From: a virus
Length of the DNA: 64,000 bases
Virus record (IMG/VR): IMGVR_UViG_3300025705_000581
Strand: one strand, 5' to 3'
In this document: one piece after another, positions 1 to 64,000 of the stretch
How positions within the stretch are numbered: position 1 is the first letter of the stretch
Layout of the letters: every line of letters starts with the position of its first letter
Program-made: the position numbers and the translations under genes
Notes under the pieces: generated by a model
What the model was told of the DNA's origin: nothing
Databases searched by the model: none
What the model saw: only the letters and a program-made list of their open reading frames with translations

Positions 1-3
1 ATT

Positions 4-252
4 ATGACAGCACAAGATACATATCAAGTAACAGCAGATGAAATTCGTTCTTTTATTGAACGGTTTGAGCGTCTGCAAACAGAAAAGCAAGACATTCAAG
101 ATGCTCAAAAAGAAGTGATGGTTGAGGCAAAAGGACGAGGTTATGATACCAAGGTTCTACGTAAAGTCATCGCAATTCGTAAACGTAACCGTGACGATGT
201 AGACAATGAGAATGCTGTAACTCAAATGTATATGGAAGCATTGGGAATGTAA
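4..252 (+). CDS. gapR: GapR-like (DUF2312/UPF0335) nucleoid-associated DNA-binding protein
   Basis: 82 aa; EIRSFIERFERLQTEKQDIQDAQKEVMVEAKGRGYDTKVLRKVIAIRKR...YMEALGM matches the GapR/DUF2312 pattern typical of Alphaproteobacteria and their phages. Confidence 0.88.
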   Translation: MTAQDTYQVTADEIRSFIERFERLQTEKQDIQDAQKEVMVEAKGRGYDTKVLRKVIAIRKRNRDDVDNENAVTQMYMEALGM

Positions 253-275
253 TTTACAAGTTACAATCTGGCATT

Positions 276-302
276 AAAAAAGGAGGGGAAAATCCCCTCC
301 TT
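276..302 (-). terminator. Rho-independent terminator after gp23 (possibly bidirectional with gapR)
   Basis: Perfect stem AAGGAGGGG (280-288) / CCCCTCCTT (294-302); A-run 276-281 gives a U6 tail on the minus strand; lies between convergent genes. Confidence 0.85.
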
Positions 303-339
303 AGTAGTATCGTTAACCGATATCTTATTATTATTGTTC

Positions 340-1668
340 TTAGAACAAGTTAGATACCAATACACGGCGGTAGTACTGGTTGGTGTTTGCTGTAAGAGCA
401 CCAAGACCTTGTGAGTCGTGGTCACCTTCAGCATATGGGTTAGCAACCATACCGTAGCGAGTCTTAAACCCGATTTTTGGTTGGAAGCTGTTTTCACCAA
501 CGGCACGAACCATTTGCAACGGTACGTATGGGCAATAGAACAAGCCAGCATCAAATGCACTTGAACCTTTATAGCCGACAACCAAATAGTTGCTGCCTGC
601 ATATGGATCAATATACACTCTGTAACGACCGTTAAGAACACCGGCAAATGTGTTGCCTGTATCATCAACTGCCAAGTTGTTACCGTTAAGTGCTGGTGTG
701 TAATCAAGTACACCGGCCATTTGCAATGCTGATGCAACATCAGAAGAACAGATAACCATGTTACCTTTACCACGACGTGTACCTTTTGCAATTGCGTTTG
801 CTTCTTGTTCGATTTGGAACATCAAGCCCTTGAACTTCTCAACAGACCAACGACCGTTTGCATCGACGTCTAAGTCGAATGTACCTGGTGTTGCTGTGGC
901 AGCTGCACCTGATTTAGCAGTTGTGTAAATTGTACGAACCAACTCACGGTTGATTTCGACCAAGATTTCTGATTGCAGAATGTTTGCCAGCTCTGTTTCA
1001 GCATCCAAACCGTGTACGGCTTTAAGATCCTGAGCAAGTTCTGTTGTGTATTCTGCTTTCAATGCGCGTGATTTTGCAGTTACGGCAACTTTCTCGATTG
1101 AGAATGCCATTTCAGCAAATGCTGCACCTACACCGTCGCCCAATGCTTCAGCTGCTGCTGTTGTCATACCTGTACCAGTATTAGCAGATGCAGCGGAACC
1201 AACAGTACCTGCAGATGCACCAGCACCTGAGAAGCCTGTGGCTGCTTCGTTGTAGAATGCTTCGTCACCAGTTTGGTTGGTGTAATGCGAACGCATTGCG
1301 AAGATCAAGCCTGTTGGGCCTGTCATAGGTTGAACACCAGCAATGTCATATGCCATCAAGTTTGGCATAGCACGGCGTACCAGTGAAATCAGGATAGGAT
1401 CGTAACCTGCAACAGGACCTGCTGCGGTTGCGCCCGAACTGAAACCTGCTCCAGGTGAGGAACCTGCAGCATTGGTTGGTGCGGCTTCTGACAAGAATGA
1501 GCTCATGCCCACTTGTGTGTCGCCTGACTCCATAAGAGCCTTTTCTGTGTTTTCAAGAATCGTAGCGGTTACGCTTCTCTTGTGTTGGTCGGCGATTGGT
1601 GAAAAAGAATCGTGCTCAAGAATTGGGCCCCACTTCTCCACAAGCGCTTGATAGTTTGACTGAGTCAT
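340..1668 (-). CDS. gp23: Major capsid protein, T4 gp23 family
   Basis: Motifs LVRRAMPNLMAYDIAGVQPMTGPTGLIFAMRS, SRALKAEYTTELAQDLKAVHGLDAETEL, QPKIGFKTRYG; probable prohead-protease site LSE61/AAP. Confidence 0.98.
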   Translation of the reverse strand: MTQSNYQALVEKWGPILEHDSFSPIADQHKRSVTATILENTEKALMESGDTQVGMSSFLSEAAPTNAAGSSPGAGFSSGATAAGPVAGYDPILISLVRRAMPNLMAYDIAGVQPMTGPTGLIFAMRSHYTNQTGDEAFYNEAATGFSGAGASAGTVGSAASANTGTGMTTAAAEALGDGVGAAFAEMAFSIEKVAVTAKSRALKAEYTTELAQDLKAVHGLDAETELANILQSEILVEINRELVRTIYTTAKSGAAATATPGTFDLDVDANGRWSVEKFKGLMFQIEQEANAIAKGTRRGKGNMVICSSDVASALQMAGVLDYTPALNGNNLAVDDTGNTFAGVLNGRYRVYIDPYAGSNYLVVGYKGSSAFDAGLFYCPYVPLQMVRAVGENSFQPKIGFKTRYGMVANPYAEGDHDSQGLGALTANTNQYYRRVLVSNLF

Positions 1669-1705
1669 ATCTGTCTATCTCCTTGTTTTGGTTTTCTTCT
1701 GGATA

Positions 1706-1713
1706 TATTTATA
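1706..1713 (-). promoter_or_regulatory. T4-type late promoter (TATAAATA) for gp23
   Basis: Exact TATAAATA on the minus strand in the gp22-gp23 spacer. Confidence 0.8.
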
Positions 1714-1720
1714 AAAGTTA

Positions 1721-2671
1721 TTATTTCAAATGTGTTTTAGCGTTAAGAGCCTCGACGAGAGCATTAACTGTATAATGATCTGATGCAGGTTTAGCTACAA
1801 CGGTATCTTCTACAATGATTTCGTCTTCCTCAACATTAGCATCTTCCGTTACGGCTTTTGCTTCTGTAAAGAATGATTCCTTAAGAGTGTTAAGGTTTGC
1901 GGTATACTCTTCGATATTATCAAAATCGAGCTTTTCAGCAAGAATCTTCATTCTTTCCTGTTGGGTCAGAGTAAGATCCTCAGTGACTTCTGCGAACACT
2001 TTTCCGGCTTGCAAAGAAGTGATCTCTTTTTGCAATGCAATGTTCTCGTCAATACGAGCGTTTGCATCATTTTTCAATCCTTCAACTTCTTCTTCAAGCT
2101 CAGCAACAACATCAACGGTATCTTCGTTGATTGCAATGTTGTGCTCTTCAAAAAGTCCTTTCAGACCGTCCATCAACGATTCTGCCATTTCAACCTTAAT
2201 GCCGGCTTCGATAGCAACTTCGTTTTCTGTCATCCACTCTTCTACAACATAGTCGAGATAGGAATCTAGGTTTTCAACAAGGCCATTGACAGTTGAGTCA
2301 ATTGAAGATTTCATTTCTTCATCAAGCTGTGTTGAATATTCTTCATTCATTTTGGCAGCTTTTACCGCAGCACTTTCATTTACTGCTGCTTCAAATACCA
2401 AAGTTACTTTTGATTTAAACTCTTCTGAAAGATCCATACCTTCAAACATTGCTGAGATTGATTCGTCAAGTTCAACGACTTCTTCTACAACAACTTCTGT
2501 ATCTTCTTTCATTCCAGGTGTTACTGCTGCAACTTTTTCAGGTGTTGGATTAACCTTCTTTGCTAGATCAGCCTTGTGTTTTTTTGCCGTACCGCCTTTT
2601 GGTGTAACAGGATCTTCAACTGAAGAAACACCATCGTCGGCTACAAACTTTTCTTGTAGTTCATCTGACAT
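1721..2671 (-). CDS. gp22: Prohead core scaffold protein, gp22 family
   Basis: Acidic coiled-coil protein with FKSKVTLVFEAAV, LDSYLDYVVEEWMTENEVAIE, LNTLKESFF; between gp21 and gp23. Confidence 0.93.
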   Translation of the reverse strand: MSDELQEKFVADDGVSSVEDPVTPKGGTAKKHKADLAKKVNPTPEKVAAVTPGMKEDTEVVVEEVVELDESISAMFEGMDLSEEFKSKVTLVFEAAVNESAAVKAAKMNEEYSTQLDEEMKSSIDSTVNGLVENLDSYLDYVVEEWMTENEVAIEAGIKVEMAESLMDGLKGLFEEHNIAINEDTVDVVAELEEEVEGLKNDANARIDENIALQKEITSLQAGKVFAEVTEDLTLTQQERMKILAEKLDFDNIEEYTANLNTLKESFFTEAKAVTEDANVEEDEIIVEDTVVAKPASDHYTVNALVEALNAKTHLK

Positions 2672-2707
2672 GCTTACTACTCCTTTTGTTATATTCTTTA
2701 TACCTAA

Positions 2708-2715
2708 TATTTATA
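2708..2715 (-). promoter_or_regulatory. T4-type late promoter for gp22
   Basis: Exact TATAAATA in the gp21-gp22 spacer. Confidence 0.78.
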
Positions 2716-2719
2716 ATTT

Positions 2720-3421
2720 TCATTTTCTGAGTGATTCGATAAATTTATTCAACATAGCAGCTGCTTGTGCTTCATCAATCCGCTTAACAACTGTTCTATA
2801 TTGTGTTTCAACTTCTTGTTGAATTTCTTCAATCACTTCAGCAACCTGTTCTTGAACCTGCGCGGGCAACCAAGAAGATGAAGCAATATCATAAAAATAT
2901 TCAACATTTTCCATAATACCATTTACGAAACAATTAGGGCCAGACGGATCGGTTACAACATCAACAGTAGCTAAATGGAAATCTGATTGAACTTCCATGA
3001 TACCATCTTTTGTTGGTTTAACTGAACCAAGTCCACGTGTTGATACACCGACCTGAACTCCTTCGTCAATGAATGTCTTAACAATTTCACCCATTGGAGT
3101 ACCAAGCAATTTTGCTTTACCCATAAAGTTTGAACCATCTCTCCTCATTTCAGTAATCAAATGAGACACACGGTCGCCGTTTACGGTTGGTCCATCAGGG
3201 TGGCCAAGTTCCCCAAGAGCTCGTTTGGTTTCAACAAAATCTTTATTGTATCGAACCATTTCTTTCTCAAGGATTTCGGATGGGTAACATCTGCCATTTC
3301 GATTGTTAATGTCACCTTGCATAAAGATACCTTCAATGAAGTAGGACTTTTTGCCAGTTTCTTCATTTAATTCTGTGCTTGTGGAGGCACTTTCGTTAAA
3401 AATTTCTGTAATAAGTTTCAT
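2720..3421 (-). CDS. gp21: Prohead protease, gp21 family
   Basis: IEGIFMQGDINNRNGRCYP, ALGELGHP, GVSTRGLGS, DVVTDPS motifs. Confidence 0.96.
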   Translation of the reverse strand: MKLITEIFNESASTSTELNEETGKKSYFIEGIFMQGDINNRNGRCYPSEILEKEMVRYNKDFVETKRALGELGHPDGPTVNGDRVSHLITEMRRDGSNFMGKAKLLGTPMGEIVKTFIDEGVQVGVSTRGLGSVKPTKDGIMEVQSDFHLATVDVVTDPSGPNCFVNGIMENVEYFYDIASSSWLPAQVQEQVAEVIEEIQQEVETQYRTVVKRIDEAQAAAMLNKFIESLRK

Positions 3422-3446
3422 ATCATTAGGTCCTTTATTTGTAATA

Positions 3447-3454
3447 TATTTATA
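3447..3454 (-). promoter_or_regulatory. T4-type late promoter for gp21
   Basis: Exact TATAAATA in the spacer upstream of gp21. Confidence 0.78.
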
Positions 3455-3478
3455 ATATTATTACCTTTTAATCCTTTA

Positions 3479-4684
3479 TTAAAGTGCTTCTCTTGCAAAT
3501 CCTACGATTTCATCATAGCCTGCTTGATCTTTTTTCATAACGGATTCCATTTGTTTACGGTTTTTTGTATTCAGACCTTTAAACATTGAATTAAGCAACT
3601 TGGCATCCTGAGATGAAACCCTAGTTGATTTGCCGTTGTCAAATTTAAAATTACCAGGTCTTACTGCCTCATCTAAATTAACACTCTCATTTTTTTCCCA
3701 AGGTGCTTTTTTCAATGTGACTGCTTTTTTGCCAGCTTTGGTTGAGGCTGTTGCTTTATCCAATTCTTTTGCAAGTGCAGCACTTTGACTTTCTTTCACA
3801 CCACCGCCAAGAGCTCTTCTGATTAACTCATTTGCTTTAACTTTTTTGGTTTCAGACATCTTATCCATGCCGTGATCGTCTGTTTGCTTTGCTTTTGTTG
3901 TTCTCATAACTGTGCGAGTTTTGCCATCAGGACCAGTCATAGTTACTGGTTTTTTTGTAGCAGCTTGAGTTGTTTCCTCAAGTTCTTCGCCCATTGACAT
4001 TACTTCGGCTGTTGCATAACTGTAAAGTGTTTGCATTTCTTTTGCCACACCTGCCAATTTGTTTTGAAACCATTCTTCAGGATCTGATGTTTTTGACACA
4101 TATGCCGCAATACCTTGCATTGCGTGTGACATTGAACGCAAAGCATTCATCATCATTGGCTTTTCTTCCATTGGGTTTTCAGCAAGATCAACATCTTCTT
4201 TCATAGAATTTTTATATAGATCCAATGCTTTTGCATATTTTGGATTTTTCATCATACGTTTTGATTCACCGTGATCTGGATTATCGTGTGCCATACGGAC
4301 CGTAGGCTCATCCAAGGAATGCTTTTTCATATGCTTCTTATATATATTCCACTTTTTAGAGTCTACACTTGGCCCGAATCTATTTCTCATCGGGGTCATT
4401 GAACGTGAGATCTCATCAATTTGTTCTGCTTCTTCGCCTAACTTACGACCGCCACCTGCATCTGAACCAGTTTTCTTGATATATGCTGAGTCATAGTTTG
4501 CATCAGTGCCATCATCGGCTGGACGCTTTTTCTTAGTTTTACCTTTGATCTCACCAGTAAACTGATCGTCTGGTGCAACCGGATGTTTAACCGTTTCAGC
4601 ATCGTGCATATCTTTAAAGCGATTATTTTCGTCGGAGCGGTTATGCTTCGATACTTCAGATAGTTTTTGTTTAAAAGACTTCAT
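3479..4684 (-). CDS. Prohead core / internal head protein (gp67-gp68 position), likely protease-processed
   Basis: 401 aa, highly charged, between portal and protease where T4 has 67/68; repeated (I/L)-x-E motifs. Confidence 0.6.
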   Translation of the reverse strand: MKSFKQKLSEVSKHNRSDENNRFKDMHDAETVKHPVAPDDQFTGEIKGKTKKKRPADDGTDANYDSAYIKKTGSDAGGGRKLGEEAEQIDEISRSMTPMRNRFGPSVDSKKWNIYKKHMKKHSLDEPTVRMAHDNPDHGESKRMMKNPKYAKALDLYKNSMKEDVDLAENPMEEKPMMMNALRSMSHAMQGIAAYVSKTSDPEEWFQNKLAGVAKEMQTLYSYATAEVMSMGEELEETTQAATKKPVTMTGPDGKTRTVMRTTKAKQTDDHGMDKMSETKKVKANELIRRALGGGVKESQSAALAKELDKATASTKAGKKAVTLKKAPWEKNESVNLDEAVRPGNFKFDNGKSTRVSSQDAKLLNSMFKGLNTKNRKQMESVMKKDQAGYDEIVGFAREAL

Positions 4685-4722
4685 AACGCCTCTCCTAAAT
4701 TGATTTAATTCTATTTATCATT

Positions 4723-6240
4723 TTATTCTTCTTCAGGCTCATCAGGATATTCAGCCTTTTCAGCTTCAATCTGTTCCTTCATATCTTTCATTTCATCATC
4801 TGACATCTGAAGGACGTTACGGATAACCCATTCTCTTGAATAATAAACACCAACATGGTCTTCAACATCACGTAGTGTTTGCATACGCTCACGGATAATT
4901 TCTGCTTCTTTTAATTCTTCAAAGTAATTGTCATTGATAAAGTCGTAACGAATAGCATTTTTGATCTGTGCAAATTCTTCAGGTGTCATAATACCTTTAA
5001 GGATCAATTGTCTTTCGAGCATAATAGTAAACAATCCAGCAAACCGTGACCTAACACGGCGGATCATTTTAGTAAACTTCAATTCGTCACGAGTAATCTC
5101 TGTACTTCTACCAAAAGTATTCATTGTTTCAGGCTCAAGACGTGTTAACGGTACACGCAATGATTTAAACAACTTGTTCTTAAAGTATTGCATATTTTCA
5201 TCAGTACTTAGTGCCTGAGATGAACCTCCTGCAAGTGTATCAACTTCTGTTGACCTTTCACCGCCTCTACGAGGGAACCAAAAGTCTTCAGTCATTGTCA
5301 TCATTTTGCGGGCATCACTAATTTCACCAGTACTTGAATTATATTGTAACTTATTCTTATGGCGAACCATCATATCACGCAGATATTGTTCAGCCTTTGA
5401 TTTCGGCAAGTTACCAACATCAATATAGAAAATACGGCGTTCAGGTGCTCTCGTTAATGTATAGATAACGGTTGCATCTTCCAACATTCTCAACTGATTG
5501 AGTGGTTTAATTGCAGGATGTAGATATGACAAAACAAGGGAATTAGTTTCATTCATAAGGCCTGAAGTAACTCGAGCAACCGAGTCCTTAGCAATTTTGT
5601 AGCCTTGTGTACCTTGAGTTGCTGATGATGATCTATCGGCACCAAATCCATTTTCAGAATACATATAATATTCTGCTTTTACTTTTTTAACGGGAATACC
5701 GGAATGTTCATCCTTTGACCGTTTATCAACCTCACGAATAAGTTTAAGTTTCCGTGGATCAACATATCTTACCTCAACAATACCTTGCTTAAGGTCTTCA
5801 TTATTAATCATCATATGATAGTTTAATCTTCCGTCTACATAGAACTTGGAAAATATTTCATATGCGGTATTTTGAAAATCCAATAATGTCAGGACATTTT
5901 CAAATTCTTCAGTTACTTTATTCTTAACTTTGTCGGGAAGATCGGTATCATCTAATACGATCTCGACAGTTTTATCATCTGATGAGACACTAATTGCTTC
6001 ATTAACAACTTCATCAATGCCCTGAGTAATTTCAGGTTGCATTGCCATAACTCTATATTTTGTAACAAGCTCGGACTCTGTTTTGGCATTCCCTTCCATA
6101 TCGAGGAAGGTACCATAAAAGCCACCCATAGCATTGCCGACGGTAATAGCACCGTCATCGTTTTGCGGTTCAGCAAAGGAGACCGGAACATTGTCGGACT
6201 CCTCTACTTCACGCTTGATTTCAAAACCAAAAATTCTCAT
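4723..6240 (-). CDS. gp20: Portal vertex protein, gp20 family
   Basis: NQLRMLEDATVIYTLTRAPERRIFYIDVGNLPKSKAEQYLRDMM, EDFWFPRRGGERSTEVDTLAGG, ITRDELKF. Confidence 0.97.
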   Translation of the reverse strand: MRIFGFEIKREVEESDNVPVSFAEPQNDDGAITVGNAMGGFYGTFLDMEGNAKTESELVTKYRVMAMQPEITQGIDEVVNEAISVSSDDKTVEIVLDDTDLPDKVKNKVTEEFENVLTLLDFQNTAYEIFSKFYVDGRLNYHMMINNEDLKQGIVEVRYVDPRKLKLIREVDKRSKDEHSGIPVKKVKAEYYMYSENGFGADRSSSATQGTQGYKIAKDSVARVTSGLMNETNSLVLSYLHPAIKPLNQLRMLEDATVIYTLTRAPERRIFYIDVGNLPKSKAEQYLRDMMVRHKNKLQYNSSTGEISDARKMMTMTEDFWFPRRGGERSTEVDTLAGGSSQALSTDENMQYFKNKLFKSLRVPLTRLEPETMNTFGRSTEITRDELKFTKMIRRVRSRFAGLFTIMLERQLILKGIMTPEEFAQIKNAIRYDFINDNYFEELKEAEIIRERMQTLRDVEDHVGVYYSREWVIRNVLQMSDDEMKDMKEQIEAEKAEYPDEPEEE

Positions 6241-6263
6241 TTATTTCACCTTATCATATTATA

Positions 6264-6797
6264 TTAAGTGGTTGGAATACCGGTATTGCCTTCAACTCTC
6301 CATAAATCATATTGGAAGGTAACACCGAATTCTTCGATGGTATCCTGCTGTTGCCAATCCATTTGAATTCCTTCAATTGCAGTTGGGAACATTCCTTCAA
6401 AAACATATGTTCTAAGAACTGAACCATTTTTACTGAATTGAGTAATCAACCCATTTGACTTGTAATCCTGTGGCAACCCACGGACATTCGAGTCGTGTGA
6501 GTTGATTGAATTTGACCAAGCTTCCATAGCATTACGGATAGCAAAATCTTCATCGTTGATAATTGTGACCGACCAATCTGCGAATACTCTATCACCTGCG
6601 TACTTTACTTCTCTTCCAAAGTATGGTACAACATACTGACCTACTGTCGATTCTGGAATTCCCGCAGAACGGACCATGAATGGCACTTTAAAGTCAGCAC
6701 CCGGAGCGACCGGGTTAGTGATTTGAACTTCGAATAGCGTAGGACGAGCACCACCACCAACTAGCTCCGATTTGAACTGATTGATATTAAATGCCAT
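6264..6797 (-). CDS. gp19: Tail tube protein, gp19 family
   Basis: GGGARPTLFEV, VPYFGREVKYAGDRVFADWSVTIINDEDF, IEEFGVTFQYD. Confidence 0.96.
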   Translation of the reverse strand: MAFNINQFKSELVGGGARPTLFEVQITNPVAPGADFKVPFMVRSAGIPESTVGQYVVPYFGREVKYAGDRVFADWSVTIINDEDFAIRNAMEAWSNSINSHDSNVRGLPQDYKSNGLITQFSKNGSVLRTYVFEGMFPTAIEGIQMDWQQQDTIEEFGVTFQYDLWRVEGNTGIPTT

Positions 6798-6826
6798 TTT
6801 CTATTCTCCTTTTATTAATCTATTTA

Positions 6827-8686
6827 TTAAGTTAGCTGACCAACAATTTCGTCAAACTCAATACCTGTTCTTGTTGCGATAAATGTCAATTCAATAACAT
6901 TAATAGAACGAGCAGGCTTGATAAAGATGCTTGCACGGAATTTGTTTTGATCTACAATTTCAGGAGTGTTCACAGTAGAGTCAGAAATTACTCTATAGTC
7001 AATAATACCACGTCTTCCTTGAATGTCACGTAGGAACGGATCAACAATATTTTTAAATTGTGTTTGAGTAAACTCGTCGTTTAGCTCGAATAAGAACCCT
7101 TCCGCCGCGGTAGCAATTGCTTTCTCAACTGCAATAAACAGCCTACGAACATTGAGACGGTCAAATGCCGATGCGAATGTCTGAGATGTTTTATCACCGA
7201 ACAATAATACTCCTTGTCCGATTTGAGACATTACTGGGTTAATTCCGTGACTATATAGCTGATCTCGTTGTGCTTTACTTGGATTAAATGCAAGCTTAAC
7301 AACATTCTTAATCAAACCTTTTCTAAATCCTGCAGGTGATTCCCATACTTCAACTCTTGATGCAAGACCTGCCATGTCACCGTTTAATGGTACCCAGCGA
7401 TATTGGTCGTTATATTTATCATAGCGATACTTATATCCGCTATCCATAAACATATATGAGTTCAATGGACTAATTTTATTTTTGTGTTCAATAATTTTAG
7501 TCATTTTGGCATTTGGTTTGTTTTCATCAACTGCCGCGAGTTTCGATGGTGAAACATACATTACGCAATCTTTACGTACGTCAACAATATTTGACATAAT
7601 GTAGCTTGCGTGAGTACCAGCATCATCACTCTTACCAACAAGGATACTTGAAATATCAATTTCGTTTGTATTTGTGAATTGGTCATATGCGCCGCCGATT
7701 GCTGCAAGTGTTGTGTTTGCTTCGTCAGTTGCGTTTGATCCACCTGCCATTGTTTCGTAAACAGTAAGGCTTGTGTTAGCAGTTCCGATAGCAGCTGTGT
7801 TTGCAACATTAATCCAAGATGAACCGTTTTCAATTACAGTATCAAAATATTTTAATGTGCCGTCTGCTCTTGTTGCGTTGTTTGCAGTTGATAGGTTTTC
7901 AAATGTTTCCAGGATAGTATTTGCTTTTCCTGAAATATCTCCTGTGCTATCAATAACTGCAACGTGAATATGATTTGCGTCAGGTGCACCATTGAACAAG
8001 CTATTGTATGCCCACTTAGTTTCCATTGAGATGGTAGGTAGCGAGGTTGCAGCCAAGGTGTATGAATTATCAAACGCCATGGTATACGCATAACCTGTTG
8101 TTGTATTTGCTTCGATAATTTCTGATTCTGCAACAGAAGCAACACTAAGGTTTTGATAACCTACGCTATCGTTACCTACAGTAAGTACATCACCTACAGT
8201 TACAGATGTAATTCTGTCAGCAGGTACAACTTCAAAAGTAACTGTTTTTGCGCCAAACTCAATAGTTTGCTTAACTGCTGGGTTTGAAATTTTATTTGTT
8301 GGAATATCGCCCGCAACAATTTCAACATTACCAAATCCTCCTGCGGAACAATAAGCAACACTCAATGAGTCGCCTAGTTCACCTGGATATTTTGCTGTGA
8401 AAATTGTGTTTGCTGCGGTGTTTGAACTATCGTCAGCACGTACTACCCACAACGCATTTGAATATGCGAGGAAGTCAGCAGCAGTAAACCATGTTTCGTA
8501 GTTACCATCATTTGGTTTACCAAAACGGTCTGCCAATTGTGTTTCTGCTGAGATTAAGATCGGCTCATTAACTGGACCCCAATTAAAAATGCCAGCTATC
8601 GCAGCAGGTGGTGTACTGATGGCCGGGACAACCGCCGATGCGTCGATTTCTCGAACGATGACCGAAGGACTTACGGAAAAAGCCAT
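6827..8686 (-). CDS. gp18: Tail sheath protein, gp18 family
   Basis: SPSVIVREID, WGPVNEP, YKYRYDKYNDQYRWVPLNGDMAGL, FDRLNVRRLF, IKPARSINVIELTFIATRTG. Confidence 0.97.
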   Translation of the reverse strand: MAFSVSPSVIVREIDASAVVPAISTPPAAIAGIFNWGPVNEPILISAETQLADRFGKPNDGNYETWFTAADFLAYSNALWVVRADDSSNTAANTIFTAKYPGELGDSLSVAYCSAGGFGNVEIVAGDIPTNKISNPAVKQTIEFGAKTVTFEVVPADRITSVTVGDVLTVGNDSVGYQNLSVASVAESEIIEANTTTGYAYTMAFDNSYTLAATSLPTISMETKWAYNSLFNGAPDANHIHVAVIDSTGDISGKANTILETFENLSTANNATRADGTLKYFDTVIENGSSWINVANTAAIGTANTSLTVYETMAGGSNATDEANTTLAAIGGAYDQFTNTNEIDISSILVGKSDDAGTHASYIMSNIVDVRKDCVMYVSPSKLAAVDENKPNAKMTKIIEHKNKISPLNSYMFMDSGYKYRYDKYNDQYRWVPLNGDMAGLASRVEVWESPAGFRKGLIKNVVKLAFNPSKAQRDQLYSHGINPVMSQIGQGVLLFGDKTSQTFASAFDRLNVRRLFIAVEKAIATAAEGFLFELNDEFTQTQFKNIVDPFLRDIQGRRGIIDYRVISDSTVNTPEIVDQNKFRASIFIKPARSINVIELTFIATRTGIEFDEIVGQLT

Positions 8687-8736
8687 ATTTTTCTCCTTTA
8701 TGTATTAGAAACTTGTTTTTGTTTTATCACTGTTTC

Positions 8737-8744
8737 TATTTATA
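8737..8744 (-). promoter_or_regulatory. T4-type late promoter for gp18
   Basis: Exact TATAAATA in the gp17-gp18 spacer. Confidence 0.78.
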
Positions 8745-8755
8745 AATGTTCCGAT

Positions 8756-10360
8756 TTACAGCACCAACCCATTATCATCGTCAGCCCAATCCCCGCCTGT
8801 ATCAATAAACCCAAATGGAAGCATTTCCTCATCTATTTGTTCTTCGGTTTTTTCTCTAAGCTTTGCTAACGTGTGTATATCAGATAATTCTCTAAAATAG
8901 TCTTGGCTAGTAAACCAAGCAAATATTACCAAGTTCATTACCAGGTCATCGTGTGCACCTGGCTCTGCCTCATATGAATTTCCTTTCCGTGAAAACCGAG
9001 ACAGTTCTTGTATTGTGTCATAATCCCGCAGTAATACTTGATCTTGCTCTACTAACATTTTTAGCATTTGGCAACCAGTACCCTTTACGAGTTTTGTTGT
9101 TCTTATTCCATTATCTAATCTTTTACCACCAAATCCTGCCGAGACACGTTTACCTTTTGCGCCTGCGTTTTCGGTGTATAATAAGTTTTCATAACCTAGA
9201 TCCATTAAAAGAACATCACTCACTTGTTCTCCAATGTCATTAATTTCTATTAAAACACTTGCTTCATTATAAACAGTACCTATTCTATATATAATAGATG
9301 CAAAATCTACAGGTGTAACAAAGTTATCTCGGAATACACAAACCTGTTCGTAAGGCATAGTTGTAGCATCAAGTACTGTAAATGTTGAGTAATCTAATCC
9401 TTTACCTCGAGATACGTCAACCGTCATTACATATGAGTGTTCAGCAATTGGTTTTGCATATTGAGAAATACCTTCAGCCTGGTGTAAAGGTTTGTCATAT
9501 GCTAAGGTTTTAAGTTTTGCACCATTAATAAGTGTACCTGAACTGCCTAGAAACTGGCAACAGTACTCTTGGTTGAACTTTTCTTCATCATAATCAAGTG
9601 CCTCGAGTGTTTCCTGTTTCCATTTCTCATCACGTCCTGGAACATCATCCCACATAACTTCAGTATACTCATAACCGTTTGTACCTTCTTTTGCACCTTT
9701 ACAAGTTTTCCAAAAATGGTTTAACCCATTAGGTGTAGAAGTCATCAGAAGTTTTGTTGACTCGCCAGACGAGATAGTAGGATAAACAGATGCGAAAAAA
9801 TCGTCGTATCCTTCAATAAATGCAACCTCATCAAGGTATAGAAAATTAACAGACTTACCACGAATTGCGCTCGAAGACGTAGTACCTGCCAAAACTTGGC
9901 AACCATTTTCAAGTGCAATATTTCCTTTGTTCCATTCTTCAATTCCTTGTTGAAGCCATTTAGGTAATGCTTCATATGCTAACTTGACACGAGCCATAAC
10001 TTCCCTTGAAGCATCGCCTTTGTTTGCCAAAATAGCAACTGTTTTAAATTCATTAAATAAAATATAGTGTAAAATGATAGCAACCGCAGTTGTTGTTTTA
10101 CCTGACTGACGTGCTGTTAATACCGCGACGCGGCGATTATTTGTAATCTTTTCAACAATTTCTTCTTGATAGTTATACATATTAAACGGTACAAGACCAC
10201 GGTCAACATGGACGATTTTAATATATTCCTTTGCGAAATAAATTGGATCATCCGCACATTTGGTGTATTCCTGAATAAGTTCGGCATTCCATTCAATACC
10301 TTCACCAACACGTTTAAGATGTGAGTTACCTAAGTACCCTTTATTCATCATCTTTGTCAC
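8756..10360 (-). CDS. gp17: Terminase large subunit, gp17 family
   Basis: Walker A region ARQSGKTT, Walker B LYLDEVAF, STPNGLNHF, nuclease motifs VDVSRGKGLDYS and HDDLVM; no intein seen. Confidence 0.98.
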   Translation of the reverse strand: MTKMMNKGYLGNSHLKRVGEGIEWNAELIQEYTKCADDPIYFAKEYIKIVHVDRGLVPFNMYNYQEEIVEKITNNRRVAVLTARQSGKTTTAVAIILHYILFNEFKTVAILANKGDASREVMARVKLAYEALPKWLQQGIEEWNKGNIALENGCQVLAGTTSSSAIRGKSVNFLYLDEVAFIEGYDDFFASVYPTISSGESTKLLMTSTPNGLNHFWKTCKGAKEGTNGYEYTEVMWDDVPGRDEKWKQETLEALDYDEEKFNQEYCCQFLGSSGTLINGAKLKTLAYDKPLHQAEGISQYAKPIAEHSYVMTVDVSRGKGLDYSTFTVLDATTMPYEQVCVFRDNFVTPVDFASIIYRIGTVYNEASVLIEINDIGEQVSDVLLMDLGYENLLYTENAGAKGKRVSAGFGGKRLDNGIRTTKLVKGTGCQMLKMLVEQDQVLLRDYDTIQELSRFSRKGNSYEAEPGAHDDLVMNLVIFAWFTSQDYFRELSDIHTLAKLREKTEEQIDEEMLPFGFIDTGGDWADDDNGLVL

Positions 10361-10781
10361 CCTTAAGCATTTTCAATAAATCAGCGGTGGACAAAATTAA
10401 ATTATTATTAGTTACGTTTTGCTGGTCAGGTTTACCGCCATTCTTTTCTTCTTGTGCGTATTTCTTTTTAGTGGAAATATCAACATAATCTTTATTGGCA
10501 TCAAGCAAGGTTTTCATTAATGTTGAAACAACCTCAAATGCCCGTGGTGACTCAGATTGCTTTGCAATTTCAACCATTTCTTTAACGGCATCATCACCCA
10601 TTTCAATTATGTTCTTGACATTCTTTCTTGCTAATTCCATATCAGAAACATTTTCATCATCAGATGCAATAGCAGGAACTGATGGTTCTTCAATTGGTGC
10701 TGGGATAATTTCATTAACTTCATTTTGTATTTCACTCAAAGGCCGAATACCTAATGCCTTTGAAATATGGTCATCACTCAT
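10341..10781 (-). CDS. gp16: Terminase small subunit, gp16 family
   Basis: ARKNVKNIIEMG, SESPRAFEVVSTLMKTL, NNNLILSTADLLKML; overlaps gp17 start. Confidence 0.92.
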   Translation of the reverse strand: MSDDHISKALGIRPLSEIQNEVNEIIPAPIEEPSVPAIASDDENVSDMELARKNVKNIIEMGDDAVKEMVEIAKQSESPRAFEVVSTLMKTLLDANKDYVDISTKKKYAQEEKNGGKPDQQNVTNNNLILSTADLLKMLKGDKDDE

Positions 10782-11596
10782 TATGTATCTTCCTCATCTA
10801 TAATTGTTATGATTCCCCAATCATCTTCAAAGTCAATTTGAGTATATGGAACCGTTTGATTAATATCCGTTGTGGCAACATTAGCAGCGGTCATACCTGG
10901 CTGAAGTGTTACTTTTTCCAATAAAGGACTTGATATGTCAGAGTCCGGGGCGAACTTTGCATCAATAAATTTAATAACTTTCTTAGTTCTTTCAGGGCCA
11001 TAATACCAGCCTTTAAGTGTGAAACTCAATGTATATAGAATAGCACGACGTTCGGTATATTCACCTTCATACAAATCTTCTGTAATAACACTCTGTAAAA
11101 CAATAGGAACATCAACAGGTGGCAAATCAGGAATTAGCTTAGCACTTACAGTCCAATCAGGTTGAAAGAATGGTAGAATTTGTTCTAATATTTTTGTTGC
11201 GTCTTCTTGATACTTTGTCATAATATACAATGAAAAGTCAAGGTTATAAGGTGCACCACCATAGACATAACTTTTTGAGTCGTTAGTATCACCTACTGCT
11301 TTTGATTTCATAACTCGTTGGGTTGTACCAATTTTGCGCTCACCGTCATAAGACATACTTGTCATTTCAAATGACATTCGTGGTAATGTGATTGCTGACT
11401 TACGGTTTAAACCTGGATCTTGTTCAACTCTTGATAGTATCTTTTGCATTGGTGCATATGAAATAGGAACAATCATTGATTGCTTTGTTACACCTGCGTT
11501 GTCGCTTCTTTCGATTGATAACTGATTAAACAAGGTACCAAATATTGCTACATATTTTCTTGTAAGACCGTTGTAAAAATGATTTGCTATTGCCAT
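10781..11596 (-). CDS. gp15: Tail sheath stabiliser / completion protein, gp15 family
   Basis: FGTLFN, VPISYAPMQK, LPRMSFEMTSMSYDGERK, EQILPFFQP. Confidence 0.95.
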   Translation of the reverse strand: MAIANHFYNGLTRKYVAIFGTLFNQLSIERSDNAGVTKQSMIVPISYAPMQKILSRVEQDPGLNRKSAITLPRMSFEMTSMSYDGERKIGTTQRVMKSKAVGDTNDSKSYVYGGAPYNLDFSLYIMTKYQEDATKILEQILPFFQPDWTVSAKLIPDLPPVDVPIVLQSVITEDLYEGEYTERRAILYTLSFTLKGWYYGPERTKKVIKFIDAKFAPDSDISSPLLEKVTLQPGMTAANVATTDINQTVPYTQIDFEDDWGIITIIDEEDT

Positions 11597-11597
11597 G

Positions 11598-12269
11598 TTA
11601 ATCGCCTATACTTATGTTTTCACTAAACGGATCAATCTCTGAGAAGTCAAGGATATCGTCACCTTCTGTTTCAAAGAATGTGTTCTGTGCAATTGGATCG
11701 GTGTTTGCCAATGCCGTAAGTGTTGTTGGTGTAGTAGGATCAATATCAGCAAAGAACGTATCAATGTTTTCAACACCTGTCTCAAATCTTTCACCGCTAT
11801 ATTCCATCAATTCGCATCTAAGGTCATATACCTGTAACGCACCAGTTTGATAGAATACGCTTTCGTGCTCGACGTGCATAATTTTGAATATCTTTTCATT
11901 CAATGGGAAGTAAATGCAGTCACCTTCGAGTGGTCTGGTCTTTAAATGATTTTCACGAGTTGCAAATCTTTCAAATGTTCGGAATGCTACTGTGAATGTG
12001 ATTGAGTCTCTGATCTGTAAACCAAATCTTGATAGGAAGTCACCTTCACCTTCAAATCCATCTACGTTCTTAACATACATTTCCATCTGATAGGTTTCGT
12101 TAAAGATTGACAAATCGTCTTCGTTGAGTATTTCATCTTTTGCTTGAAATGCTCTTGAGATATAGATAGTGTCAAGACCATAGATTTGAATTGATTCAAT
12201 AACTAGGTCATCTACGAGATTTTGCTCATATGTGTTATCGTAATTTTGAAAATAAAGATTTGTTGCCAT
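11598..12269 (-). CDS. gp14: Neck protein, gp14 family
   Basis: EQNLVDDLVIESIQIYGLD, YVKNVDGFEGEGDFLSRFGLQIRD, PLEGDCIYFPL. Confidence 0.95.
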   Translation of the reverse strand: MATNLYFQNYDNTYEQNLVDDLVIESIQIYGLDTIYISRAFQAKDEILNEDDLSIFNETYQMEMYVKNVDGFEGEGDFLSRFGLQIRDSITFTVAFRTFERFATRENHLKTRPLEGDCIYFPLNEKIFKIMHVEHESVFYQTGALQVYDLRCELMEYSGERFETGVENIDTFFADIDPTTPTTLTALANTDPIAQNTFFETEGDDILDFSEIDPFSENISIGD

Positions 12270-12271
12270 GG

Positions 12272-13015
12272 TTACCCAATGAAGTTATAAGTAAGTGGTT
12301 GAAGACTTTGTATAGCATCCTCTTCCATTCTTAACTTATCTTCTCTCGCCTCCGCTAAAATTTGCTCACCGTTAAAAGACACACCGCCAACAAGCTGCAT
12401 ATTATTAAACTTGGTGAGGTTTAAACCCCATTGTTCTCTTACTAAAACTGCGGCATAATTTTGCAGCCAACGGTCCGACCAAACGTCTTCATAGAAATCT
12501 TCATCTACAACGTCATATGCTTCAACGATAATATACGTACCTACAACCCATCTCGATGGATCATTGTCAATATAAAGTTTATTAACGTGTTTGTTATAAC
12601 GGATGAGAGGTTTGCCAACAAGGATCTCTTGCATAAATTCAATATGCTGCATAGTCATATAATAGTTCTGCATTGAGTAACTTGTTAGTTCGGTGATGTT
12701 ATTTAAAACGAATTGATATTGAACATTAAACATGCCAGACCCGGTGGCAATACTTGTATCAAAATCAAATACTTTTGAAATACCGAGCAATTTTTGCGGC
12801 AATTGAATATAACCGTTTGCTTTATCGGCTTCAGTAATTTGATGTTTTAGATATACAAGTTGACTGCCGTTGTAATGGTAATCTCTCCAAAATGAAATTG
12901 CTTCATCAACACGGTCATCTACTTGTTCGTCCGACACGTTAATTTGAATAACTGGCGCACCAATCTTTCTTAAAATATGTTCTTTAAATTCATCTCTTGT
13001 TGTTGGCTGTGCCAT
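12272..13015 (-). CDS. gp13: Neck protein, gp13 family
   Basis: LRKIGAPVIQINVSDEQVDDRVDEAI, QWGLNLTKFNNMQLVGGVSFNG. Confidence 0.95.
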   Translation of the reverse strand: MAQPTTRDEFKEHILRKIGAPVIQINVSDEQVDDRVDEAISFWRDYHYNGSQLVYLKHQITEADKANGYIQLPQKLLGISKVFDFDTSIATGSGMFNVQYQFVLNNITELTSYSMQNYYMTMQHIEFMQEILVGKPLIRYNKHVNKLYIDNDPSRWVVGTYIIVEAYDVVDEDFYEDVWSDRWLQNYAAVLVREQWGLNLTKFNNMQLVGGVSFNGEQILAEAREDKLRMEEDAIQSLQPLTYNFIG

Positions 13016-13025
13016 GGTTGTCCCC

Positions 13026-13358
13026 TTATGCCAGCTCTGATCTTACAATGATCTTAATGTAGCCAGTGTTTGGAAATGTTTCTGATGTTCCGTTTGTATA
13101 ATCAATTTGGAATTCGGCAGAGTGAATACCTGTGTTTGCAGTATCACCTGGTTGCCAATCATATTTGACTATTCCTTTTGATGCATTAACAACTGCACCG
13201 AGTCCGTCTGTGACAATAGATGTTCCACCTTCGGAAGTCATATGAAATTTTATAGCAGATGCATTTGTCATGGATCGTGCTCTTCCAGTTGCGTCGGTTA
13301 AAACGGCTTCAATAGAAGGAGCTGTATCGTTTTGTTTAATGTAAAAACTAGCCGCCAT
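13026..13358 (-). CDS. Small Ig-like virion protein resembling the BppU N-terminal domain
   Basis: FYIKQNDTAPSIEAVLTD...GIVKYDWQPGDTANTGIHSAEFQIDYTNGTSETFP pattern. Confidence 0.65.
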   Translation of the reverse strand: MAASFYIKQNDTAPSIEAVLTDATGRARSMTNASAIKFHMTSEGGTSIVTDGLGAVVNASKGIVKYDWQPGDTANTGIHSAEFQIDYTNGTSETFPNTGYIKIIVRSELA

Positions 13359-13400
13359 TGTACTTTCTCCAAGTCTTTTGTTTTTATTTATTCAATGTCT

Positions 13401-14198
13401 TTAGTAGCTTTTTACTAAACGACCTTGTGATGGTCTTACGAGTGTTTCGTTTCTATAATCACGGCTGATAATTTTAACTCCTGTTCTTAAATCAGTATAG
13501 TTATTATCATCAATTCTTACACCGTTTTCACCGCTTTTTGTTGTTCGCAATCCATTCAAACTATTTAATATGTTTAACTCATTCTGTCCATCATTTCCAT
13601 TACGGAATGCAAGACCATTTAATCCTGTCCTGCTATATTCTCTTGTTGAATCATTGATTGCAACTGATGAGAGTAAAAATGGTACAACAGTATCACCTTC
13701 AAATTCTGATACTTGCGCCATTCTTGATGAAAGGCCAATTTCAAATACCTTATCAAAAATACCTTTAACAGGTACTTCACCTGTGCCTGTTGCACTAAAT
13801 GATGTTTTAGGTTTACCTCGGGCCGATACTAATACACCTGTTTGGAAATCTGTTATGAAATCAAGTGTAGTGTTTACAGTAGCACGGTTTGGTACATCAA
13901 CTTCAGTATCCGTTGTAAATGTAATTGTCTGGTTCAATGCACCTTTGATTGGTGCAATTGCTGTTGCATCTAAAATAAACGGTACGAGTACATCACCATC
14001 AAAGGCGCCTGTTGCTACGGAAGATGATGTTGATACTCCAAATGATATTCCGACATCAGCACTACCAGCAATTGGATTAAATGCTGTTGATGAAAAGGTA
14101 AAAGGTAAAGTAAATGCTAGATTACCAGATGCTGGTACTCTTACACCGTATGAAACAACGGAAAAATCTAGTGTATTACTTGAGGTCCCTGTTGCCAT
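13401..14198 (-). CDS. Hypothetical beta-rich virion protein
   Basis: 265 aa, Thr/Ser/Gly/Val-rich with short internal periodicity; inside the structural operon. Confidence 0.55.
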   Translation of the reverse strand: MATGTSSNTLDFSVVSYGVRVPASGNLAFTLPFTFSSTAFNPIAGSADVGISFGVSTSSSVATGAFDGDVLVPFILDATAIAPIKGALNQTITFTTDTEVDVPNRATVNTTLDFITDFQTGVLVSARGKPKTSFSATGTGEVPVKGIFDKVFEIGLSSRMAQVSEFEGDTVVPFLLSSVAINDSTREYSRTGLNGLAFRNGNDGQNELNILNSLNGLRTTKSGENGVRIDDNNYTDLRTGVKIISRDYRNETLVRPSQGRLVKSY

Positions 14199-14216
14199 GG
14201 AACGTCACCTCCAGGC

Positions 14217-14624
14217 TTATGCACCGCCCGCAGTGATTGTGAATGAAGTAATAGAAATTTGCTGTCCAACAGCAATACTTGTGTTATCGAGTTCCATATC
14301 ACCGCCACCTGAGGTTACTGTGATTGATCCTTGCATATGGCATGATGTGCCACCAGAATTGTGTACTCGGAAATAACCTGCAACACCCGTTGAGTCAGCA
14401 GATAAATCTTGCCATGAACCTAATAGGTTTACAACACCACTTGAAGGTGCACCTAAAAAGTCAGAAGGCAATGTCATAGTTGCAAGAACGGTACCTGTGT
14501 TTGCTGAAGCACAATTAGTAGGTGGTGATCCTGTTGAAATTGTGAGTATTGGACTAACGCCTGTTGTTGTTTCTATTGCGGCAAGTGTCGCATTTCTAAC
14601 GTCGTCGGATAATTGAAACGCCAT
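14217..14624 (-). CDS. Conserved phage virion structural protein
   Basis: VRNATLAAIE...GTVLATMTLP...ADSTGVAGYFRV...GDMELDNTSIAVGQQISITSFTIT; preceded by a late promoter. Confidence 0.65.
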   Translation of the reverse strand: MAFQLSDDVRNATLAAIETTTGVSPILTISTGSPPTNCASANTGTVLATMTLPSDFLGAPSSGVVNLLGSWQDLSADSTGVAGYFRVHNSGGTSCHMQGSITVTSGGGDMELDNTSIAVGQQISITSFTITAGGA

Positions 14625-14664
14625 TTCTTTCTCCCTTTAAATAAGAATTGTACTGTGTTCCAAC

Positions 14665-14672
14665 TATTTATA
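14665..14672 (-). promoter_or_regulatory. T4-type late promoter
   Basis: Exact TATAAATA upstream of 14217-14624. Confidence 0.75.
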
Positions 14673-14673
14673 A

Positions 14674-15450
14674 TTAGTTACGTCTTTCAATATCATCTTC
14701 TGATAATGTATCGCCCATCCATACTTCAATCACCTTTACAGGTGTTTTACCGACGTTTTTAGCCAAATGCCATGTTTTTACAGGAATGTCAATGCTATCA
14801 CCAGTTGAATAAACCTTAGATGTTTTGTATCCGTTGGGAAACTCAAGATTCATTTCAAGTTTACCATCAACAATATGCCAATGTTCCGAGCGAACAAAAT
14901 GCCGCTGATCTGATAATGCCGCATTAACATCAATAGACAATTCTTTAACTTTCCAGTGTCCGTTGTTATCCAGGTTACGGTATTTACCCCATAATCTTTG
15001 CGTTTCAGGTTTATCCCAGTTTTCAAGCAACCATGACGAACTGTTCTTTTTATCATTACCGCCAACGCCAAATACAAAACTAATATCGCATTCGTCTCTG
15101 AGTTGACGTGCATATTCTACCTCAGGTGTTGTGCCCTTTTGACGGTCACCACCATTAGCAAATATGATTTTTGAGTTTCTGGGAAATGTATCTTTGATAT
15201 GCCTAATAGCTTCACAGGCATGATTTTCGGTATCGTCAAATTCAAATACACCACCGACACATTTGATTTCTTTAACAATAGCAGAGCGTTCAGACATAGG
15301 CATAAACGGTCTACCTTTTTTACGAGTTAACCATGCATCAGAATTTAAACCAACCATAAGAATATCACCGAGTTCTTTTGCGGCTTTAAAATATTCAATA
15401 TGCCCTGAATGGAGTGGATCAAATCCACCAGTTACTACAACTACTTTCAT
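14674..15450 (-). CDS. Cytidylyltransferase (RfaE/TagD-like) fused to a cupin resembling the mannose-6-phosphate isomerase C-terminal domain
   Basis: N-term VTGGFDPLHSGH (HxGH), GLNSDAWLTRKKGRPF, FANGGDR; C-term RLWGKY, QRHFVRSEHWHIVDG, IPVKTWH, IEVWMGDTLSEDDIER. Confidence 0.85.
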   Translation of the reverse strand: MKVVVVTGGFDPLHSGHIEYFKAAKELGDILMVGLNSDAWLTRKKGRPFMPMSERSAIVKEIKCVGGVFEFDDTENHACEAIRHIKDTFPRNSKIIFANGGDRQKGTTPEVEYARQLRDECDISFVFGVGGNDKKNSSSWLLENWDKPETQRLWGKYRNLDNNGHWKVKELSIDVNAALSDQRHFVRSEHWHIVDGKLEMNLEFPNGYKTSKVYSTGDSIDIPVKTWHLAKNVGKTPVKVIEVWMGDTLSEDDIERRN

Positions 15451-15451
15451 A

Positions 15452-16672
15452 TCAATTACCTTTCATAAAATAATCCCACGCAAAACTAACTTTTGTTTTA
15501 TTAGAAATCATATTTCTTTTATTATTATAAATTGACGGATGTACCCACCAATCTTCATGAGCGTTAATAGGATCAACACTAAGGTCTTGTACCATCAGTT
15601 TATATCCTATCTTATGAAGTATATCCCGTGAGTTATCTTTAAAATCGTTTTGCCACCAACAATAATTATGTTGGAATTGGATAATCCCAAATTCATATTT
15701 GTTAAATGGTATTTTTGTTAATACATCAAGAGATGTTTCTTCAGAATTAATGCGTAAAAAATCAATGTATTGTTCCATACAAGATTGATTAAACAACAAG
15801 TCAAAATTAATTTGGGAGGCATCACTACGGATAATCTGACTCGTTCTTTCTCTTGAATGTATATAACACATTCTTTCATCGTTGTCAATACTAATACCCT
15901 TCCACCCAAATTCTTTTTCAAGCAATGCGGTATTATTACATTCAGTTGGATGCCCAGAACCTATTTCAATAAATGATCCACCTTCTTTACCATCCGTCAC
16001 TGATAATACAAATAAGTCTTGCATATGTCGGGCATAGTTTTGTTTAATATTTTCAAATCCAGGAAACGGAAACTTGTATAGGTCTTTATCTTCATCGGTG
16101 TATGGTATACGATGTGGATATCCTATTTTATTAATCCATTCACAAACATCCTGAAACGATTCTTTGTCCAAACTTTCTCTATGCTTTGCTTTGAATAACA
16201 ATAGTTTTGAACTATCAACACCATCAGATTTCCAACGAGCAATTGCGTATTGTGCCGCAAATGCCGACATACCTGGAAACCCTATATCAAGATCACCTTC
16301 TGCATTTGTATTTTTGCCAATACTACTCCATACAAGTGCATCTCTATAATTGTCTTGAGTTATTGATAATTGTGCAAGAAAGTAATATGCTTCAGGTCTT
16401 TCAGGCATAACCTGAATTGCGTTTTTAAGTAATCCCCAAACGGTTTGAGATCTCCTACCTGCTTCATCATAAACCGCAGCACCACGTATCAAACTTTTAT
16501 ATTGTATGATACGTTCTTCTTCTGTAACACCAGGTGAATAATCCGCAGCTCTTAAATAGAATGTAAAGGCAGCAGCTAATTGGCCAAGTTTAAAATATTC
16601 TTCTGCAAGTGCAAATGATTTCCAAGGATTGTCATAGTCAAGAACGACTTCATTTAGTAAATTATTAATCAT
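15452..16672 (-). CDS. TPR-repeat protein fused to an FkbM-family SAM methyltransferase-like domain
   Basis: Helical N-term with PERPEAYYFLAQL; C-term QDLFVL...FIEIGSGHPTECNNTALLEKEFGWKGISID...IDFLRIN...HEDWWV. Confidence 0.72.
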   Translation of the reverse strand: MINNLLNEVVLDYDNPWKSFALAEEYFKLGQLAAAFTFYLRAADYSPGVTEEERIIQYKSLIRGAAVYDEAGRRSQTVWGLLKNAIQVMPERPEAYYFLAQLSITQDNYRDALVWSSIGKNTNAEGDLDIGFPGMSAFAAQYAIARWKSDGVDSSKLLLFKAKHRESLDKESFQDVCEWINKIGYPHRIPYTDEDKDLYKFPFPGFENIKQNYARHMQDLFVLSVTDGKEGGSFIEIGSGHPTECNNTALLEKEFGWKGISIDNDERMCYIHSRERTSQIIRSDASQINFDLLFNQSCMEQYIDFLRINSEETSLDVLTKIPFNKYEFGIIQFQHNYCWWQNDFKDNSRDILHKIGYKLMVQDLSVDPINAHEDWWVHPSIYNNKRNMISNKTKVSFAWDYFMKGN

Positions 16673-16674
16673 AG

Positions 16675-17715
16675 TTATACCTTAGTTAAAAAATCAAAGA
16701 ATACGCCCTTCGGCATTTTCAAAATATATGATGCGTTATCACTTAAACCAAATGAGATTAAGATATCTGTTTCGGTAAATGTAACACCGGTTACAAACTC
16801 AATATTAAATTCCTGACTTTTTGCATGGTCATAATAAGTACCCATAAAATGAAATTCTTTTGATGTGTGTATAATGTTCCAATCATTATCCCAAACAACT
16901 ACACGGTGTGCATAGTTACCATCTTTTCTAAAGAAAGAGTCTTTAAGCAAATTTGTTTCATGGCAAAATGCCATTTGCTTATTATCATCAATACGAATAA
17001 CCTGAGAACCGCCACGCAAATCTTTTTGTAAATTAGCACGTTGGTCTTCACTTAACTGAACAGCATCCTCACAAGTACCTTCTTCAATGTTAAATTTAAC
17101 AACCTGAGTTGGGTTTGACCATTTAACAAAATGCCAAGGCATATCTAAAATAGGCATCCAATTCTTTTCACAATATGATTTATCACCATTTGGTGCAGGA
17201 ATTGGGTGACGACTGATTTCTTTCCATTCAGTACCATCGTGTTCAACGTGGCACATTTCCATACGTCCCGTACCTTTATCATCATAGCAATCACGGCGAA
17301 CACCGCAAAGGTACATTTTATCATCCCATTTAAATAAACGTGCATCCTCAAGGCCAACAAAGTTCCATGTTGGTTTAGTATCTAAAACCATGTTTACTCG
17401 ACCTGCCGACAGCAGTTTGAAATCTTTATCGTATTCGCATAGAATGTTGTGTGTTCCTAGTTTAACATCATCTTCAGGATGTATATAAACTAATGGTCCC
17501 CACTGATGTGGAAACTTTTTACCTTCACTGTGATATAGGATATAATTGATATGGCGAACATTAACAAACATCCTATCACCATCTAAAAAGATGCTAGGAT
17601 TCATTAGGCCGGTATCTTCGCCGCCTAGTACTTCTCTTGGAATAATAATAGGATGTATTTCACCGCCACGTTTAAGAGCGTATGTAGCCAGCCCACCTAT
17701 ATGCAAATCGTGCAT
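16675..17715 (-). CDS. Five-bladed beta-propeller glycosidase/phosphorylase-like protein (GH43/GH130-like)
   Basis: MNPSIF, GLEDARLF, CEKNWMP, LRGGSQ, EFVTG blade motifs. Confidence 0.62.
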   Translation of the reverse strand: MHDLHIGGLATYALKRGGEIHPIIIPREVLGGEDTGLMNPSIFLDGDRMFVNVRHINYILYHSEGKKFPHQWGPLVYIHPEDDVKLGTHNILCEYDKDFKLLSAGRVNMVLDTKPTWNFVGLEDARLFKWDDKMYLCGVRRDCYDDKGTGRMEMCHVEHDGTEWKEISRHPIPAPNGDKSYCEKNWMPILDMPWHFVKWSNPTQVVKFNIEEGTCEDAVQLSEDQRANLQKDLRGGSQVIRIDDNKQMAFCHETNLLKDSFFRKDGNYAHRVVVWDNDWNIIHTSKEFHFMGTYYDHAKSQEFNIEFVTGVTFTETDILISFGLSDNASYILKMPKGVFFDFLTKV

Positions 17716-17744
17716 TATGCCTCCATAATATAAACATTATTTAA

Positions 17745-18077
17745 TTAACCCCAAACAGGGTTTCTTTGTGTCATAGTCAATTTGTCAATCTTTTGTTGGA
17801 TTTTTTGATTGATAATTTGCTCATGAGGTTCGTCTATCGTTGCTTTCACCCAATTGATAACCGTTTCTTCAGTTAAGGAATCGAGTGATACAAAACTGTC
17901 AGCGGATGTATCAACGGCAGACAAAGTGGTACGTCCCAAATATGTTGCTTCATTACCACTTAAATCTGTACCGATCTTTTTCCACTTAACTTCAATAACG
18001 GCATTTTCAAGAGTGTCGCCGTTACTATTAACCTGATTTTTTGTTCCAAGTTTTACGACTTTCCATTCATATACCAT
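17745..18077 (-). CDS. Small tail-fibre-associated protein, paralog 2
   Basis: YEWKV...FVSLDSLTEETVINWVK; similar to 18090-18482; follows the S74 fibre gene. Confidence 0.6.
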   Translation of the reverse strand: MVYEWKVVKLGTKNQVNSNGDTLENAVIEVKWKKIGTDLSGNEATYLGRTTLSAVDTSADSFVSLDSLTEETVINWVKATIDEPHEQIINQKIQQKIDKLTMTQRNPVWG

Positions 18078-18089
18078 TTAGTTCTTTCC

Positions 18090-18482
18090 TTATCCTAAGG
18101 CTTCAGGGTCTGGCGTTACTGATTCACCTGTTGCCCAAGGCAAGTCATTTGGACTAACTTCTTCTTCATTTTCTCTATCAATTTGCAATTGAATTTGCTC
18201 ATCAATGTGTGCTTTATAAGATAGTGAACCATTAACAACTGCTTTGATCCAACCGATAACAGTTGCTTCAGTTAAATCTTCAAATGCTGTAAATGTTCCT
18301 GCTGGTACATTAGCCGCGGTAAAAGGTGTTGCTCCTGCAAACTCTCCTGCGTCACCGTTTGCGTCTGTTCCTTTAACTCTCCAAAAAGTTTGAACAACAG
18401 CGTTTGTATTAGTTTCGCCGTCGATATTAACCTCATCTTTTACCTTAAGGCTTTCGACCGACCATTCATATGTAAATGCCAT
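18090..18482 (-). CDS. Small tail-fibre-associated protein, paralog 1
   Basis: YEWSV...FTAFEDLTEATVIGWIK; directly downstream of the 3119-aa fibre. Confidence 0.6.
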   Translation of the reverse strand: MAFTYEWSVESLKVKDEVNIDGETNTNAVVQTFWRVKGTDANGDAGEFAGATPFTAANVPAGTFTAFEDLTEATVIGWIKAVVNGSLSYKAHIDEQIQLQIDRENEEEVSPNDLPWATGESVTPDPEALG

Positions 18483-18514
18483 TTTTAAATCTCCGTCTGT
18501 GATTGTAGTTATAT

Positions 18515-21500
18515 TTATTCTTTATTGCTCATGAGCATTGTAACCATTTCTGTCAATTTGTCAATGGCTTTTTTCTGCTCATCTATTTGCTTTTGTTGTT
18601 TATTTATTGTTTCCTGCTGCTCTTTTGTTGACTCAATAAGTAGCCCAACCATGTTACCATAGTTAACTGCTTTACGTTTACCACCGCCAGCATCATTTGG
18701 ATCGAGCGTGTCAATCTCATAAACAATACCTGGTAAAACTTTTTCAACTTGTTGAGCGATAACGCCGGTATGTCGGCCATCACGGTCGATATATTTATAA
18801 GTGATACCATCAAGTGACATTACCTTTTCAACAGCATTATCAATAACTTCAATATCTTCTTTATAGCGGATATCTGAGAAATCAACATATGCTGTAATAT
18901 TCTCATCACACTGAATAGCACCATAAGAATTGATCCCATTCATTAATGACGTGCCGGCGGGATTAGTGTAATAAGTTGTATCGTTTATGTCATAGAATAT
19001 CGGTCCACGGAACGAACTACGAGCTTCAAAGTATGACGAACGAGTTCTGCCTTCCCAGGTACCATTGTAGTAAATATATGTAATGTAGTCTTCGTCAGCA
19101 TAGATAATTGCTTCGCCATTGTCATGGTACATTGAGAAAATAGAACCATCATCATCCCAATAATGCCGTCCACACGCAGTACCGTTCGAGTCACGGTAAT
19201 AAATTTCACCGTTGTCGTCGTTGTTAGAACGAATACTCATAGTGTTACTATCGTCGTCGTAAATATCCCAACCATCATTCATAGAATAAATGTTGGCGTT
19301 AATGCCATTCATACGTGAAGTTGATGCTGGGTCAGTGTAATAAGTTGTATCGTTTTGGTCATAGAAAATTGGAGCACGGAATGACCCGCGTGCTTCAAAA
19401 TAGCCAGATCTTGTACGACCTTCCCAAGTACCGTTATAATAAATGTAGGTAATATAATCTTCATCAGCATAGATAATTGCTTCACCATTATCGTGGTACA
19501 TTGAGAAAATTGATCCATCATCATCCCAATAGTGTCTACCACAGGCCGTGCCATTACTATCACGGTAATAAATTTCACCATGGTCGTCGTTGTTAGAACG
19601 GATGTTGAACGTGTCGCCATCATCGTCATAAAGATCCCAACCGTCATTAAACTCAAGGAAGTTAATTAGGATTGAGTTGAAACGTGAAGTTGATGCAAAG
19701 TCTCCGTAATAAGCACTGTCGTTTGAGTCGTAATAACGGCCTGCATACATTGATCCGCCGTTTGTACTGTTTTCATCAAGTACAGGAATTGTTCTCCAAG
19801 ATCTAAACGAACTACCCCAAGTTGAGCGGAACCGAAGGTTTGTAATCGGACCACCGACCATTTGCCAACCATAACGGTTGCTACCGTTTGAGTAGTGGTA
19901 TGCTTGAACACCAACCCAGTGAGATGTACCTGAAGGCTGGTTACCAGGGTTTGACCATGAGTCAATAAATCCTGAACCCCAGTCAGCAACAGCGGTGGTC
20001 ATATCCTGGGTGCCCCAACCCATGGCGCCTGTCCAATAGTCGGAGTTACTTGTAATACGAATACGAGCACGATAGTATTCACCACTATCACGAGTATGCC
20101 CAGGCATTGATAGGTAAGACATTGTTTGGTAGTCTACACCACGGAAACGAGTAGAGTTTGTTGAACCGCCGTTAAACATACCAAAGGTATCATTTGAGTC
20201 ATACCATAATTGGCCGCGTGCCGATGAACCTTCAAACAGACCGTAGTCAGCGCTAACAATTCTAAATCTCCAACTTCCACCGTTATTAAGGAAACCAATG
20301 TTGTTGCCATTATTGGCATACACATAGCCACGAGTGGTACCACCATACTCATCTCTAAACCTAATACCGTTTGCGGCTGAGCCGCCACCGATGTTCCAAT
20401 AATCGTCATCATCAGAATAAAAATGCTGTCCTGTGGCTTGGTTATAAAGGCCTTCGCCAGAGTTATCATTACGGAACCAATTACGAGCATAGAATTCGTT
20501 GGCACGAACACCTGTGTTAAAGTTAGAGAAGTCTGATGGATCACAATAATAACCAGTGTTGTTACTATCATAAAAGATTGGTGCTCGGAGTGATCCTGAT
20601 GCTTGCGTTACACCGTCATTTCTTGCTTGGAATACCCAAGTGTTTGTAATAGCGCCTGCCCCGGCACCGTGTTGACCGAGGTATATACCAGCTTCGTTTC
20701 CGTTATTATTATTTGAGTCGGCGTTAAAATAGAAGTTGTGATACGAGTTAAATCTCAAATCATCAGATATCCCTCCGCTACTATCACGCGATGTAATTGA
20801 ATGGTTATCTGAATCATTACCATAGAATGTGATAAAGTCTCCACGGTCACGCATATCAAGCCTATCAGCACGAATTGTAACCATTTCGGATGTGGCATTT
20901 GGATTTACAAAGTAGCCTGTGTTATTACTATCATAAAAGATTGGTGCTCTTAGTGATGAGCCAGCTTGTAAGCTATTATTAACATAGACGTTATTTCCAC
21001 CTAAAGGATCAGAACCGTTATTGACTGACATAACCTGAGTAGCCATTGTATAGTCATCGTAGAAACGCATACCTTGATACCCAGAGTTTGCACCAAACTT
21101 AATACCAGTATGGAAAGCAATTCTTACATCAGGGTATGGGTTAGACCAACCACCAGCTTCACGGTAAATTGCGTATGCGGTAGATCTTCCTGAATCCCAA
21201 TACATACCAAACCCATCATCTGAAGTTACTGAACCGTCATTGGTAAAGTAATTGCCTCGGACGACGTTCATTCTAGTGGTTGAGGCTGGGTCTACATAAT
21301 AACCGGTGTCATTTCGGTCATACATAATCGGTGTATCAATTCTTGAATTGAACAACGTCTGACCGTCGCCACGCATAATAACATTCCATGCACCACCTAC
21401 ACCGCCATCGCGGAATGAGATATCCTCACCACCTGATGTTGCAATAATTAAGTGAGCGTCATTTGTTTCTGTGGCTTGGATATAACCACGGGTGGATCCT

Positions 21501-24500
21501 GTTGATGTTTGGAAATGAGCAATACCACCACTAACATGGTATGTGGTATTAACATTAATTTGGTTCATACGTGAAGTTGATGCAAAGTTACCATAATAAC
21601 CTGTATTATCTAGGTCATAGAATATCGGTGCACGGAACGAACCGTTTTGTGATACATATCCATCTGAGTTATAAAGACGGTGACCGTATGTTAGTTTCCA
21701 ATGTTTTGTTGGATAAGAGTCATTACCACCTAATGCAACATACATCCCGGTATCATTATCACCCCAACCACTTGCTCTTTTATAAAGACCCACGTTCATA
21801 TGAGTTCTATAACCTGAGTTATACAAAGCAGTTGTATGTATAAGTGGTAAGAACGTATCTGTTGTTCCTACATTTGTATCACGGTTTCTTGTTGAAATAG
21901 GAGCATTTGTTAAGCTTGTAACGACGGTTGCATCATAATCTAATACGTTATCAATATACATAATACCGTTGAATGTCGCTGTACTTGCAGTACTTAGTGC
22001 ACCATTCAGCGTTAAGTTATTAAATACTGAGGTACTCGCCATGTTTGCGTAGTAGCCTGTATTATCTTGGTCATAGAAAATTGGTGCTCGGTAAGAACCG
22101 CGAGCTAGCATATAACCGCTTGCTGATTGTTCTTCCCACTGACCATTATAATACAATTCAGTACGGCCATTGTCAAACCATCTTGTCATCCATTCGTTGC
22201 GTGTATCGTTATAGATACCTGCTTCTCCTGAACCATTTGACATAAAGACCCAGTCATCACGGATTGCGTAACCAGCCCAAGTACTTGTTTTATCACCTTC
22301 AACTCTAATTGAACCGTACTCACCTGACGGTGAGTCAATTATGTATTCCGAACCATCAAGCTGAATTTGATTAACACGAATAACATTCATACGTGAGGTT
22401 GATGCAAAGTCACCATAGTAATCGGTGTTGTCTGAGTCATAGAAAATTGGTGAACGGAATTGAGTAGGAGCGATAGCATAACCTGCTCTTGTTTCCAATT
22501 GTACTACGTTATGCGCATATAGTTTAATCTTGTTGGTGTTACCATTTGATCCATCGTTCTGCGCAACAATAATATTATGAGAACCGCTAGAACCACCTCT
22601 AAGGTGAAGACCGCGATAAGTATTCCAATACATACCATCAAAGCCAGTTGCAGCTGCGCCACGGGCACCAGGTCCACCATAATAATCGTTCCATAGAACG
22701 TGGTTTGAATCAGTACCGCCATTAAACCATATGCTGTTATGTGTATAAGCACGATTTAATTTTAAACCATAATTTCTTATTTCTACATTATGTAAAACTG
22801 ATGAGCTATTAGGATCAACATAATAGTTGCCATCGTCTGCATCAACAAATCTCTGAGCATGGGAATAACGGCCAGTGAATGTATCACCGTCAGACTCAAT
22901 ACGGAAACGCGATGTTCCTGCACCTGTTCCTGTTGTGAAGTGGAGATTACCACCGGTGTTGGTTGTCAAATCATTTGGAGATTCATAAATCTTCCAATCA
23001 TTGCCACCTTTCCAACGAATACCTTCTTGAGGACCTGGATCATTGAATGAAAGATTGTTTAGATTTTCAATTGAACCGTTTGTCCAATCCCAAGAACCTG
23101 CAACCTTACCACCCGAGGCAGGGTTCATAAAGTAAGCAGTATTATCTGTATCTCTAAAGTTACTTGCATCAACTATATTCATTTTAGATGTGCTTGATGG
23201 ATCAACGTAATAAGAATTATTATCAGAGTCAATCATACTTGCAGCATAAATGCTATCAGGTGTGCGGATACGGTTTTGAATATTTGAGCGTTTTAGAATT
23301 GGTGGACCGTACTCACGAAGAGCACCACCTGTGCTGTAATTCATTAATAGACGGATACGAATGTATTTACAACCTGCGCCATCAGAACCATCATAAACTG
23401 TATGACTTGTTGGGATTGTTGTATATCCACGGTATGTTTGCCACGAAGTAGATGTTTGGTTTTGGTTACTTGCAACAAAGTATGTTGTACCAGTATTACT
23501 AGTAATAGGCTTTTTATCTTTATCAAATCGTTCGATACCATAATATACAACACCGCCTGAGCCAGATATTGTTCTTACTGAAATCTCACCGTAAATTTCT
23601 TCACCAGGTTCAACAGGAATATAGTCAGAATAGAAATCACGGTATCCCGATGTTCTTAGTGCGTAACTTGCAGAGAATGGGCCGTTACCGTTTTTAACGT
23701 ATTCACTTGTTACAGTAGTCGGTCCATTTTCAGCACCTTGCAATGCTTTGATTGCACGCTTTTCCCAATACTCAGTTCCGTCAAATACCATTGTCTCGGC
23801 CATACCTGGTCCATAAACTGGGTTCAATGATATGTTTTCATTACCTGCGTTTAGGTTATAGTTTGAGGCAGCCATTTCACCATCAATGAGCATATCACCG
23901 TCTTCATTAATACGTGCTCTATCGCCAATACCGTTGAAGTGAATAATAAAGGCATCTCTATCGCCTGATCCTGAATTGTAATTATCGTGGACAAGCCATG
24001 GGTAATTTCCGTTGTTTGCAAACGAGAGGGCGCTGTTACGCAAACCTGCAAGATATCTGTTATTGTGCCAAATTCCTAATGGATATGATCCACCGATATA
24101 GTCACCTTGGTTACCGAGTGCCAATTGGTTCATACGAGATTTTGCATTAAAGTCACCACGATAGGCAGTATCGTCACTATCATAATAAATTGGTGAACGC
24201 ATTTGAACAGGTGCTAAGGCATAACCGACTTCTGCTGAAATTTGGTGAACACCATTTCCATACAAACGAGTCCAACTGTTTCTATCAGCATATAATACCC
24301 ACTCATTATCAGTATCGTTATAAAGACCCATATTGGACAAGCTGTCTGACATAAACACCCAGTCATTTTCAATGGCATAACCTGCGTAACCGCCTTTGCC
24401 ACCTTGTACCATAATAGTACCGTACTCTCCTGATGGTGAGTCAATAATATATGATGTTTGGTCCATTTGAATTTGATTTAGGTGAACAACATTCATACGT

Positions 24501-27500
24501 GAAGTTGATGCAAAGTCACCAAAGTAAGAAATATTGTTTGAGTCAACAAATTTTGGTGCACGCATTTCTCCGGTGTGAGAAATCCTGTCCGCATTAATAA
24601 CTGTATGGTTTGCGCCGTCGGTATAGAATTTATAACCAACATCAGAGTTGAACCACATATGGTCACTCTCAATACCGATTGAGTAATCTCTACCTGATCC
24701 AATAGGATAAAGAATTAATCTTGCACCTGTTGTGGCATCGGTAGTCGTTGGAGCTGTTGGTGTTTCGGTATCAAATTCAATCTGATGCATAACAGACTTG
24801 CCGGCAAAATCACCATAATAGTCATTATCATCATAGTCATAGTATATTGGGAAATAGGCATAAGAAGTTGCGTCAACGGCAAATGCACCACCATCGTGGT
24901 AAGTAGGCTTATTAAAAAAGAACCTAGCACGGTCAGTATCAAAATGCGAATACGTTGCATCCATTGGACCAATATCAACACGACCAGTTGGTGTTGAGAA
25001 TCTATGAGCAGAGTTAGTATTTGGGTTCCAACTATAATCTGTATCGGCGCTATCTTTAAAGATTGGCGCACGGATTTCGTGGTCAATTTGAGCATATGTA
25101 TTATTAATAACAGCACGGCGTGTTCCACCTGTGTAGAATACTTGCTGATCTGCGGCATCAAAACCAAAATAGTTATTTGTATCACCTTTATGGATAATAT
25201 AATCATCAAGCTCAATTTGATTCATTACTGACGTGCCAGCAAACTCACCTTTATAAGCGGTGTCAGTATAATCGTAATAAATTTCGGCATACATATTACC
25301 AGCGGTTGAAATGTTTTTACCGTTACGTACTTTAACGTCATTGGCATCGGTCATATAGAAACCGCCGCCTTGACCAAAACCAAGCTCATTATTTTTAAAG
25401 AACGAGGCAGTACCGTTACCTACAACATAAGCATCATTATCGCTATTTAATTGAACTGATCCGTTGACGTGTAGTTTATTATCTGTATTAGCACCAACAA
25501 GCGGTGTCATATCACCTTGAGTATATTGTGCAGTTTGGTCACCGACAATAACATCACCTGTGCTTGTATCGGCACTTAACGTAAAGTTTGCACTTGAGTC
25601 AATGATGTAGAAACCTGCATCACCTTCCATAACATTGTAAATATTTCTAAACTGGTCACCACGAATGGATAGGTCAGTTGTATCACCATCACTGAAATCA
25701 ACATATCGGTTTGTCGAAGCAAATGGGTTTGGTCCCATCGTAGAAGTTTGTTTAATACTCAATGGTGATGTTGGAGCAACATTAATACCGAAGCTTACAC
25801 CTGTCTGTAATGCAGTTGAACTTGAGTCAAGTGTTTTTACTCCACCTACAACCAATTCAAAATTATCATCGGAGTCATATCCGAAATAAGTATCAGGATC
25901 GCCGTTGTGTTTGATATAATCATTTATGATTACGTTATTCGTAAATGTGGTTGCAGCATCTGTAATTTCAACTCTAACTGCGCCACCTGTTGATAAATCA
26001 ATTTGATCCGTACCAAATGATAGTTTAGTATCGGTATCACCATTATGGAAAAGATCGCTGTCAATTCCAACCGTATTTAATACTGATGTACCTGCAGGAT
26101 CAACAAGATATGCATTGTTGTCAGAGTCAACAAATCTTGGTGCCACTACATCAACTGATGCTGTAACTGCGGTATTAGCAATCTCTAATCTTGTTACTCC
26201 GCCTGTGTCCAAATTAATTGTGTTAGTACCGAATGATAGTTTAGTATCGGTATCACCATTATGGAACAAATCATCGTCCAAGCCGATTGAGTGCAAAACA
26301 GATTCATCACCAGGATGTAGATAATATGTAATTGCATCTCGGTCATAATAAATTGGTGCATAAACAGGTAATGTAAATTCCGCGTCATTATTTGAAAGTG
26401 CAAACCTTGTTGCTCCGCCTGTGTCAAAACTTACGGTGTTTGATCCAAAGTTCATAAACGTATTAGTGTTGCCGTTGTGGAATATTTTCTGGTCAATACC
26501 AACGTCGTGTAGAACCGAGTCACCAGCAGGATCAACAAAATAGCTGTTGTCATCAGCATCTACAAACCTTGGAGCAATTGCATCGCCTGTGCTTGTGATG
26601 GTACCGGTTATTTCTGTTCCTGTTGTGCTTACATCAATTTGCTTTACACCGTTGAGGTATAGTACCCAACTATCATCGGCATCAAAACCAAAATATGAAT
26701 TTAAATCACCATTGTGGCTAACGTAATCATCAATAGATATTGAGGCAAGTACTGACCCGCTCGCAGGATCGACAAGATAAGTATTATCATCGGCATCTAC
26801 AAATTGTTTTGCAACTATGTTATTATCAACAACCCAATCAAAATTTGTATTTAATTGAGCACCATAGTTTTGGTCAGGCTTTAAGAAACCAACCACGCCA
26901 TTGTTTGAATAAAGTACACCGTTTGTACCTGTACCGTCAAGGTTAATTCTTGCCCCACCGACATTATCACCAATAGTTAAGCTGCCTTCAATAGTGATAT
27001 TACCTGTTGCGGTATCATCAGCATCTGAACGAAGAAACTGTTCCGCTTCTAAACCATCAACAGTATCAGCGTCAAATCCATTATTCGCACCTTCGTCTGC
27101 TGTAGTGATAATTCGTCCAAGGTCTGTTCCATCTGAAATAAGTTTAAAATAATCATTTGTTTCGTCCCATTGTAAAGATGAAGTTGATTCATCACCACGA
27201 AGAACTTCCCAACCAGCATTTTCTGATGGCGTACCTGTTGTAAAATTAGAATTAAGAGTAAGAATATTATCAGCAATTAAAACGGTTTCAGTATTTACAG
27301 TAGTCGTTGTACCATTAATTGTTAGGTTACCGGTGATGATATAGTCACCATCCAAAGTATCGTCAGTGTCTGAACGCACAAATTGCGTTGAATCTAAGCC
27401 ATCAAGTAAGTCGGCATCAAGGCCTGATCCTGTACCGTCGTTTCCTGCGTTCCAAAATACGTTACCCAGGTATGTTGGTTCACGTTTGAAATCAATACCG

Positions 27501-27874
27501 CCGCTATCAAACTCCAGATCAACAATATCATTATAAAGAATTTGAATACCAGGTGTTCCATCATAAAATATGATAGAGTTATCTTGACCTGTGTTTGTAA
27601 GTTTATAGTCGCCTGCGGAAATATATTGAATTTCCATTGCGTCTTGTGCTTCACCACGGAACCTTGCAACAATAGGGTTATTGAGAAGTCCTGCATCATT
27701 GAAAATATCAATAGATGGTGTAGAACCAGTCGATTGCTGAACCGTTAATTGTCCTGAAAGTTTACTTGGTCCTGTGACCTGAAGTTTATTTGTACCATCA
27801 TCGGTAGTGGTACCTACAACAACATTATTTTGGGTCTGCAGACCATTCTTTACTATAAATTTCTTATCGGCCAC
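18515..27874 (-). CDS. Very long modular tail fibre with C-terminal intramolecular chaperone (peptidase S74)
   Basis: 3119 aa; many (F/Y)-x-D-x-(D/N)-x2-3-YY-x-(D/N)-(P/F)-A-S-x-S repeats; C-term SDIRYKEDI...GVIAQQVEKVLPGIV...VNYGNMVGLLIE plus coiled coil. Confidence 0.88.
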   Translation of the reverse strand: MADKKFIVKNGLQTQNNVVVGTTTDDGTNKLQVTGPSKLSGQLTVQQSTGSTPSIDIFNDAGLLNNPIVARFRGEAQDAMEIQYISAGDYKLTNTGQDNSIIFYDGTPGIQILYNDIVDLEFDSGGIDFKREPTYLGNVFWNAGNDGTGSGLDADLLDGLDSTQFVRSDTDDTLDGDYIITGNLTINGTTTTVNTETVLIADNILTLNSNFTTGTPSENAGWEVLRGDESTSSLQWDETNDYFKLISDGTDLGRIITTADEGANNGFDADTVDGLEAEQFLRSDADDTATGNITIEGSLTIGDNVGGARINLDGTGTNGVLYSNNGVVGFLKPDQNYGAQLNTNFDWVVDNNIVAKQFVDADDNTYLVDPASGSVLASISIDDYVSHNGDLNSYFGFDADDSWVLYLNGVKQIDVSTTGTEITGTITSTGDAIAPRFVDADDNSYFVDPAGDSVLHDVGIDQKIFHNGNTNTFMNFGSNTVSFDTGGATRFALSNNDAEFTLPVYAPIYYDRDAITYYLHPGDESVLHSIGLDDDLFHNGDTDTKLSFGTNTINLDTGGVTRLEIANTAVTASVDVVAPRFVDSDNNAYLVDPAGTSVLNTVGIDSDLFHNGDTDTKLSFGTDQIDLSTGGAVRVEITDAATTFTNNVIINDYIKHNGDPDTYFGYDSDDNFELVVGGVKTLDSSSTALQTGVSFGINVAPTSPLSIKQTSTMGPNPFASTNRYVDFSDGDTTDLSIRGDQFRNIYNVMEGDAGFYIIDSSANFTLSADTSTGDVIVGDQTAQYTQGDMTPLVGANTDNKLHVNGSVQLNSDNDAYVVGNGTASFFKNNELGFGQGGGFYMTDANDVKVRNGKNISTAGNMYAEIYYDYTDTAYKGEFAGTSVMNQIELDDYIIHKGDTNNYFGFDAADQQVFYTGGTRRAVINNTYAQIDHEIRAPIFKDSADTDYSWNPNTNSAHRFSTPTGRVDIGPMDATYSHFDTDRARFFFNKPTYHDGGAFAVDATSYAYFPIYYDYDDNDYYGDFAGKSVMHQIEFDTETPTAPTTTDATTGARLILYPIGSGRDYSIGIESDHMWFNSDVGYKFYTDGANHTVINADRISHTGEMRAPKFVDSNNISYFGDFASTSRMNVVHLNQIQMDQTSYIIDSPSGEYGTIMVQGGKGGYAGYAIENDWVFMSDSLSNMGLYNDTDNEWVLYADRNSWTRLYGNGVHQISAEVGYALAPVQMRSPIYYDSDDTAYRGDFNAKSRMNQLALGNQGDYIGGSYPLGIWHNNRYLAGLRNSALSFANNGNYPWLVHDNYNSGSGDRDAFIIHFNGIGDRARINEDGDMLIDGEMAASNYNLNAGNENISLNPVYGPGMAETMVFDGTEYWEKRAIKALQGAENGPTTVTSEYVKNGNGPFSASYALRTSGYRDFYSDYIPVEPGEEIYGEISVRTISGSGGVVYYGIERFDKDKKPITSNTGTTYFVASNQNQTSTSWQTYRGYTTIPTSHTVYDGSDGAGCKYIRIRLLMNYSTGGALREYGPPILKRSNIQNRIRTPDSIYAASMIDSDNNSYYVDPSSTSKMNIVDASNFRDTDNTAYFMNPASGGKVAGSWDWTNGSIENLNNLSFNDPGPQEGIRWKGGNDWKIYESPNDLTTNTGGNLHFTTGTGAGTSRFRIESDGDTFTGRYSHAQRFVDADDGNYYVDPNSSSVLHNVEIRNYGLKLNRAYTHNSIWFNGGTDSNHVLWNDYYGGPGARGAAATGFDGMYWNTYRGLHLRGGSSGSHNIIVAQNDGSNGNTNKIKLYAHNVVQLETRAGYAIAPTQFRSPIFYDSDNTDYYGDFASTSRMNVIRVNQIQLDGSEYIIDSPSGEYGSIRVEGDKTSTWAGYAIRDDWVFMSNGSGEAGIYNDTRNEWMTRWFDNGRTELYYNGQWEEQSASGYMLARGSYRAPIFYDQDNTGYYANMASTSVFNNLTLNGALSTASTATFNGIMYIDNVLDYDATVVTSLTNAPISTRNRDTNVGTTDTFLPLIHTTALYNSGYRTHMNVGLYKRASGWGDNDTGMYVALGGNDSYPTKHWKLTYGHRLYNSDGYVSQNGSFRAPIFYDLDNTGYYGNFASTSRMNQINVNTTYHVSGGIAHFQTSTGSTRGYIQATETNDAHLIIATSGGEDISFRDGGVGGAWNVIMRGDGQTLFNSRIDTPIMYDRNDTGYYVDPASTTRMNVVRGNYFTNDGSVTSDDGFGMYWDSGRSTAYAIYREAGGWSNPYPDVRIAFHTGIKFGANSGYQGMRFYDDYTMATQVMSVNNGSDPLGGNNVYVNNSLQAGSSLRAPIFYDSNNTGYFVNPNATSEMVTIRADRLDMRDRGDFITFYGNDSDNHSITSRDSSGGISDDLRFNSYHNFYFNADSNNNNGNEAGIYLGQHGAGAGAITNTWVFQARNDGVTQASGSLRAPIFYDSNNTGYYCDPSDFSNFNTGVRANEFYARNWFRNDNSGEGLYNQATGQHFYSDDDDYWNIGGGSAANGIRFRDEYGGTTRGYVYANNGNNIGFLNNGGSWRFRIVSADYGLFEGSSARGQLWYDSNDTFGMFNGGSTNSTRFRGVDYQTMSYLSMPGHTRDSGEYYRARIRITSNSDYWTGAMGWGTQDMTTAVADWGSGFIDSWSNPGNQPSGTSHWVGVQAYHYSNGSNRYGWQMVGGPITNLRFRSTWGSSFRSWRTIPVLDENSTNGGSMYAGRYYDSNDSAYYGDFASTSRFNSILINFLEFNDGWDLYDDDGDTFNIRSNNDDHGEIYYRDSNGTACGRHYWDDDGSIFSMYHDNGEAIIYADEDYITYIYYNGTWEGRTRSGYFEARGSFRAPIFYDQNDTTYYTDPASTSRMNGINANIYSMNDGWDIYDDDSNTMSIRSNNDDNGEIYYRDSNGTACGRHYWDDDGSIFSMYHDNGEAIIYADEDYITYIYYNGTWEGRTRSSYFEARSSFRGPIFYDINDTTYYTNPAGTSLMNGINSYGAIQCDENITAYVDFSDIRYKEDIEVIDNAVEKVMSLDGITYKYIDRDGRHTGVIAQQVEKVLPGIVYEIDTLDPNDAGGGKRKAVNYGNMVGLLIESTKEQQETINKQQKQIDEQKKAIDKLTEMVTMLMSNKE
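18950..19690 (-). repeat. Tandem duplication of a 123-aa (369-bp) module inside the fibre gene
   Basis: Anchor agataattg at 19102 and 19471 (offset 369); 58-aa core identical in both copies; boundaries approximate. Confidence 0.9.
26016..26266. repeat. 35-bp exact direct repeat within the fibre gene
   Basis: aatgatagtttagtatcggtatcaccattatggaa at 26016-26050 and 26232-26266 (216 bp = 72 aa apart). Confidence 0.85.
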
Positions 27875-27907
27875 GGTTCACTCTCCCCAGTTGGCGTTAT
27901 TTTTATC

Positions 27908-27915
27908 TATTTATA
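27908..27915 (-). promoter_or_regulatory. T4-type late promoter for the 3119-aa fibre
   Basis: Exact TATAAATA overlapping the upstream gene's stop codon. Confidence 0.75.
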
Positions 27916-30334
27916 CGTCAATCAGTGTTGCCACTATTTTGTATGTTGTACTATTACTACTTGCTGGTGTTCCAACAATTTTAACGTCACCGCCACTTAA
28001 ACTTACATCATATTCTGCAAGTTCAGAACTTGTTGTAATAGTAGCAAACTCTGTTGCGTGTGCGGTTGATCCGTTATGCGTTACCAATATTTTTGTTGTA
28101 TGTCTTTCAGCACCATCTTTCGCGGTAATAACAATTTCAGCACTGCCGTAAGTAGAGGCATCAAATGTATAGAGATCCTGAGGGAAAATGGTTGATGTTG
28201 TAACCTCGGTAGAAACAGATCTTGACTCATCTTGAATAATATCATCATTGACAGTCAAGGAACCAGACATCGTATCGCCTGTTACATTAACGTATCTTAA
28301 ATCACCTTGTGCTTCTGTGATAAAATTTCTTGTTTCTTTTGTTGCTGTCTGTACGTGACCATGAGTATCAAACGTAATGCCTGTTAAGAATTCAAGTGTA
28401 CCAAATGTCTCATCGGCAACAGAAGAAGTATCGCCGTGGTCAATTGTAACATTGGCGGTTAAGGCACCACCACCTGTCAGTGCAGTACCTGCAATTACTT
28501 GTACTGTATTATCAACCTTATCACCTAAGAAGGTATCTACCTCTGTTTCAGTATAATAACGACCATCTAAATCTGTAGACGTTGTGGTTTGAGTATGACC
28601 ATAAGTATCAAAGGTTAAACCAGTAATTACATTACCATCTGCTAATGAAACATCTGTAACTGATGATGTATCGGCGTGGTCCAAAGTTATAACAATGTCG
28701 GAAGCATCATTTAAATTAAATGTGCCTGATCCGTCTATTCCTGCACCGCCAATTACTTGAACTTCACCATTACCAATTTGTCCTGCCGCAGAGTTAGCGG
28801 CTTGTGATAAAATATCAGATGCGTGTAGACCATCAAGTTTATCGGCATCAAGGTTTGATCCTGTTCCATCGTTTGACGTATCATAAAATCCAAGAGCACG
28901 AATATCAGCAGCGGTTTGGTCGGCAGTTGCACCGTCCTCAATTAAATCAAGTTTAGCACCGTCAACCGAAACGTCACGGCCATCAACAGTACCTGTAATA
29001 ATTATATTTCCATTAACTGTGATTTCATCAAACTCATCAACAGTAACATAATAACTACTTCCGTCACCAGTTTCTAAAACCAATGTGCTGTTAGCGGAAA
29101 CCCAACTAAAGTCATCAACGCCGGCAACAGCGGTTGTTGAGGCAGCAGTAATACGACCATCTTCATCAACGGTTATAACAGGAATAGCGGATGCAGTACC
29201 ATATTGCCCAGCAGTCACACCAGTATTTGCTAATTCGGTTACAAAAGAAATAGTACCAGAACTGTTTGTACCTGTACCTTCAATATCACCTGTAAGTACA
29301 ACTGTTAATCCATCGAGTTGTGCACCATCTGCTGAAACATCTCGGCCATCAACAGTACCGGCACCCACCATTGTGATTTCATCAAACTCACTAATTTCTG
29401 TTGAATAAACGGAACCGTCGGATGTAGCAATATTAAATGTTGAGTTAGCACTTGTCCAAGATGTTGCTGAAACACCAGCAACAGCAGCAGTTGTGGCGGC
29501 AGTAATACGTCCATCTTCATCAACTGTAATTACGGGCACCAATGAAGATGAACCGTAAGATCCTGCAGTTACACCAGTATTTGCTAATTCGGTTACAATA
29601 TTAAGGATTGATGTATTGGATGTGGCAGTACCTTCAATATCACCAGTTAAGTTAACGGTAATATCAGTTTCTAATGTATCTAATCTTGCACCGTCTGCAG
29701 CTATGTCACGGCCGTCTACAAGACCTGTGACAGCAATGTCACCGTTAACTGTAATGCCTGTAAACTCATTTATAACCGCGTCATAGTTGGTTCCATCGGA
29801 TGTAGCAATCCTTAGAGTGTTGTTTGCAATGGTCCATGTGAAGTCATCAACACCGCCAACAGAAGTTTCGGATGCCGCTGTAATTCTTCCGTCTTCATCA
29901 ACTGTAATAACTGGTATTTGTGAGGATGAACCATATTGTGCAGCAGTAACACCGGTATTTGCTAACTCGGTGATGAGTTCCATAACACCTGTGTTTGAAA
30001 AGGCAGTACCTGTTACTTTACCTGATAATGTTAAATCAAAGGTAGCGGGTGGTACGTTTGTAAAATTATTGTAATCAAGATAATACGTACCTTCTTGTCC
30101 ATCAAGGAGATCAGCATCTAAACCTGATGTTGCACCGTCAACGGTTTTAATAAGTGTAAGTAAATCTGCGGCGTGTGGTGATAGTTCTTCTACAAAACTA
30201 ACACTTGAATTACCCGACTTAAAGTAAACTTTACCGTCCGCGGTGTTAATAGCGATTTCGCCGAATTCTAATTGTGCTGTATTCGGTACTCGACCGGGAA
30301 TACTACTCCTACGGAGCTTAATTGTTGTTGACAT
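27911..30334 (-). CDS. Tail-fibre-like structural protein with three internal ~118-aa repeats
   Basis: N-term IKLRRSSIPGRVPNTAQLEFGEIAINTADGKVYFK; 3x TELANTGVTA.xYG...PVITVDEDGRITAA; 28-bp exact DNA repeat at 29217-29244 and 29571-29598. Confidence 0.75.
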   Translation of the reverse strand: MSTTIKLRRSSIPGRVPNTAQLEFGEIAINTADGKVYFKSGNSSVSFVEELSPHAADLLTLIKTVDGATSGLDADLLDGQEGTYYLDYNNFTNVPPATFDLTLSGKVTGTAFSNTGVMELITELANTGVTAAQYGSSSQIPVITVDEDGRITAASETSVGGVDDFTWTIANNTLRIATSDGTNYDAVINEFTGITVNGDIAVTGLVDGRDIAADGARLDTLETDITVNLTGDIEGTATSNTSILNIVTELANTGVTAGSYGSSSLVPVITVDEDGRITAATTAAVAGVSATSWTSANSTFNIATSDGSVYSTEISEFDEITMVGAGTVDGRDVSADGAQLDGLTVVLTGDIEGTGTNSSGTISFVTELANTGVTAGQYGTASAIPVITVDEDGRITAASTTAVAGVDDFSWVSANSTLVLETGDGSSYYVTVDEFDEITVNGNIIITGTVDGRDVSVDGAKLDLIEDGATADQTAADIRALGFYDTSNDGTGSNLDADKLDGLHASDILSQAANSAAGQIGNGEVQVIGGAGIDGSGTFNLNDASDIVITLDHADTSSVTDVSLADGNVITGLTFDTYGHTQTTTSTDLDGRYYTETEVDTFLGDKVDNTVQVIAGTALTGGGALTANVTIDHGDTSSVADETFGTLEFLTGITFDTHGHVQTATKETRNFITEAQGDLRYVNVTGDTMSGSLTVNDDIIQDESRSVSTEVTTSTIFPQDLYTFDASTYGSAEIVITAKDGAERHTTKILVTHNGSTAHATEFATITTSSELAEYDVSLSGGDVKIVGTPASSNSTTYKIVATLIDV

Positions 30335-30396
30335 ATCTATGCCTCTTTGTTATAATAGGTATATACCTTAAATGATAATCTATATGGTTTGTCTAA

Positions 30397-33300
30397 TTAA
30401 AATGATCCACCGTCAATCTCATTAACAGCAATTGAAACAGTTCCCGAAGTGACAGTTGTATCTACACCATCAACACCAATGAACTGTAATGTTTCACCTA
30501 AAGTGATTGCTGTATTAGCATCGGTTTCATCAGAAACAGTAAATGTCGGGTTTGCCATTTTAGCATTAGTAACACCGCCATCTTTTAATTGTAACGTATC
30601 AGCAACAATCTCAATTCCAGTGTTATCAACATTAACTGAGAAATCTGTTCCCGTTAATGTTAAACCTTCACCACCTGAATATGTGCCAGCACCAGAGAAC
30701 TGATACCAGATCACATCACCAACACCTAGAACAAATCCTTCAGCATCGGCAACTGTTGCCACATAACCTGTATTTTTATTTTGAGTACCATCAGTTACGA
30801 ATTGAAATGCACCAGGAATTTCTGATGTTTCATTAAAGTATTCACCACGAGTAAGTACCCATGCTGTTGTACCATCGCCAACAGTTGTTACTTCGTATGA
30901 ACCATTTTCAATTTCATCAGTCTGATCTTTAACAAGTACTCTATCACCAACTTCCCACTCCGTTACGCCATCCAATTCAAATGCAGCAAGTGTACCGTTA
31001 TTTGTGAGTGTCCCATCAGTGTTATTATATGTCGCATTTAAATCAGCAGTTGTTGCAGCAAGCGCCGATGGAATAACTCTTAAACCTTGAGCAACACTAT
31101 CAACATAAACCTTTGTAGCTGCATCCTGGTCATTTGTAGGATCAAGCAGGTTTAGTAATCTGTTGCTACTAAAATCAATTGTATTCGTTGATGAGTCAAT
31201 TGTGTTATTATTAAATGTAAGATCGGCAACATCTAATTGAGTTTCAATATTAACTTGTTTTAAATTTGAATCTGTGCCACCTGGGTGTAAGAAATATGAT
31301 GTGGATTCAGTATCAACAAATCTTTCGGCAATTACATCACCGCTTTCCACATAGAAATCTGATGTATCTTTACGGCCATAGAACACATAATTAAATGCGT
31401 CATTGAGCTGACCGATTTTTGTACCATCAGAATAGAGTGTTGCGGTTCCTGTAGAACCTTCCATTTTAATTTGAGCAGCGTTTTGTAAATAACCAACACG
31501 GATTGTGTTCAAACGAGATTCAGATGCAAAATCACCATAGAACCTAACATCAGAACTATCACGGAACCGAGGTGCATCAAGGTTACCGGTCATTGTATCA
31601 CCAGTTACGTTGATATATCTTGCATCAATTGTACCGACATTAAGTGCAACATTTTGAGCATATCCTGGTGCAGGTGTGCCTGTTGTTGTGATACCAAATC
31701 CTGCCGTAACAGAACCGACATAATTAGCGGTAAGTTCAACATTTAATTTATCGGTTGGGTCATCGTATGTAATAGAAACTCCGTCTTCGGTATTGTTTCT
31801 AAACATTTCACCGATAAGATCGTGTACCGTTTCTGTAAAGTCAGGAATAGCGTTTGCTTGAAGTTCAACAGGAATTTCTGTAGCGAATGTAACTTGACCT
31901 TGTTCGTTAAGAACAACACGAGCGGTAAAACCATCGTTACCATATGAGCCTGGTGTAACACCTGTATCCTGAATACCAATACTGATTGCGTTATTACCAG
32001 CATCTTCATTAAAAGCAATAAGACCATTACCAAGTGTAAGTGTCGGGTTTTGGATAAGGTTAACTGAGTTAAACGTGTTTGCTTCATCAATGACTGTTAA
32101 CTGTGAAGTAAATGCGTTAGCGAGGTAACCTAATGGCACAGCATCAGTATTTGCTACAGGTGTACCAAGGTTTGAAATAATATGGCCACTTACGTCAATT
32201 TTATCTGAGGCTGTATTAGCGCCAAGTACAAGATCGCCGTTTGCGGATGCAATACTATTTACATCTAAAATAATATCATCAACCACCATTTTTCCATTGA
32301 CAGAAAATAATCCTGTGTTATAATCAATTATGACTTTTGATAATCCACTACCAAATTTTAATGATCCATCAGAATCAATCTGCATGGCAATCTGATTATT
32401 TGCAAAGAAATCTAATTGGTTATTATCAGCACCTGGTGAAGACTCGGCACGTATAAAGGTATTTTGGTCAACATCAATAACACCACCAAGGCCAGTCCAT
32501 GCTGTGCCATTGTATGCTTCAAATCTAGCATCCTGTGTGTTATAACGGATCATACCTTGTTCGGCTGTAGGTCTTTCCGACACATTCCCAACTGGAATTA
32601 TGAAACCACCTGTAGAATTAACTTTTACAACATCGGCGGTAAGTTTAATAAAGTCAGCAGCATTTCTTATTTCAGCAACATATGCCGCTAACCAATCTTT
32701 AGTCGCAGATCCCAATGTATAAGTATCAGTTACATCAGGGATCAGGTTACTTTCAAAATCAGCACTAACTGTAATTGCGTCTGTATCGGCATCACCGATT
32801 TGAATATTACCGCCAATAGTTACATTACCTGTTACACCAAGGTCACCGCTGATTTGCGTATCACCTGTTAAGTAATCAATTGTAAACTTATTTAATCCAT
32901 CACCAAATTTAAACAAACCAACTTCAGATAGTTGTAATCTTTCGGTACCTGCTGTAAAGAATTGTATCTGGTCATTATCGGCACCGCTTGATGATTCGGC
33001 AACAATTTTTGTATCTCGGTCAAGGTCAATAACTGAACCTGCAATTGAACTCCATGAACCTGTATTATCAAATCCTTCAAACCTTTGGTCATCTGTATTA
33101 TAACGGATCATCCCAGTTTGAGGTGAAGGTCTTTCGAGTGTTGTACCTTTCGGGAATTGAATTGCACCAGTCAGATTAAACTCTGCAACTTCACTATGAC
33201 CTAGTTGAATATTATCGTTAATGGTAATAGAGCTATTTGCTTCAATACTGCCATTCGTATTAATAATAAGTTGCTGTGTTCCACCAACAAAGAATTTTAA

Positions 33301-34764
33301 TTCATCGTTGTCGGCATTTGGTGTTGTTTCCGCCTGAACAAATGTATCTTGGTCGGTGTCAATTGTACCGCCTAGACCTGCCCAAGCTATACCATTATAA
33401 CCTTCAAACCTTGTCTGATCGGTATTGAAACGTACCATACCTGCAGCAGGCTGTGTTCTTTCTGCCTGTGTTCCAACAGGTAATACCAAACCACCATTCC
33501 CAACAATTGTCAGAACATTATCAGGTGTAGTAATGGTATCAAGAATTTGCTGTTCGTTTACACTAAACTCAGTTCCTGTTAATGTTAAACCTTCACCAGC
33601 AGTGAATGTGCCCACACCTTGGAATTGAACCCAACTAATCGAATGAACGTCAATCTCAAAAGTTTCGGCATCGGCAACAGTTGCAACAAAACCTTTATTC
33701 TTGTTTACAATACCGTCGGTTACAAACTCAAAAGTACCTGGTATTTCAACACTTTCATTATTGAAATCTGATCTTGCAAAAATCCATTCCAAATTAGCAG
33801 TTGGATCACCAACTTGTACAAGGTCATAAGAACCGTTTTCAACAGGGTTTGCCTGATCTTTAACAAGAAGTTGTGATCCTACAGTCCAATTTGAAACACC
33901 ATCAATTTCAATTGTAAAGGCTTCAGGTAATGTGATTGTGGTATCTATCGCCGAGTTACCAGCTTCAAATACAGCACCTGGGAATGTAACACCAAGATCT
34001 TCGGTTGTTGCTGCAAGTGATGATGGGCGAACCGAAATACCTTGGGCAACATTATCAACATATCTTTTATTTGTTGCGTCAGTTGGTTTAACGGGATCTG
34101 AGATAATCAAAAGACTTAATTCAAGTGCTTCGAGTGTATCACCAAGATAGTTATTTGTAACAACGTCATACGGATCAATAGGATCACGGACATTAACAAT
34201 TCTATGGTTTGTCATATCAATGACGTTATCAACAGGCGGCGTTAAGGTAATATTACCTGATCCTGAAATCCCAGAACCTGTAATTGTTAGGTCGCCAACC
34301 TGTATAAGGTTTAGCCCTAAGAATTGGTCAGTTGTTCCACCTAATGTAATTGCAGTATTACCAAACGTAATATCGTTTGAACTGATTATATTATTAGCTG
34401 CTGTAAAGTTTGTAGGATTTAATTCTGTGTTTGTTAAATCAGTCAAATGCCCAAATTGGTCAAGTGAAATATTTTTAACAAAACCTAATGGAGAGTTTGC
34501 GGTGTTTGCTTGGTCTGATGTATTAACGTGGGTAATAGTTACATTAGCGGACTCGCCGCCATCACCGCCAAGTGTTTGGACCGTAATACCGTCGCCTGCA
34601 AAAATCTCTCTTGTATATGGACCAATCGTATCAACACCAAGTACAACAGAATCAGGTACAATAACGGGTTTCTTTTCACCCTGGGCAATAATCGGTCTTA
34701 ATGTGTCTTGCTTTGGTACCGAACGTATTGAACGTGAACCGCCGACTTTTACTTTAATGGCCAC
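30397..34764 (-). CDS. Large virion structural/fibre protein
   Basis: 1455 aa; 3x GM(I/V)R(Y/F)NT...FE(G/A)...W...ID.D..T...AE...DN...FF repeats; 2x ATT.DL...LVKDQ...ENGSY.V modules; ends EIDGGSF. Confidence 0.75.
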   Translation of the reverse strand: MAIKVKVGGSRSIRSVPKQDTLRPIIAQGEKKPVIVPDSVVLGVDTIGPYTREIFAGDGITVQTLGGDGGESANVTITHVNTSDQANTANSPLGFVKNISLDQFGHLTDLTNTELNPTNFTAANNIISSNDITFGNTAITLGGTTDQFLGLNLIQVGDLTITGSGISGSGNITLTPPVDNVIDMTNHRIVNVRDPIDPYDVVTNNYLGDTLEALELSLLIISDPVKPTDATNKRYVDNVAQGISVRPSSLAATTEDLGVTFPGAVFEAGNSAIDTTITLPEAFTIEIDGVSNWTVGSQLLVKDQANPVENGSYDLVQVGDPTANLEWIFARSDFNNESVEIPGTFEFVTDGIVNKNKGFVATVADAETFEIDVHSISWVQFQGVGTFTAGEGLTLTGTEFSVNEQQILDTITTPDNVLTIVGNGGLVLPVGTQAERTQPAAGMVRFNTDQTRFEGYNGIAWAGLGGTIDTDQDTFVQAETTPNADNDELKFFVGGTQQLIINTNGSIEANSSITINDNIQLGHSEVAEFNLTGAIQFPKGTTLERPSPQTGMIRYNTDDQRFEGFDNTGSWSSIAGSVIDLDRDTKIVAESSSGADNDQIQFFTAGTERLQLSEVGLFKFGDGLNKFTIDYLTGDTQISGDLGVTGNVTIGGNIQIGDADTDAITVSADFESNLIPDVTDTYTLGSATKDWLAAYVAEIRNAADFIKLTADVVKVNSTGGFIIPVGNVSERPTAEQGMIRYNTQDARFEAYNGTAWTGLGGVIDVDQNTFIRAESSPGADNNQLDFFANNQIAMQIDSDGSLKFGSGLSKVIIDYNTGLFSVNGKMVVDDIILDVNSIASANGDLVLGANTASDKIDVSGHIISNLGTPVANTDAVPLGYLANAFTSQLTVIDEANTFNSVNLIQNPTLTLGNGLIAFNEDAGNNAISIGIQDTGVTPGSYGNDGFTARVVLNEQGQVTFATEIPVELQANAIPDFTETVHDLIGEMFRNNTEDGVSITYDDPTDKLNVELTANYVGSVTAGFGITTTGTPAPGYAQNVALNVGTIDARYINVTGDTMTGNLDAPRFRDSSDVRFYGDFASESRLNTIRVGYLQNAAQIKMEGSTGTATLYSDGTKIGQLNDAFNYVFYGRKDTSDFYVESGDVIAERFVDTESTSYFLHPGGTDSNLKQVNIETQLDVADLTFNNNTIDSSTNTIDFSSNRLLNLLDPTNDQDAATKVYVDSVAQGLRVIPSALAATTADLNATYNNTDGTLTNNGTLAAFELDGVTEWEVGDRVLVKDQTDEIENGSYEVTTVGDGTTAWVLTRGEYFNETSEIPGAFQFVTDGTQNKNTGYVATVADAEGFVLGVGDVIWYQFSGAGTYSGGEGLTLTGTDFSVNVDNTGIEIVADTLQLKDGGVTNAKMANPTFTVSDETDANTAITLGETLQFIGVDGVDTTVTSGTVSIAVNEIDGGSF

Positions 34765-34767
34765 GTG

Positions 34768-35094
34768 TTAAACCTCCGTGATTGTTGAGACGACAAATGC
34801 CAGTCCTTCAACAATTTTAGACATCTCCCCGGTAGTCTTTTTCATTAAAACATCGTATTGGTATTTACCAGGCTTCAAAGTGCGGGTAACATCATCTGTT
34901 AAGACAAGTGTAATATCGTTATTAGCTTTTTCAATATCAAAGTCCGCGACCGTTAAAGTCGAGTACATTTTCTTCATACTTGAATAAAAATTATAAGTCG
35001 CTATGCCAAGCTCAGCATTTTCATCATCATAAAGATCAAAACTAATACGAAAGTCTGAACCTTGGTCAATGTATATGTTTGCTCTTGATGCCAT
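34768..35094 (-). CDS. Small Ig-like virion protein
   Basis: ANIYIDQGSDF...LVLTDDVTRTLKPGKYQYDVLM...KIVEGLAFV, a pattern common in T4-like phage structural regions. Confidence 0.7.
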   Translation of the reverse strand: MASRANIYIDQGSDFRISFDLYDDENAELGIATYNFYSSMKKMYSTLTVADFDIEKANNDITLVLTDDVTRTLKPGKYQYDVLMKKTTGEMSKIVEGLAFVVSTITEV

Positions 35095-35124
35095 ATCTCA
35101 ATTCTCTTTTTATGCTATTTACTT

Positions 35125-35132
35125 TATTTATA
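35125..35132 (-). promoter_or_regulatory. T4-type late promoter
   Basis: Exact TATAAATA just downstream of the terminator and upstream of 34768-35094. Confidence 0.78.
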
Positions 35133-35150
35133 ATATTCTCATCTATATTT

Positions 35151-35179
35151 AAAAAAAGGGAGCACAAAGCCCCCTTTTT
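35151..35179 (-). terminator. Rho-independent terminator after the collagen-like fibre gene
   Basis: Minus-strand RNA AAAAAGGGGGC-UUUGU-GCUCCC-UUUUUUU: 6-bp stem with one G-U pair, extended by A-U pairs, U7 tail. Confidence 0.8.
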
Positions 35180-35201
35180 AACTTGTGCTATGGGAATATT
35201 A

Positions 35202-38200
35202 TTATTGATTTAAATTATCAACTTCCTCTTTGAGATCCTTAATTGCTTCGATAAGTAATCCGACAATGTTACCGTAAGCAACAGCTTTCATTCCATCATC
35301 TGTTGTGTTAATAACTTCTGGTAAGATTTCTTCAACCTCTTGGGCAATAACACCTAGTTTTACTTTACCTAAAGCAGCTTTTCTCTCATATGTAACACCG
35401 CGCATACTTAACACTTTATTAAGCGCATTGGTAATAGTTTCAATATTAGTTTTTGTTCTTACATCAGATTGTGCGTTAATATCACCTGTTGATGTAAAGT
35501 TACCAGTTCCCATTGCAAACGTAAATCTCAATGTACCGTTATCTCTAATAGTATAATCAATACCTGTATCCATGTTTAATGTAACCTCGGCATCCGCAGA
35601 TGCATATGCAAATGCACCACCAATTGAGCTACCAAATGCAAGCTGAAGGTCATTTTGGAACCTTAATTCACCGCCTGTTTTTACATCTGATACCGAAGCT
35701 TCGAGGAAGTCACCTGATCCACCGTTAAGTGTACCTGTTACAACCAAGTTACCATCAACATTCAAATTCTCAACAGTTAATTCGTCATTAGTACCTGTAT
35801 AGAAGAAGTTTGAATCACCACCTGGGTTAGGTGATAGTGTTGCATATAATGGTTGTGCTCCGCCGCCTGCTTGTGTCATAGTAAGGAACAATGGTGAACC
35901 TTGTAATGCTGTTCCATATAGATCGTTTGTTTCAATTGCTTGGGCATCGGCATCACCTTGAATACCTTGCATACCCTGAACACCATCTGCACCAATAATA
36001 CCTTGTGGGCCTTGCGGACCTTGGTTACCTTGAATACCATCTTGCCCAACACCTTGAATACCTTGTGGACCCGGCCCACCTTGGAAACCTTGAACGCCTT
36101 GAACGCCTTGGGTACCTGCACCTGTGAAACCTTGAAGACCATCATCACCCGGTCCACCTTGAACACCTTGCATACCCTGAGTACCGCCACCACCGCTAAG
36201 ACCTTGTGGACCTTGTACGGACTGAATACCTTGATAACCTTGGATACCTTGAGAACCGCCTCCGCCGCCCTCACCTTGAATACCTGGCCCACCTTGGATA
36301 CCTTGAATACCTTGGTTGCCTTCACCACCAGGACCTTGAATACCATCGTCACCGATAATACCTTGAGTACCTTGAAGACCGCCTTGACCTTCTTCACCTG
36401 AAATACCTTGAACACCTTGATAACCTTGAGCACCTTGTGTACCATCAGCACCTTGGCCATCTACACCTTGGAAACCTTGTGTACCTTGAATACCAAATCC
36501 TTGGTTACCTTGAACACCTTGGATACCTTGTGGTCCATCACCACCGAATGTACCTTGAGCACCAATACCTTGGATACCTTGCGTACCCTGAATACCTGTT
36601 CCTGTTTCACCTTGAGCACCAGTAAATCCTTGTGTACCTTGAATACCTTGAGCACCAAATCCTGCGGGACCTACCTCACCTTGAACACCTTGGTCACCTT
36701 GTAAACCTTGAGCGCCTTGTGTACCTTGCGAACCTGCTGAACCAACACCGCCTGCACCTTGGAAACCTTGGAAACCAAGATCACCTTGGAAACCTTGTGT
36801 ACCCTGCAAACCTTGCGTACCTTGGAAACCGTCACCACCTGTAGCACCGTCTTGGCCTGTAGTACCTTGCGGGCCTTGTGGACCTTGGGCACCTTGATTA
36901 CCATCACCTGCAGTACCTTGAGCACCTTCTTCACCGGCATCACCTTGTAGGCCTTGAGGACCTTGAATACCTTGAAGACCAACAGCACCGGTAAAACCCT
37001 GTGTTCCTTGAGGACCTTGGGTACCTTGAGCACCCTGAAGACCTTGTTCACCTTGGTCACCTGTTCTTGCAAACGTAATTCTAACATCAGAATTATTTCC
37101 AAATGATGTAACGGAACCTGTTAAGAAAGTACAGTCATATTCAAAATAGCCTGATCTTTCAATAACGTCATTAATTCTAAATGCAACATAGTTACTTGTT
37201 GTTGTACCATCAATAACTCTAAAGAAACCTTTTACAGCGCTTGTCGGTTCATCTGTTGTTCTTAAGAATGCTTGAACATCGGTAAACGTGTCATCTCGGT
37301 CGTCAATACGCATTTCAGTTGCAGCAGCAATATTTGCCGCATTGAATTTAAGTAAACCAACACCTGGATCTGAAGTATCTGTTGCGGTACTAAATGTATA
37401 ATCAAGAGTCATACCACCAAATTCACCGGCAGGACCTAAGTCACCTTGAATACCTGTTGTACCTTGGATAGATTGTGGACCTTGTGTACCTTGGTTACCT
37501 AAGTCACCTTGAGTACCTTGCCAGCCCTGAGTACCTTGCCAGCCCTGAGTACCTTGCGGACCCTGAACTCCTTGTAATCCTTGCGGACCTTGGACGCCTT
37601 GGTCACCTTGTAATCCTTGAGTACCTTGCGGACCAACTTCGGATGTAAAGATATTCCCAATCATTCCTGAGTGAATAGAACATTGATAAACTAAAGTAGC
37701 AGGAGCATTAAACGGCACCCTGAATATCAATCTACCAGTTTCATCATTACCGACAATTGTTATGCCGTTGGTGTAATCTGATCCACCTGCGCCTGTTCTA
37801 ATTTTAAATGGGTGGCCTGATACATTCAAATCAAATGTATAAGTAAATCCTCTCAACAGATGTAGGTTAGGTTGTGTTACGCCGTCAACTTCATATGAAG
37901 TAGAACCCGTATTTGTTACAACAAATTCTCTGCCGCCTTCCATACCTTGAACACCTTGGAAACCCTGGAAGCCTTGTGTTCCTTGATCTCCTTGGAAACC
38001 CTGAGTACCTTGTGCTCCTTGGAAGCCTTGAGTACCTTGTGAGCCTTCATCACCTTGAATACCGAGTGTACCTTGGAAACCCTGAGTACCTTGCCAACCT
38101 TGCGTTCCTTGAATACCCTGCGTACCTTGAGCGCCTTGAAAACCTTGAGTACCTTGGAAACCGGTAAATCCTTGAATACCAATAGTACCTTGTGGACCTT

Positions 38201-39947
38201 GAACACCTTGGTTACCTTTATCACCGTATGGGATAAAATCAATAATTGCAGTATCACCAAATGATGCTACCGCACCTGTATTCCAACTTGTACCTGGTGA
38301 AATATCAGTTCCACCCAAAGTACTTCGGTCAACATAGGTAATATCAAAGTGTCCCCAGTCAGTTGGACCTGAGTCCCAAGTCCAATTCGTGAAGTTATAG
38401 ATTAGGAATTCGTAATTACCGTTTCCTACATTCTTTGGTGTTCTAATAAAGATAGAACCTTTTGGAACACTTGTAAGTGTTTGAAGGAAATCAAACAATC
38501 CATCTACTCGGCGACCTGTATGCGTGAGGTCATCAATATACAACTTATCAGCTTGAGTAACATCAGCGTTATTAAGTAACCAACCGTTTAATCCCGGAAA
38601 ACCTTCAGTTGTTGATGAATTGAAATCCCACTCAAATGTTAGACCACCACTATAACCGATTTCACCTTGTGCTCCATATCTACCTTGAACACCTTGGTAA
38701 CCTTGTGTACCCTGCATCCCTTGCGGACCTTGTAAACCTTGTGCTCCTTGAAACCCGGTAAATCCTTGAAACCCAGTTGTACCTTGGAAACCTTGAACAC
38801 CTCGGTCACCTGATTGACTAAATGCTACAACACAAGGATCAGAAATATAAGTTCCTGGGTTACCTGAGTCTTCATAAACGAAATCTTCTTTGTCACCATT
38901 ACCACTTACGTAAGAAGCAGTAAGTGTCCAATAAGAACCAACCTCAGTCATACCTGTGATTGCAAATATAGCATATGTAGATGGAGTGTCACGCAAAGTA
39001 ACTTTCATATACGCCTTAGTAGCTGAGGAAGCTTGATTAATTGCAGTAAACAATGCTTCTAGGCTAATATTAAATGAGTCATTTTCACTCATCCAAATTG
39101 TACTTACACCAGTAAGAGCACCTGTATCACCAGCTGGGCTATTGAATACCATAAATCCACTTGCTGGCGCAGGCGAGTTTGACGTTAGATGCGAAACATT
39201 ATATTGAACAATATTTCCCGAGTCGGTACCGTTAAAGCCTTGAGTACCTTGGAAACCAAGATCACCTTGGATACCTGTTGTACCTTGAATTGACTGCGGT
39301 CCTTGAACACCTTGTGGACCTTGGACTCCTTGTAATCCTTGCGGACCTTGAACGCCTTGGTCACCTTGCAACCCTTGTGGTCCTTGAACACCTTGCAATC
39401 CTTGGACGCCTTGTGTGCCTTGATAACCTTGTGCACCTTGGAAACCACGATAACCGCGTGATCCTTGAATACCTTCTTGTCCTTGGTCGCCTTGTAAACC
39501 TTGGTCACCTTGAACACCTTGGAAACCCTGAACACCACGGAATGAGCCAATGTTAACCCAATTCGTTCCGTCCCAAATCCAAAGTTCATCATCTGCTTCG
39601 TCAATTACACCTTCACCGATATTTGGTGTTGGGAATGCTGTAGTAAGTGTTAGTTGTGGATTACCGCCTGCATCTACATCAGCAACTGATCCTAAGATTG
39701 TAAACCCTGGACCGTAATCACCTTGAATACCTACGTCACCTTGAATACCAGTAAATCCTGTAGTACCTTGTGGTCCTGTACCCATATCTTGCCATACAGT
39801 ACCATTTGAATACTTCATTGTGCCGTTGTCGGCATATACAATAGATCCTTCAAACGGTGCTGGATCTAACCCTATCGGAAATGCTTGTGGAATACCATGA
39901 CCGAGGGTAACGGTCCTAGCTCGCATTGACTTGAACCTAGTCGACAT
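35202..39947 (-). CDS. Collagen-like (Gly-X-Gln) virion fibre with globular inserts, a cupredoxin-like domain and a C-terminal S74 chaperone
   Basis: 1581 aa; long G-X-Q triplet runs; three related globular domains; GHPF...YQCSIHSGM domain; C-term QSDVRTKTNI...GVIAQEVEEILPEVI...VAYGNIVGLLIEAIK. Confidence 0.88.
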   Translation of the reverse strand: MSTRFKSMRARTVTLGHGIPQAFPIGLDPAPFEGSIVYADNGTMKYSNGTVWQDMGTGPQGTTGFTGIQGDVGIQGDYGPGFTILGSVADVDAGGNPQLTLTTAFPTPNIGEGVIDEADDELWIWDGTNWVNIGSFRGVQGFQGVQGDQGLQGDQGQEGIQGSRGYRGFQGAQGYQGTQGVQGLQGVQGPQGLQGDQGVQGPQGLQGVQGPQGVQGPQSIQGTTGIQGDLGFQGTQGFNGTDSGNIVQYNVSHLTSNSPAPASGFMVFNSPAGDTGALTGVSTIWMSENDSFNISLEALFTAINQASSATKAYMKVTLRDTPSTYAIFAITGMTEVGSYWTLTASYVSGNGDKEDFVYEDSGNPGTYISDPCVVAFSQSGDRGVQGFQGTTGFQGFTGFQGAQGLQGPQGMQGTQGYQGVQGRYGAQGEIGYSGGLTFEWDFNSSTTEGFPGLNGWLLNNADVTQADKLYIDDLTHTGRRVDGLFDFLQTLTSVPKGSIFIRTPKNVGNGNYEFLIYNFTNWTWDSGPTDWGHFDITYVDRSTLGGTDISPGTSWNTGAVASFGDTAIIDFIPYGDKGNQGVQGPQGTIGIQGFTGFQGTQGFQGAQGTQGIQGTQGWQGTQGFQGTLGIQGDEGSQGTQGFQGAQGTQGFQGDQGTQGFQGFQGVQGMEGGREFVVTNTGSTSYEVDGVTQPNLHLLRGFTYTFDLNVSGHPFKIRTGAGGSDYTNGITIVGNDETGRLIFRVPFNAPATLVYQCSIHSGMIGNIFTSEVGPQGTQGLQGDQGVQGPQGLQGVQGPQGTQGWQGTQGWQGTQGDLGNQGTQGPQSIQGTTGIQGDLGPAGEFGGMTLDYTFSTATDTSDPGVGLLKFNAANIAAATEMRIDDRDDTFTDVQAFLRTTDEPTSAVKGFFRVIDGTTTSNYVAFRINDVIERSGYFEYDCTFLTGSVTSFGNNSDVRITFARTGDQGEQGLQGAQGTQGPQGTQGFTGAVGLQGIQGPQGLQGDAGEEGAQGTAGDGNQGAQGPQGPQGTTGQDGATGGDGFQGTQGLQGTQGFQGDLGFQGFQGAGGVGSAGSQGTQGAQGLQGDQGVQGEVGPAGFGAQGIQGTQGFTGAQGETGTGIQGTQGIQGIGAQGTFGGDGPQGIQGVQGNQGFGIQGTQGFQGVDGQGADGTQGAQGYQGVQGISGEEGQGGLQGTQGIIGDDGIQGPGGEGNQGIQGIQGGPGIQGEGGGGGSQGIQGYQGIQSVQGPQGLSGGGGTQGMQGVQGGPGDDGLQGFTGAGTQGVQGVQGFQGGPGPQGIQGVGQDGIQGNQGPQGPQGIIGADGVQGMQGIQGDADAQAIETNDLYGTALQGSPLFLTMTQAGGGAQPLYATLSPNPGGDSNFFYTGTNDELTVENLNVDGNLVVTGTLNGGSGDFLEASVSDVKTGGELRFQNDLQLAFGSSIGGAFAYASADAEVTLNMDTGIDYTIRDNGTLRFTFAMGTGNFTSTGDINAQSDVRTKTNIETITNALNKVLSMRGVTYERKAALGKVKLGVIAQEVEEILPEVINTTDDGMKAVAYGNIVGLLIEAIKDLKEEVDNLNQ
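37510..37557. repeat. 18-bp exact tandem repeat (about 2.7 units) in the collagen gene
   Basis: tgagtaccttgccagccc twice plus a partial third; encodes QGTQGW units. Confidence 0.85.
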
Positions 39948-40392
39948 CGTATTCCTCCGCTTGGCCTAACGTGAATGATAGGGTTGCATCTAATGTTGTG
40001 TTAGCACTTGATTTAACTTCTAACGTATCACCCGAGGCAAAGAATTGACCATTAAGTGGTATTGGTATTGTATCGTATCCAGGTACAGGCATTTGTCGCA
40101 CGAGATAATATTCTGCGTTTTCAACAAAACGATAAACTTTAACATCAACACTTGCTGTTGTATTAGTTTTGTTGGCAATAATGAGTGGGGAAATAACCTC
40201 ACCTACTCCTGGCTCAATTGTTGTTGAACCACCAAATACAAGTTCAGGTACTTTAAATTGAGGTACCGTAATAACTTCTTGCCAATTCGTAGATAGTTCT
40301 AAATTTTTACCGACGGGCAATGCGTCAGGTGCTTGAGTAGTCACAACAATTGTGATACCAGTGTTTGAGTCGACGTATGATTCTACTGCCAT
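39937..40392 (-). CDS. Hypothetical beta-sandwich virion protein
   Basis: 151 aa; PLIIANKTNTTASVDV...GDTLEVKS; between the giant protein and the collagen fibre, overlapping the latter's start. Confidence 0.6.
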   Translation of the reverse strand: MAVESYVDSNTGITIVVTTQAPDALPVGKNLELSTNWQEVITVPQFKVPELVFGGSTTIEPGVGEVISPLIIANKTNTTASVDVKVYRFVENAEYYLVRQMPVPGYDTIPIPLNGQFFASGDTLEVKSSANTTLDATLSFTLGQAEEYDVD

Positions 40393-40405
40393 TTTTATAT
40401 TTCCT

Positions 40406-43400
40406 TTATACTACAGCTCGGCTGTTAGATGCTCGTCTTGCAAGTTTACGAACCGATGATGTAAACGGACGGCCTTCAATTCGACCTGTTCTACCGTTAA
40501 TTCTCAATCCTCTTGCAAAGTATTGGTTGTTAAGTTCGTCTGCACCTGACCAACGAACCCTGCCGCCATCTTCTGACAGTACAGATGCAATAGCAGAGAT
40601 CGGCAAGCCGAGGTTTCTAAAGTTAATTGGAAGCGCATTTCTGTTAACACCTGCCGAAGCACCATTAAACTGGTGAGCAATTGATTCAACAAGTGAACCA
40701 AAGGTCAATACACTCGGTCTTAGGACAGACGCACGAAGAACATCATCAAACAAACCATCAATCATTGCGTCGTGGTTTATATCAGGTGTGTAATTCGTTT
40801 TAATAAATGTTTTCATTCTTGTCCATGCCTGATAGAATGATACAAGTAGATCCACGTTATTTGCTCCATCTGTTTGCCATGCTGTTCCGTCCCAATAGTA
40901 AATAGTACCGTCATACCTATTTCCGGCATAATCCGTTGATACTATATATGCGTGATTTGGTTTTTGTCCAGTGACATTACCAAGTGCGCCCAATCCGTTC
41001 AGTGTACCTTGGAAACTTAATCCTGGTGTTGTTGGATTGAATACTGGGAACACGTGCTTACCATTGTAATCGAAGAATGCTGCTGCATATGTTCTCGTGG
41101 ATGTTTGACTTCCATCTTGATTTGTGACAACATTTTGGAATTTAAAGTCATTTGCCAATGATTGTAACAAGTTAGTTGCGTCACGGCGAGTCAAGTTAAT
41201 GTCGAAGAATTTATAATTCTGTCCAACAAATCTTACAGTCTCAACAGACAATTTCTTTCTGTTGGCTTTAAGGATTTCTCGAGCAAATTTAAACACTTTA
41301 TTATCTTCCCATTCAAAGTCAGGTAGGATTGTTGGTCCAAAGTCTTTTTCATCTTTGTTTAGGAACGAGCGATAATAGATATCGGCAAGGTCATAAACGT
41401 GTTGTGCTTCAACTGCTGTTGTTGACTCACCTTTAATAGAAACACCTGGTAGTGTTTCAAGAAGTGCGTCACGAGCAATCTCACCTAATTTACGGTATGC
41501 TTTTGCAGTTGGCACACGTTGATCTTCTGGGATACGATATACGTTGTTCCAGAAGTAGAATGCCGCATTCCATTTAGAAGCAGATGTTCCACCGTAGTTT
41601 AGGTCATATGCAAATGCGTCAACAAGATATCCTGCATCTCGGCGACACTTAACTTTGTTATAATCCAATACATTATAAGTAGTATTTATCCAATTTGTTA
41701 CATCGTCTGCGAGGATATCCAAATTATCATCAATTTCTTTACCCGCCCAAACAAGGCTGTTATCAATCCATGAAGTATCAGGTTCAATGATTTCAGGTAT
41801 ACCGTCAATGCTATCACGGCGGATTGCATCTTCAATAATACGGATCATATCGGCAACATATTCACCTTCAACCGCAGTTGCTGGTGCACCTGATATATCT
41901 TGTGCTTGTCTTGTAACAATTGCTTTTCTGATTGCACCTTCTGTTGCTGATACAAATGTATGAGCTTTATCAACACCTGCCGGTCCGGCATTCATTGTAA
42001 TTGTGGTACCGTCAACAAATTCAACTCTACATGGTTTACCATCTGCCCATTCATCACCGCCAACACGTGGGTGTGAAATATTAATTGGTGTAGGATCAAC
42101 GTCTGATGTTGGGCAAGAGAATGTAATGCCCAAGTTATCAAATGTTACGAAGTCACCTGCTTCAATGTTATGAGAACCGATTGTTGCTGTCATCATACCA
42201 GTAAGTGGATCATAATCTACACCTGTTGGAGTGTAACCGTAATTGGTTGGTGTTTGCTCCTGAACAACTGCTGATACTAAATCTGCCATTACAGTATATA
42301 GATCTGCGGTTTGCTGACGTTGGTCATATGGCAGTACGCTTGTTGCATTTCTAAAGTAGAACTGTGCAGATTGTACCGATGCAAAGTTGGTTGTGTAGTT
42401 AACGTCATGCGATATAGCATCTACAAGGATACCAATGTCACGGCGACATTTCTGTTTCGGATAACTAATACCATTCCAATTGTTTGTGATATAATTAATA
42501 ACCGATGTTGCAAGAGCAGGAATTGAATCTTCAATTGCTTCTTTTGCTGTGATAAGATCAGATTGGATCCAATTTGTAAATGGTGGAACCTCTAATGGAA
42601 TACCTTTCTCATCATTATCATCTGCAATATTTGCAACAATCCATGCCAAGTTTTTAGCTTCGGTTGCAATTGTTCTTCTTGCTGCAAGATGAGATGTATC
42701 TTGTTTGATAAGGTTTCCTGTTACTTGTGAAACCGCATTTGGTAATGCTGATACGAATGTATGAGCACCACCTGCAGCAGGACCAACATTAACAGTAATA
42801 GTTGTTGATGATGTTGCAAGTACAGGAATTGCACGGAGGTATGCAGGATGGTGCGGTTGTGGTGCCGCGTGGTTTGTTGTGTTTCCATCCATGTCACAAG
42901 TAAATGTCATACCATCCTCAGTTAGCATAACATGGTCATTAGTTGTTAACTCATGCTGACCAATTGTGATTACAATTTCACCAGTTACGTTATCGTATGC
43001 TGCAGTTGTTGGTGTATATTTTGCACCAAATTCAACAGGTACCAATTCATTTCTTGTTACGTGCTCAACGATTTCACCGAGGCGAGTAAATGCCATTCTT
43101 GTTGCATCACGTTGATCTGTTGGTAATAGGTTAACTGCATTTTTGAAATACAATCCTGCGGCATTTACCATTGCTGAATTACCACCGTATTGAATATCGT
43201 GGCAAATTGCATCAAGGATATAACCTGTATCACGGAAACAACGGTCACGGTCATACTCGAGGTAGTTGAATGTTGTTTTTAGATAATCAGTAATTGTTGA
43301 TTGTAATGCGTCTTTTCTTGAACCAATCAATGCTGCTTCAGTTTCATAACCGTAAGATGCAGCACCAACTGCTCCTGCGAATACTTCAATATCATCTGGC

Positions 43401-46400
43401 ATATCAACCAATGAGTCGGCAGCAATTACAGTTGCAATAATTTCCCAAAGATCTTGCATATCATTTCCGATTGCCGCAGCAACAGGACCGAATACTTTAT
43501 TTTGGATTACAGTGTTACCTGCTGATGGTGTAACATCAATCTTAAGGATCAAGCTGCGAGAAACATCACCGAGGTGTGTATATAATGCAGCAGTAGGTGC
43601 ACGTTGATCTGCGGACAATGTTGATAGTCCGTTTTCAAAGTACAATTTAGCAACATCAAGCATAGCAGTATTAGTTACGTGCTGAATGTCATATGATGCA
43701 GCATCAGCCATGATACCGGTATCTCTTTCACATTTAGCAGTATCGTATACCAATGATGGGTAATTAACTGCAACCCATGCTGTTGCTTCAGCCTGTAAGA
43801 ATGCGCGGTTCAATTGTAATGCTTGTCTTGCATTTATATTATTTGACCCACGGTTTCCTGTACCGTAATCATAGTTTGTACCGTCAGGTGTGTAATCGTT
43901 TACCATTGCGGTAATAATATTACTGAAGGAATTCTGAGCTCTTTCTAATGCCACACCAGTCAATCTTGACTCAATGTCTTTTTGTATATATTGAATTCCT
44001 TCAATTGTTTCGGCAAGTTGGTCTTCGATAACCTTATCAGCGCCTACAGTACCAATGCGGTACGATTTGCCTACGTACTTACCATTATAGTTTGAACCTG
44101 TTTGAACATCTCTTCTAACTGCGTCAAGGATAAATCCTGCATCACGAGCGCATTTGTTTTCATCAAATGTATAGAATTCGTCATCAATATAGTTAACGAT
44201 TTCATTTTGAATAAACTCACGGTTCATGGCAAGTGATTGTCTTGCGTATGTTCTTGATGGTTCCATCAATGGTGATGATGTAACCGCAGGTATTTTGCTA
44301 GGTGAGAAATCATCAACTGTTTGTGCGATAATTTCAACAAGATTATGGGCACGAGAACCAGTTGCAACATCCGCCGCTGGGATAGATGTTGTATCTTGTA
44401 CTCTTACATTACCTGTTGTCGCTGTTACAGTGATAGCACGAGAAACTTCATCAATAACATCAGCAAGGTGTTGATATGCTAATCTTGTCGGTCCTCTTTG
44501 CTCAGGTGGTAATGTATTAACTGCACCAAGGAAGTAATAATTTGCAGAATGTACTGTCGCGGCATCTCCGCCGTATTCCAAATCTTCGGTGATTGCGTCA
44601 ACAATGTAACCAATATCACGGTAACATTTAGCTTCGTTATATGCAAGACCTGAATATGTCACAGCAATCAGATCAATGATTTCTGTTTGATATTTTGGTT
44701 TTGATCCACCAATCAATCTTGCTTCTGATATGATTGTTGTGCCATATGCCGATGTTGGTTTTGGCTCAATAACTGTAGGAACAGTGCCATCGTTATTTCT
44801 GATTGTTTGGCCTACACCATCAAACAGATTAACTACTGAACTTGATACCGTCGGTGCAAGTGATCTTCTAATACCGTTTGCTGTCGCTGATACAAAAGTA
44901 TGTACCTTATCAACCTTAGCGTCACCGACCTGCATTGTAATAGTTGTTGCAGTTACAGCATCAATTCTAACTGGTTTGTTAAAGATTGGATCAGTTGGGC
45001 GTGGGTGTGAGATATTAATTGGTGTTGCATCAGTTGGTGATGTTGGGCAAGATAGTGTGATTGCGTTCTCATCAAAGATAACATAATCGCCAACACTAAA
45101 TCTGTGTCTATCACCAAGAGTAACTTCCATTACACCTGTCATATGAGCATATGCAACATTAGTTGCTGTATATGCCTCGGCAACATTTGCTCGGCGGATA
45201 CAATCAGCATCAGCAGATACGAATGTGTGAGCACCAGTATAACCATTTGCTGCACCGGCATTTACAGTAATTGTAGTTGCATCGGCAGCAGTAATGATAT
45301 ATTGTTTACGTAGGTTAGGATCCGCAGCATTTGGATGTGAGTCTGTTCCACCGCCACCGAAGCCACAGCTGAATGTGATTGATTCAGGATCAATTGTAAT
45401 TCTATCACCGACAACAAAATTATGAGTACCAATTGTTGTTACCATGATACCGGTAACAGGATCATAAGTTGCAGTTGTTGGTGTATAAGTATCTTCATCA
45501 GTTTTAACTTGTGTAACAACTCCTTGAAGATTATCAACGTCTTCACCGCGAACAATTTGACCTGCGATTTTAGCAATGTGGTCATATACTTCTGATGTTG
45601 GTACGATTTCATCATCTGCCAAAACAGGTAATGCATTTTCAAAATACAGTCTTGAATTATTTACAGTTGATGCAGTTGAACCGTGTTGGACATCCCAAGA
45701 AACAGTATCAACAAAGATACCAAGGTCACGCTCACAGGCAACAGCGTCATAAACAAATCCAGGATGGTTTGCTGTGATCCACGCAATTGCTTCTTTTTGG
45801 ATGAATGATTTATTAAGTTGTAGGATATGGCGTGCTGCAAACGCATCTTCTGATATTGATTGAATACCGAAGTCGATTACATCCGCGGCGGCATTACCGT
45901 TTGACATAATATCAATGATTTCATCAAATGCTGCATTAGAGCGAGCAATTGCTGTTGCATCAGTTAATACGTCAGTGTTAATTTTACCTTTGAGCCATGT
46001 AATAGCACCAACAGTTTCTGTTAATTGGTTATTAACAACATTGTTAGCACCTACAGTACCAATGCGATAACCCATACCTGTGTAAACTGCGTTATTGTTT
46101 GAACCTGTCAAAACGTCACGCATTACAGCGTTAAGGATATATCCTGTGTCGCGCATACATTTTTCTTTATCATAGATAAAGTAATTATCATTCAACCATG
46201 CAGTAATTTCTTCTTGAATAAAGGTTTTGTTTTTCTGCAATTGTCTTGCGGCATACTTACCTTTTTCAGATGAGCTTACTTTAATAATTGAACCTTCTTC
46301 AGCAGATACGAATGTATGAGTACCTGTATAACCACCCGCTGAGCCTGCATTGAATGTAATTGTAGTTGCATCCGCGGCGGTTACTTCTTGTGGGTGTTCG

Positions 46401-49400
46401 TACATCGGCTCACCGATACGTGGGTGATAGTCTGTTCCACCGCCATTAAATCCACAACTAAATGCGAAACTCAACGGTTTTGTTTGAACATTATCGCCTA
46501 CTTCAATATCGTGTCCGGGGATTGTTACAACCATGTCACCTGTGTTAGGATTATATGTTGCGTCGGTTGGTGTGTAAGCTTTAACAAATTTTGCTGGGTC
46601 AGTAAAGTACAATGCGTGCCCATCAATACAATCTTTTGTTGCCGATACGAATGTGTGCGTATTAGCATGCCCGTTAGCATTACCAACATTAACAGTAAAT
46701 GTTGTTGAAGTTGTTTCTGTAATTCTTACAGGCTGATTATATGCTGGGTGACCTGGTAATGGTGCAGGATCTGTTCCTACAACACCGCCAACATCACAAC
46801 TGAATACGATTGACTCAGGAGCAATTGAAATCCATTGTCCTACAGGCAAATCATGCTGACCAATTGTTACAACCATTTCACCGTTTACAGGATCATATGT
46901 TGCATCTTGTGGTGTATATTTTCCTGTCCACATGCCATCTTCACGAATAGCATTTGTTGTTGCTGATACGAATGTATGAGCAGAAGTATCTTGTGATTTA
47001 CCAACATTAACTGTAATAGTTGTTGCGGTTCTTGCACTGATTTCAACAGGGTTTTCGTATGCAGGATGCTGGCGTTCTGTTGTCAGACCATCGGCCAATG
47101 CTGATACGAATGTATGTACTCCGCCACCATCTTCAACTGCACCGACATTCATTTTTAAAACAAAACCGTCAACTTCATCAATTGTTACAGGCTTATTAAA
47201 GAATGGGTGATGTGACTCAGGCGCGGCATGCTCGGTTACGTTATCATCAAGCTCACAAGTAAATGTTACGGCACCTGGTTTGAATGTTACAGTATCGCCT
47301 GCTTTCAATTGGTTAGCAGAAATTGTAACCGTGAACTCACCAGTTGATGGAACGTATGTTGCGGTTGATGGTGTCCATGTTTCAAATGTTGTTGATGGAT
47401 ACGCATGCTGTGAAGTGTTCCCATCAAGAGCACAGGTAAATACCATGCTGTTCTTTTCAATGCGGATTTTATCACCTACGGCAAAATCGTGAGCACCGAT
47501 TGTAATTTCAACTACACCGGTTACAGGATTATACGCTGCATTAGTTGGTGTGTATTTTTTACCATTATTATTCAACAGTGCAACCATTTGGTCAAACGAT
47601 GTGTTAACTCTATCAACTGCAAGTGTGTTACCTGTTACTGTGTTTGCAGTTTCAGATTTCATATGGTTGATTGAAGCAACAGTTTGCTCAAGTTGTTTTG
47701 TAACACTTACTTCGCCTGATTTAGAACGGTAAGCAATACCTGTTTGATATGCGTTAAAGTTTGTACCTAACAACAAATCTCTTTGAACGGCAGGCATGAT
47801 ATATTCTTTAGTATCTCTTTCACACTTTTTGCTGTCATAGAAATACCATTGATTTTCTGCCCATCCTTCCATGTAATCCTGGATGAATTCTTTGTTTGCT
47901 TGCAATTGCTTACGAGCATTACGTTTATCAGCAGGGATACCAGCATCATCAGAGAATGTTAATGCTTCACCTAATACGGATACAGATGATGGTTTTGCCG
48001 ATACGAATGTATGAGCAAAGTTAGCACCTGTTGTGCCTGCATTGATTGTAATAGTCTTTGCTGAAACTTCATCAATTGGTATAGCACGGCGGTAGTTAAA
48101 TGTATCACTCTTACGTGGGTGAGAGATTTCTAACTTGTTACCATCACTATCACAAGTGAATGTAAATGCTTCATCAGCAATTGTTACGAACTGACCTTTT
48201 TGCAAAGTATGGGCACCGATTGTGATAACCATTCTTCCTGTATCAGGTTCGTATGTTGCTTTTGTTGGGTTGAATTTTTCAGTTCTTGTATTATCAAGAA
48301 TATCAATAATTGTGCTCATTCTATCGTATGATCTTTCTGCCATGATTGCAGAGTTTGCTTCGACAAGATCATCGGTAATTTTGCGTAATCTTTCAAATGA
48401 TCCAACAGTTTCTTCACGTTGATTTTCAACAACTGTTTGACCTTGTTTAGAATAATATGCCTGTCCTGCAACTACTGAGTTGTAGTTTGTATCAAGCAAT
48501 GAGTCCCACTTAACAGCAGGTAGAATATATTCTTGAATATCGCGGCGACATTTAGCACTATCGTATGAGAAGAATTCATCGTTATTATCAATCCATTCAA
48601 CCATTCCATCAATAATAAGTTCACGGTTGTCTTGGATGATTTCACGAGCAGCTGTTCTTGCAACATTACCTGTATCTGTAAAGAATAGGTCAGATGCATA
48701 TGACTCGCCATTCTCAAGAATGTTTAATGTCTCATCAAGTGAAACATTGGCACGAGTATTAACTGCTGCTTCTGAATTACTAAACAATCTGTTAATTTCT
48801 GATTTCAAATGTTCGTTGGCACCGAGAGTTTCAGTCAACTGCTCATTTTTAACAACATATGAAATTGGGCTTGAATAAGCAATGCCGTTTAATCGACCCC
48901 AATAGTTTGTATTGAGTGCAATGTCATATCCAACACTATCAATGATAATTCCTGTGTCTCGTTTACATTTTTCAGCGTCATAACCTTGATAACCCAAACC
49001 ACCTTGTGATATTGGTGTTGTCAAATAACCAACCATGTCTTCAATAATGTCTTGCTTATTATCCATAAGGGTATCGGCAAATACAGTGTTAGAGAATAGT
49101 AATGTGTCATCCATTTGAGATGGTGTAAACACTTGAGTTGAACCTTTAGCTCTCATCGAAATGTCACCAAACTGAGTACCTGAGTTGTTGAGGGTCATTT
49201 GACCGCCGTTCAGCGCATAGAATGCTGTACGAACAAAGATTGACAACGAACCAATACCGTTAACACCAGCACCGTCTCTTGCAACATAACCCATACCGTT
49301 TTGAGTACGTGGTGTGAAACCAAAACAAAGAACGTATGTAAATAATGAGTCAGGATCAAGTACACGACGGTCCGCGAGCATACACCCACCACCGCGACCA

Positions 49401-51406
49401 ACAAGTCTGTTTGGGAAATCATCAATACCAAGTGATGCAACTTGACCTGTACCGCCACTTTCAGAATATAGCATATCACCTGGTTGGACATCACCAACAA
49501 GGTTTCTTACATAGATTGCTGAGTCAGATGTAACACTTGTTGCCCAAGATACATACCCAGATGCACCTGATGAGAAGGTAATACTATCACCTTCGGCAAA
49601 CAACGATTGAATTGAGTGACCTGCTTCCATAAAGAATTCTTGGCCAAGGTCAGCAATTGTACCTTTAGAGTTAAACGGATTAAGAGGTGGTTCAACATCC
49701 AAACGGTTAAAGTTTGATAGCTGAGAACTATCTCGAATATATGGCGAACGTCTTAGTTTTGCACCTGGGCGATATGCAACCGCAAATCCGCCTTCAGGAT
49801 AATCAAAGTTATCAACTTCAAAGTTCATATATGCGAAACCTTGAACATAACAACCTGATCCAACAAGAACACCGTTAGTTCTTTCAAATCCTGGTTTCTT
49901 CTGAATAACTGTTGCGTACTGACCTGCTGTTGAAGTCATAGAACAATCGTCAGGCAATTCAATTGGGTCATCTACATAATAAGTACCTGGTCCGACCGAA
50001 ATATGAACCGCATCATTTAACGCGTTTCTGTTATAAACACCACCTGCTTTTTCAACTGCAAGTTCTGCACCGCGTTTTAGTGTTTGAACAGGTTTAAGAA
50101 TTGTACCTGGGTTTCTATCATCACCATCAATGGCAACGTGTACCTTAAGTGCTTTTTCTGTTGACTTAGAAATTTCCTCAAAGAACTGGCGATAGCTGAT
50201 CTGTTGTGTTTCATTTGTTTTAACATTTTTAATGGCGAAGTAGTTATCTTCATCCATGTTTGGCTGCCACACATTGTGTAGTTCCATGTCAAAGTCAACA
50301 AGTGTTGAGCTATCAATTGTTGTATTTGAAACTTCTGAGTCCTGAATAGAACCATCAACAAATGATGATTTATCAGAGATTGCCATTCCTTTTGTTTTGG
50401 AACTTGTGATGGTCATATTTGACGCTGTCACATTATCCATAATACCTTGGAACGATGAATTAGTAATTACGTTATTATCAAGAGTACCATCTTGAATTGT
50501 TGTATCGGTAAATATATTATTGGCGCCTGTTCCGTCACTGAAATCAGAGTCAGTAATATTTACTGAATTAATAAACCCGCCTGTGATGGAGGATGAAGTC
50601 ATCGCAACATTGTTTGCGGTTGAATCTATGATCCGACCTTGTAGAATAGTACTAGTAAATACGTTATTATTACCGGTGCCATCACTGAAATCAGTATTCA
50701 GGATGGTTGAGTTAGCAATTGCTGTATCCCAAATTTGACCGTTTGAAAATCTTGAGTTTGTAATATCAACATCATCAAGATCAACATTGAAGATAGAACT
50801 GTTAGAGATTGTACCTTCAGAGAAAGTAGTCGTAACAATTGATGAATTAGAAATCGTAGCATCTTCGAGAATAAGTTCGTCAATACTAATATTTGTAAGG
50901 ATCAGGCCGTTTGCAGTACCTTGGTCAATAGTAACATTATTATATTCGGAATTGTCAATACGAGAATTCGTAAAGACCATATTGTTACCTGTACCATCAT
51001 TGAATGTTGAATTATCAATTGTTGAATAGGTAAATACGTCGTTGTTACCTGTACCATCACTGAAATCGGAGTTCAGAATAGTTGACGAGTTCATCGAGAT
51101 ATTATTTGCGGTTGCAGTCAGAATGGTGACATTAGATATCACGGTCTGTTGCATTGTTCCGCGGTTTATTGTCGAGTCATTAATTTGTGTAGTATTAATA
51201 ACTGAGTCAGACATTGTAACACCGGAGATTGTACCTCCAGTGATTGTAATTCTATCAAAGATTTCATATTGTATAGCTTGAACTAATTCAGCTCTAGTTA
51301 GGTTCTTTGTACCGTCATCACCTTGGATAAGGTTAACTATAACAAAGAGGTCTTCGGTACGTGTATTTGCACCGGTTATAGGACCTAGTTCTGTAATCTT
51401 TGACAT
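40406..51406 (-). CDS. Giant (3666-aa) virion protein: beta-solenoid, pectin-lyase-like beta-helix, 11 phycobiliprotein-like C-x-R-D helical repeats and 9 HTFVSA beta modules
   Basis: Open ORF with a late promoter; N-term Ser/Asn/Asp pentapeptide-like repeats; HVAIDGDDRNPGTILKPVQTLKRG...VGPGTY beta-helix start; repeats counted by eye. Confidence 0.85.
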   Translation of the reverse strand: MSKITELGPITGANTRTEDLFVIVNLIQGDDGTKNLTRAELVQAIQYEIFDRITITGGTISGVTMSDSVINTTQINDSTINRGTMQQTVISNVTILTATANNISMNSSTILNSDFSDGTGNNDVFTYSTIDNSTFNDGTGNNMVFTNSRIDNSEYNNVTIDQGTANGLILTNISIDELILEDATISNSSIVTTTFSEGTISNSSIFNVDLDDVDITNSRFSNGQIWDTAIANSTILNTDFSDGTGNNNVFTSTILQGRIIDSTANNVAMTSSSITGGFINSVNITDSDFSDGTGANNIFTDTTIQDGTLDNNVITNSSFQGIMDNVTASNMTITSSKTKGMAISDKSSFVDGSIQDSEVSNTTIDSSTLVDFDMELHNVWQPNMDEDNYFAIKNVKTNETQQISYRQFFEEISKSTEKALKVHVAIDGDDRNPGTILKPVQTLKRGAELAVEKAGGVYNRNALNDAVHISVGPGTYYVDDPIELPDDCSMTSTAGQYATVIQKKPGFERTNGVLVGSGCYVQGFAYMNFEVDNFDYPEGGFAVAYRPGAKLRRSPYIRDSSQLSNFNRLDVEPPLNPFNSKGTIADLGQEFFMEAGHSIQSLFAEGDSITFSSGASGYVSWATSVTSDSAIYVRNLVGDVQPGDMLYSESGGTGQVASLGIDDFPNRLVGRGGGCMLADRRVLDPDSLFTYVLCFGFTPRTQNGMGYVARDGAGVNGIGSLSIFVRTAFYALNGGQMTLNNSGTQFGDISMRAKGSTQVFTPSQMDDTLLFSNTVFADTLMDNKQDIIEDMVGYLTTPISQGGLGYQGYDAEKCKRDTGIIIDSVGYDIALNTNYWGRLNGIAYSSPISYVVKNEQLTETLGANEHLKSEINRLFSNSEAAVNTRANVSLDETLNILENGESYASDLFFTDTGNVARTAAREIIQDNRELIIDGMVEWIDNNDEFFSYDSAKCRRDIQEYILPAVKWDSLLDTNYNSVVAGQAYYSKQGQTVVENQREETVGSFERLRKITDDLVEANSAIMAERSYDRMSTIIDILDNTRTEKFNPTKATYEPDTGRMVITIGAHTLQKGQFVTIADEAFTFTCDSDGNKLEISHPRKSDTFNYRRAIPIDEVSAKTITINAGTTGANFAHTFVSAKPSSVSVLGEALTFSDDAGIPADKRNARKQLQANKEFIQDYMEGWAENQWYFYDSKKCERDTKEYIMPAVQRDLLLGTNFNAYQTGIAYRSKSGEVSVTKQLEQTVASINHMKSETANTVTGNTLAVDRVNTSFDQMVALLNNNGKKYTPTNAAYNPVTGVVEITIGAHDFAVGDKIRIEKNSMVFTCALDGNTSQHAYPSTTFETWTPSTATYVPSTGEFTVTISANQLKAGDTVTFKPGAVTFTCELDDNVTEHAAPESHHPFFNKPVTIDEVDGFVLKMNVGAVEDGGGVHTFVSALADGLTTERQHPAYENPVEISARTATTITVNVGKSQDTSAHTFVSATTNAIREDGMWTGKYTPQDATYDPVNGEMVVTIGQHDLPVGQWISIAPESIVFSCDVGGVVGTDPAPLPGHPAYNQPVRITETTSTTFTVNVGNANGHANTHTFVSATKDCIDGHALYFTDPAKFVKAYTPTDATYNPNTGDMVVTIPGHDIEVGDNVQTKPLSFAFSCGFNGGGTDYHPRIGEPMYEHPQEVTAADATTITFNAGSAGGYTGTHTFVSAEEGSIIKVSSSEKGKYAARQLQKNKTFIQEEITAWLNDNYFIYDKEKCMRDTGYILNAVMRDVLTGSNNNAVYTGMGYRIGTVGANNVVNNQLTETVGAITWLKGKINTDVLTDATAIARSNAAFDEIIDIMSNGNAAADVIDFGIQSISEDAFAARHILQLNKSFIQKEAIAWITANHPGFVYDAVACERDLGIFVDTVSWDVQHGSTASTVNNSRLYFENALPVLADDEIVPTSEVYDHIAKIAGQIVRGEDVDNLQGVVTQVKTDEDTYTPTTATYDPVTGIMVTTIGTHNFVVGDRITIDPESITFSCGFGGGGTDSHPNAADPNLRKQYIITAADATTITVNAGAANGYTGAHTFVSADADCIRRANVAEAYTATNVAYAHMTGVMEVTLGDRHRFSVGDYVIFDENAITLSCPTSPTDATPINISHPRPTDPIFNKPVRIDAVTATTITMQVGDAKVDKVHTFVSATANGIRRSLAPTVSSSVVNLFDGVGQTIRNNDGTVPTVIEPKPTSAYGTTIISEARLIGGSKPKYQTEIIDLIAVTYSGLAYNEAKCYRDIGYIVDAITEDLEYGGDAATVHSANYYFLGAVNTLPPEQRGPTRLAYQHLADVIDEVSRAITVTATTGNVRVQDTTSIPAADVATGSRAHNLVEIIAQTVDDFSPSKIPAVTSSPLMEPSRTYARQSLAMNREFIQNEIVNYIDDEFYTFDENKCARDAGFILDAVRRDVQTGSNYNGKYVGKSYRIGTVGADKVIEDQLAETIEGIQYIQKDIESRLTGVALERAQNSFSNIITAMVNDYTPDGTNYDYGTGNRGSNNINARQALQLNRAFLQAEATAWVAVNYPSLVYDTAKCERDTGIMADAASYDIQHVTNTAMLDVAKLYFENGLSTLSADQRAPTAALYTHLGDVSRSLILKIDVTPSAGNTVIQNKVFGPVAAAIGNDMQDLWEIIATVIAADSLVDMPDDIEVFAGAVGAASYGYETEAALIGSRKDALQSTITDYLKTTFNYLEYDRDRCFRDTGYILDAICHDIQYGGNSAMVNAAGLYFKNAVNLLPTDQRDATRMAFTRLGEIVEHVTRNELVPVEFGAKYTPTTAAYDNVTGEIVITIGQHELTTNDHVMLTEDGMTFTCDMDGNTTNHAAPQPHHPAYLRAIPVLATSSTTITVNVGPAAGGAHTFVSALPNAVSQVTGNLIKQDTSHLAARRTIATEAKNLAWIVANIADDNDEKGIPLEVPPFTNWIQSDLITAKEAIEDSIPALATSVINYITNNWNGISYPKQKCRRDIGILVDAISHDVNYTTNFASVQSAQFYFRNATSVLPYDQRQQTADLYTVMADLVSAVVQEQTPTNYGYTPTGVDYDPLTGMMTATIGSHNIEAGDFVTFDNLGITFSCPTSDVDPTPINISHPRVGGDEWADGKPCRVEFVDGTTITMNAGPAGVDKAHTFVSATEGAIRKAIVTRQAQDISGAPATAVEGEYVADMIRIIEDAIRRDSIDGIPEIIEPDTSWIDNSLVWAGKEIDDNLDILADDVTNWINTTYNVLDYNKVKCRRDAGYLVDAFAYDLNYGGTSASKWNAAFYFWNNVYRIPEDQRVPTAKAYRKLGEIARDALLETLPGVSIKGESTTAVEAQHVYDLADIYYRSFLNKDEKDFGPTILPDFEWEDNKVFKFAREILKANRKKLSVETVRFVGQNYKFFDINLTRRDATNLLQSLANDFKFQNVVTNQDGSQTSTRTYAAAFFDYNGKHVFPVFNPTTPGLSFQGTLNGLGALGNVTGQKPNHAYIVSTDYAGNRYDGTIYYWDGTAWQTDGANNVDLLVSFYQAWTRMKTFIKTNYTPDINHDAMIDGLFDDVLRASVLRPSVLTFGSLVESIAHQFNGASAGVNRNALPINFRNLGLPISAIASVLSEDGGRVRWSGADELNNQYFARGLRINGRTGRIEGRPFTSSVRKLARRASNSRAVV

Positions 51407-51431
51407 ACGGTTATCCTGCTTCTTTTTATTT

Positions 51432-51439
51432 TATTTATA
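51432..51439 (-). promoter_or_regulatory. T4-type late promoter for the giant protein
   Basis: Exact TATAAATA 26 nt upstream of the ATG. Confidence 0.78.
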
Positions 51440-51477
51440 AAGGTATCTTACCGACTATTTATTGTAAAAGGATATTA

Positions 51478-52254
51478 TTATAAATCAGGAAATAAAGATT
51501 GGTTTGGTAGTGGTCTGCTAAATAGCAAGAAACCTATACCGCCTTGTGCTCTGTTATCACGCTCAGTCAATTTAAAGTTTAGGTAATGTTCTCTTCCGTT
51601 TCTAATTTCATTCAATTCGTGTGCATAATTTAGTTCTGTTGTGAACCTTGAATAAAAATCACTGATGTTATCGAGATCAGTATTCTCATCCACGTTCGTG
51701 TGAGTGCAAATTTGCGTATCAACTAATGTAAGACTTTCATCATCTTCAACATTAAAAGTTTTGCCATTGCTATCTGTTGTTCCTGGTGCTTGAAAATATA
51801 TTTTAAAGGTTTCAAATTTTTCTGTATTTAGATTATATATGAATTTAAAGCCACCACGAATACAGATATCATTGATATTAGCATATTCAGAGTATGGAAA
51901 CCTATCTTTAAAAGGTACATCACCGTCTGATCTAAATGTAGCACCAAAGTTAATAGTTTGTCTATCAATAAATGATGCTGAACCGATTGCAAGTTTACCA
52001 CCATGGGCAACACCAAGACTAGTAATAAAGTTTCTCAATTCGTCATTTACATTTACGTTGTTATCTTGAAGATATTGTAACGCTCTTTCAGATCTGTTTT
52101 CTTCTGTGAAAATAAGTGCAAATTCTTTTGTTGCGTTATCGTCCTCAGTATTACGTTTACGCATAGTCATAAGATACACATCTTCTATAACGCTGTCGCT
52201 TACAATAGTTGTAGTGTCCTTACATACATCAGTAATCAATTGTCTTAATATCAT
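51478..52254 (-). CDS. Hypothetical protein
   Basis: 258-aa ORF, starts 1 nt after the upstream stop; no recognisable motif. Confidence 0.6.
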   Translation of the reverse strand: MILRQLITDVCKDTTTIVSDSVIEDVYLMTMRKRNTEDDNATKEFALIFTEENRSERALQYLQDNNVNVNDELRNFITSLGVAHGGKLAIGSASFIDRQTINFGATFRSDGDVPFKDRFPYSEYANINDICIRGGFKFIYNLNTEKFETFKIYFQAPGTTDSNGKTFNVEDDESLTLVDTQICTHTNVDENTDLDNISDFYSRFTTELNYAHELNEIRNGREHYLNFKLTERDNRAQGGIGFLLFSRPLPNQSLFPDL

Positions 52255-52255
52255 A

Positions 52256-54085
52256 TTATAATCCCCATCTTCCGCGGGCGTTGTTCCACCGCTCGGTAAT
52301 TTGTGTATCAGTTAATCCTGTATTATGTACTGCCCAATATCCAAGACGTGCATACCAAGAACTATTAATTCCACCATATTCATTACTTGACCCACCTACG
52401 TTCATTGGAGTTGAGTTCAATGAAATGTTTGCAGCTGCCGCAGTATTTGTTGCGATAATGGTACCGTTTCTAATAATATGTCTACGTGCTGGAGTAGAAC
52501 GCAATATAATATGTTGATATGCGGTTTGGTTATTTGCAACATTAAGTCTTTGGCTTCCTGCACAACAACCACCTTGGTCAAAATACCAATTCCCGTTTGT
52601 CCATGTTGGGTGAGAGAATATTCCTCTAGAAAGATAGACACCTCCGTGAAATTTAAACGCAGCATTTTGTGTATAAATTTCAGTTCTACATACCAATTCA
52701 ATTGTATAACCTGATGTATTGGTGATCCCAAAGCTATCTGATGCCGGGCCAGTAAATAGGTTTTGATACATAAAGAAGTTTGGGGCTGAGGAGCTGCTGT
52801 CGTGCCAACCTAAACTTGCGTTAGTGGAATAAGGACCAGGAAATTCATCCGCCTGTAAGTCTCTACCATTACCTGAAATATCAGGCCAAGTACCAGAAGT
52901 AGCATTATAGTATTGAGCATCACATTCTTGCACCAAATTAGTCCCGCCTGTAACCGAACCAATAACGTGTGTTCCTGTTGTTGAATAGATAAGAGTTAAA
53001 CCATTATATTCAAATTGAATAACACCACTTTTACCATAACCGCCGAGTGTATTTGCTTGTCCTCTTGTACTTGATGCAGTGCCAATAGTATATGTTACTG
53101 TTTCACCGACACCGCCCGCGCCATCAAAAACATTTATCTGCCCGGCACTACCGCCATTACCACCTTTACCTTCAGAATCATTTTTACCTGAGTCTACGTC
53201 ACCACCACCGCCAGCGCCGCCTGCACCAAATCCTGTCGCATTCGCACCGTTTTGCTGTTCGTTTGCTGCTCCGCCGCCACTGCCAAAGTTTGTATTCCCG
53301 CCGGCATTTCCAACATAGTTTGATGAACCTGCACTATTACCACCGGCACCGCCGTTTACATTTACATTAGGAATGCCGGCATCACCGCCATAACTTGAAC
53401 CGCCACCTGCACCGCCGTTGTTAGCAATTGCTGCGGTATTTGGCTCATAACGGCCACCACCGCCAGCCCCACCTGCACCGATAATTGTGATTATAACTGC
53501 GATACCATTAACAGCACCGTAAAAATCGCCTATAGAAATTGTTCCGCTTGTTGGCACATTATTATTAACTGAGAAATCAGGAACACGCCCACCGCCTCTA
53601 TAATAATCGTTAATTGACCAACTATCTGGTAATTGCACCACGTCAGGTACAACATATAATGAAGTTAAATACGCTCGGTCGTCATTAGTATGTACTGATC
53701 CGTCTTTTGAGTATCGCCATTCTACGGTATCTCCATCTTCAATGGAAGTGGAGCCACTGATGGAGTTAATACCAGATTGTTGCCATAGCGGTTGCCCATT
53801 TTTGTAAAGTCTATGAAAGTCGTAATTGGTCTCTGAACTAACGTTAGAACTATAATATAAAGTACCTGTTGCAGATACAACAAATCTTTGATACGCAGTA
53901 GTGCTGTTTTGGCGCCAGTTATTAGACGTACCATAAAATGGATCATCAATAGTTCCTGAACCACCTTCCAAATACGTAAGGCTTGAGCCGTTTCTTGTCA
54001 TAAAAGGTGGAGAGGGAGCCTGCTGATCTTCAAATTCAACTTTAATATCGTCTAATGATATTGGGCCGCTAGTCTGTAGAGCCAT
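52256..54085 (-). CDS. Putative fibre-tip adhesin: Gly-rich segment plus C-terminal LamG/ConA-like domain
   Basis: N-term MALQTSGPISLDDI and VPTSGTISIGDFYG; GAGGAGGGG runs; C-term WPDISGNGRDL...YTIELV...LGYWAVHNTGLTDTQITERWN. Confidence 0.68.
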   Translation of the reverse strand: MALQTSGPISLDDIKVEFEDQQAPSPPFMTRNGSSLTYLEGGSGTIDDPFYGTSNNWRQNSTTAYQRFVVSATGTLYYSSNVSSETNYDFHRLYKNGQPLWQQSGINSISGSTSIEDGDTVEWRYSKDGSVHTNDDRAYLTSLYVVPDVVQLPDSWSINDYYRGGGRVPDFSVNNNVPTSGTISIGDFYGAVNGIAVIITIIGAGGAGGGGRYEPNTAAIANNGGAGGGSSYGGDAGIPNVNVNGGAGGNSAGSSNYVGNAGGNTNFGSGGGAANEQQNGANATGFGAGGAGGGGDVDSGKNDSEGKGGNGGSAGQINVFDGAGGVGETVTYTIGTASSTRGQANTLGGYGKSGVIQFEYNGLTLIYSTTGTHVIGSVTGGTNLVQECDAQYYNATSGTWPDISGNGRDLQADEFPGPYSTNASLGWHDSSSSAPNFFMYQNLFTGPASDSFGITNTSGYTIELVCRTEIYTQNAAFKFHGGVYLSRGIFSHPTWTNGNWYFDQGGCCAGSQRLNVANNQTAYQHIILRSTPARRHIIRNGTIIATNTAAAANISLNSTPMNVGGSSNEYGGINSSWYARLGYWAVHNTGLTDTQITERWNNARGRWGL

Positions 54086-54998
54086 TTTTCAAATTATCCA
54101 CTTCATCTTTGAGCTCTTTAATTGCTTCAATAAGAAGGCCAACAATGTTTCCATAACGTACTGCTTTGAAATTTCCATTTTCTTCAGAGTGCGTTTCGTA
54201 TACTACTCCAGGAAGTACTTTTTCAATTTCTTGTGCTATAACACCTGTGGCAATTTCTTCTTTGCCAATATAGTTAAACGTATATCCGTTAACTTGTGAT
54301 ACTTTATCGAGAGCGTTATCAATTACGTTTATATTTTCTTTTAGTTTTCTATCGGATGCAGCATAAGCTGTTGTAACTTCGCCTGTTGCAAATACATCCT
54401 GGGCATATACATCAACAACAGTTAGATCACCAGTTAATGTAAGGTCATCCGCTGATAATGTTCCGCCAAATGCTGTGTTACCTGTAACTGTGAGGTCACG
54501 GCCAACAGTTACATCTTCTGTTGTTGTAATGGACTCAATGGTTTCAAGGTTTGGTACTTTCAGTGTACCTGCCGTTGATAATTCAAAACGAGTAGCGCCT
54601 ACGCCTGTATTAATAATAAAGTTAAGATTTGTGTTATCCTCAATACCAATATCCCACGAGGACGTACCGTTTGTATATCGAGTTAATGCACCGCTTGCTC
54701 CGTATTGGAATGTCGCGGCAATTTCTGATGCAGAACTTGTAATCTGTAACGGTGAACCTAATACAACAGTGGCACCACCTGTATAAGCAACAATTGAGTC
54801 TGTTTTAATTTGTGTATCAGCAAGAAGGTTTGTAGTTGTTATATCACCAACAAGATTAACATCCCCTGTTGTAATATCCCCAGCAACAGACGCGGTAACC
54901 GCAGAAGTTCTAAAGAGATCAACCATTTCATTTGTTTTATCAAACCAGTTTTGAAATGATTGTGCAGTTGTAATATTTTGAATATTCGACTTGGCCAT
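54069..54998 (-). CDS. Short tail fibre with C-terminal S74 chaperone
   Basis: N-term T4-like SFQNWFDKTNEM; C-term ASDRKLKENI...GVIAQEIEKVLPGVV...VRYGNIVGLLIEAIKEL. Confidence 0.85.
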   Translation of the reverse strand: MAKSNIQNITTAQSFQNWFDKTNEMVDLFRTSAVTASVAGDITTGDVNLVGDITTTNLLADTQIKTDSIVAYTGGATVVLGSPLQITSSASEIAATFQYGASGALTRYTNGTSSWDIGIEDNTNLNFIINTGVGATRFELSTAGTLKVPNLETIESITTTEDVTVGRDLTVTGNTAFGGTLSADDLTLTGDLTVVDVYAQDVFATGEVTTAYAASDRKLKENINVIDNALDKVSQVNGYTFNYIGKEEIATGVIAQEIEKVLPGVVYETHSEENGNFKAVRYGNIVGLLIEAIKELKDEVDNLKNGSTD

Positions 54999-54999
54999 T

Positions 55000-55179
55000 T
55001 TAATTCTTCTCTATTAAATCTAATCGTTCGCAGATACGTGTGATACAAATTTTTATATCAGAGATCTCTTCAGCTAACGCAGTAACATTGCGGTGTAATG
55101 CTCTTTCCTGTTTATATTTATTAAGAGCAGCGGCGTCATTATTTAGAACGGCATTACTATTTTTATCACGAGTATACAT
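55000..55179 (-). CDS. Small 59-aa coiled-coil protein missing from the ORF track
   Basis: My translation: MYTRDKNSNAVLNNDAAALNKYKQERALHRNVTALAEEISDIKICITRICERLDLIEKN*; TAATG overlap with the upstream stop; ends 1 nt before the next ATG. Confidence 0.8.
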   Translation of the reverse strand: MYTRDKNSNAVLNNDAAALNKYKQERALHRNVTALAEEISDIKICITRICERLDLIEKN

Positions 55180-58100
55180 TATGTTAAAGCAATCCCTCTA
55201 TAATCTTTTACGAATGGAACGGAATATTGGTTTGGTGATCTCAATTCAATTTTGATAGCAAACTTTCTATAACCTGTAAATGTTCCTGCGGTGTTTGTGT
55301 ATTCAAGAACACCTGAACCGTTTTTCGCTGTTGCAGGTACTCGGTATTTAAACTCACGGAAATCATTCAGATTTGCCGATGATGAGAAAGAACCAATACC
55401 TTCAAACAATTCCATCTCAATCCAATCAGCATTTTCAAATGATGCAGGATCATATTGGTTTTGTGGTTTAATATAAAGTTTAATTTCTGATCCTGAAGGT
55501 CGATATCCAGTTACAAACACTTCCATATCTTCGGCATCAAGATCTTCTTTAAGTTCAATTGTTTTTGATACATATTTAGCAGTATCTTCAGTGTTTGTAA
55601 TCTTATACTGATAAGCAATAACCGATGATCCATCAAGGTCAATAAATGGTGACGATGTGGTATTGTTGTTATTAGTCATGCTGATAGTCATATCAAACGG
55701 ACGAGAATTTGAGGTATCATTTGACTTACTGTAAATGATATTACCTTTATTCGTAAAGTGATTTGATGCACCGAACCGCATTGGCAACGTATAGTTATTC
55801 AAAGTATTTGTTGCGTCAACAAAACTTCCTGAGATTGATGTTGTGGTTTCAGTATCATTGCTACGATAAATCATCGGTTGAACATAACTGACAGTCACGT
55901 TATCAACAGTTGAGATCGTTGCTTCTACACCTGAGTCCAATCCTAGGATTGTTGCACCTGTTCCAAAGATCCTTACACCTGAAGCATTTGAAGATCTCAA
56001 ATATAACAAGTTTGGCTCAAATGGGTTATAGTATGAAACAATACCAGTTACAACCGGTTTATGGAAGTGGTTTGTCCGAATGATTGTTGAAGGTTTATTC
56101 AGTGTGATTTGAGTATCAGAATCTACACTTACAACTTCAAAAATATCAATGTTGCCACCACCTGTATCTGTAACAAGTATAAAGTCACCATTATTATAAG
56201 TATCAGTTAATGTAGTACCAGTCAAGATATTACTTCCGACAGGAATATTAATTTGTGTTCCTGTTGAACCGCTGATAGTCATTTCACGGTAAACTCTTTC
56301 ACCTTGTTTAAATGCGCCATTCCATGTTGTTAAGGTAAAGAATTCATTTGCATCTTGTGTTAATGTAATGGAACCTGTTGCAGCACTAAAGTTATGACGA
56401 TACAATGTGAATTTCAAATCTTCATCTTGATAAGATTGCCATGCTTTATTATTTGTAGAAGTAAATAGAACACCATCACCCCAGTCTTGAACAATTGCTT
56501 GGCCGTTTGTGGCACCAGGTGTTAAATCAGTTCCACCAACTTTTGATGTAAACAATAAGTAGTTTGGATCACAGCCGTCAGGCATGATAACAACTGCATA
56601 TTCTTTTTCAACATCAAGTCTTACAGGTGCGGTAAAATCAATTGTTGTTGCTACACTTGAGTCGTCGGAAATATTTACATCCGCGGGATCTAGGTGTATT
56701 TTTGAGAAAGGAATAATTGATGTGGCGGGATATCCGTTTATAACTTCACGAAGCATTACGGTAACACCTTGAGTTGCTGATTTCTTTTTGAAATACAAAT
56801 CAATTTTAGATGCAAAAATTGTACCAGAACCTCGTCCCATACCACCTTTAATAAAGAATGTTTGTGCCAATGGATCCCAATCAACACCACGGATACCTGG
56901 AGGTGTTGGCCTTGGATCATCATCATCGTTAGGTTGAGGGCGCGGCCTTGGGCGTCTTGCCAAGTTACGTTCAGTCATTGCCGCGGTACCAACGGTTGCA
57001 GGAACACGAGTTGATTGTGTCAATGTTGTTTTCTCAACATTAATATTCCATGCGTGGTATGATAGTGTTCCGATAGATGTTGCACCAGATCCAATTTCCG
57101 AATAGGTATCAACGTCACAAACTTCAAGGTTTCTATCACCGCAATAGAATGTTTCAGCAGGAATAGTAAACACCGCTCTGATAACACCGCTTGCGTCGGA
57201 TACAACAGGATCACCTTTTGCACCATAACGATTAACCGCTCTTGCACTATTATTTGCTGTGCCTGGGTGCACGTGAGCGTTTACATCAACCGCATCAAAG
57301 AAGAAATAATGACGAGTATTGGGACGAAGACCTGCCATATAAACATTGACATCTCTTGACCGCATAAACGGATTGAACTCAACATTTGATGCAAATTCAC
57401 CAACGTCTGATTGAACAACTGATTCTGTTGCTGACAATTCCCAAGTACGAACTTCTGCAACTTGTGTTGGGAACCAATTGTTGTCGCCGCCAAATTCGCG
57501 TAAAATTCTACCTGTATCAATTGATCCTGTCAATGGAATAAATTGTTGCACGTTTTCAAGGAAATCTGCAAACGGACTTACGAGATTAATATCAATTGAA
57601 ACTGGGTCAGCAACTGTATCTTGCACCGAGTCAAAGGCAGGGAACAAGTCACCTAAACCAACATACTTGTAGAAGTTACTTACAGCATTTCTAAATCCTG
57701 ATGCGTATGGTTGATTAATGACTGAAATATGACTATCACGGCTAAGTGTGGCCGCCTCAGGTTCATCAGTATTTGGGAATACCGATGCACTTGATGTAGA
57801 TTTCAAACGTAGATCTAATGGGAATGTTCTTACCGCAGGTTGTAGTTGCTTTTTATCAAAAGGAACAGATGCGTTAAATTCATTGTCTTGTACGTTTGCA
57901 AGATCTAGGTTGTTCAATGGATCTACTATATAACCATTCTTAAACCTTGTCAATCCATTTTCATCAGTAATTAGCAAGTTTGTTGTTTCGGTTTCCAATT
58001 GGTTCAACTGAATATAATATTCCATTGCCTCCAATCTTTTCTCAATACCTTTAATATCTCGCATAGTATAATTTTCAACTGTCTTTGAAGACATCTTGAT

Positions 58101-60638
58101 TGCATATTGTTTTTTACCTTCACGAGCAGCTTCTTTTGGTGTTAGTGCAGGCAATCCTGGTACAACAACTTTTGAAATTTGTAATTGGTCAGGAGCAATT
58201 CTAGGTGGTACAGGGCTTTCTTCTTCAGTACCTGTAATGTAATCAAATCGCCCAAATGAGTCCACGGCTATAACGTCTATACGTGCCATGTAGTGCTCAA
58301 TATCGCAGGTGATTGAATTGTCATTAGATGGAGTAATGAATGTGGATCCAGTGAAGGTTACAGAGGTGTCATCCACTATGCCAGAGATAGTCGGTGCACC
58401 GCCTGGTAAAGTCTGAGTATATAGAGCATTTGGGTTCTTATCAACATAAGGTCTAAAGTCAAAACATTCTCTTAGATTATATACTCTTCCGTTATTTGCG
58501 CGGTATACTGGAATTTTATTTGATCTATATGATGTGGATGGTAAACCAGCGTCAGGAGTTGTATCATCAATTCCACCATAGCTATTAACGGTAAAGTAAT
58601 ATTCACCTGATGCGTTATTTAGTTGGAATACTTTTAATTTGATTACAATGTCACCTGTTGGCGGTTTTGGACGGCCAGGAATATATTCCATATAAGATAT
58701 ATCATAATAACTATCTTTTTGATTTGTTTTCAGACGGAAACTGTTTGTGTAATCATCACCGTTTGTTGAGTCGGCAATAGAAACAATTTCATATACGTCA
58801 GGAAAACCTAATGTGTATTTTGAAGTTGATGTAGAATAAGTAACTTTAATATACGGTTCAACTGAAAGCTTTGAGTGATTTCCTGCCAATTGAATTCTTT
58901 TATTAAAATAAACAGTACAGTCACCAGTTGGTGTAGTATTCAAGGCAATTACGAGATTGCTGTCATTAACTGTTGTGGTTGTACCGCCAACAAGAATACG
59001 AGTATTTGTGCTATCAACAACTACAACGTCATCATTATTACAGTTAAAGTCATCACTAGGACCTGCAGGAATAGTAATTGTTGTTCCTGTTGGTGTAACA
59101 CTTGATTCTTTAACACGGCGAGGAATTGACATATCAGTTATTTCTTTCAAACTGAATGTGCCTGTATCAAAAATCATCGGTGCTTGTTTTTGACCTTTAA
59201 TTGTTGAACCTGCGGCAATTCCGATATATCCTGTTCCGCTCGAAATTCTTTCAACGTCGGCAAATGTTTTTGCGGCATTTGTAATTCTTACACCGAAGAT
59301 ATATGCGCGGTCAGGTGTTAAGTTACGAACAAAACATTCACCGATTGTTAGACCTGTTCCGTCTTGAAGGTTGCTTGTGGTAAAGTCAATATCAAGAACA
59401 CCGGTGATAGAAGTAACATTAACATAGTTACCATAATTCATTCCAACCGGTTCGTTTTGTTGAATTGTTGTCGTAGTGATTGGAGGAATTGTGAATTCTC
59501 TTTCACCGGCATTTTCAACTCTAAATCCTTTGATGTATGCAACACCTGGGCTAACCAAAGCCTTAAGAATGTTGTTGTTCGCAGTAGCGTCATATCGACG
59601 GTCAGGTTTTACGATGAATTTTTCAGCAACATAGTTACCTGACTCTTCATATGTGCGGCGAGCCATTTCTTCGCCTAATACATTGAACTGAGTTACATCT
59701 CTAAGCTCAATTGCGTTACCTGTTTCATAACGGATCAGTGTGAAAAAGTCAGAGTCAATATCCGCAGTAGTAGTTGCGAGTGCAACCAAATCAGGTACAA
59801 GTTTTAATCTATCAGCGCCAGGTGCGTTTTCATTTCTTGATCCGTTTGCATTATCATATAGCGTAGGATCTTGCAAGAATGAAATAAGTTCTTCATCAAC
59901 TTTAAAACCAACATTAACATTATTAGGAAATCTTGAATATTTTTCAACAACTAATGTTTGTTGAGTTGTAAACAAGAAATGACCTTTTTGGAAAATAATA
60001 CCAGGTGATGCTTTCAAACCAAACGATTTACCAACTGGGGTAAATCCTGCGCTAGCCACACTGATTGTATCAACAAGTGTCGGGCCAGGATCAGTTGGGT
60101 GAGGTGCACCGCCAACAGTTTTTGAACGGTAAATGGTAAGTGTTTCACCGGCATTGAATTGCTTGATAGTATTATCGGAGTTAGCCAAATCTTCCGTTGT
60201 GTTTAAGTAATTAACAAAGAAAGTATTTAGATCTGGCGGGCGAGTTGTATAACCAATTTGTGCCGAAACAATTTCAGCGCTCAGGTTTGTAGTACCACCT
60301 GTTACCGTATATACAACATCAACAAGTGTTTTAACACCCGAGATTGTTTCTTCTACTGTTCCGCTAATAAAATTTGTTGGAGTAAAACCCGGTTTCTCAA
60401 CAAGCTTAACAAATTCCAATGCATCCAATTGTGTAAAGTTACAACCTTTAATGATTGAACCTTCTTTATAAATGTTATCACCAAATTGTTCAATCTGATT
60501 TTGCAAGATTGTTTGAAGCTGTATTAGCTCTCTTGCTTGAACCGCATATGCGGGTTTAAACAAAACTCTATAGAATTGATTCTCCTGGTCGAAGTCATCG
60601 AAGTATGGAGAAATGTTTAAATTTGTATTAATTGGCAT
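55179..60638 (-). CDS. Baseplate-associated DUF4815/VrlC-like structural protein
   Basis: NLNISPYFDDFD...FYRVLFKPAYAVQARELIQLQTILQNQIEQFG, NENAPGADRLK, RRTYEESGNY, RFKNGYIVD, DPLAQTF, QDEDLKF. Confidence 0.88.
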   Translation of the reverse strand: MPINTNLNISPYFDDFDQENQFYRVLFKPAYAVQARELIQLQTILQNQIEQFGDNIYKEGSIIKGCNFTQLDALEFVKLVEKPGFTPTNFISGTVEETISGVKTLVDVVYTVTGGTTNLSAEIVSAQIGYTTRPPDLNTFFVNYLNTTEDLANSDNTIKQFNAGETLTIYRSKTVGGAPHPTDPGPTLVDTISVASAGFTPVGKSFGLKASPGIIFQKGHFLFTTQQTLVVEKYSRFPNNVNVGFKVDEELISFLQDPTLYDNANGSRNENAPGADRLKLVPDLVALATTTADIDSDFFTLIRYETGNAIELRDVTQFNVLGEEMARRTYEESGNYVAEKFIVKPDRRYDATANNNILKALVSPGVAYIKGFRVENAGEREFTIPPITTTTIQQNEPVGMNYGNYVNVTSITGVLDIDFTTSNLQDGTGLTIGECFVRNLTPDRAYIFGVRITNAAKTFADVERISSGTGYIGIAAGSTIKGQKQAPMIFDTGTFSLKEITDMSIPRRVKESSVTPTGTTITIPAGPSDDFNCNNDDVVVVDSTNTRILVGGTTTTVNDSNLVIALNTTPTGDCTVYFNKRIQLAGNHSKLSVEPYIKVTYSTSTSKYTLGFPDVYEIVSIADSTNGDDYTNSFRLKTNQKDSYYDISYMEYIPGRPKPPTGDIVIKLKVFQLNNASGEYYFTVNSYGGIDDTTPDAGLPSTSYRSNKIPVYRANNGRVYNLRECFDFRPYVDKNPNALYTQTLPGGAPTISGIVDDTSVTFTGSTFITPSNDNSITCDIEHYMARIDVIAVDSFGRFDYITGTEEESPVPPRIAPDQLQISKVVVPGLPALTPKEAAREGKKQYAIKMSSKTVENYTMRDIKGIEKRLEAMEYYIQLNQLETETTNLLITDENGLTRFKNGYIVDPLNNLDLANVQDNEFNASVPFDKKQLQPAVRTFPLDLRLKSTSSASVFPNTDEPEAATLSRDSHISVINQPYASGFRNAVSNFYKYVGLGDLFPAFDSVQDTVADPVSIDINLVSPFADFLENVQQFIPLTGSIDTGRILREFGGDNNWFPTQVAEVRTWELSATESVVQSDVGEFASNVEFNPFMRSRDVNVYMAGLRPNTRHYFFFDAVDVNAHVHPGTANNSARAVNRYGAKGDPVVSDASGVIRAVFTIPAETFYCGDRNLEVCDVDTYSEIGSGATSIGTLSYHAWNINVEKTTLTQSTRVPATVGTAAMTERNLARRPRPRPQPNDDDDPRPTPPGIRGVDWDPLAQTFFIKGGMGRGSGTIFASKIDLYFKKKSATQGVTVMLREVINGYPATSIIPFSKIHLDPADVNISDDSSVATTIDFTAPVRLDVEKEYAVVIMPDGCDPNYLLFTSKVGGTDLTPGATNGQAIVQDWGDGVLFTSTNNKAWQSYQDEDLKFTLYRHNFSAATGSITLTQDANEFFTLTTWNGAFKQGERVYREMTISGSTGTQINIPVGSNILTGTTLTDTYNNGDFILVTDTGGGNIDIFEVVSVDSDTQITLNKPSTIIRTNHFHKPVVTGIVSYYNPFEPNLLYLRSSNASGVRIFGTGATILGLDSGVEATISTVDNVTVSYVQPMIYRSNDTETTTSISGSFVDATNTLNNYTLPMRFGASNHFTNKGNIIYSKSNDTSNSRPFDMTISMTNNNNTTSSPFIDLDGSSVIAYQYKITNTEDTAKYVSKTIELKEDLDAEDMEVFVTGYRPSGSEIKLYIKPQNQYDPASFENADWIEMELFEGIGSFSSSANLNDFREFKYRVPATAKNGSGVLEYTNTAGTFTGYRKFAIKIELRSPNQYSVPFVKDYRGIALT

Positions 60639-60651
60639 ATGTTTATCTCTC

Positions 60652-62286
60652 TTAGAATTGCAAGACCAGTTTATATTCTTCTCTTGAAGCGGCGGATCTA
60701 TTTAATGGAATGATATCTTCCATAAAGTATACTTCACCTGATCTTTGAACATAATCGGACGTTATTACATTATCGGCTGTCGGAGTATTTATATTAATTG
60801 TCTGACCGGACGAAGTGAACAAAGGTAATGATGTGTCTAATGATACCGATGTTCCTGGCTGGTTTTGATATGAACCCATATACTCTGAAATGTAAATTGT
60901 GTTGGCAGTACTATTAACTTCATGGACTTTACCAACGAATACGGTTTCTTGGCTGTTATTAACTTGCGTTAGTGTATCATTAACAACAGCGGCAGCCCAT
61001 TGGTCAGATATAATAGAAATCCTGTTATCAAATACCGACGGTGCAGTATATGACGGATCAGTGTTTGCCCACTCAGGGTTTTTAACAACACCAATATATG
61101 AATAACTATTTGTTGCACCGATTTGGGCATTATCTGTTTCTGTGATATATCCGTAAAGTAATACGTGGCGGGAATGCAGTTCGTTAAGAAAGTTTGTTGC
61201 GTGCCCATTTGTTGGTGACAAGATAGGTCTTAGTTCCGCACGAACATCAATAGATAAAGCATCCTCAGGTTCAAAGTCATATAATGGATCAACAACTCTT
61301 GCTGATATACTATTATATCCTGTACCTGCTTCAATAATATTAATTTTGGTAATTGAGTTATTTACGATTGTTGGGATTGCTGCTGCACCTGTTCCATCAC
61401 CATTGATTTCAATCTTTGGGAATATTTGAAAACTTGCTGAATCAACAACACCGTCAAATTTTGGATCACCTACAACAAAAACTGTTGCTTTTTGTGTTGA
61501 AGCATTATATGAATAAGATCCAATATCATATAAAAAGCTTTGGCCGTTAATGTTAGTAACGTAAATTGCCATACCCGCATAATAATCTGCGATTTCCTGC
61601 AATGTTGAACCTGTTATAATAAGTTCACCCGCTGATAAAACACCATCTTCAGCAATAACACCATTTTCATATGGATAGCCGTAATTGCCTACAATATTTT
61701 CAACAAAGATTTGGTCGACCTTTGATCCTGTATCAACATATGACGCATTTGCAGTTGGGTCAACATCAAAGTCACCCATAATAGGAATATAACCGACCGC
61801 ATTATATGCTTCAAACTCTGATTGTGTTAGTGCATACATAAATTTCCATACATAACCGTCAGCAGTTTCATAAATTTGATTTGGTGTAGCTGCTGAATAG
61901 TTTGGAGGGGTATCAACTTCAGCAAGTTCGTTATTATATAGGCATTTATAAATTCTATAATCACCTGTATCATTACTTGTCGGACCAACAACGGCATAAA
62001 ACTTTTCGCCATCAAGGTTAACACGGTCATCATATTGAATATAAACTTGACCTTTTTGCCAAGGATAATATTTAATTAAATATTTTACGTCATCGTTAGA
62101 AATTTCTTTACCGAATAGTGTTTTTTCAAGAAATAAGTTTTTATTATATTGTGAGTCGACCGCGGACAGCCTATTAAGCCCAGTTGTAACTGAGGAAACA
62201 AAAATATAAAAATCATTTGCCTGAATGTCGTCTTTAAACAACCTCAGTGTATCGGTATTTAAATTTGATGTAAGTACTTCTGACAT
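60652..62286 (-). CDS. gp8: Baseplate wedge subunit, gp8 family
   Basis: YRIYKCLYNN, ETADGYVWKFMY, ILSPTNGHA, GEVYFMEDIIPLNRSAASREEYKLVLQF. Confidence 0.9.
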   Translation of the reverse strand: MSEVLTSNLNTDTLRLFKDDIQANDFYIFVSSVTTGLNRLSAVDSQYNKNLFLEKTLFGKEISNDDVKYLIKYYPWQKGQVYIQYDDRVNLDGEKFYAVVGPTSNDTGDYRIYKCLYNNELAEVDTPPNYSAATPNQIYETADGYVWKFMYALTQSEFEAYNAVGYIPIMGDFDVDPTANASYVDTGSKVDQIFVENIVGNYGYPYENGVIAEDGVLSAGELIITGSTLQEIADYYAGMAIYVTNINGQSFLYDIGSYSYNASTQKATVFVVGDPKFDGVVDSASFQIFPKIEINGDGTGAAAIPTIVNNSITKINIIEAGTGYNSISARVVDPLYDFEPEDALSIDVRAELRPILSPTNGHATNFLNELHSRHVLLYGYITETDNAQIGATNSYSYIGVVKNPEWANTDPSYTAPSVFDNRISIISDQWAAAVVNDTLTQVNNSQETVFVGKVHEVNSTANTIYISEYMGSYQNQPGTSVSLDTSLPLFTSSGQTININTPTADNVITSDYVQRSGEVYFMEDIIPLNRSAASREEYKLVLQF

Positions 62287-62307
62287 TTGTTCACTTCCAC
62301 TTTTTCT

Positions 62308-62315
62308 TATTTATA
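62308..62315 (-). promoter_or_regulatory. T4-type late promoter for gp8
   Basis: Exact TATAAATA in the spacer upstream of gp8. Confidence 0.78.
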
Positions 62316-62325
62316 TACAATTGGC

Positions 62326-63957
62326 TTATCCTCTTTTCCTAACTCGACCACGCGGCCAAACAATGGAGGCCGTCGGTCTTGGTTTGAAATTTACCACCGG
62401 GAATGATTTACCAGCTGTAGGTCTTTGATTAATCCAACGTAAAATTTTATTAGGTGCACCTTGAAGGCTATCGGTATCCATTGGATCATCTGCCTCAGTA
62501 TCAAACATCTCATCGTATGTTGAAACTGTGTCTAACCAAGCTTGTGCTTCTGTTTGTGTCATATTAGGATCTTGTTGAGCAAGTATAGCTAAAACACCTG
62601 CAACTTGTGGTCCCGACATACTTGTCCCTTGATATTTACCAAGCCTATAAGTACTGTTTCTGGCATCAGCACCATAACCACTATGCAATGATGATTGAAT
62701 AGCTTCACCAGCAGCAAAGATATCAACCTGGCTTCCACAGTTTGAAAAGATTGCTTTATCTTCAGCTACGTTATTTGACATTGCGCCTACGTTAATTGCA
62801 TTAGCAAATCCTGCACCTGATCCTGTGCCTCGGTGTAGATACCAAAAATAATTAGAGCCATTGTAAGTCATATAATATGAGTTATTATAATCTTGATCTG
62901 TAGATTTAACTGTTTTCCATGCATCATTACCTGCCGAACAAACAACTATAATTCCATCATCAATTGCGTCTTGTATATCAGCAAACCTTGATGTGAAATA
63001 GTTTGGTATAGAAAAACCTGACTGCGATGAAGCATAAAATCCACGGGCCTGCAATTCCGCAGCAGTTAAATCACGCCCAGGATTAAAATCAACACCACGG
63101 AAATTAACACGAGTTACTAAACCTGTATTATAATCTCCTGAATAACCAACTTCAATTGATGATCCATAACTGTGATTTGATATTGTTGGATTTTTTCTAC
63201 CTGTTATGGGATTGATTGGTTTTGTATTATGCCATTCTCTCATATAATCCCAAATATTTACGCCGCCGTTTGGGTTTGTACCATATGGGCTAATATTATA
63301 AACATTAGCATCTCGTGCCCAACCTTGAGTATTACCTGCAACGGTTCCACCACAATGACATCCATGGTTATTATCATTTCTATCCGCGGCATTTGTATAA
63401 GAACCTGAACGATCGTATACATAAGTTCCTGAACCGCCGTGTGAAAACCAGTTTTCTTGAACAACTCTACTACCGCCAGTACCGTCTGGATTTACTGCAA
63501 ACTCTGGGTGGGCTGGATCAATATGACCGTCTACAATTACAACATCAACATTTTTACCTGAGGAAGTAATTTCTACATTATCAACTACAAGGCTTGTCCC
63601 AGGATCACCCCAATTGCTTCTATTCAATTCTTCAACGTGCCGTAGCAAACCCCAGTTAGTGTCACCACTATCAAGATTAAAGTCCTTGGCAAAATCACCA
63701 TTAGTAATTTTATATGCTGGTTTTGTTGTAAAGTCAATCAATTCTTTTAAGTCGAGATCCCAAACTCTTGGATCTTGTCGGATCAAATCAACTTCATCAT
63801 CTTCAAGCATATAATGAGTGTTCCGACTAATTGGTCGTTTATCAGAACATTGGACAGCTCGCCCGGGAATATAAAGTTGACCTCCGGGTGTTTCCATATC
63901 TTCATAGAAACTTTCAAGATCATTTTTATTATGAAGTGTGATAATCCACTCTTTCAT
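62326..63957 (-). CDS. Subtilisin-family (S8) serine protease
   Basis: Catalytic motifs VDVVIVDG (Asp), HGCHCGGTVAG (His), SAGND (oxyanion Asn), GTSMSGPQVAG (Ser). Confidence 0.93.
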   Translation of the reverse strand: MKEWIITLHNKNDLESFYEDMETPGGQLYIPGRAVQCSDKRPISRNTHYMLEDDEVDLIRQDPRVWDLDLKELIDFTTKPAYKITNGDFAKDFNLDSGDTNWGLLRHVEELNRSNWGDPGTSLVVDNVEITSSGKNVDVVIVDGHIDPAHPEFAVNPDGTGGSRVVQENWFSHGGSGTYVYDRSGSYTNAADRNDNNHGCHCGGTVAGNTQGWARDANVYNISPYGTNPNGGVNIWDYMREWHNTKPINPITGRKNPTISNHSYGSSIEVGYSGDYNTGLVTRVNFRGVDFNPGRDLTAAELQARGFYASSQSGFSIPNYFTSRFADIQDAIDDGIIVVCSAGNDAWKTVKSTDQDYNNSYYMTYNGSNYFWYLHRGTGSGAGFANAINVGAMSNNVAEDKAIFSNCGSQVDIFAAGEAIQSSLHSGYGADARNSTYRLGKYQGTSMSGPQVAGVLAILAQQDPNMTQTEAQAWLDTVSTYDEMFDTEADDPMDTDSLQGAPNKILRWINQRPTAGKSFPVVNFKPRPTASIVWPRGRVRKRG

Positions 63958-64000
63958 ATTCTTAACTCTCCAATTGAAGAACAGTTAATGTAACTGCGAC

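Follow-up and report, generated by a model that had tools for sequence, protein, structure and literature searches.

Phycobiliprotein-like helical repeats with a predicted bilin site in a giant structural protein of cyanophages

A giant ORF with twelve helical units

The window analysed here, a 64,000-nucleotide stretch of viral DNA (IMG/VR record IMGVR_UViG_3300025705_000581), carries on its minus strand a giant ORF, P0001, which is open throughout and encodes a 3666-aa protein with 11 Y-x3-K-C-x-R-D units and one Cys-less unit, as a first-pass annotation had described. P0001 lies among tail-fibre and baseplate genes and consists of an N-terminal pentapeptide-like beta-helix region, 12 helical units resembling phycobiliproteins (PBPs) interspersed with beta-rich "HTFVSA" modules, and, at the C-terminal end, a further stretch of about 200 aa. 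The main features are as follows.

40406..51406, minus strand: giant ORF P0001, 3666 aa; PHROGs 701/5342 (virion structural / tail fibre protein)
50267..51256, minus strand: pentapeptide-like N-terminal repeat region, about aa 51-380; Pentapeptide_4 (32 bits, under the 38-bit cut-off), phrog_15350, phrog_12514
41936..48274, minus strand: span with nine beta-rich HTFVSA modules; phrog_1276
48704..49099, minus strand: PBP-like unit 1, Cys814 (codon 48965-48967); regex, HMM, PF00502 alignment
48284..48676, minus strand: PBP-like unit 2, Cys953 (codon 48548-48550); regex, HMM
47561..47944, minus strand: PBP-like unit 3, Cys1195 (codon 47822-47824); regex, HMM
45893..46279, minus strand: PBP-like unit 4, Cys1750 (codon 46157-46159); regex, HMM; folded by AlphaFold2
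45434..45862, minus strand: PBP-like unit 5, Cys1891 (codon 45734-45736); regex, HMM
44348..44752, minus strand: PBP-like unit 6, Cys2261 (codon 44624-44626); regex, HMM
43892..44272, minus strand: PBP-like unit 7, Cys2419, KCARDAGF (codon 44150-44152); regex, HMM, two-unit model
43457..43858, minus strand: PBP-like unit 8, Cys2559 (codon 43730-43732); regex, HMM, two-unit model
42965..43366, minus strand: PBP-like unit 9, Cys2723 (codon 43238-43240); regex, HMM
42179..42574, minus strand: PBP-like unit 10, Cys2987 (codon 42446-42448); regex, HMM
41381..41773, minus strand: PBP-like unit 11, Cys3254, KCRRDAGY (codon 41645-41647); regex, HMM
41009..41311, minus strand: degenerate unit 12, LTRRDA, aa 3406; HMM i-E 9e-22, model positions 2-82

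A regular expression (C-x-R-D preceded by Y/F-x3-[KAR]) recovered exactly the 11 Cys positions that had been claimed, and the claimed uninterrupted spacings of 139, 141, 158, 140 and 164 aa are correct. The Cys-less remnant placed near 41190 was located at 41189-41191; this unit has Thr in place of Cys, keeps the Arg and Asp, and is truncated past helix F. The beta-rich modules (consensus YTPTxATYDPxTG...FxC...HP...TTITVNVG...HTFVSA) are clustered and occur between or inside helical units, with HTFVSA at aa 1132, 1431, 1477, 1584, 1697, 2060, 2169, 2882 and 3149. GenBank names of P0001 homologues ("gp7", "baseplate wedge initiator", "short tail fiber") are depositor annotations only; S-PM2d088 and S-PM2d218 are annotated as "hypothetical" rather than as "virion structural protein".

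A profile HMM built from the 12 units identified exactly 12 domains in P0001, with i-E values of 1e-47 to 9e-22 that hold by construction because the same sequences trained the model, and yielded no match outside P0001 in a six-frame search of the window. At E<=1e-3, the profile matched 1416 representative protein clusters in public data, and single proteins had as many as 36 matched stretches; the repeat is thus far beyond chance.

Predicted fold and relationship to phycobiliproteins

Structural comparison points to PBPs as the nearest solved relatives of the helical units. An AlphaFold2 model of unit 4 (m6aaad285acc7, aa 1703-1848; pLDDT 79.4, pTM 0.74) was compared by Foldseek with 350,542 PDB chains, and the best 50 matches, at TM 0.6-0.7, were all PBPs, the PBP domain of ApcE or PBP-derived fluorescent proteins, including ApcD (4po5_A; TMq 0.70, rmsd 2.7 A, 136 columns) and 8iml_B (TMq 0.71, rmsd 2.2 A). 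VIA-align, an independent aligner, was used to search 48,161 representative chains with the same model and placed PBPs and ApcE at ranks 1-8 (Z 13.3-15.1; 123-139 residues aligned to PBPs), followed by a bilin/B12 photocobilin and sensor globins (Z 11-13) and then haemoglobins (Z 7-9). A second model, of units 7 and 8 (m32700af8312d), again matched mostly PBPs, one domain at a time, and independent BFVD models of homologues from S-PM2, S-ShM2, S-WAM2 and S-CAM1 match the unit model at TMq 0.55-0.72. The model is predicted to contain the helices of the globin-like PBP fold (A/B, E, F', F, G and H), with the conserved Cys at model residue 48 within a helix spanning residues 45-65. The first-pass proposal of a PBP-like globin fold, for which comparison of an AlphaFold model with phycocyanin had been suggested, is thus supported in prediction by two aligners.

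The units differ from PBPs at the N-terminus. The X-Y helix hairpin, which mediates formation of alpha/beta monomers in PBPs, is absent from the unit N-terminus; in structural alignments, the match starts at PBP residue ~19-21, and only one or two short helices precede helix B in the model.

Sequence comparisons yielded alignments that are consistent with the structural results in register, while no sequence search (HMMER, Pfam or PDB profile) reached conventional significance. Searched against all PDB sequences, the 12-unit profile placed R-phycocyanin alpha and CpcA on top, aligned on KCARDIGYY (E 0.18 and 0.35). PDB profile E-values span 0.18-1.5, and HMMER E is 0.02-0.5. The Pfam family PF00502 aligned with aa 6-109 of a 156-aa segment around unit 1 (model positions 35-141, E 0.098) and with unit 4 (model positions 65-154, E 0.019), and gave no reported match in the other 10 of the 12 units. 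Both alignments are co-linear across about 100 positions, and their scores, 13.1 and 15.4 bits, miss the curated threshold of 22.2. In a six-frame PF00502 search of a near-identical 221-kb genome, the sole match fell inside the same ORF. With 300 family units, hhalign gave a probability of 93.6% (P 2e-7) against CpcA, in register with Cys84, and of 92.5% over 88 columns against alpha and beta subunits combined; when C-x-R-D was masked, P was 0.003-0.1 and the same register or a co-linear placement was retained. The HMMER and hhalign alignments agree with the first-pass assignment of Cys-x-Arg-Asp to the Cys84-Arg86-Asp87 bilin site, and the extended co-linear alignments from Pfam and hhalign agree with the flanking parallels drawn to helix B upstream and helices G/H downstream. 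Taken alone, the sequence evidence is weak, and most of its signal comes from the motif.

AlphaFold could be biased toward the PBP fold through a memorised motif, and an unrelated helical repeat might have acquired K-C-x-R-D-x-G-Y by chance and been modelled in a PBP-like arrangement for that reason. Such convergence would fit the non-significant HMMER matches, the loss of most hhalign signal on masking, and an ESM Atlas feature search in which PBPs were not among the returns. We nevertheless consider it improbable, as the consensus identities (C-x-R-D-x-G-Y-x6-Y-x4-G-G) span 20 ungapped residues, the helix-B alignment survives masking in its unmasked placement, the units match PBPs in length and in the succession of their five or six helices (Z 13-15 versus 7-9 for ordinary globins), and the family is both restricted to phages of PBP-containing hosts and tied to a PBP lyase gene.

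The units thus share with CpcA, ApcA and ApcD (PF00502) a predicted globin-type fold (TM 0.6-0.7, Z 13-15), helix-E K-C-x-R-D-x-G-Y...G-G in the same register, a similar domain length, and co-linear helices B-E-F-G-H. They differ in falling under the Pfam threshold, in having no X helix, and in their extra invariant Asp+14, Tyr+30 and Thr+45 and interleaved beta-rich modules; moreover, CpcA, ApcA and ApcD are free ~160-aa subunits in (alpha-beta)3 discs, whereas the phage unit occurs as 12 tandem copies in 3666 aa. ApcE (LCM; PDB 4xxi/4xxk), which ranked second by VIA-align (Z 14.7) and is also among the Foldseek matches listed, likewise embeds a PBP domain in a large multidomain protein, but it has a single such domain and resides in the intracellular phycobilisome core, as opposed to 11-12 domains in a protein of a tail-fibre module. 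ApcE attaches its bilin autocatalytically and thus sets a precedent for lyase-less phages. Sensor globins and the bilin-binding globin domain of photocobilin (8j2w, 4zva) share the superfold and are ligand-dependent signalling domains (Z 11-13), but they score below PBPs, have no C-x-R-D, and show 8-11% identity.

Conservation of the putative site and co-occurrence with cpeT

Conservation across 1276 units (151 related proteins) is highest at polar columns, namely Asp+14 (100%), Asp (99%), Tyr+30 (99%), Arg (96%), Cys (96%) and Thr+45 (90%), while family units are otherwise only 15-40% identical to each other; judged from these alignments, such a pattern is that of a ligand site and not that of a structural repeat. 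Each domain has one conserved Cys, which has no disulfide partner in this set. Asp+9, Asp+14, Tyr+30 and Thr+45 are invariant residues with no clear PBP counterpart, and the ligand could therefore be something other than a bilin. Globin-like modules for another tetrapyrrole, a metal or a host-surface molecule, serving receptor binding or sensing unrelated to bilins, would be compatible with a pocket remodelled around Asp+14, Tyr+30 and Thr+45, and with photocobilin domains and heme sensor globins as the next-best structural matches after PBPs. We regard this as having only a slim chance of being correct, given that the triad kept is the bilin triad and that the gene linked to the repeat encodes a bilin lyase. 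His is the commonest residue in none of the 30 best-conserved columns of the 1276 units, which argues against a proximal-His heme site on helix F, and structural Z scores for heme globins are 7-12 versus 13-15 for PBPs.

Matches to the helical units alone came from 188 phage records, each of them a cyanophage. Among 28 T4-like cyanophage genomes, 20 carry both the repeat and cpeT, six carry neither, two carry the repeat only, and none carries cpeT only, so that cpeT occurs without the repeat in 0 of 20 cases (Fisher p=7.4e-5, uncorrected for phylogeny; several double negatives may be related). This co-occurrence is new in the present analysis. Furthermore, cpeT lies two genes upstream of a repeat gene in three genera, and the order cpeT, an ORF of ~190 aa, giant repeat gene is conserved in S-PM2, Syn1 and S-CAM3. 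CpeT is absent from the lineage of the phage analysed here (G002) and from ACG-2014f, both of which have the repeat. Genes for bilin reductases (FDBRs) show no association with the repeat (9/22 versus 2/6) and thus lend no support to the view that phages have bilin-synthesis genes for the sake of the repeat protein. P-SSM2 and S-SSM7 have pebS/ho1 and no repeat.

Phage bilin genes (ho1, pebS, pcyA/pcyX, cpeT) occur in the same phages and involve the same chemistry, with cpeT syntenic with the repeat. They are currently classed as auxiliary metabolic genes whose targets are the host antennae, whereas the repeat protein would be a phage-encoded PBP-like substrate, of which, or of a PBP-like virion domain, no published description was found in the searchable literature. 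T-type lyases act on Cys-beta153/155 and are not known to act on Cys84-type sites. The role of phage bilin genes in the literature is to boost host light harvesting (PMC10665884, PMC10452541, PMC3037559); more than 60% of T4-like cyanophages carry cpeT without host partner genes, and its role has been described as unresolved (PMC3037559).

A second explanation is that the units descend from PBPs or globins but serve as chromophore-free fibre building blocks, with the Cys/Arg/Asp/Asp/Tyr network used for folding, inter-domain packing, metal binding or inter-chain cross-linking, and with the cpeT link reflecting only shared phylogeny or neighbourhood. We consider this possible, though on the unlikely side. 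The units sit in an obvious structural protein amid tail-fibre genes, the X helix used in PBP assembly is missing, the extra invariant residues are not PBP-like, the analysed phage has no CpeT, and the presence of FDBR genes does not go along with that of the repeat. However, the best-conserved columns across about 1,300 otherwise divergent units form the bilin-contact triad, whereas structural repeats usually conserve core hydrophobics; one free Cys per domain is unusual for an extracellular protein; and cpeT does not occur without the repeat (0 of 20) and lies two genes upstream of a repeat gene in three genera.

Proposed role of the repeat protein

We favour, with moderate confidence, the reading that the repeats are highly diverged PBP-type globin domains with a chromophore site, forming a bilin-bearing virion appendage. 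The domains, closest to alpha subunits and the PBP domain of ApcE, would have been amplified in tandem, without the N-terminal X helix, in a tail-fibre/baseplate protein of T4-like cyanophages, retaining the helix-E site Cys84-x-Arg86-Asp87-x-Gly-Tyr ... Gly-Gly. The protein would be produced late in the infected cyanobacterium, and bilins would come from the host pathway or from a phage heme oxygenase and PcyA-like reductase. The conserved Cys of each domain would carry one thioether-linked bilin, attached in most phages by the phage-encoded T-type lyase CpeT and, in phages without CpeT, including the one analysed, autocatalytically or via a host lyase. After assembly, each chain in the fibre or baseplate appendage would display as many as 11 bilins. 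Covalent bilins on a pigmented virion appendage, as in the first-pass proposal, gain indirect support from the near-invariance of Cys, Arg and Asp in about 1,300 units and from the co-occurrence and synteny with cpeT. Bilin attachment, virion location and light sensing are inferred; photoprotection or host-surface binding are alternative uses.

The most attractive use would be as a photoreceptor underlying the dependence of cyanomyovirus adsorption on light. S-PM2, P-HM1 and P-HM2 adsorb in a light-dependent manner, yet independently of host photosynthesis, with P-HM2 and S-PM2 adsorbing only in the light and P-SSM2 and P-SSP7 adsorbing in the dark (PMC6628666). The repeat is present in P-HM2 and S-PM2 and absent from P-SSM2 and P-SSP7, a correlation across four phages. 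The full proposal, in which arrays chromophorylated by phage CpeT in the infected cell gate adsorption by light and so explain phage cpeT, is speculative and, as a whole, rather doubtful.

To our knowledge, PBPs have been described solely inside cells, as antenna proteins of cyanobacteria, red algae and cryptophytes, and we are aware of no report that cyanophage preparations are coloured. Some cyanophage particles may nonetheless carry light-absorbing bilins. If so, multiplication of the PBP fold and bilin site in a virion protein would represent a new branch of, and a new use for, this family. Should the bilins also gate adsorption by light, this would be the first chromophore-bearing, light-sensing virus particle. 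If confirmed, the compact bilin-binding domains, which may attach their bilin themselves, would also merit attention as fluorescent tags. Two puzzles become testable as a consequence: the predicted substrate of the phage lyase is the phage's own PBP-like protein, and light-dependent adsorption is predicted to follow a bilin-like action spectrum, with repeat-less phages adsorbing in the dark.

Phage lineage and layout of the giant protein

All genes in the window, which covers the structural module of a T4-like cyanomyovirus, are on the minus strand; after the large terminase, tail-fibre and baseplate genes of very large size follow one another. Among the neighbours of the giant open reading frame (ORF) are a collagen-like fibre and several proteins whose C-termini are of the tail-fibre type; the collagen-like gene has a G+C content of 0.44-0.47 vs 0.36-0.41 around it, as well as a stronger negative GC skew.

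340-1668, minus strand: major head protein
4723-6240, minus strand: portal
6827-8686, minus strand: sheath
8756-10360, minus strand: large terminase
35202-39947, minus strand: collagen-like tail-fibre gene (1581 aa)
40406-51406, minus strand: giant ORF (3666 aa)
41936-48274, minus strand: nine beta-rich "HTFVSA" modules, ~95-110 aa each (phrog_1276 match)
50267-51256, minus strand: N-terminal ~330 aa, made up of degenerate pentapeptide-like repeats with many N/S/T/D residues ("SDGTGNN...F")

In the phage collection, the best full-length matches to the major head protein (59-67% identity) came from Sinorhizobium phiN3, Stenotrophomonas DLP_6, cyanophages P-TIM40 and S-H38, and Caulobacter Cr30, whereas matches in classical cyanomyoviruses were confined to the C-terminal 60%; the window phage thus belongs to a divergent T4-like lineage. 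Megablast of the giant gene against phage records gave no match, this lineage being absent from sequenced isolates at the DNA level; with the single giant protein as query, only relatives of 66-98% identity were found. A 221-kb IMG/VR genome (G002; 98% identical, estimated 100% complete) was used as a proxy for the genome of the window phage.

Over the whole giant protein, the sole Pfam match was a weak one to pentapeptide repeats, located at the N-terminus in a region that probably forms a beta-helix, and PHROGs labels were "virion structural protein" or "tail fiber protein". An apparently beta-rich stretch (aa ~420-770) separates this region from the first helical unit. The first-pass annotation had described eleven Cys-bearing copies of a Y-x3-(K/R/A)-C-x-R-D motif, a Cys-less remnant (LTRRDA) and spacings of 139, 141, 158, 140 and 164 aa; a motif scan found eleven Y/F-x3-[KAR]-C-x-R-D motifs at aa 814 to 3254 and the remnant at aa 3406, reproduced the spacings, and placed each Cys codon exactly where it had been reported. 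Pairwise, the 12 units share 15-40% identity, with Arg, Asp and a second Asp (+14) invariant; a profile built from these 12 units returned the same 12 domains in the giant ORF and no further domain in the rest of the window. The HTFVSA modules (YTPTxATYDPxTG...FxC...HP...TTITVNVG...HTFVSA), each with one conserved Cys as well as conserved His residues, are interleaved with the helical units: clusters of 1, 4, 2, 1 and 1 modules are inserted behind helix G or helix H. Two unit subtypes, "YRIGTVGA...QLxET" (aa 953, 1195, 1750 and 2419) and "YFxN...LPxDQRxPT" (aa 1891, 2261, 2559, 2723, 2987 and 3254), alternate in many places within the protein (e.g., 1750/1891 and 2419/2559), in a manner reminiscent of alpha/beta pairing.

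Conserved residues and resemblance to phycobiliproteins

Among 1.8 billion proteins, the repeat family comprises 1416 representative clusters, and a single protein can have as many as 36 matched stretches. Among 1276 units cut from 151 of these proteins, the most conserved columns were Asp+14 (100%), Asp (99%), Tyr+30 (99%), Arg (96%), Cys (96%), Thr+45 (90%) and Tyr-5 (84%). This is a polar set, as in a ligand site, inside domains that share only 15-40% identity elsewhere; the conserved Cys is single in each domain, leaving none for it to pair with in a disulfide. His was not the commonest residue in any of the top-conserved columns of these units, which is evidence against heme, and we regard a ligand other than bilin as very unlikely.

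Sequence comparisons pointed to alpha-phycocyanin at sub-significant scores. Against 177,635 distinct PDB sequences, the 12-unit profile ranked R-phycocyanin alpha first (E 0.18) and CpcA second (E 0.35), with both alignments centred on K-C-A-R-D-I-G-Y-Y; CpcA chains made up five of the seven matches at E<10 to a 24-unit profile, none of them significant. Two units aligned co-linearly with the Pfam PF00502 model (positions 35-141 and 65-154) at 13-15 bits, under the 22.2-bit cut-off. A six-frame PF00502 search of the proxy genome gave a single match, within the giant ORF. For alignment-to-alignment comparison, CpcA and CpcB alignments were assembled from cpc loci of cyanobacterial genomes, fetched by the K-C-A-R-D-I-G-Y-Y motif. 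Using hhalign, a 300-unit family alignment matched CpcA with 93.6% probability (P 2e-7) and alpha plus beta with 92.5% over 88 columns, from helix B to helix G; the family consensus and CpcA have an ungapped C-x-R-D-x-G-Y-x6-Y-x4-G-G in common. When C-x-R-D was masked, the signal fell to P 0.003-0.1; with narrower masks the best alignment stayed in the same register, and with wider masks helix B alone was recovered, placed as in the unmasked alignment. Homology and a convergent motif are therefore inseparable by sequence alone.

An AlphaFold2 model of one unit (aa 1703-1848), computed from 24 aligned rows of units from the window and a related locus, L004, had pLDDT 79.4 and pTM 0.74 and showed six helices, with the Cys near the beginning of the long third helix. 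The phycobiliprotein (PBP)-like fold that had been proposed is supported at the level of this model, as the best 50 Foldseek rows against the PDB were all phycobiliproteins, the ApcE PBP domain or PBP-derived fluorescent proteins (TMq 0.56-0.71 over ~135 columns, E 2e-3 to 2e-2; rmsd 2.2-4.9 A in nearly all, with a single outlier at 9.2 A). VIA-align, which is independent of Foldseek, placed PBPs and ApcE at ranks 1-8 among 48,161 chains (Z 13.3-15.1), followed by photocobilin and sensor globins (Z 11-13) and then haemoglobins (Z 7-9). Models in BFVD, made independently for homologous segments of S-PM2, S-ShM2, S-WAM2, S-CAM1 and S-H9-1, matched the unit model (TMq 0.55-0.72). A two-unit model covering other units had low confidence (pLDDT 65.8) and was used only as a per-domain replicate; each domain gave mostly PBP matches, and the pair also matched fused di-haemoglobins. 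An ESM Atlas feature search with one unit gave scores of 0.87 or less throughout, to unnamed viral clusters and capsid families only. AlphaFold predictions of a PBP fold may themselves be biased by the motif; convergence combined with such bias would fit the loss of signal on masking, and, set beside the agreement of the structural searches, it appears highly improbable.

Association of the repeat with bilin genes

Searches with the helical units alone matched 188 phage records, and a longer query matched 350; all were cyanophages, a few of them named only "Marine virus". Presence and absence were scored in isolate genomes, since IMG/VR MCP loci are mostly short fragments; the sample comprised the 16 genomes of Sullivan et al. 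2010, the proxy genome and 11 further cyanomyoviruses found by MCP search, with a rhizobiophage as control. CpeT, a T-type bilin lyase, was called by six-frame Pfam PF06206 search and from Table 3 of PMC3037559. Both repeat and CpeT were present in 20 of the 28 cyanophages, the repeat only in two (G002 and ACG-2014f) and CpeT only in none (Fisher p = 7.4e-5, kinship ignored); the six with neither were P-SSM2, S-SM2, S-SSM7, MA10, S-CAM9 and P-TIM68, some of which may be related to each other. Three phages of different genera share the order cpeT (175-191 aa), an ORF of ~190 aa and a giant CxRD-repeat gene (3673-4017 aa) on one strand:

LN828717.1 154408-167723: S-PM2 (L255)
GU071105.1 19938-33236: Syn1 (L253)
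NC_031906.1 18111-30739: S-CAM3 (L254)

In S-PM2 the intervening ORF carries the annotation 2OG-Fe(II) oxygenase, and its product might modify the giant protein.

Two other candidate partners were rejected. Phage bilin-synthesis genes (FDBR/HO), as a means of pigmenting the giant protein, showed no association with the repeat, the bilin reductase FDBR being present in 9/22 repeat-positive vs 2/6 repeat-negative genomes. The S-type lyase CpeS (PF09367) had a sole match in the 29 genomes, in MA10, which lacks both repeat and CpeT:

PP110483.1 171161-171397: S-type (CpeS-like) lyase match

In the proxy genome, a heme oxygenase gene lies directly upstream of a PcyA-like bilin reductase (C1:143997-145445; L006/L007). 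The reductase scored 91 bits against the PcyA model, below the 206-bit cut-off, and is possibly a PcyX-like enzyme; neither CpeT nor CpeS was found in this complete genome.

Possible bilin attachment and light-dependent adsorption

Covalent bilin attachment is favoured as the best single explanation because Cys-Arg-Asp is conserved, each domain has one Cys, and cpeT occurs only alongside the repeat; we consider the question evenly balanced. A structural domain free of chromophore, to which the repeat-bearing genomes without CpeT might point, is in our judgement rather unlikely. The most economical reading would be that phages acquired a PBP-type domain from the lineage of their cyanobacterial hosts; most similar to alpha subunits or to the PBP domain of ApcE, it would have shed the X helix used in disc assembly and been amplified within a fibre or baseplate protein, where it would still be under selection for the chromophore site. 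Full-text literature searches gave no description of phage structural proteins with PBP-like domains, nor of a phage substrate for CpeT; phage lyases are currently assigned to host antenna maintenance (PMC10665884, PMC10452541).

Adsorption phenotypes are available for several cyanophages (PMC6628666). According to that paper, P-HM1 and P-HM2 fail to adsorb in darkness, and S-PM2 needs light for adsorption, yet independently of host photosynthesis; dark adsorption is reported for P-SSM2 and for the podovirus P-SSP7. Its authors proposed that light-sensitive receptors or tail fibres are involved. The repeat is present in P-HM2 and S-PM2, with two giant ORFs in each, and absent from P-SSM2 and P-SSP7, the whole P-SSM2 genome being negative with both a broad 300-unit HMM and the motif scan. 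Repeat presence and light-dependent adsorption thus agree in 4/4 phages, an anecdotal sample (n=4). It is tempting to go further and suppose that light-gated adsorption would be the purpose of the chromophores, although overall this is improbable.
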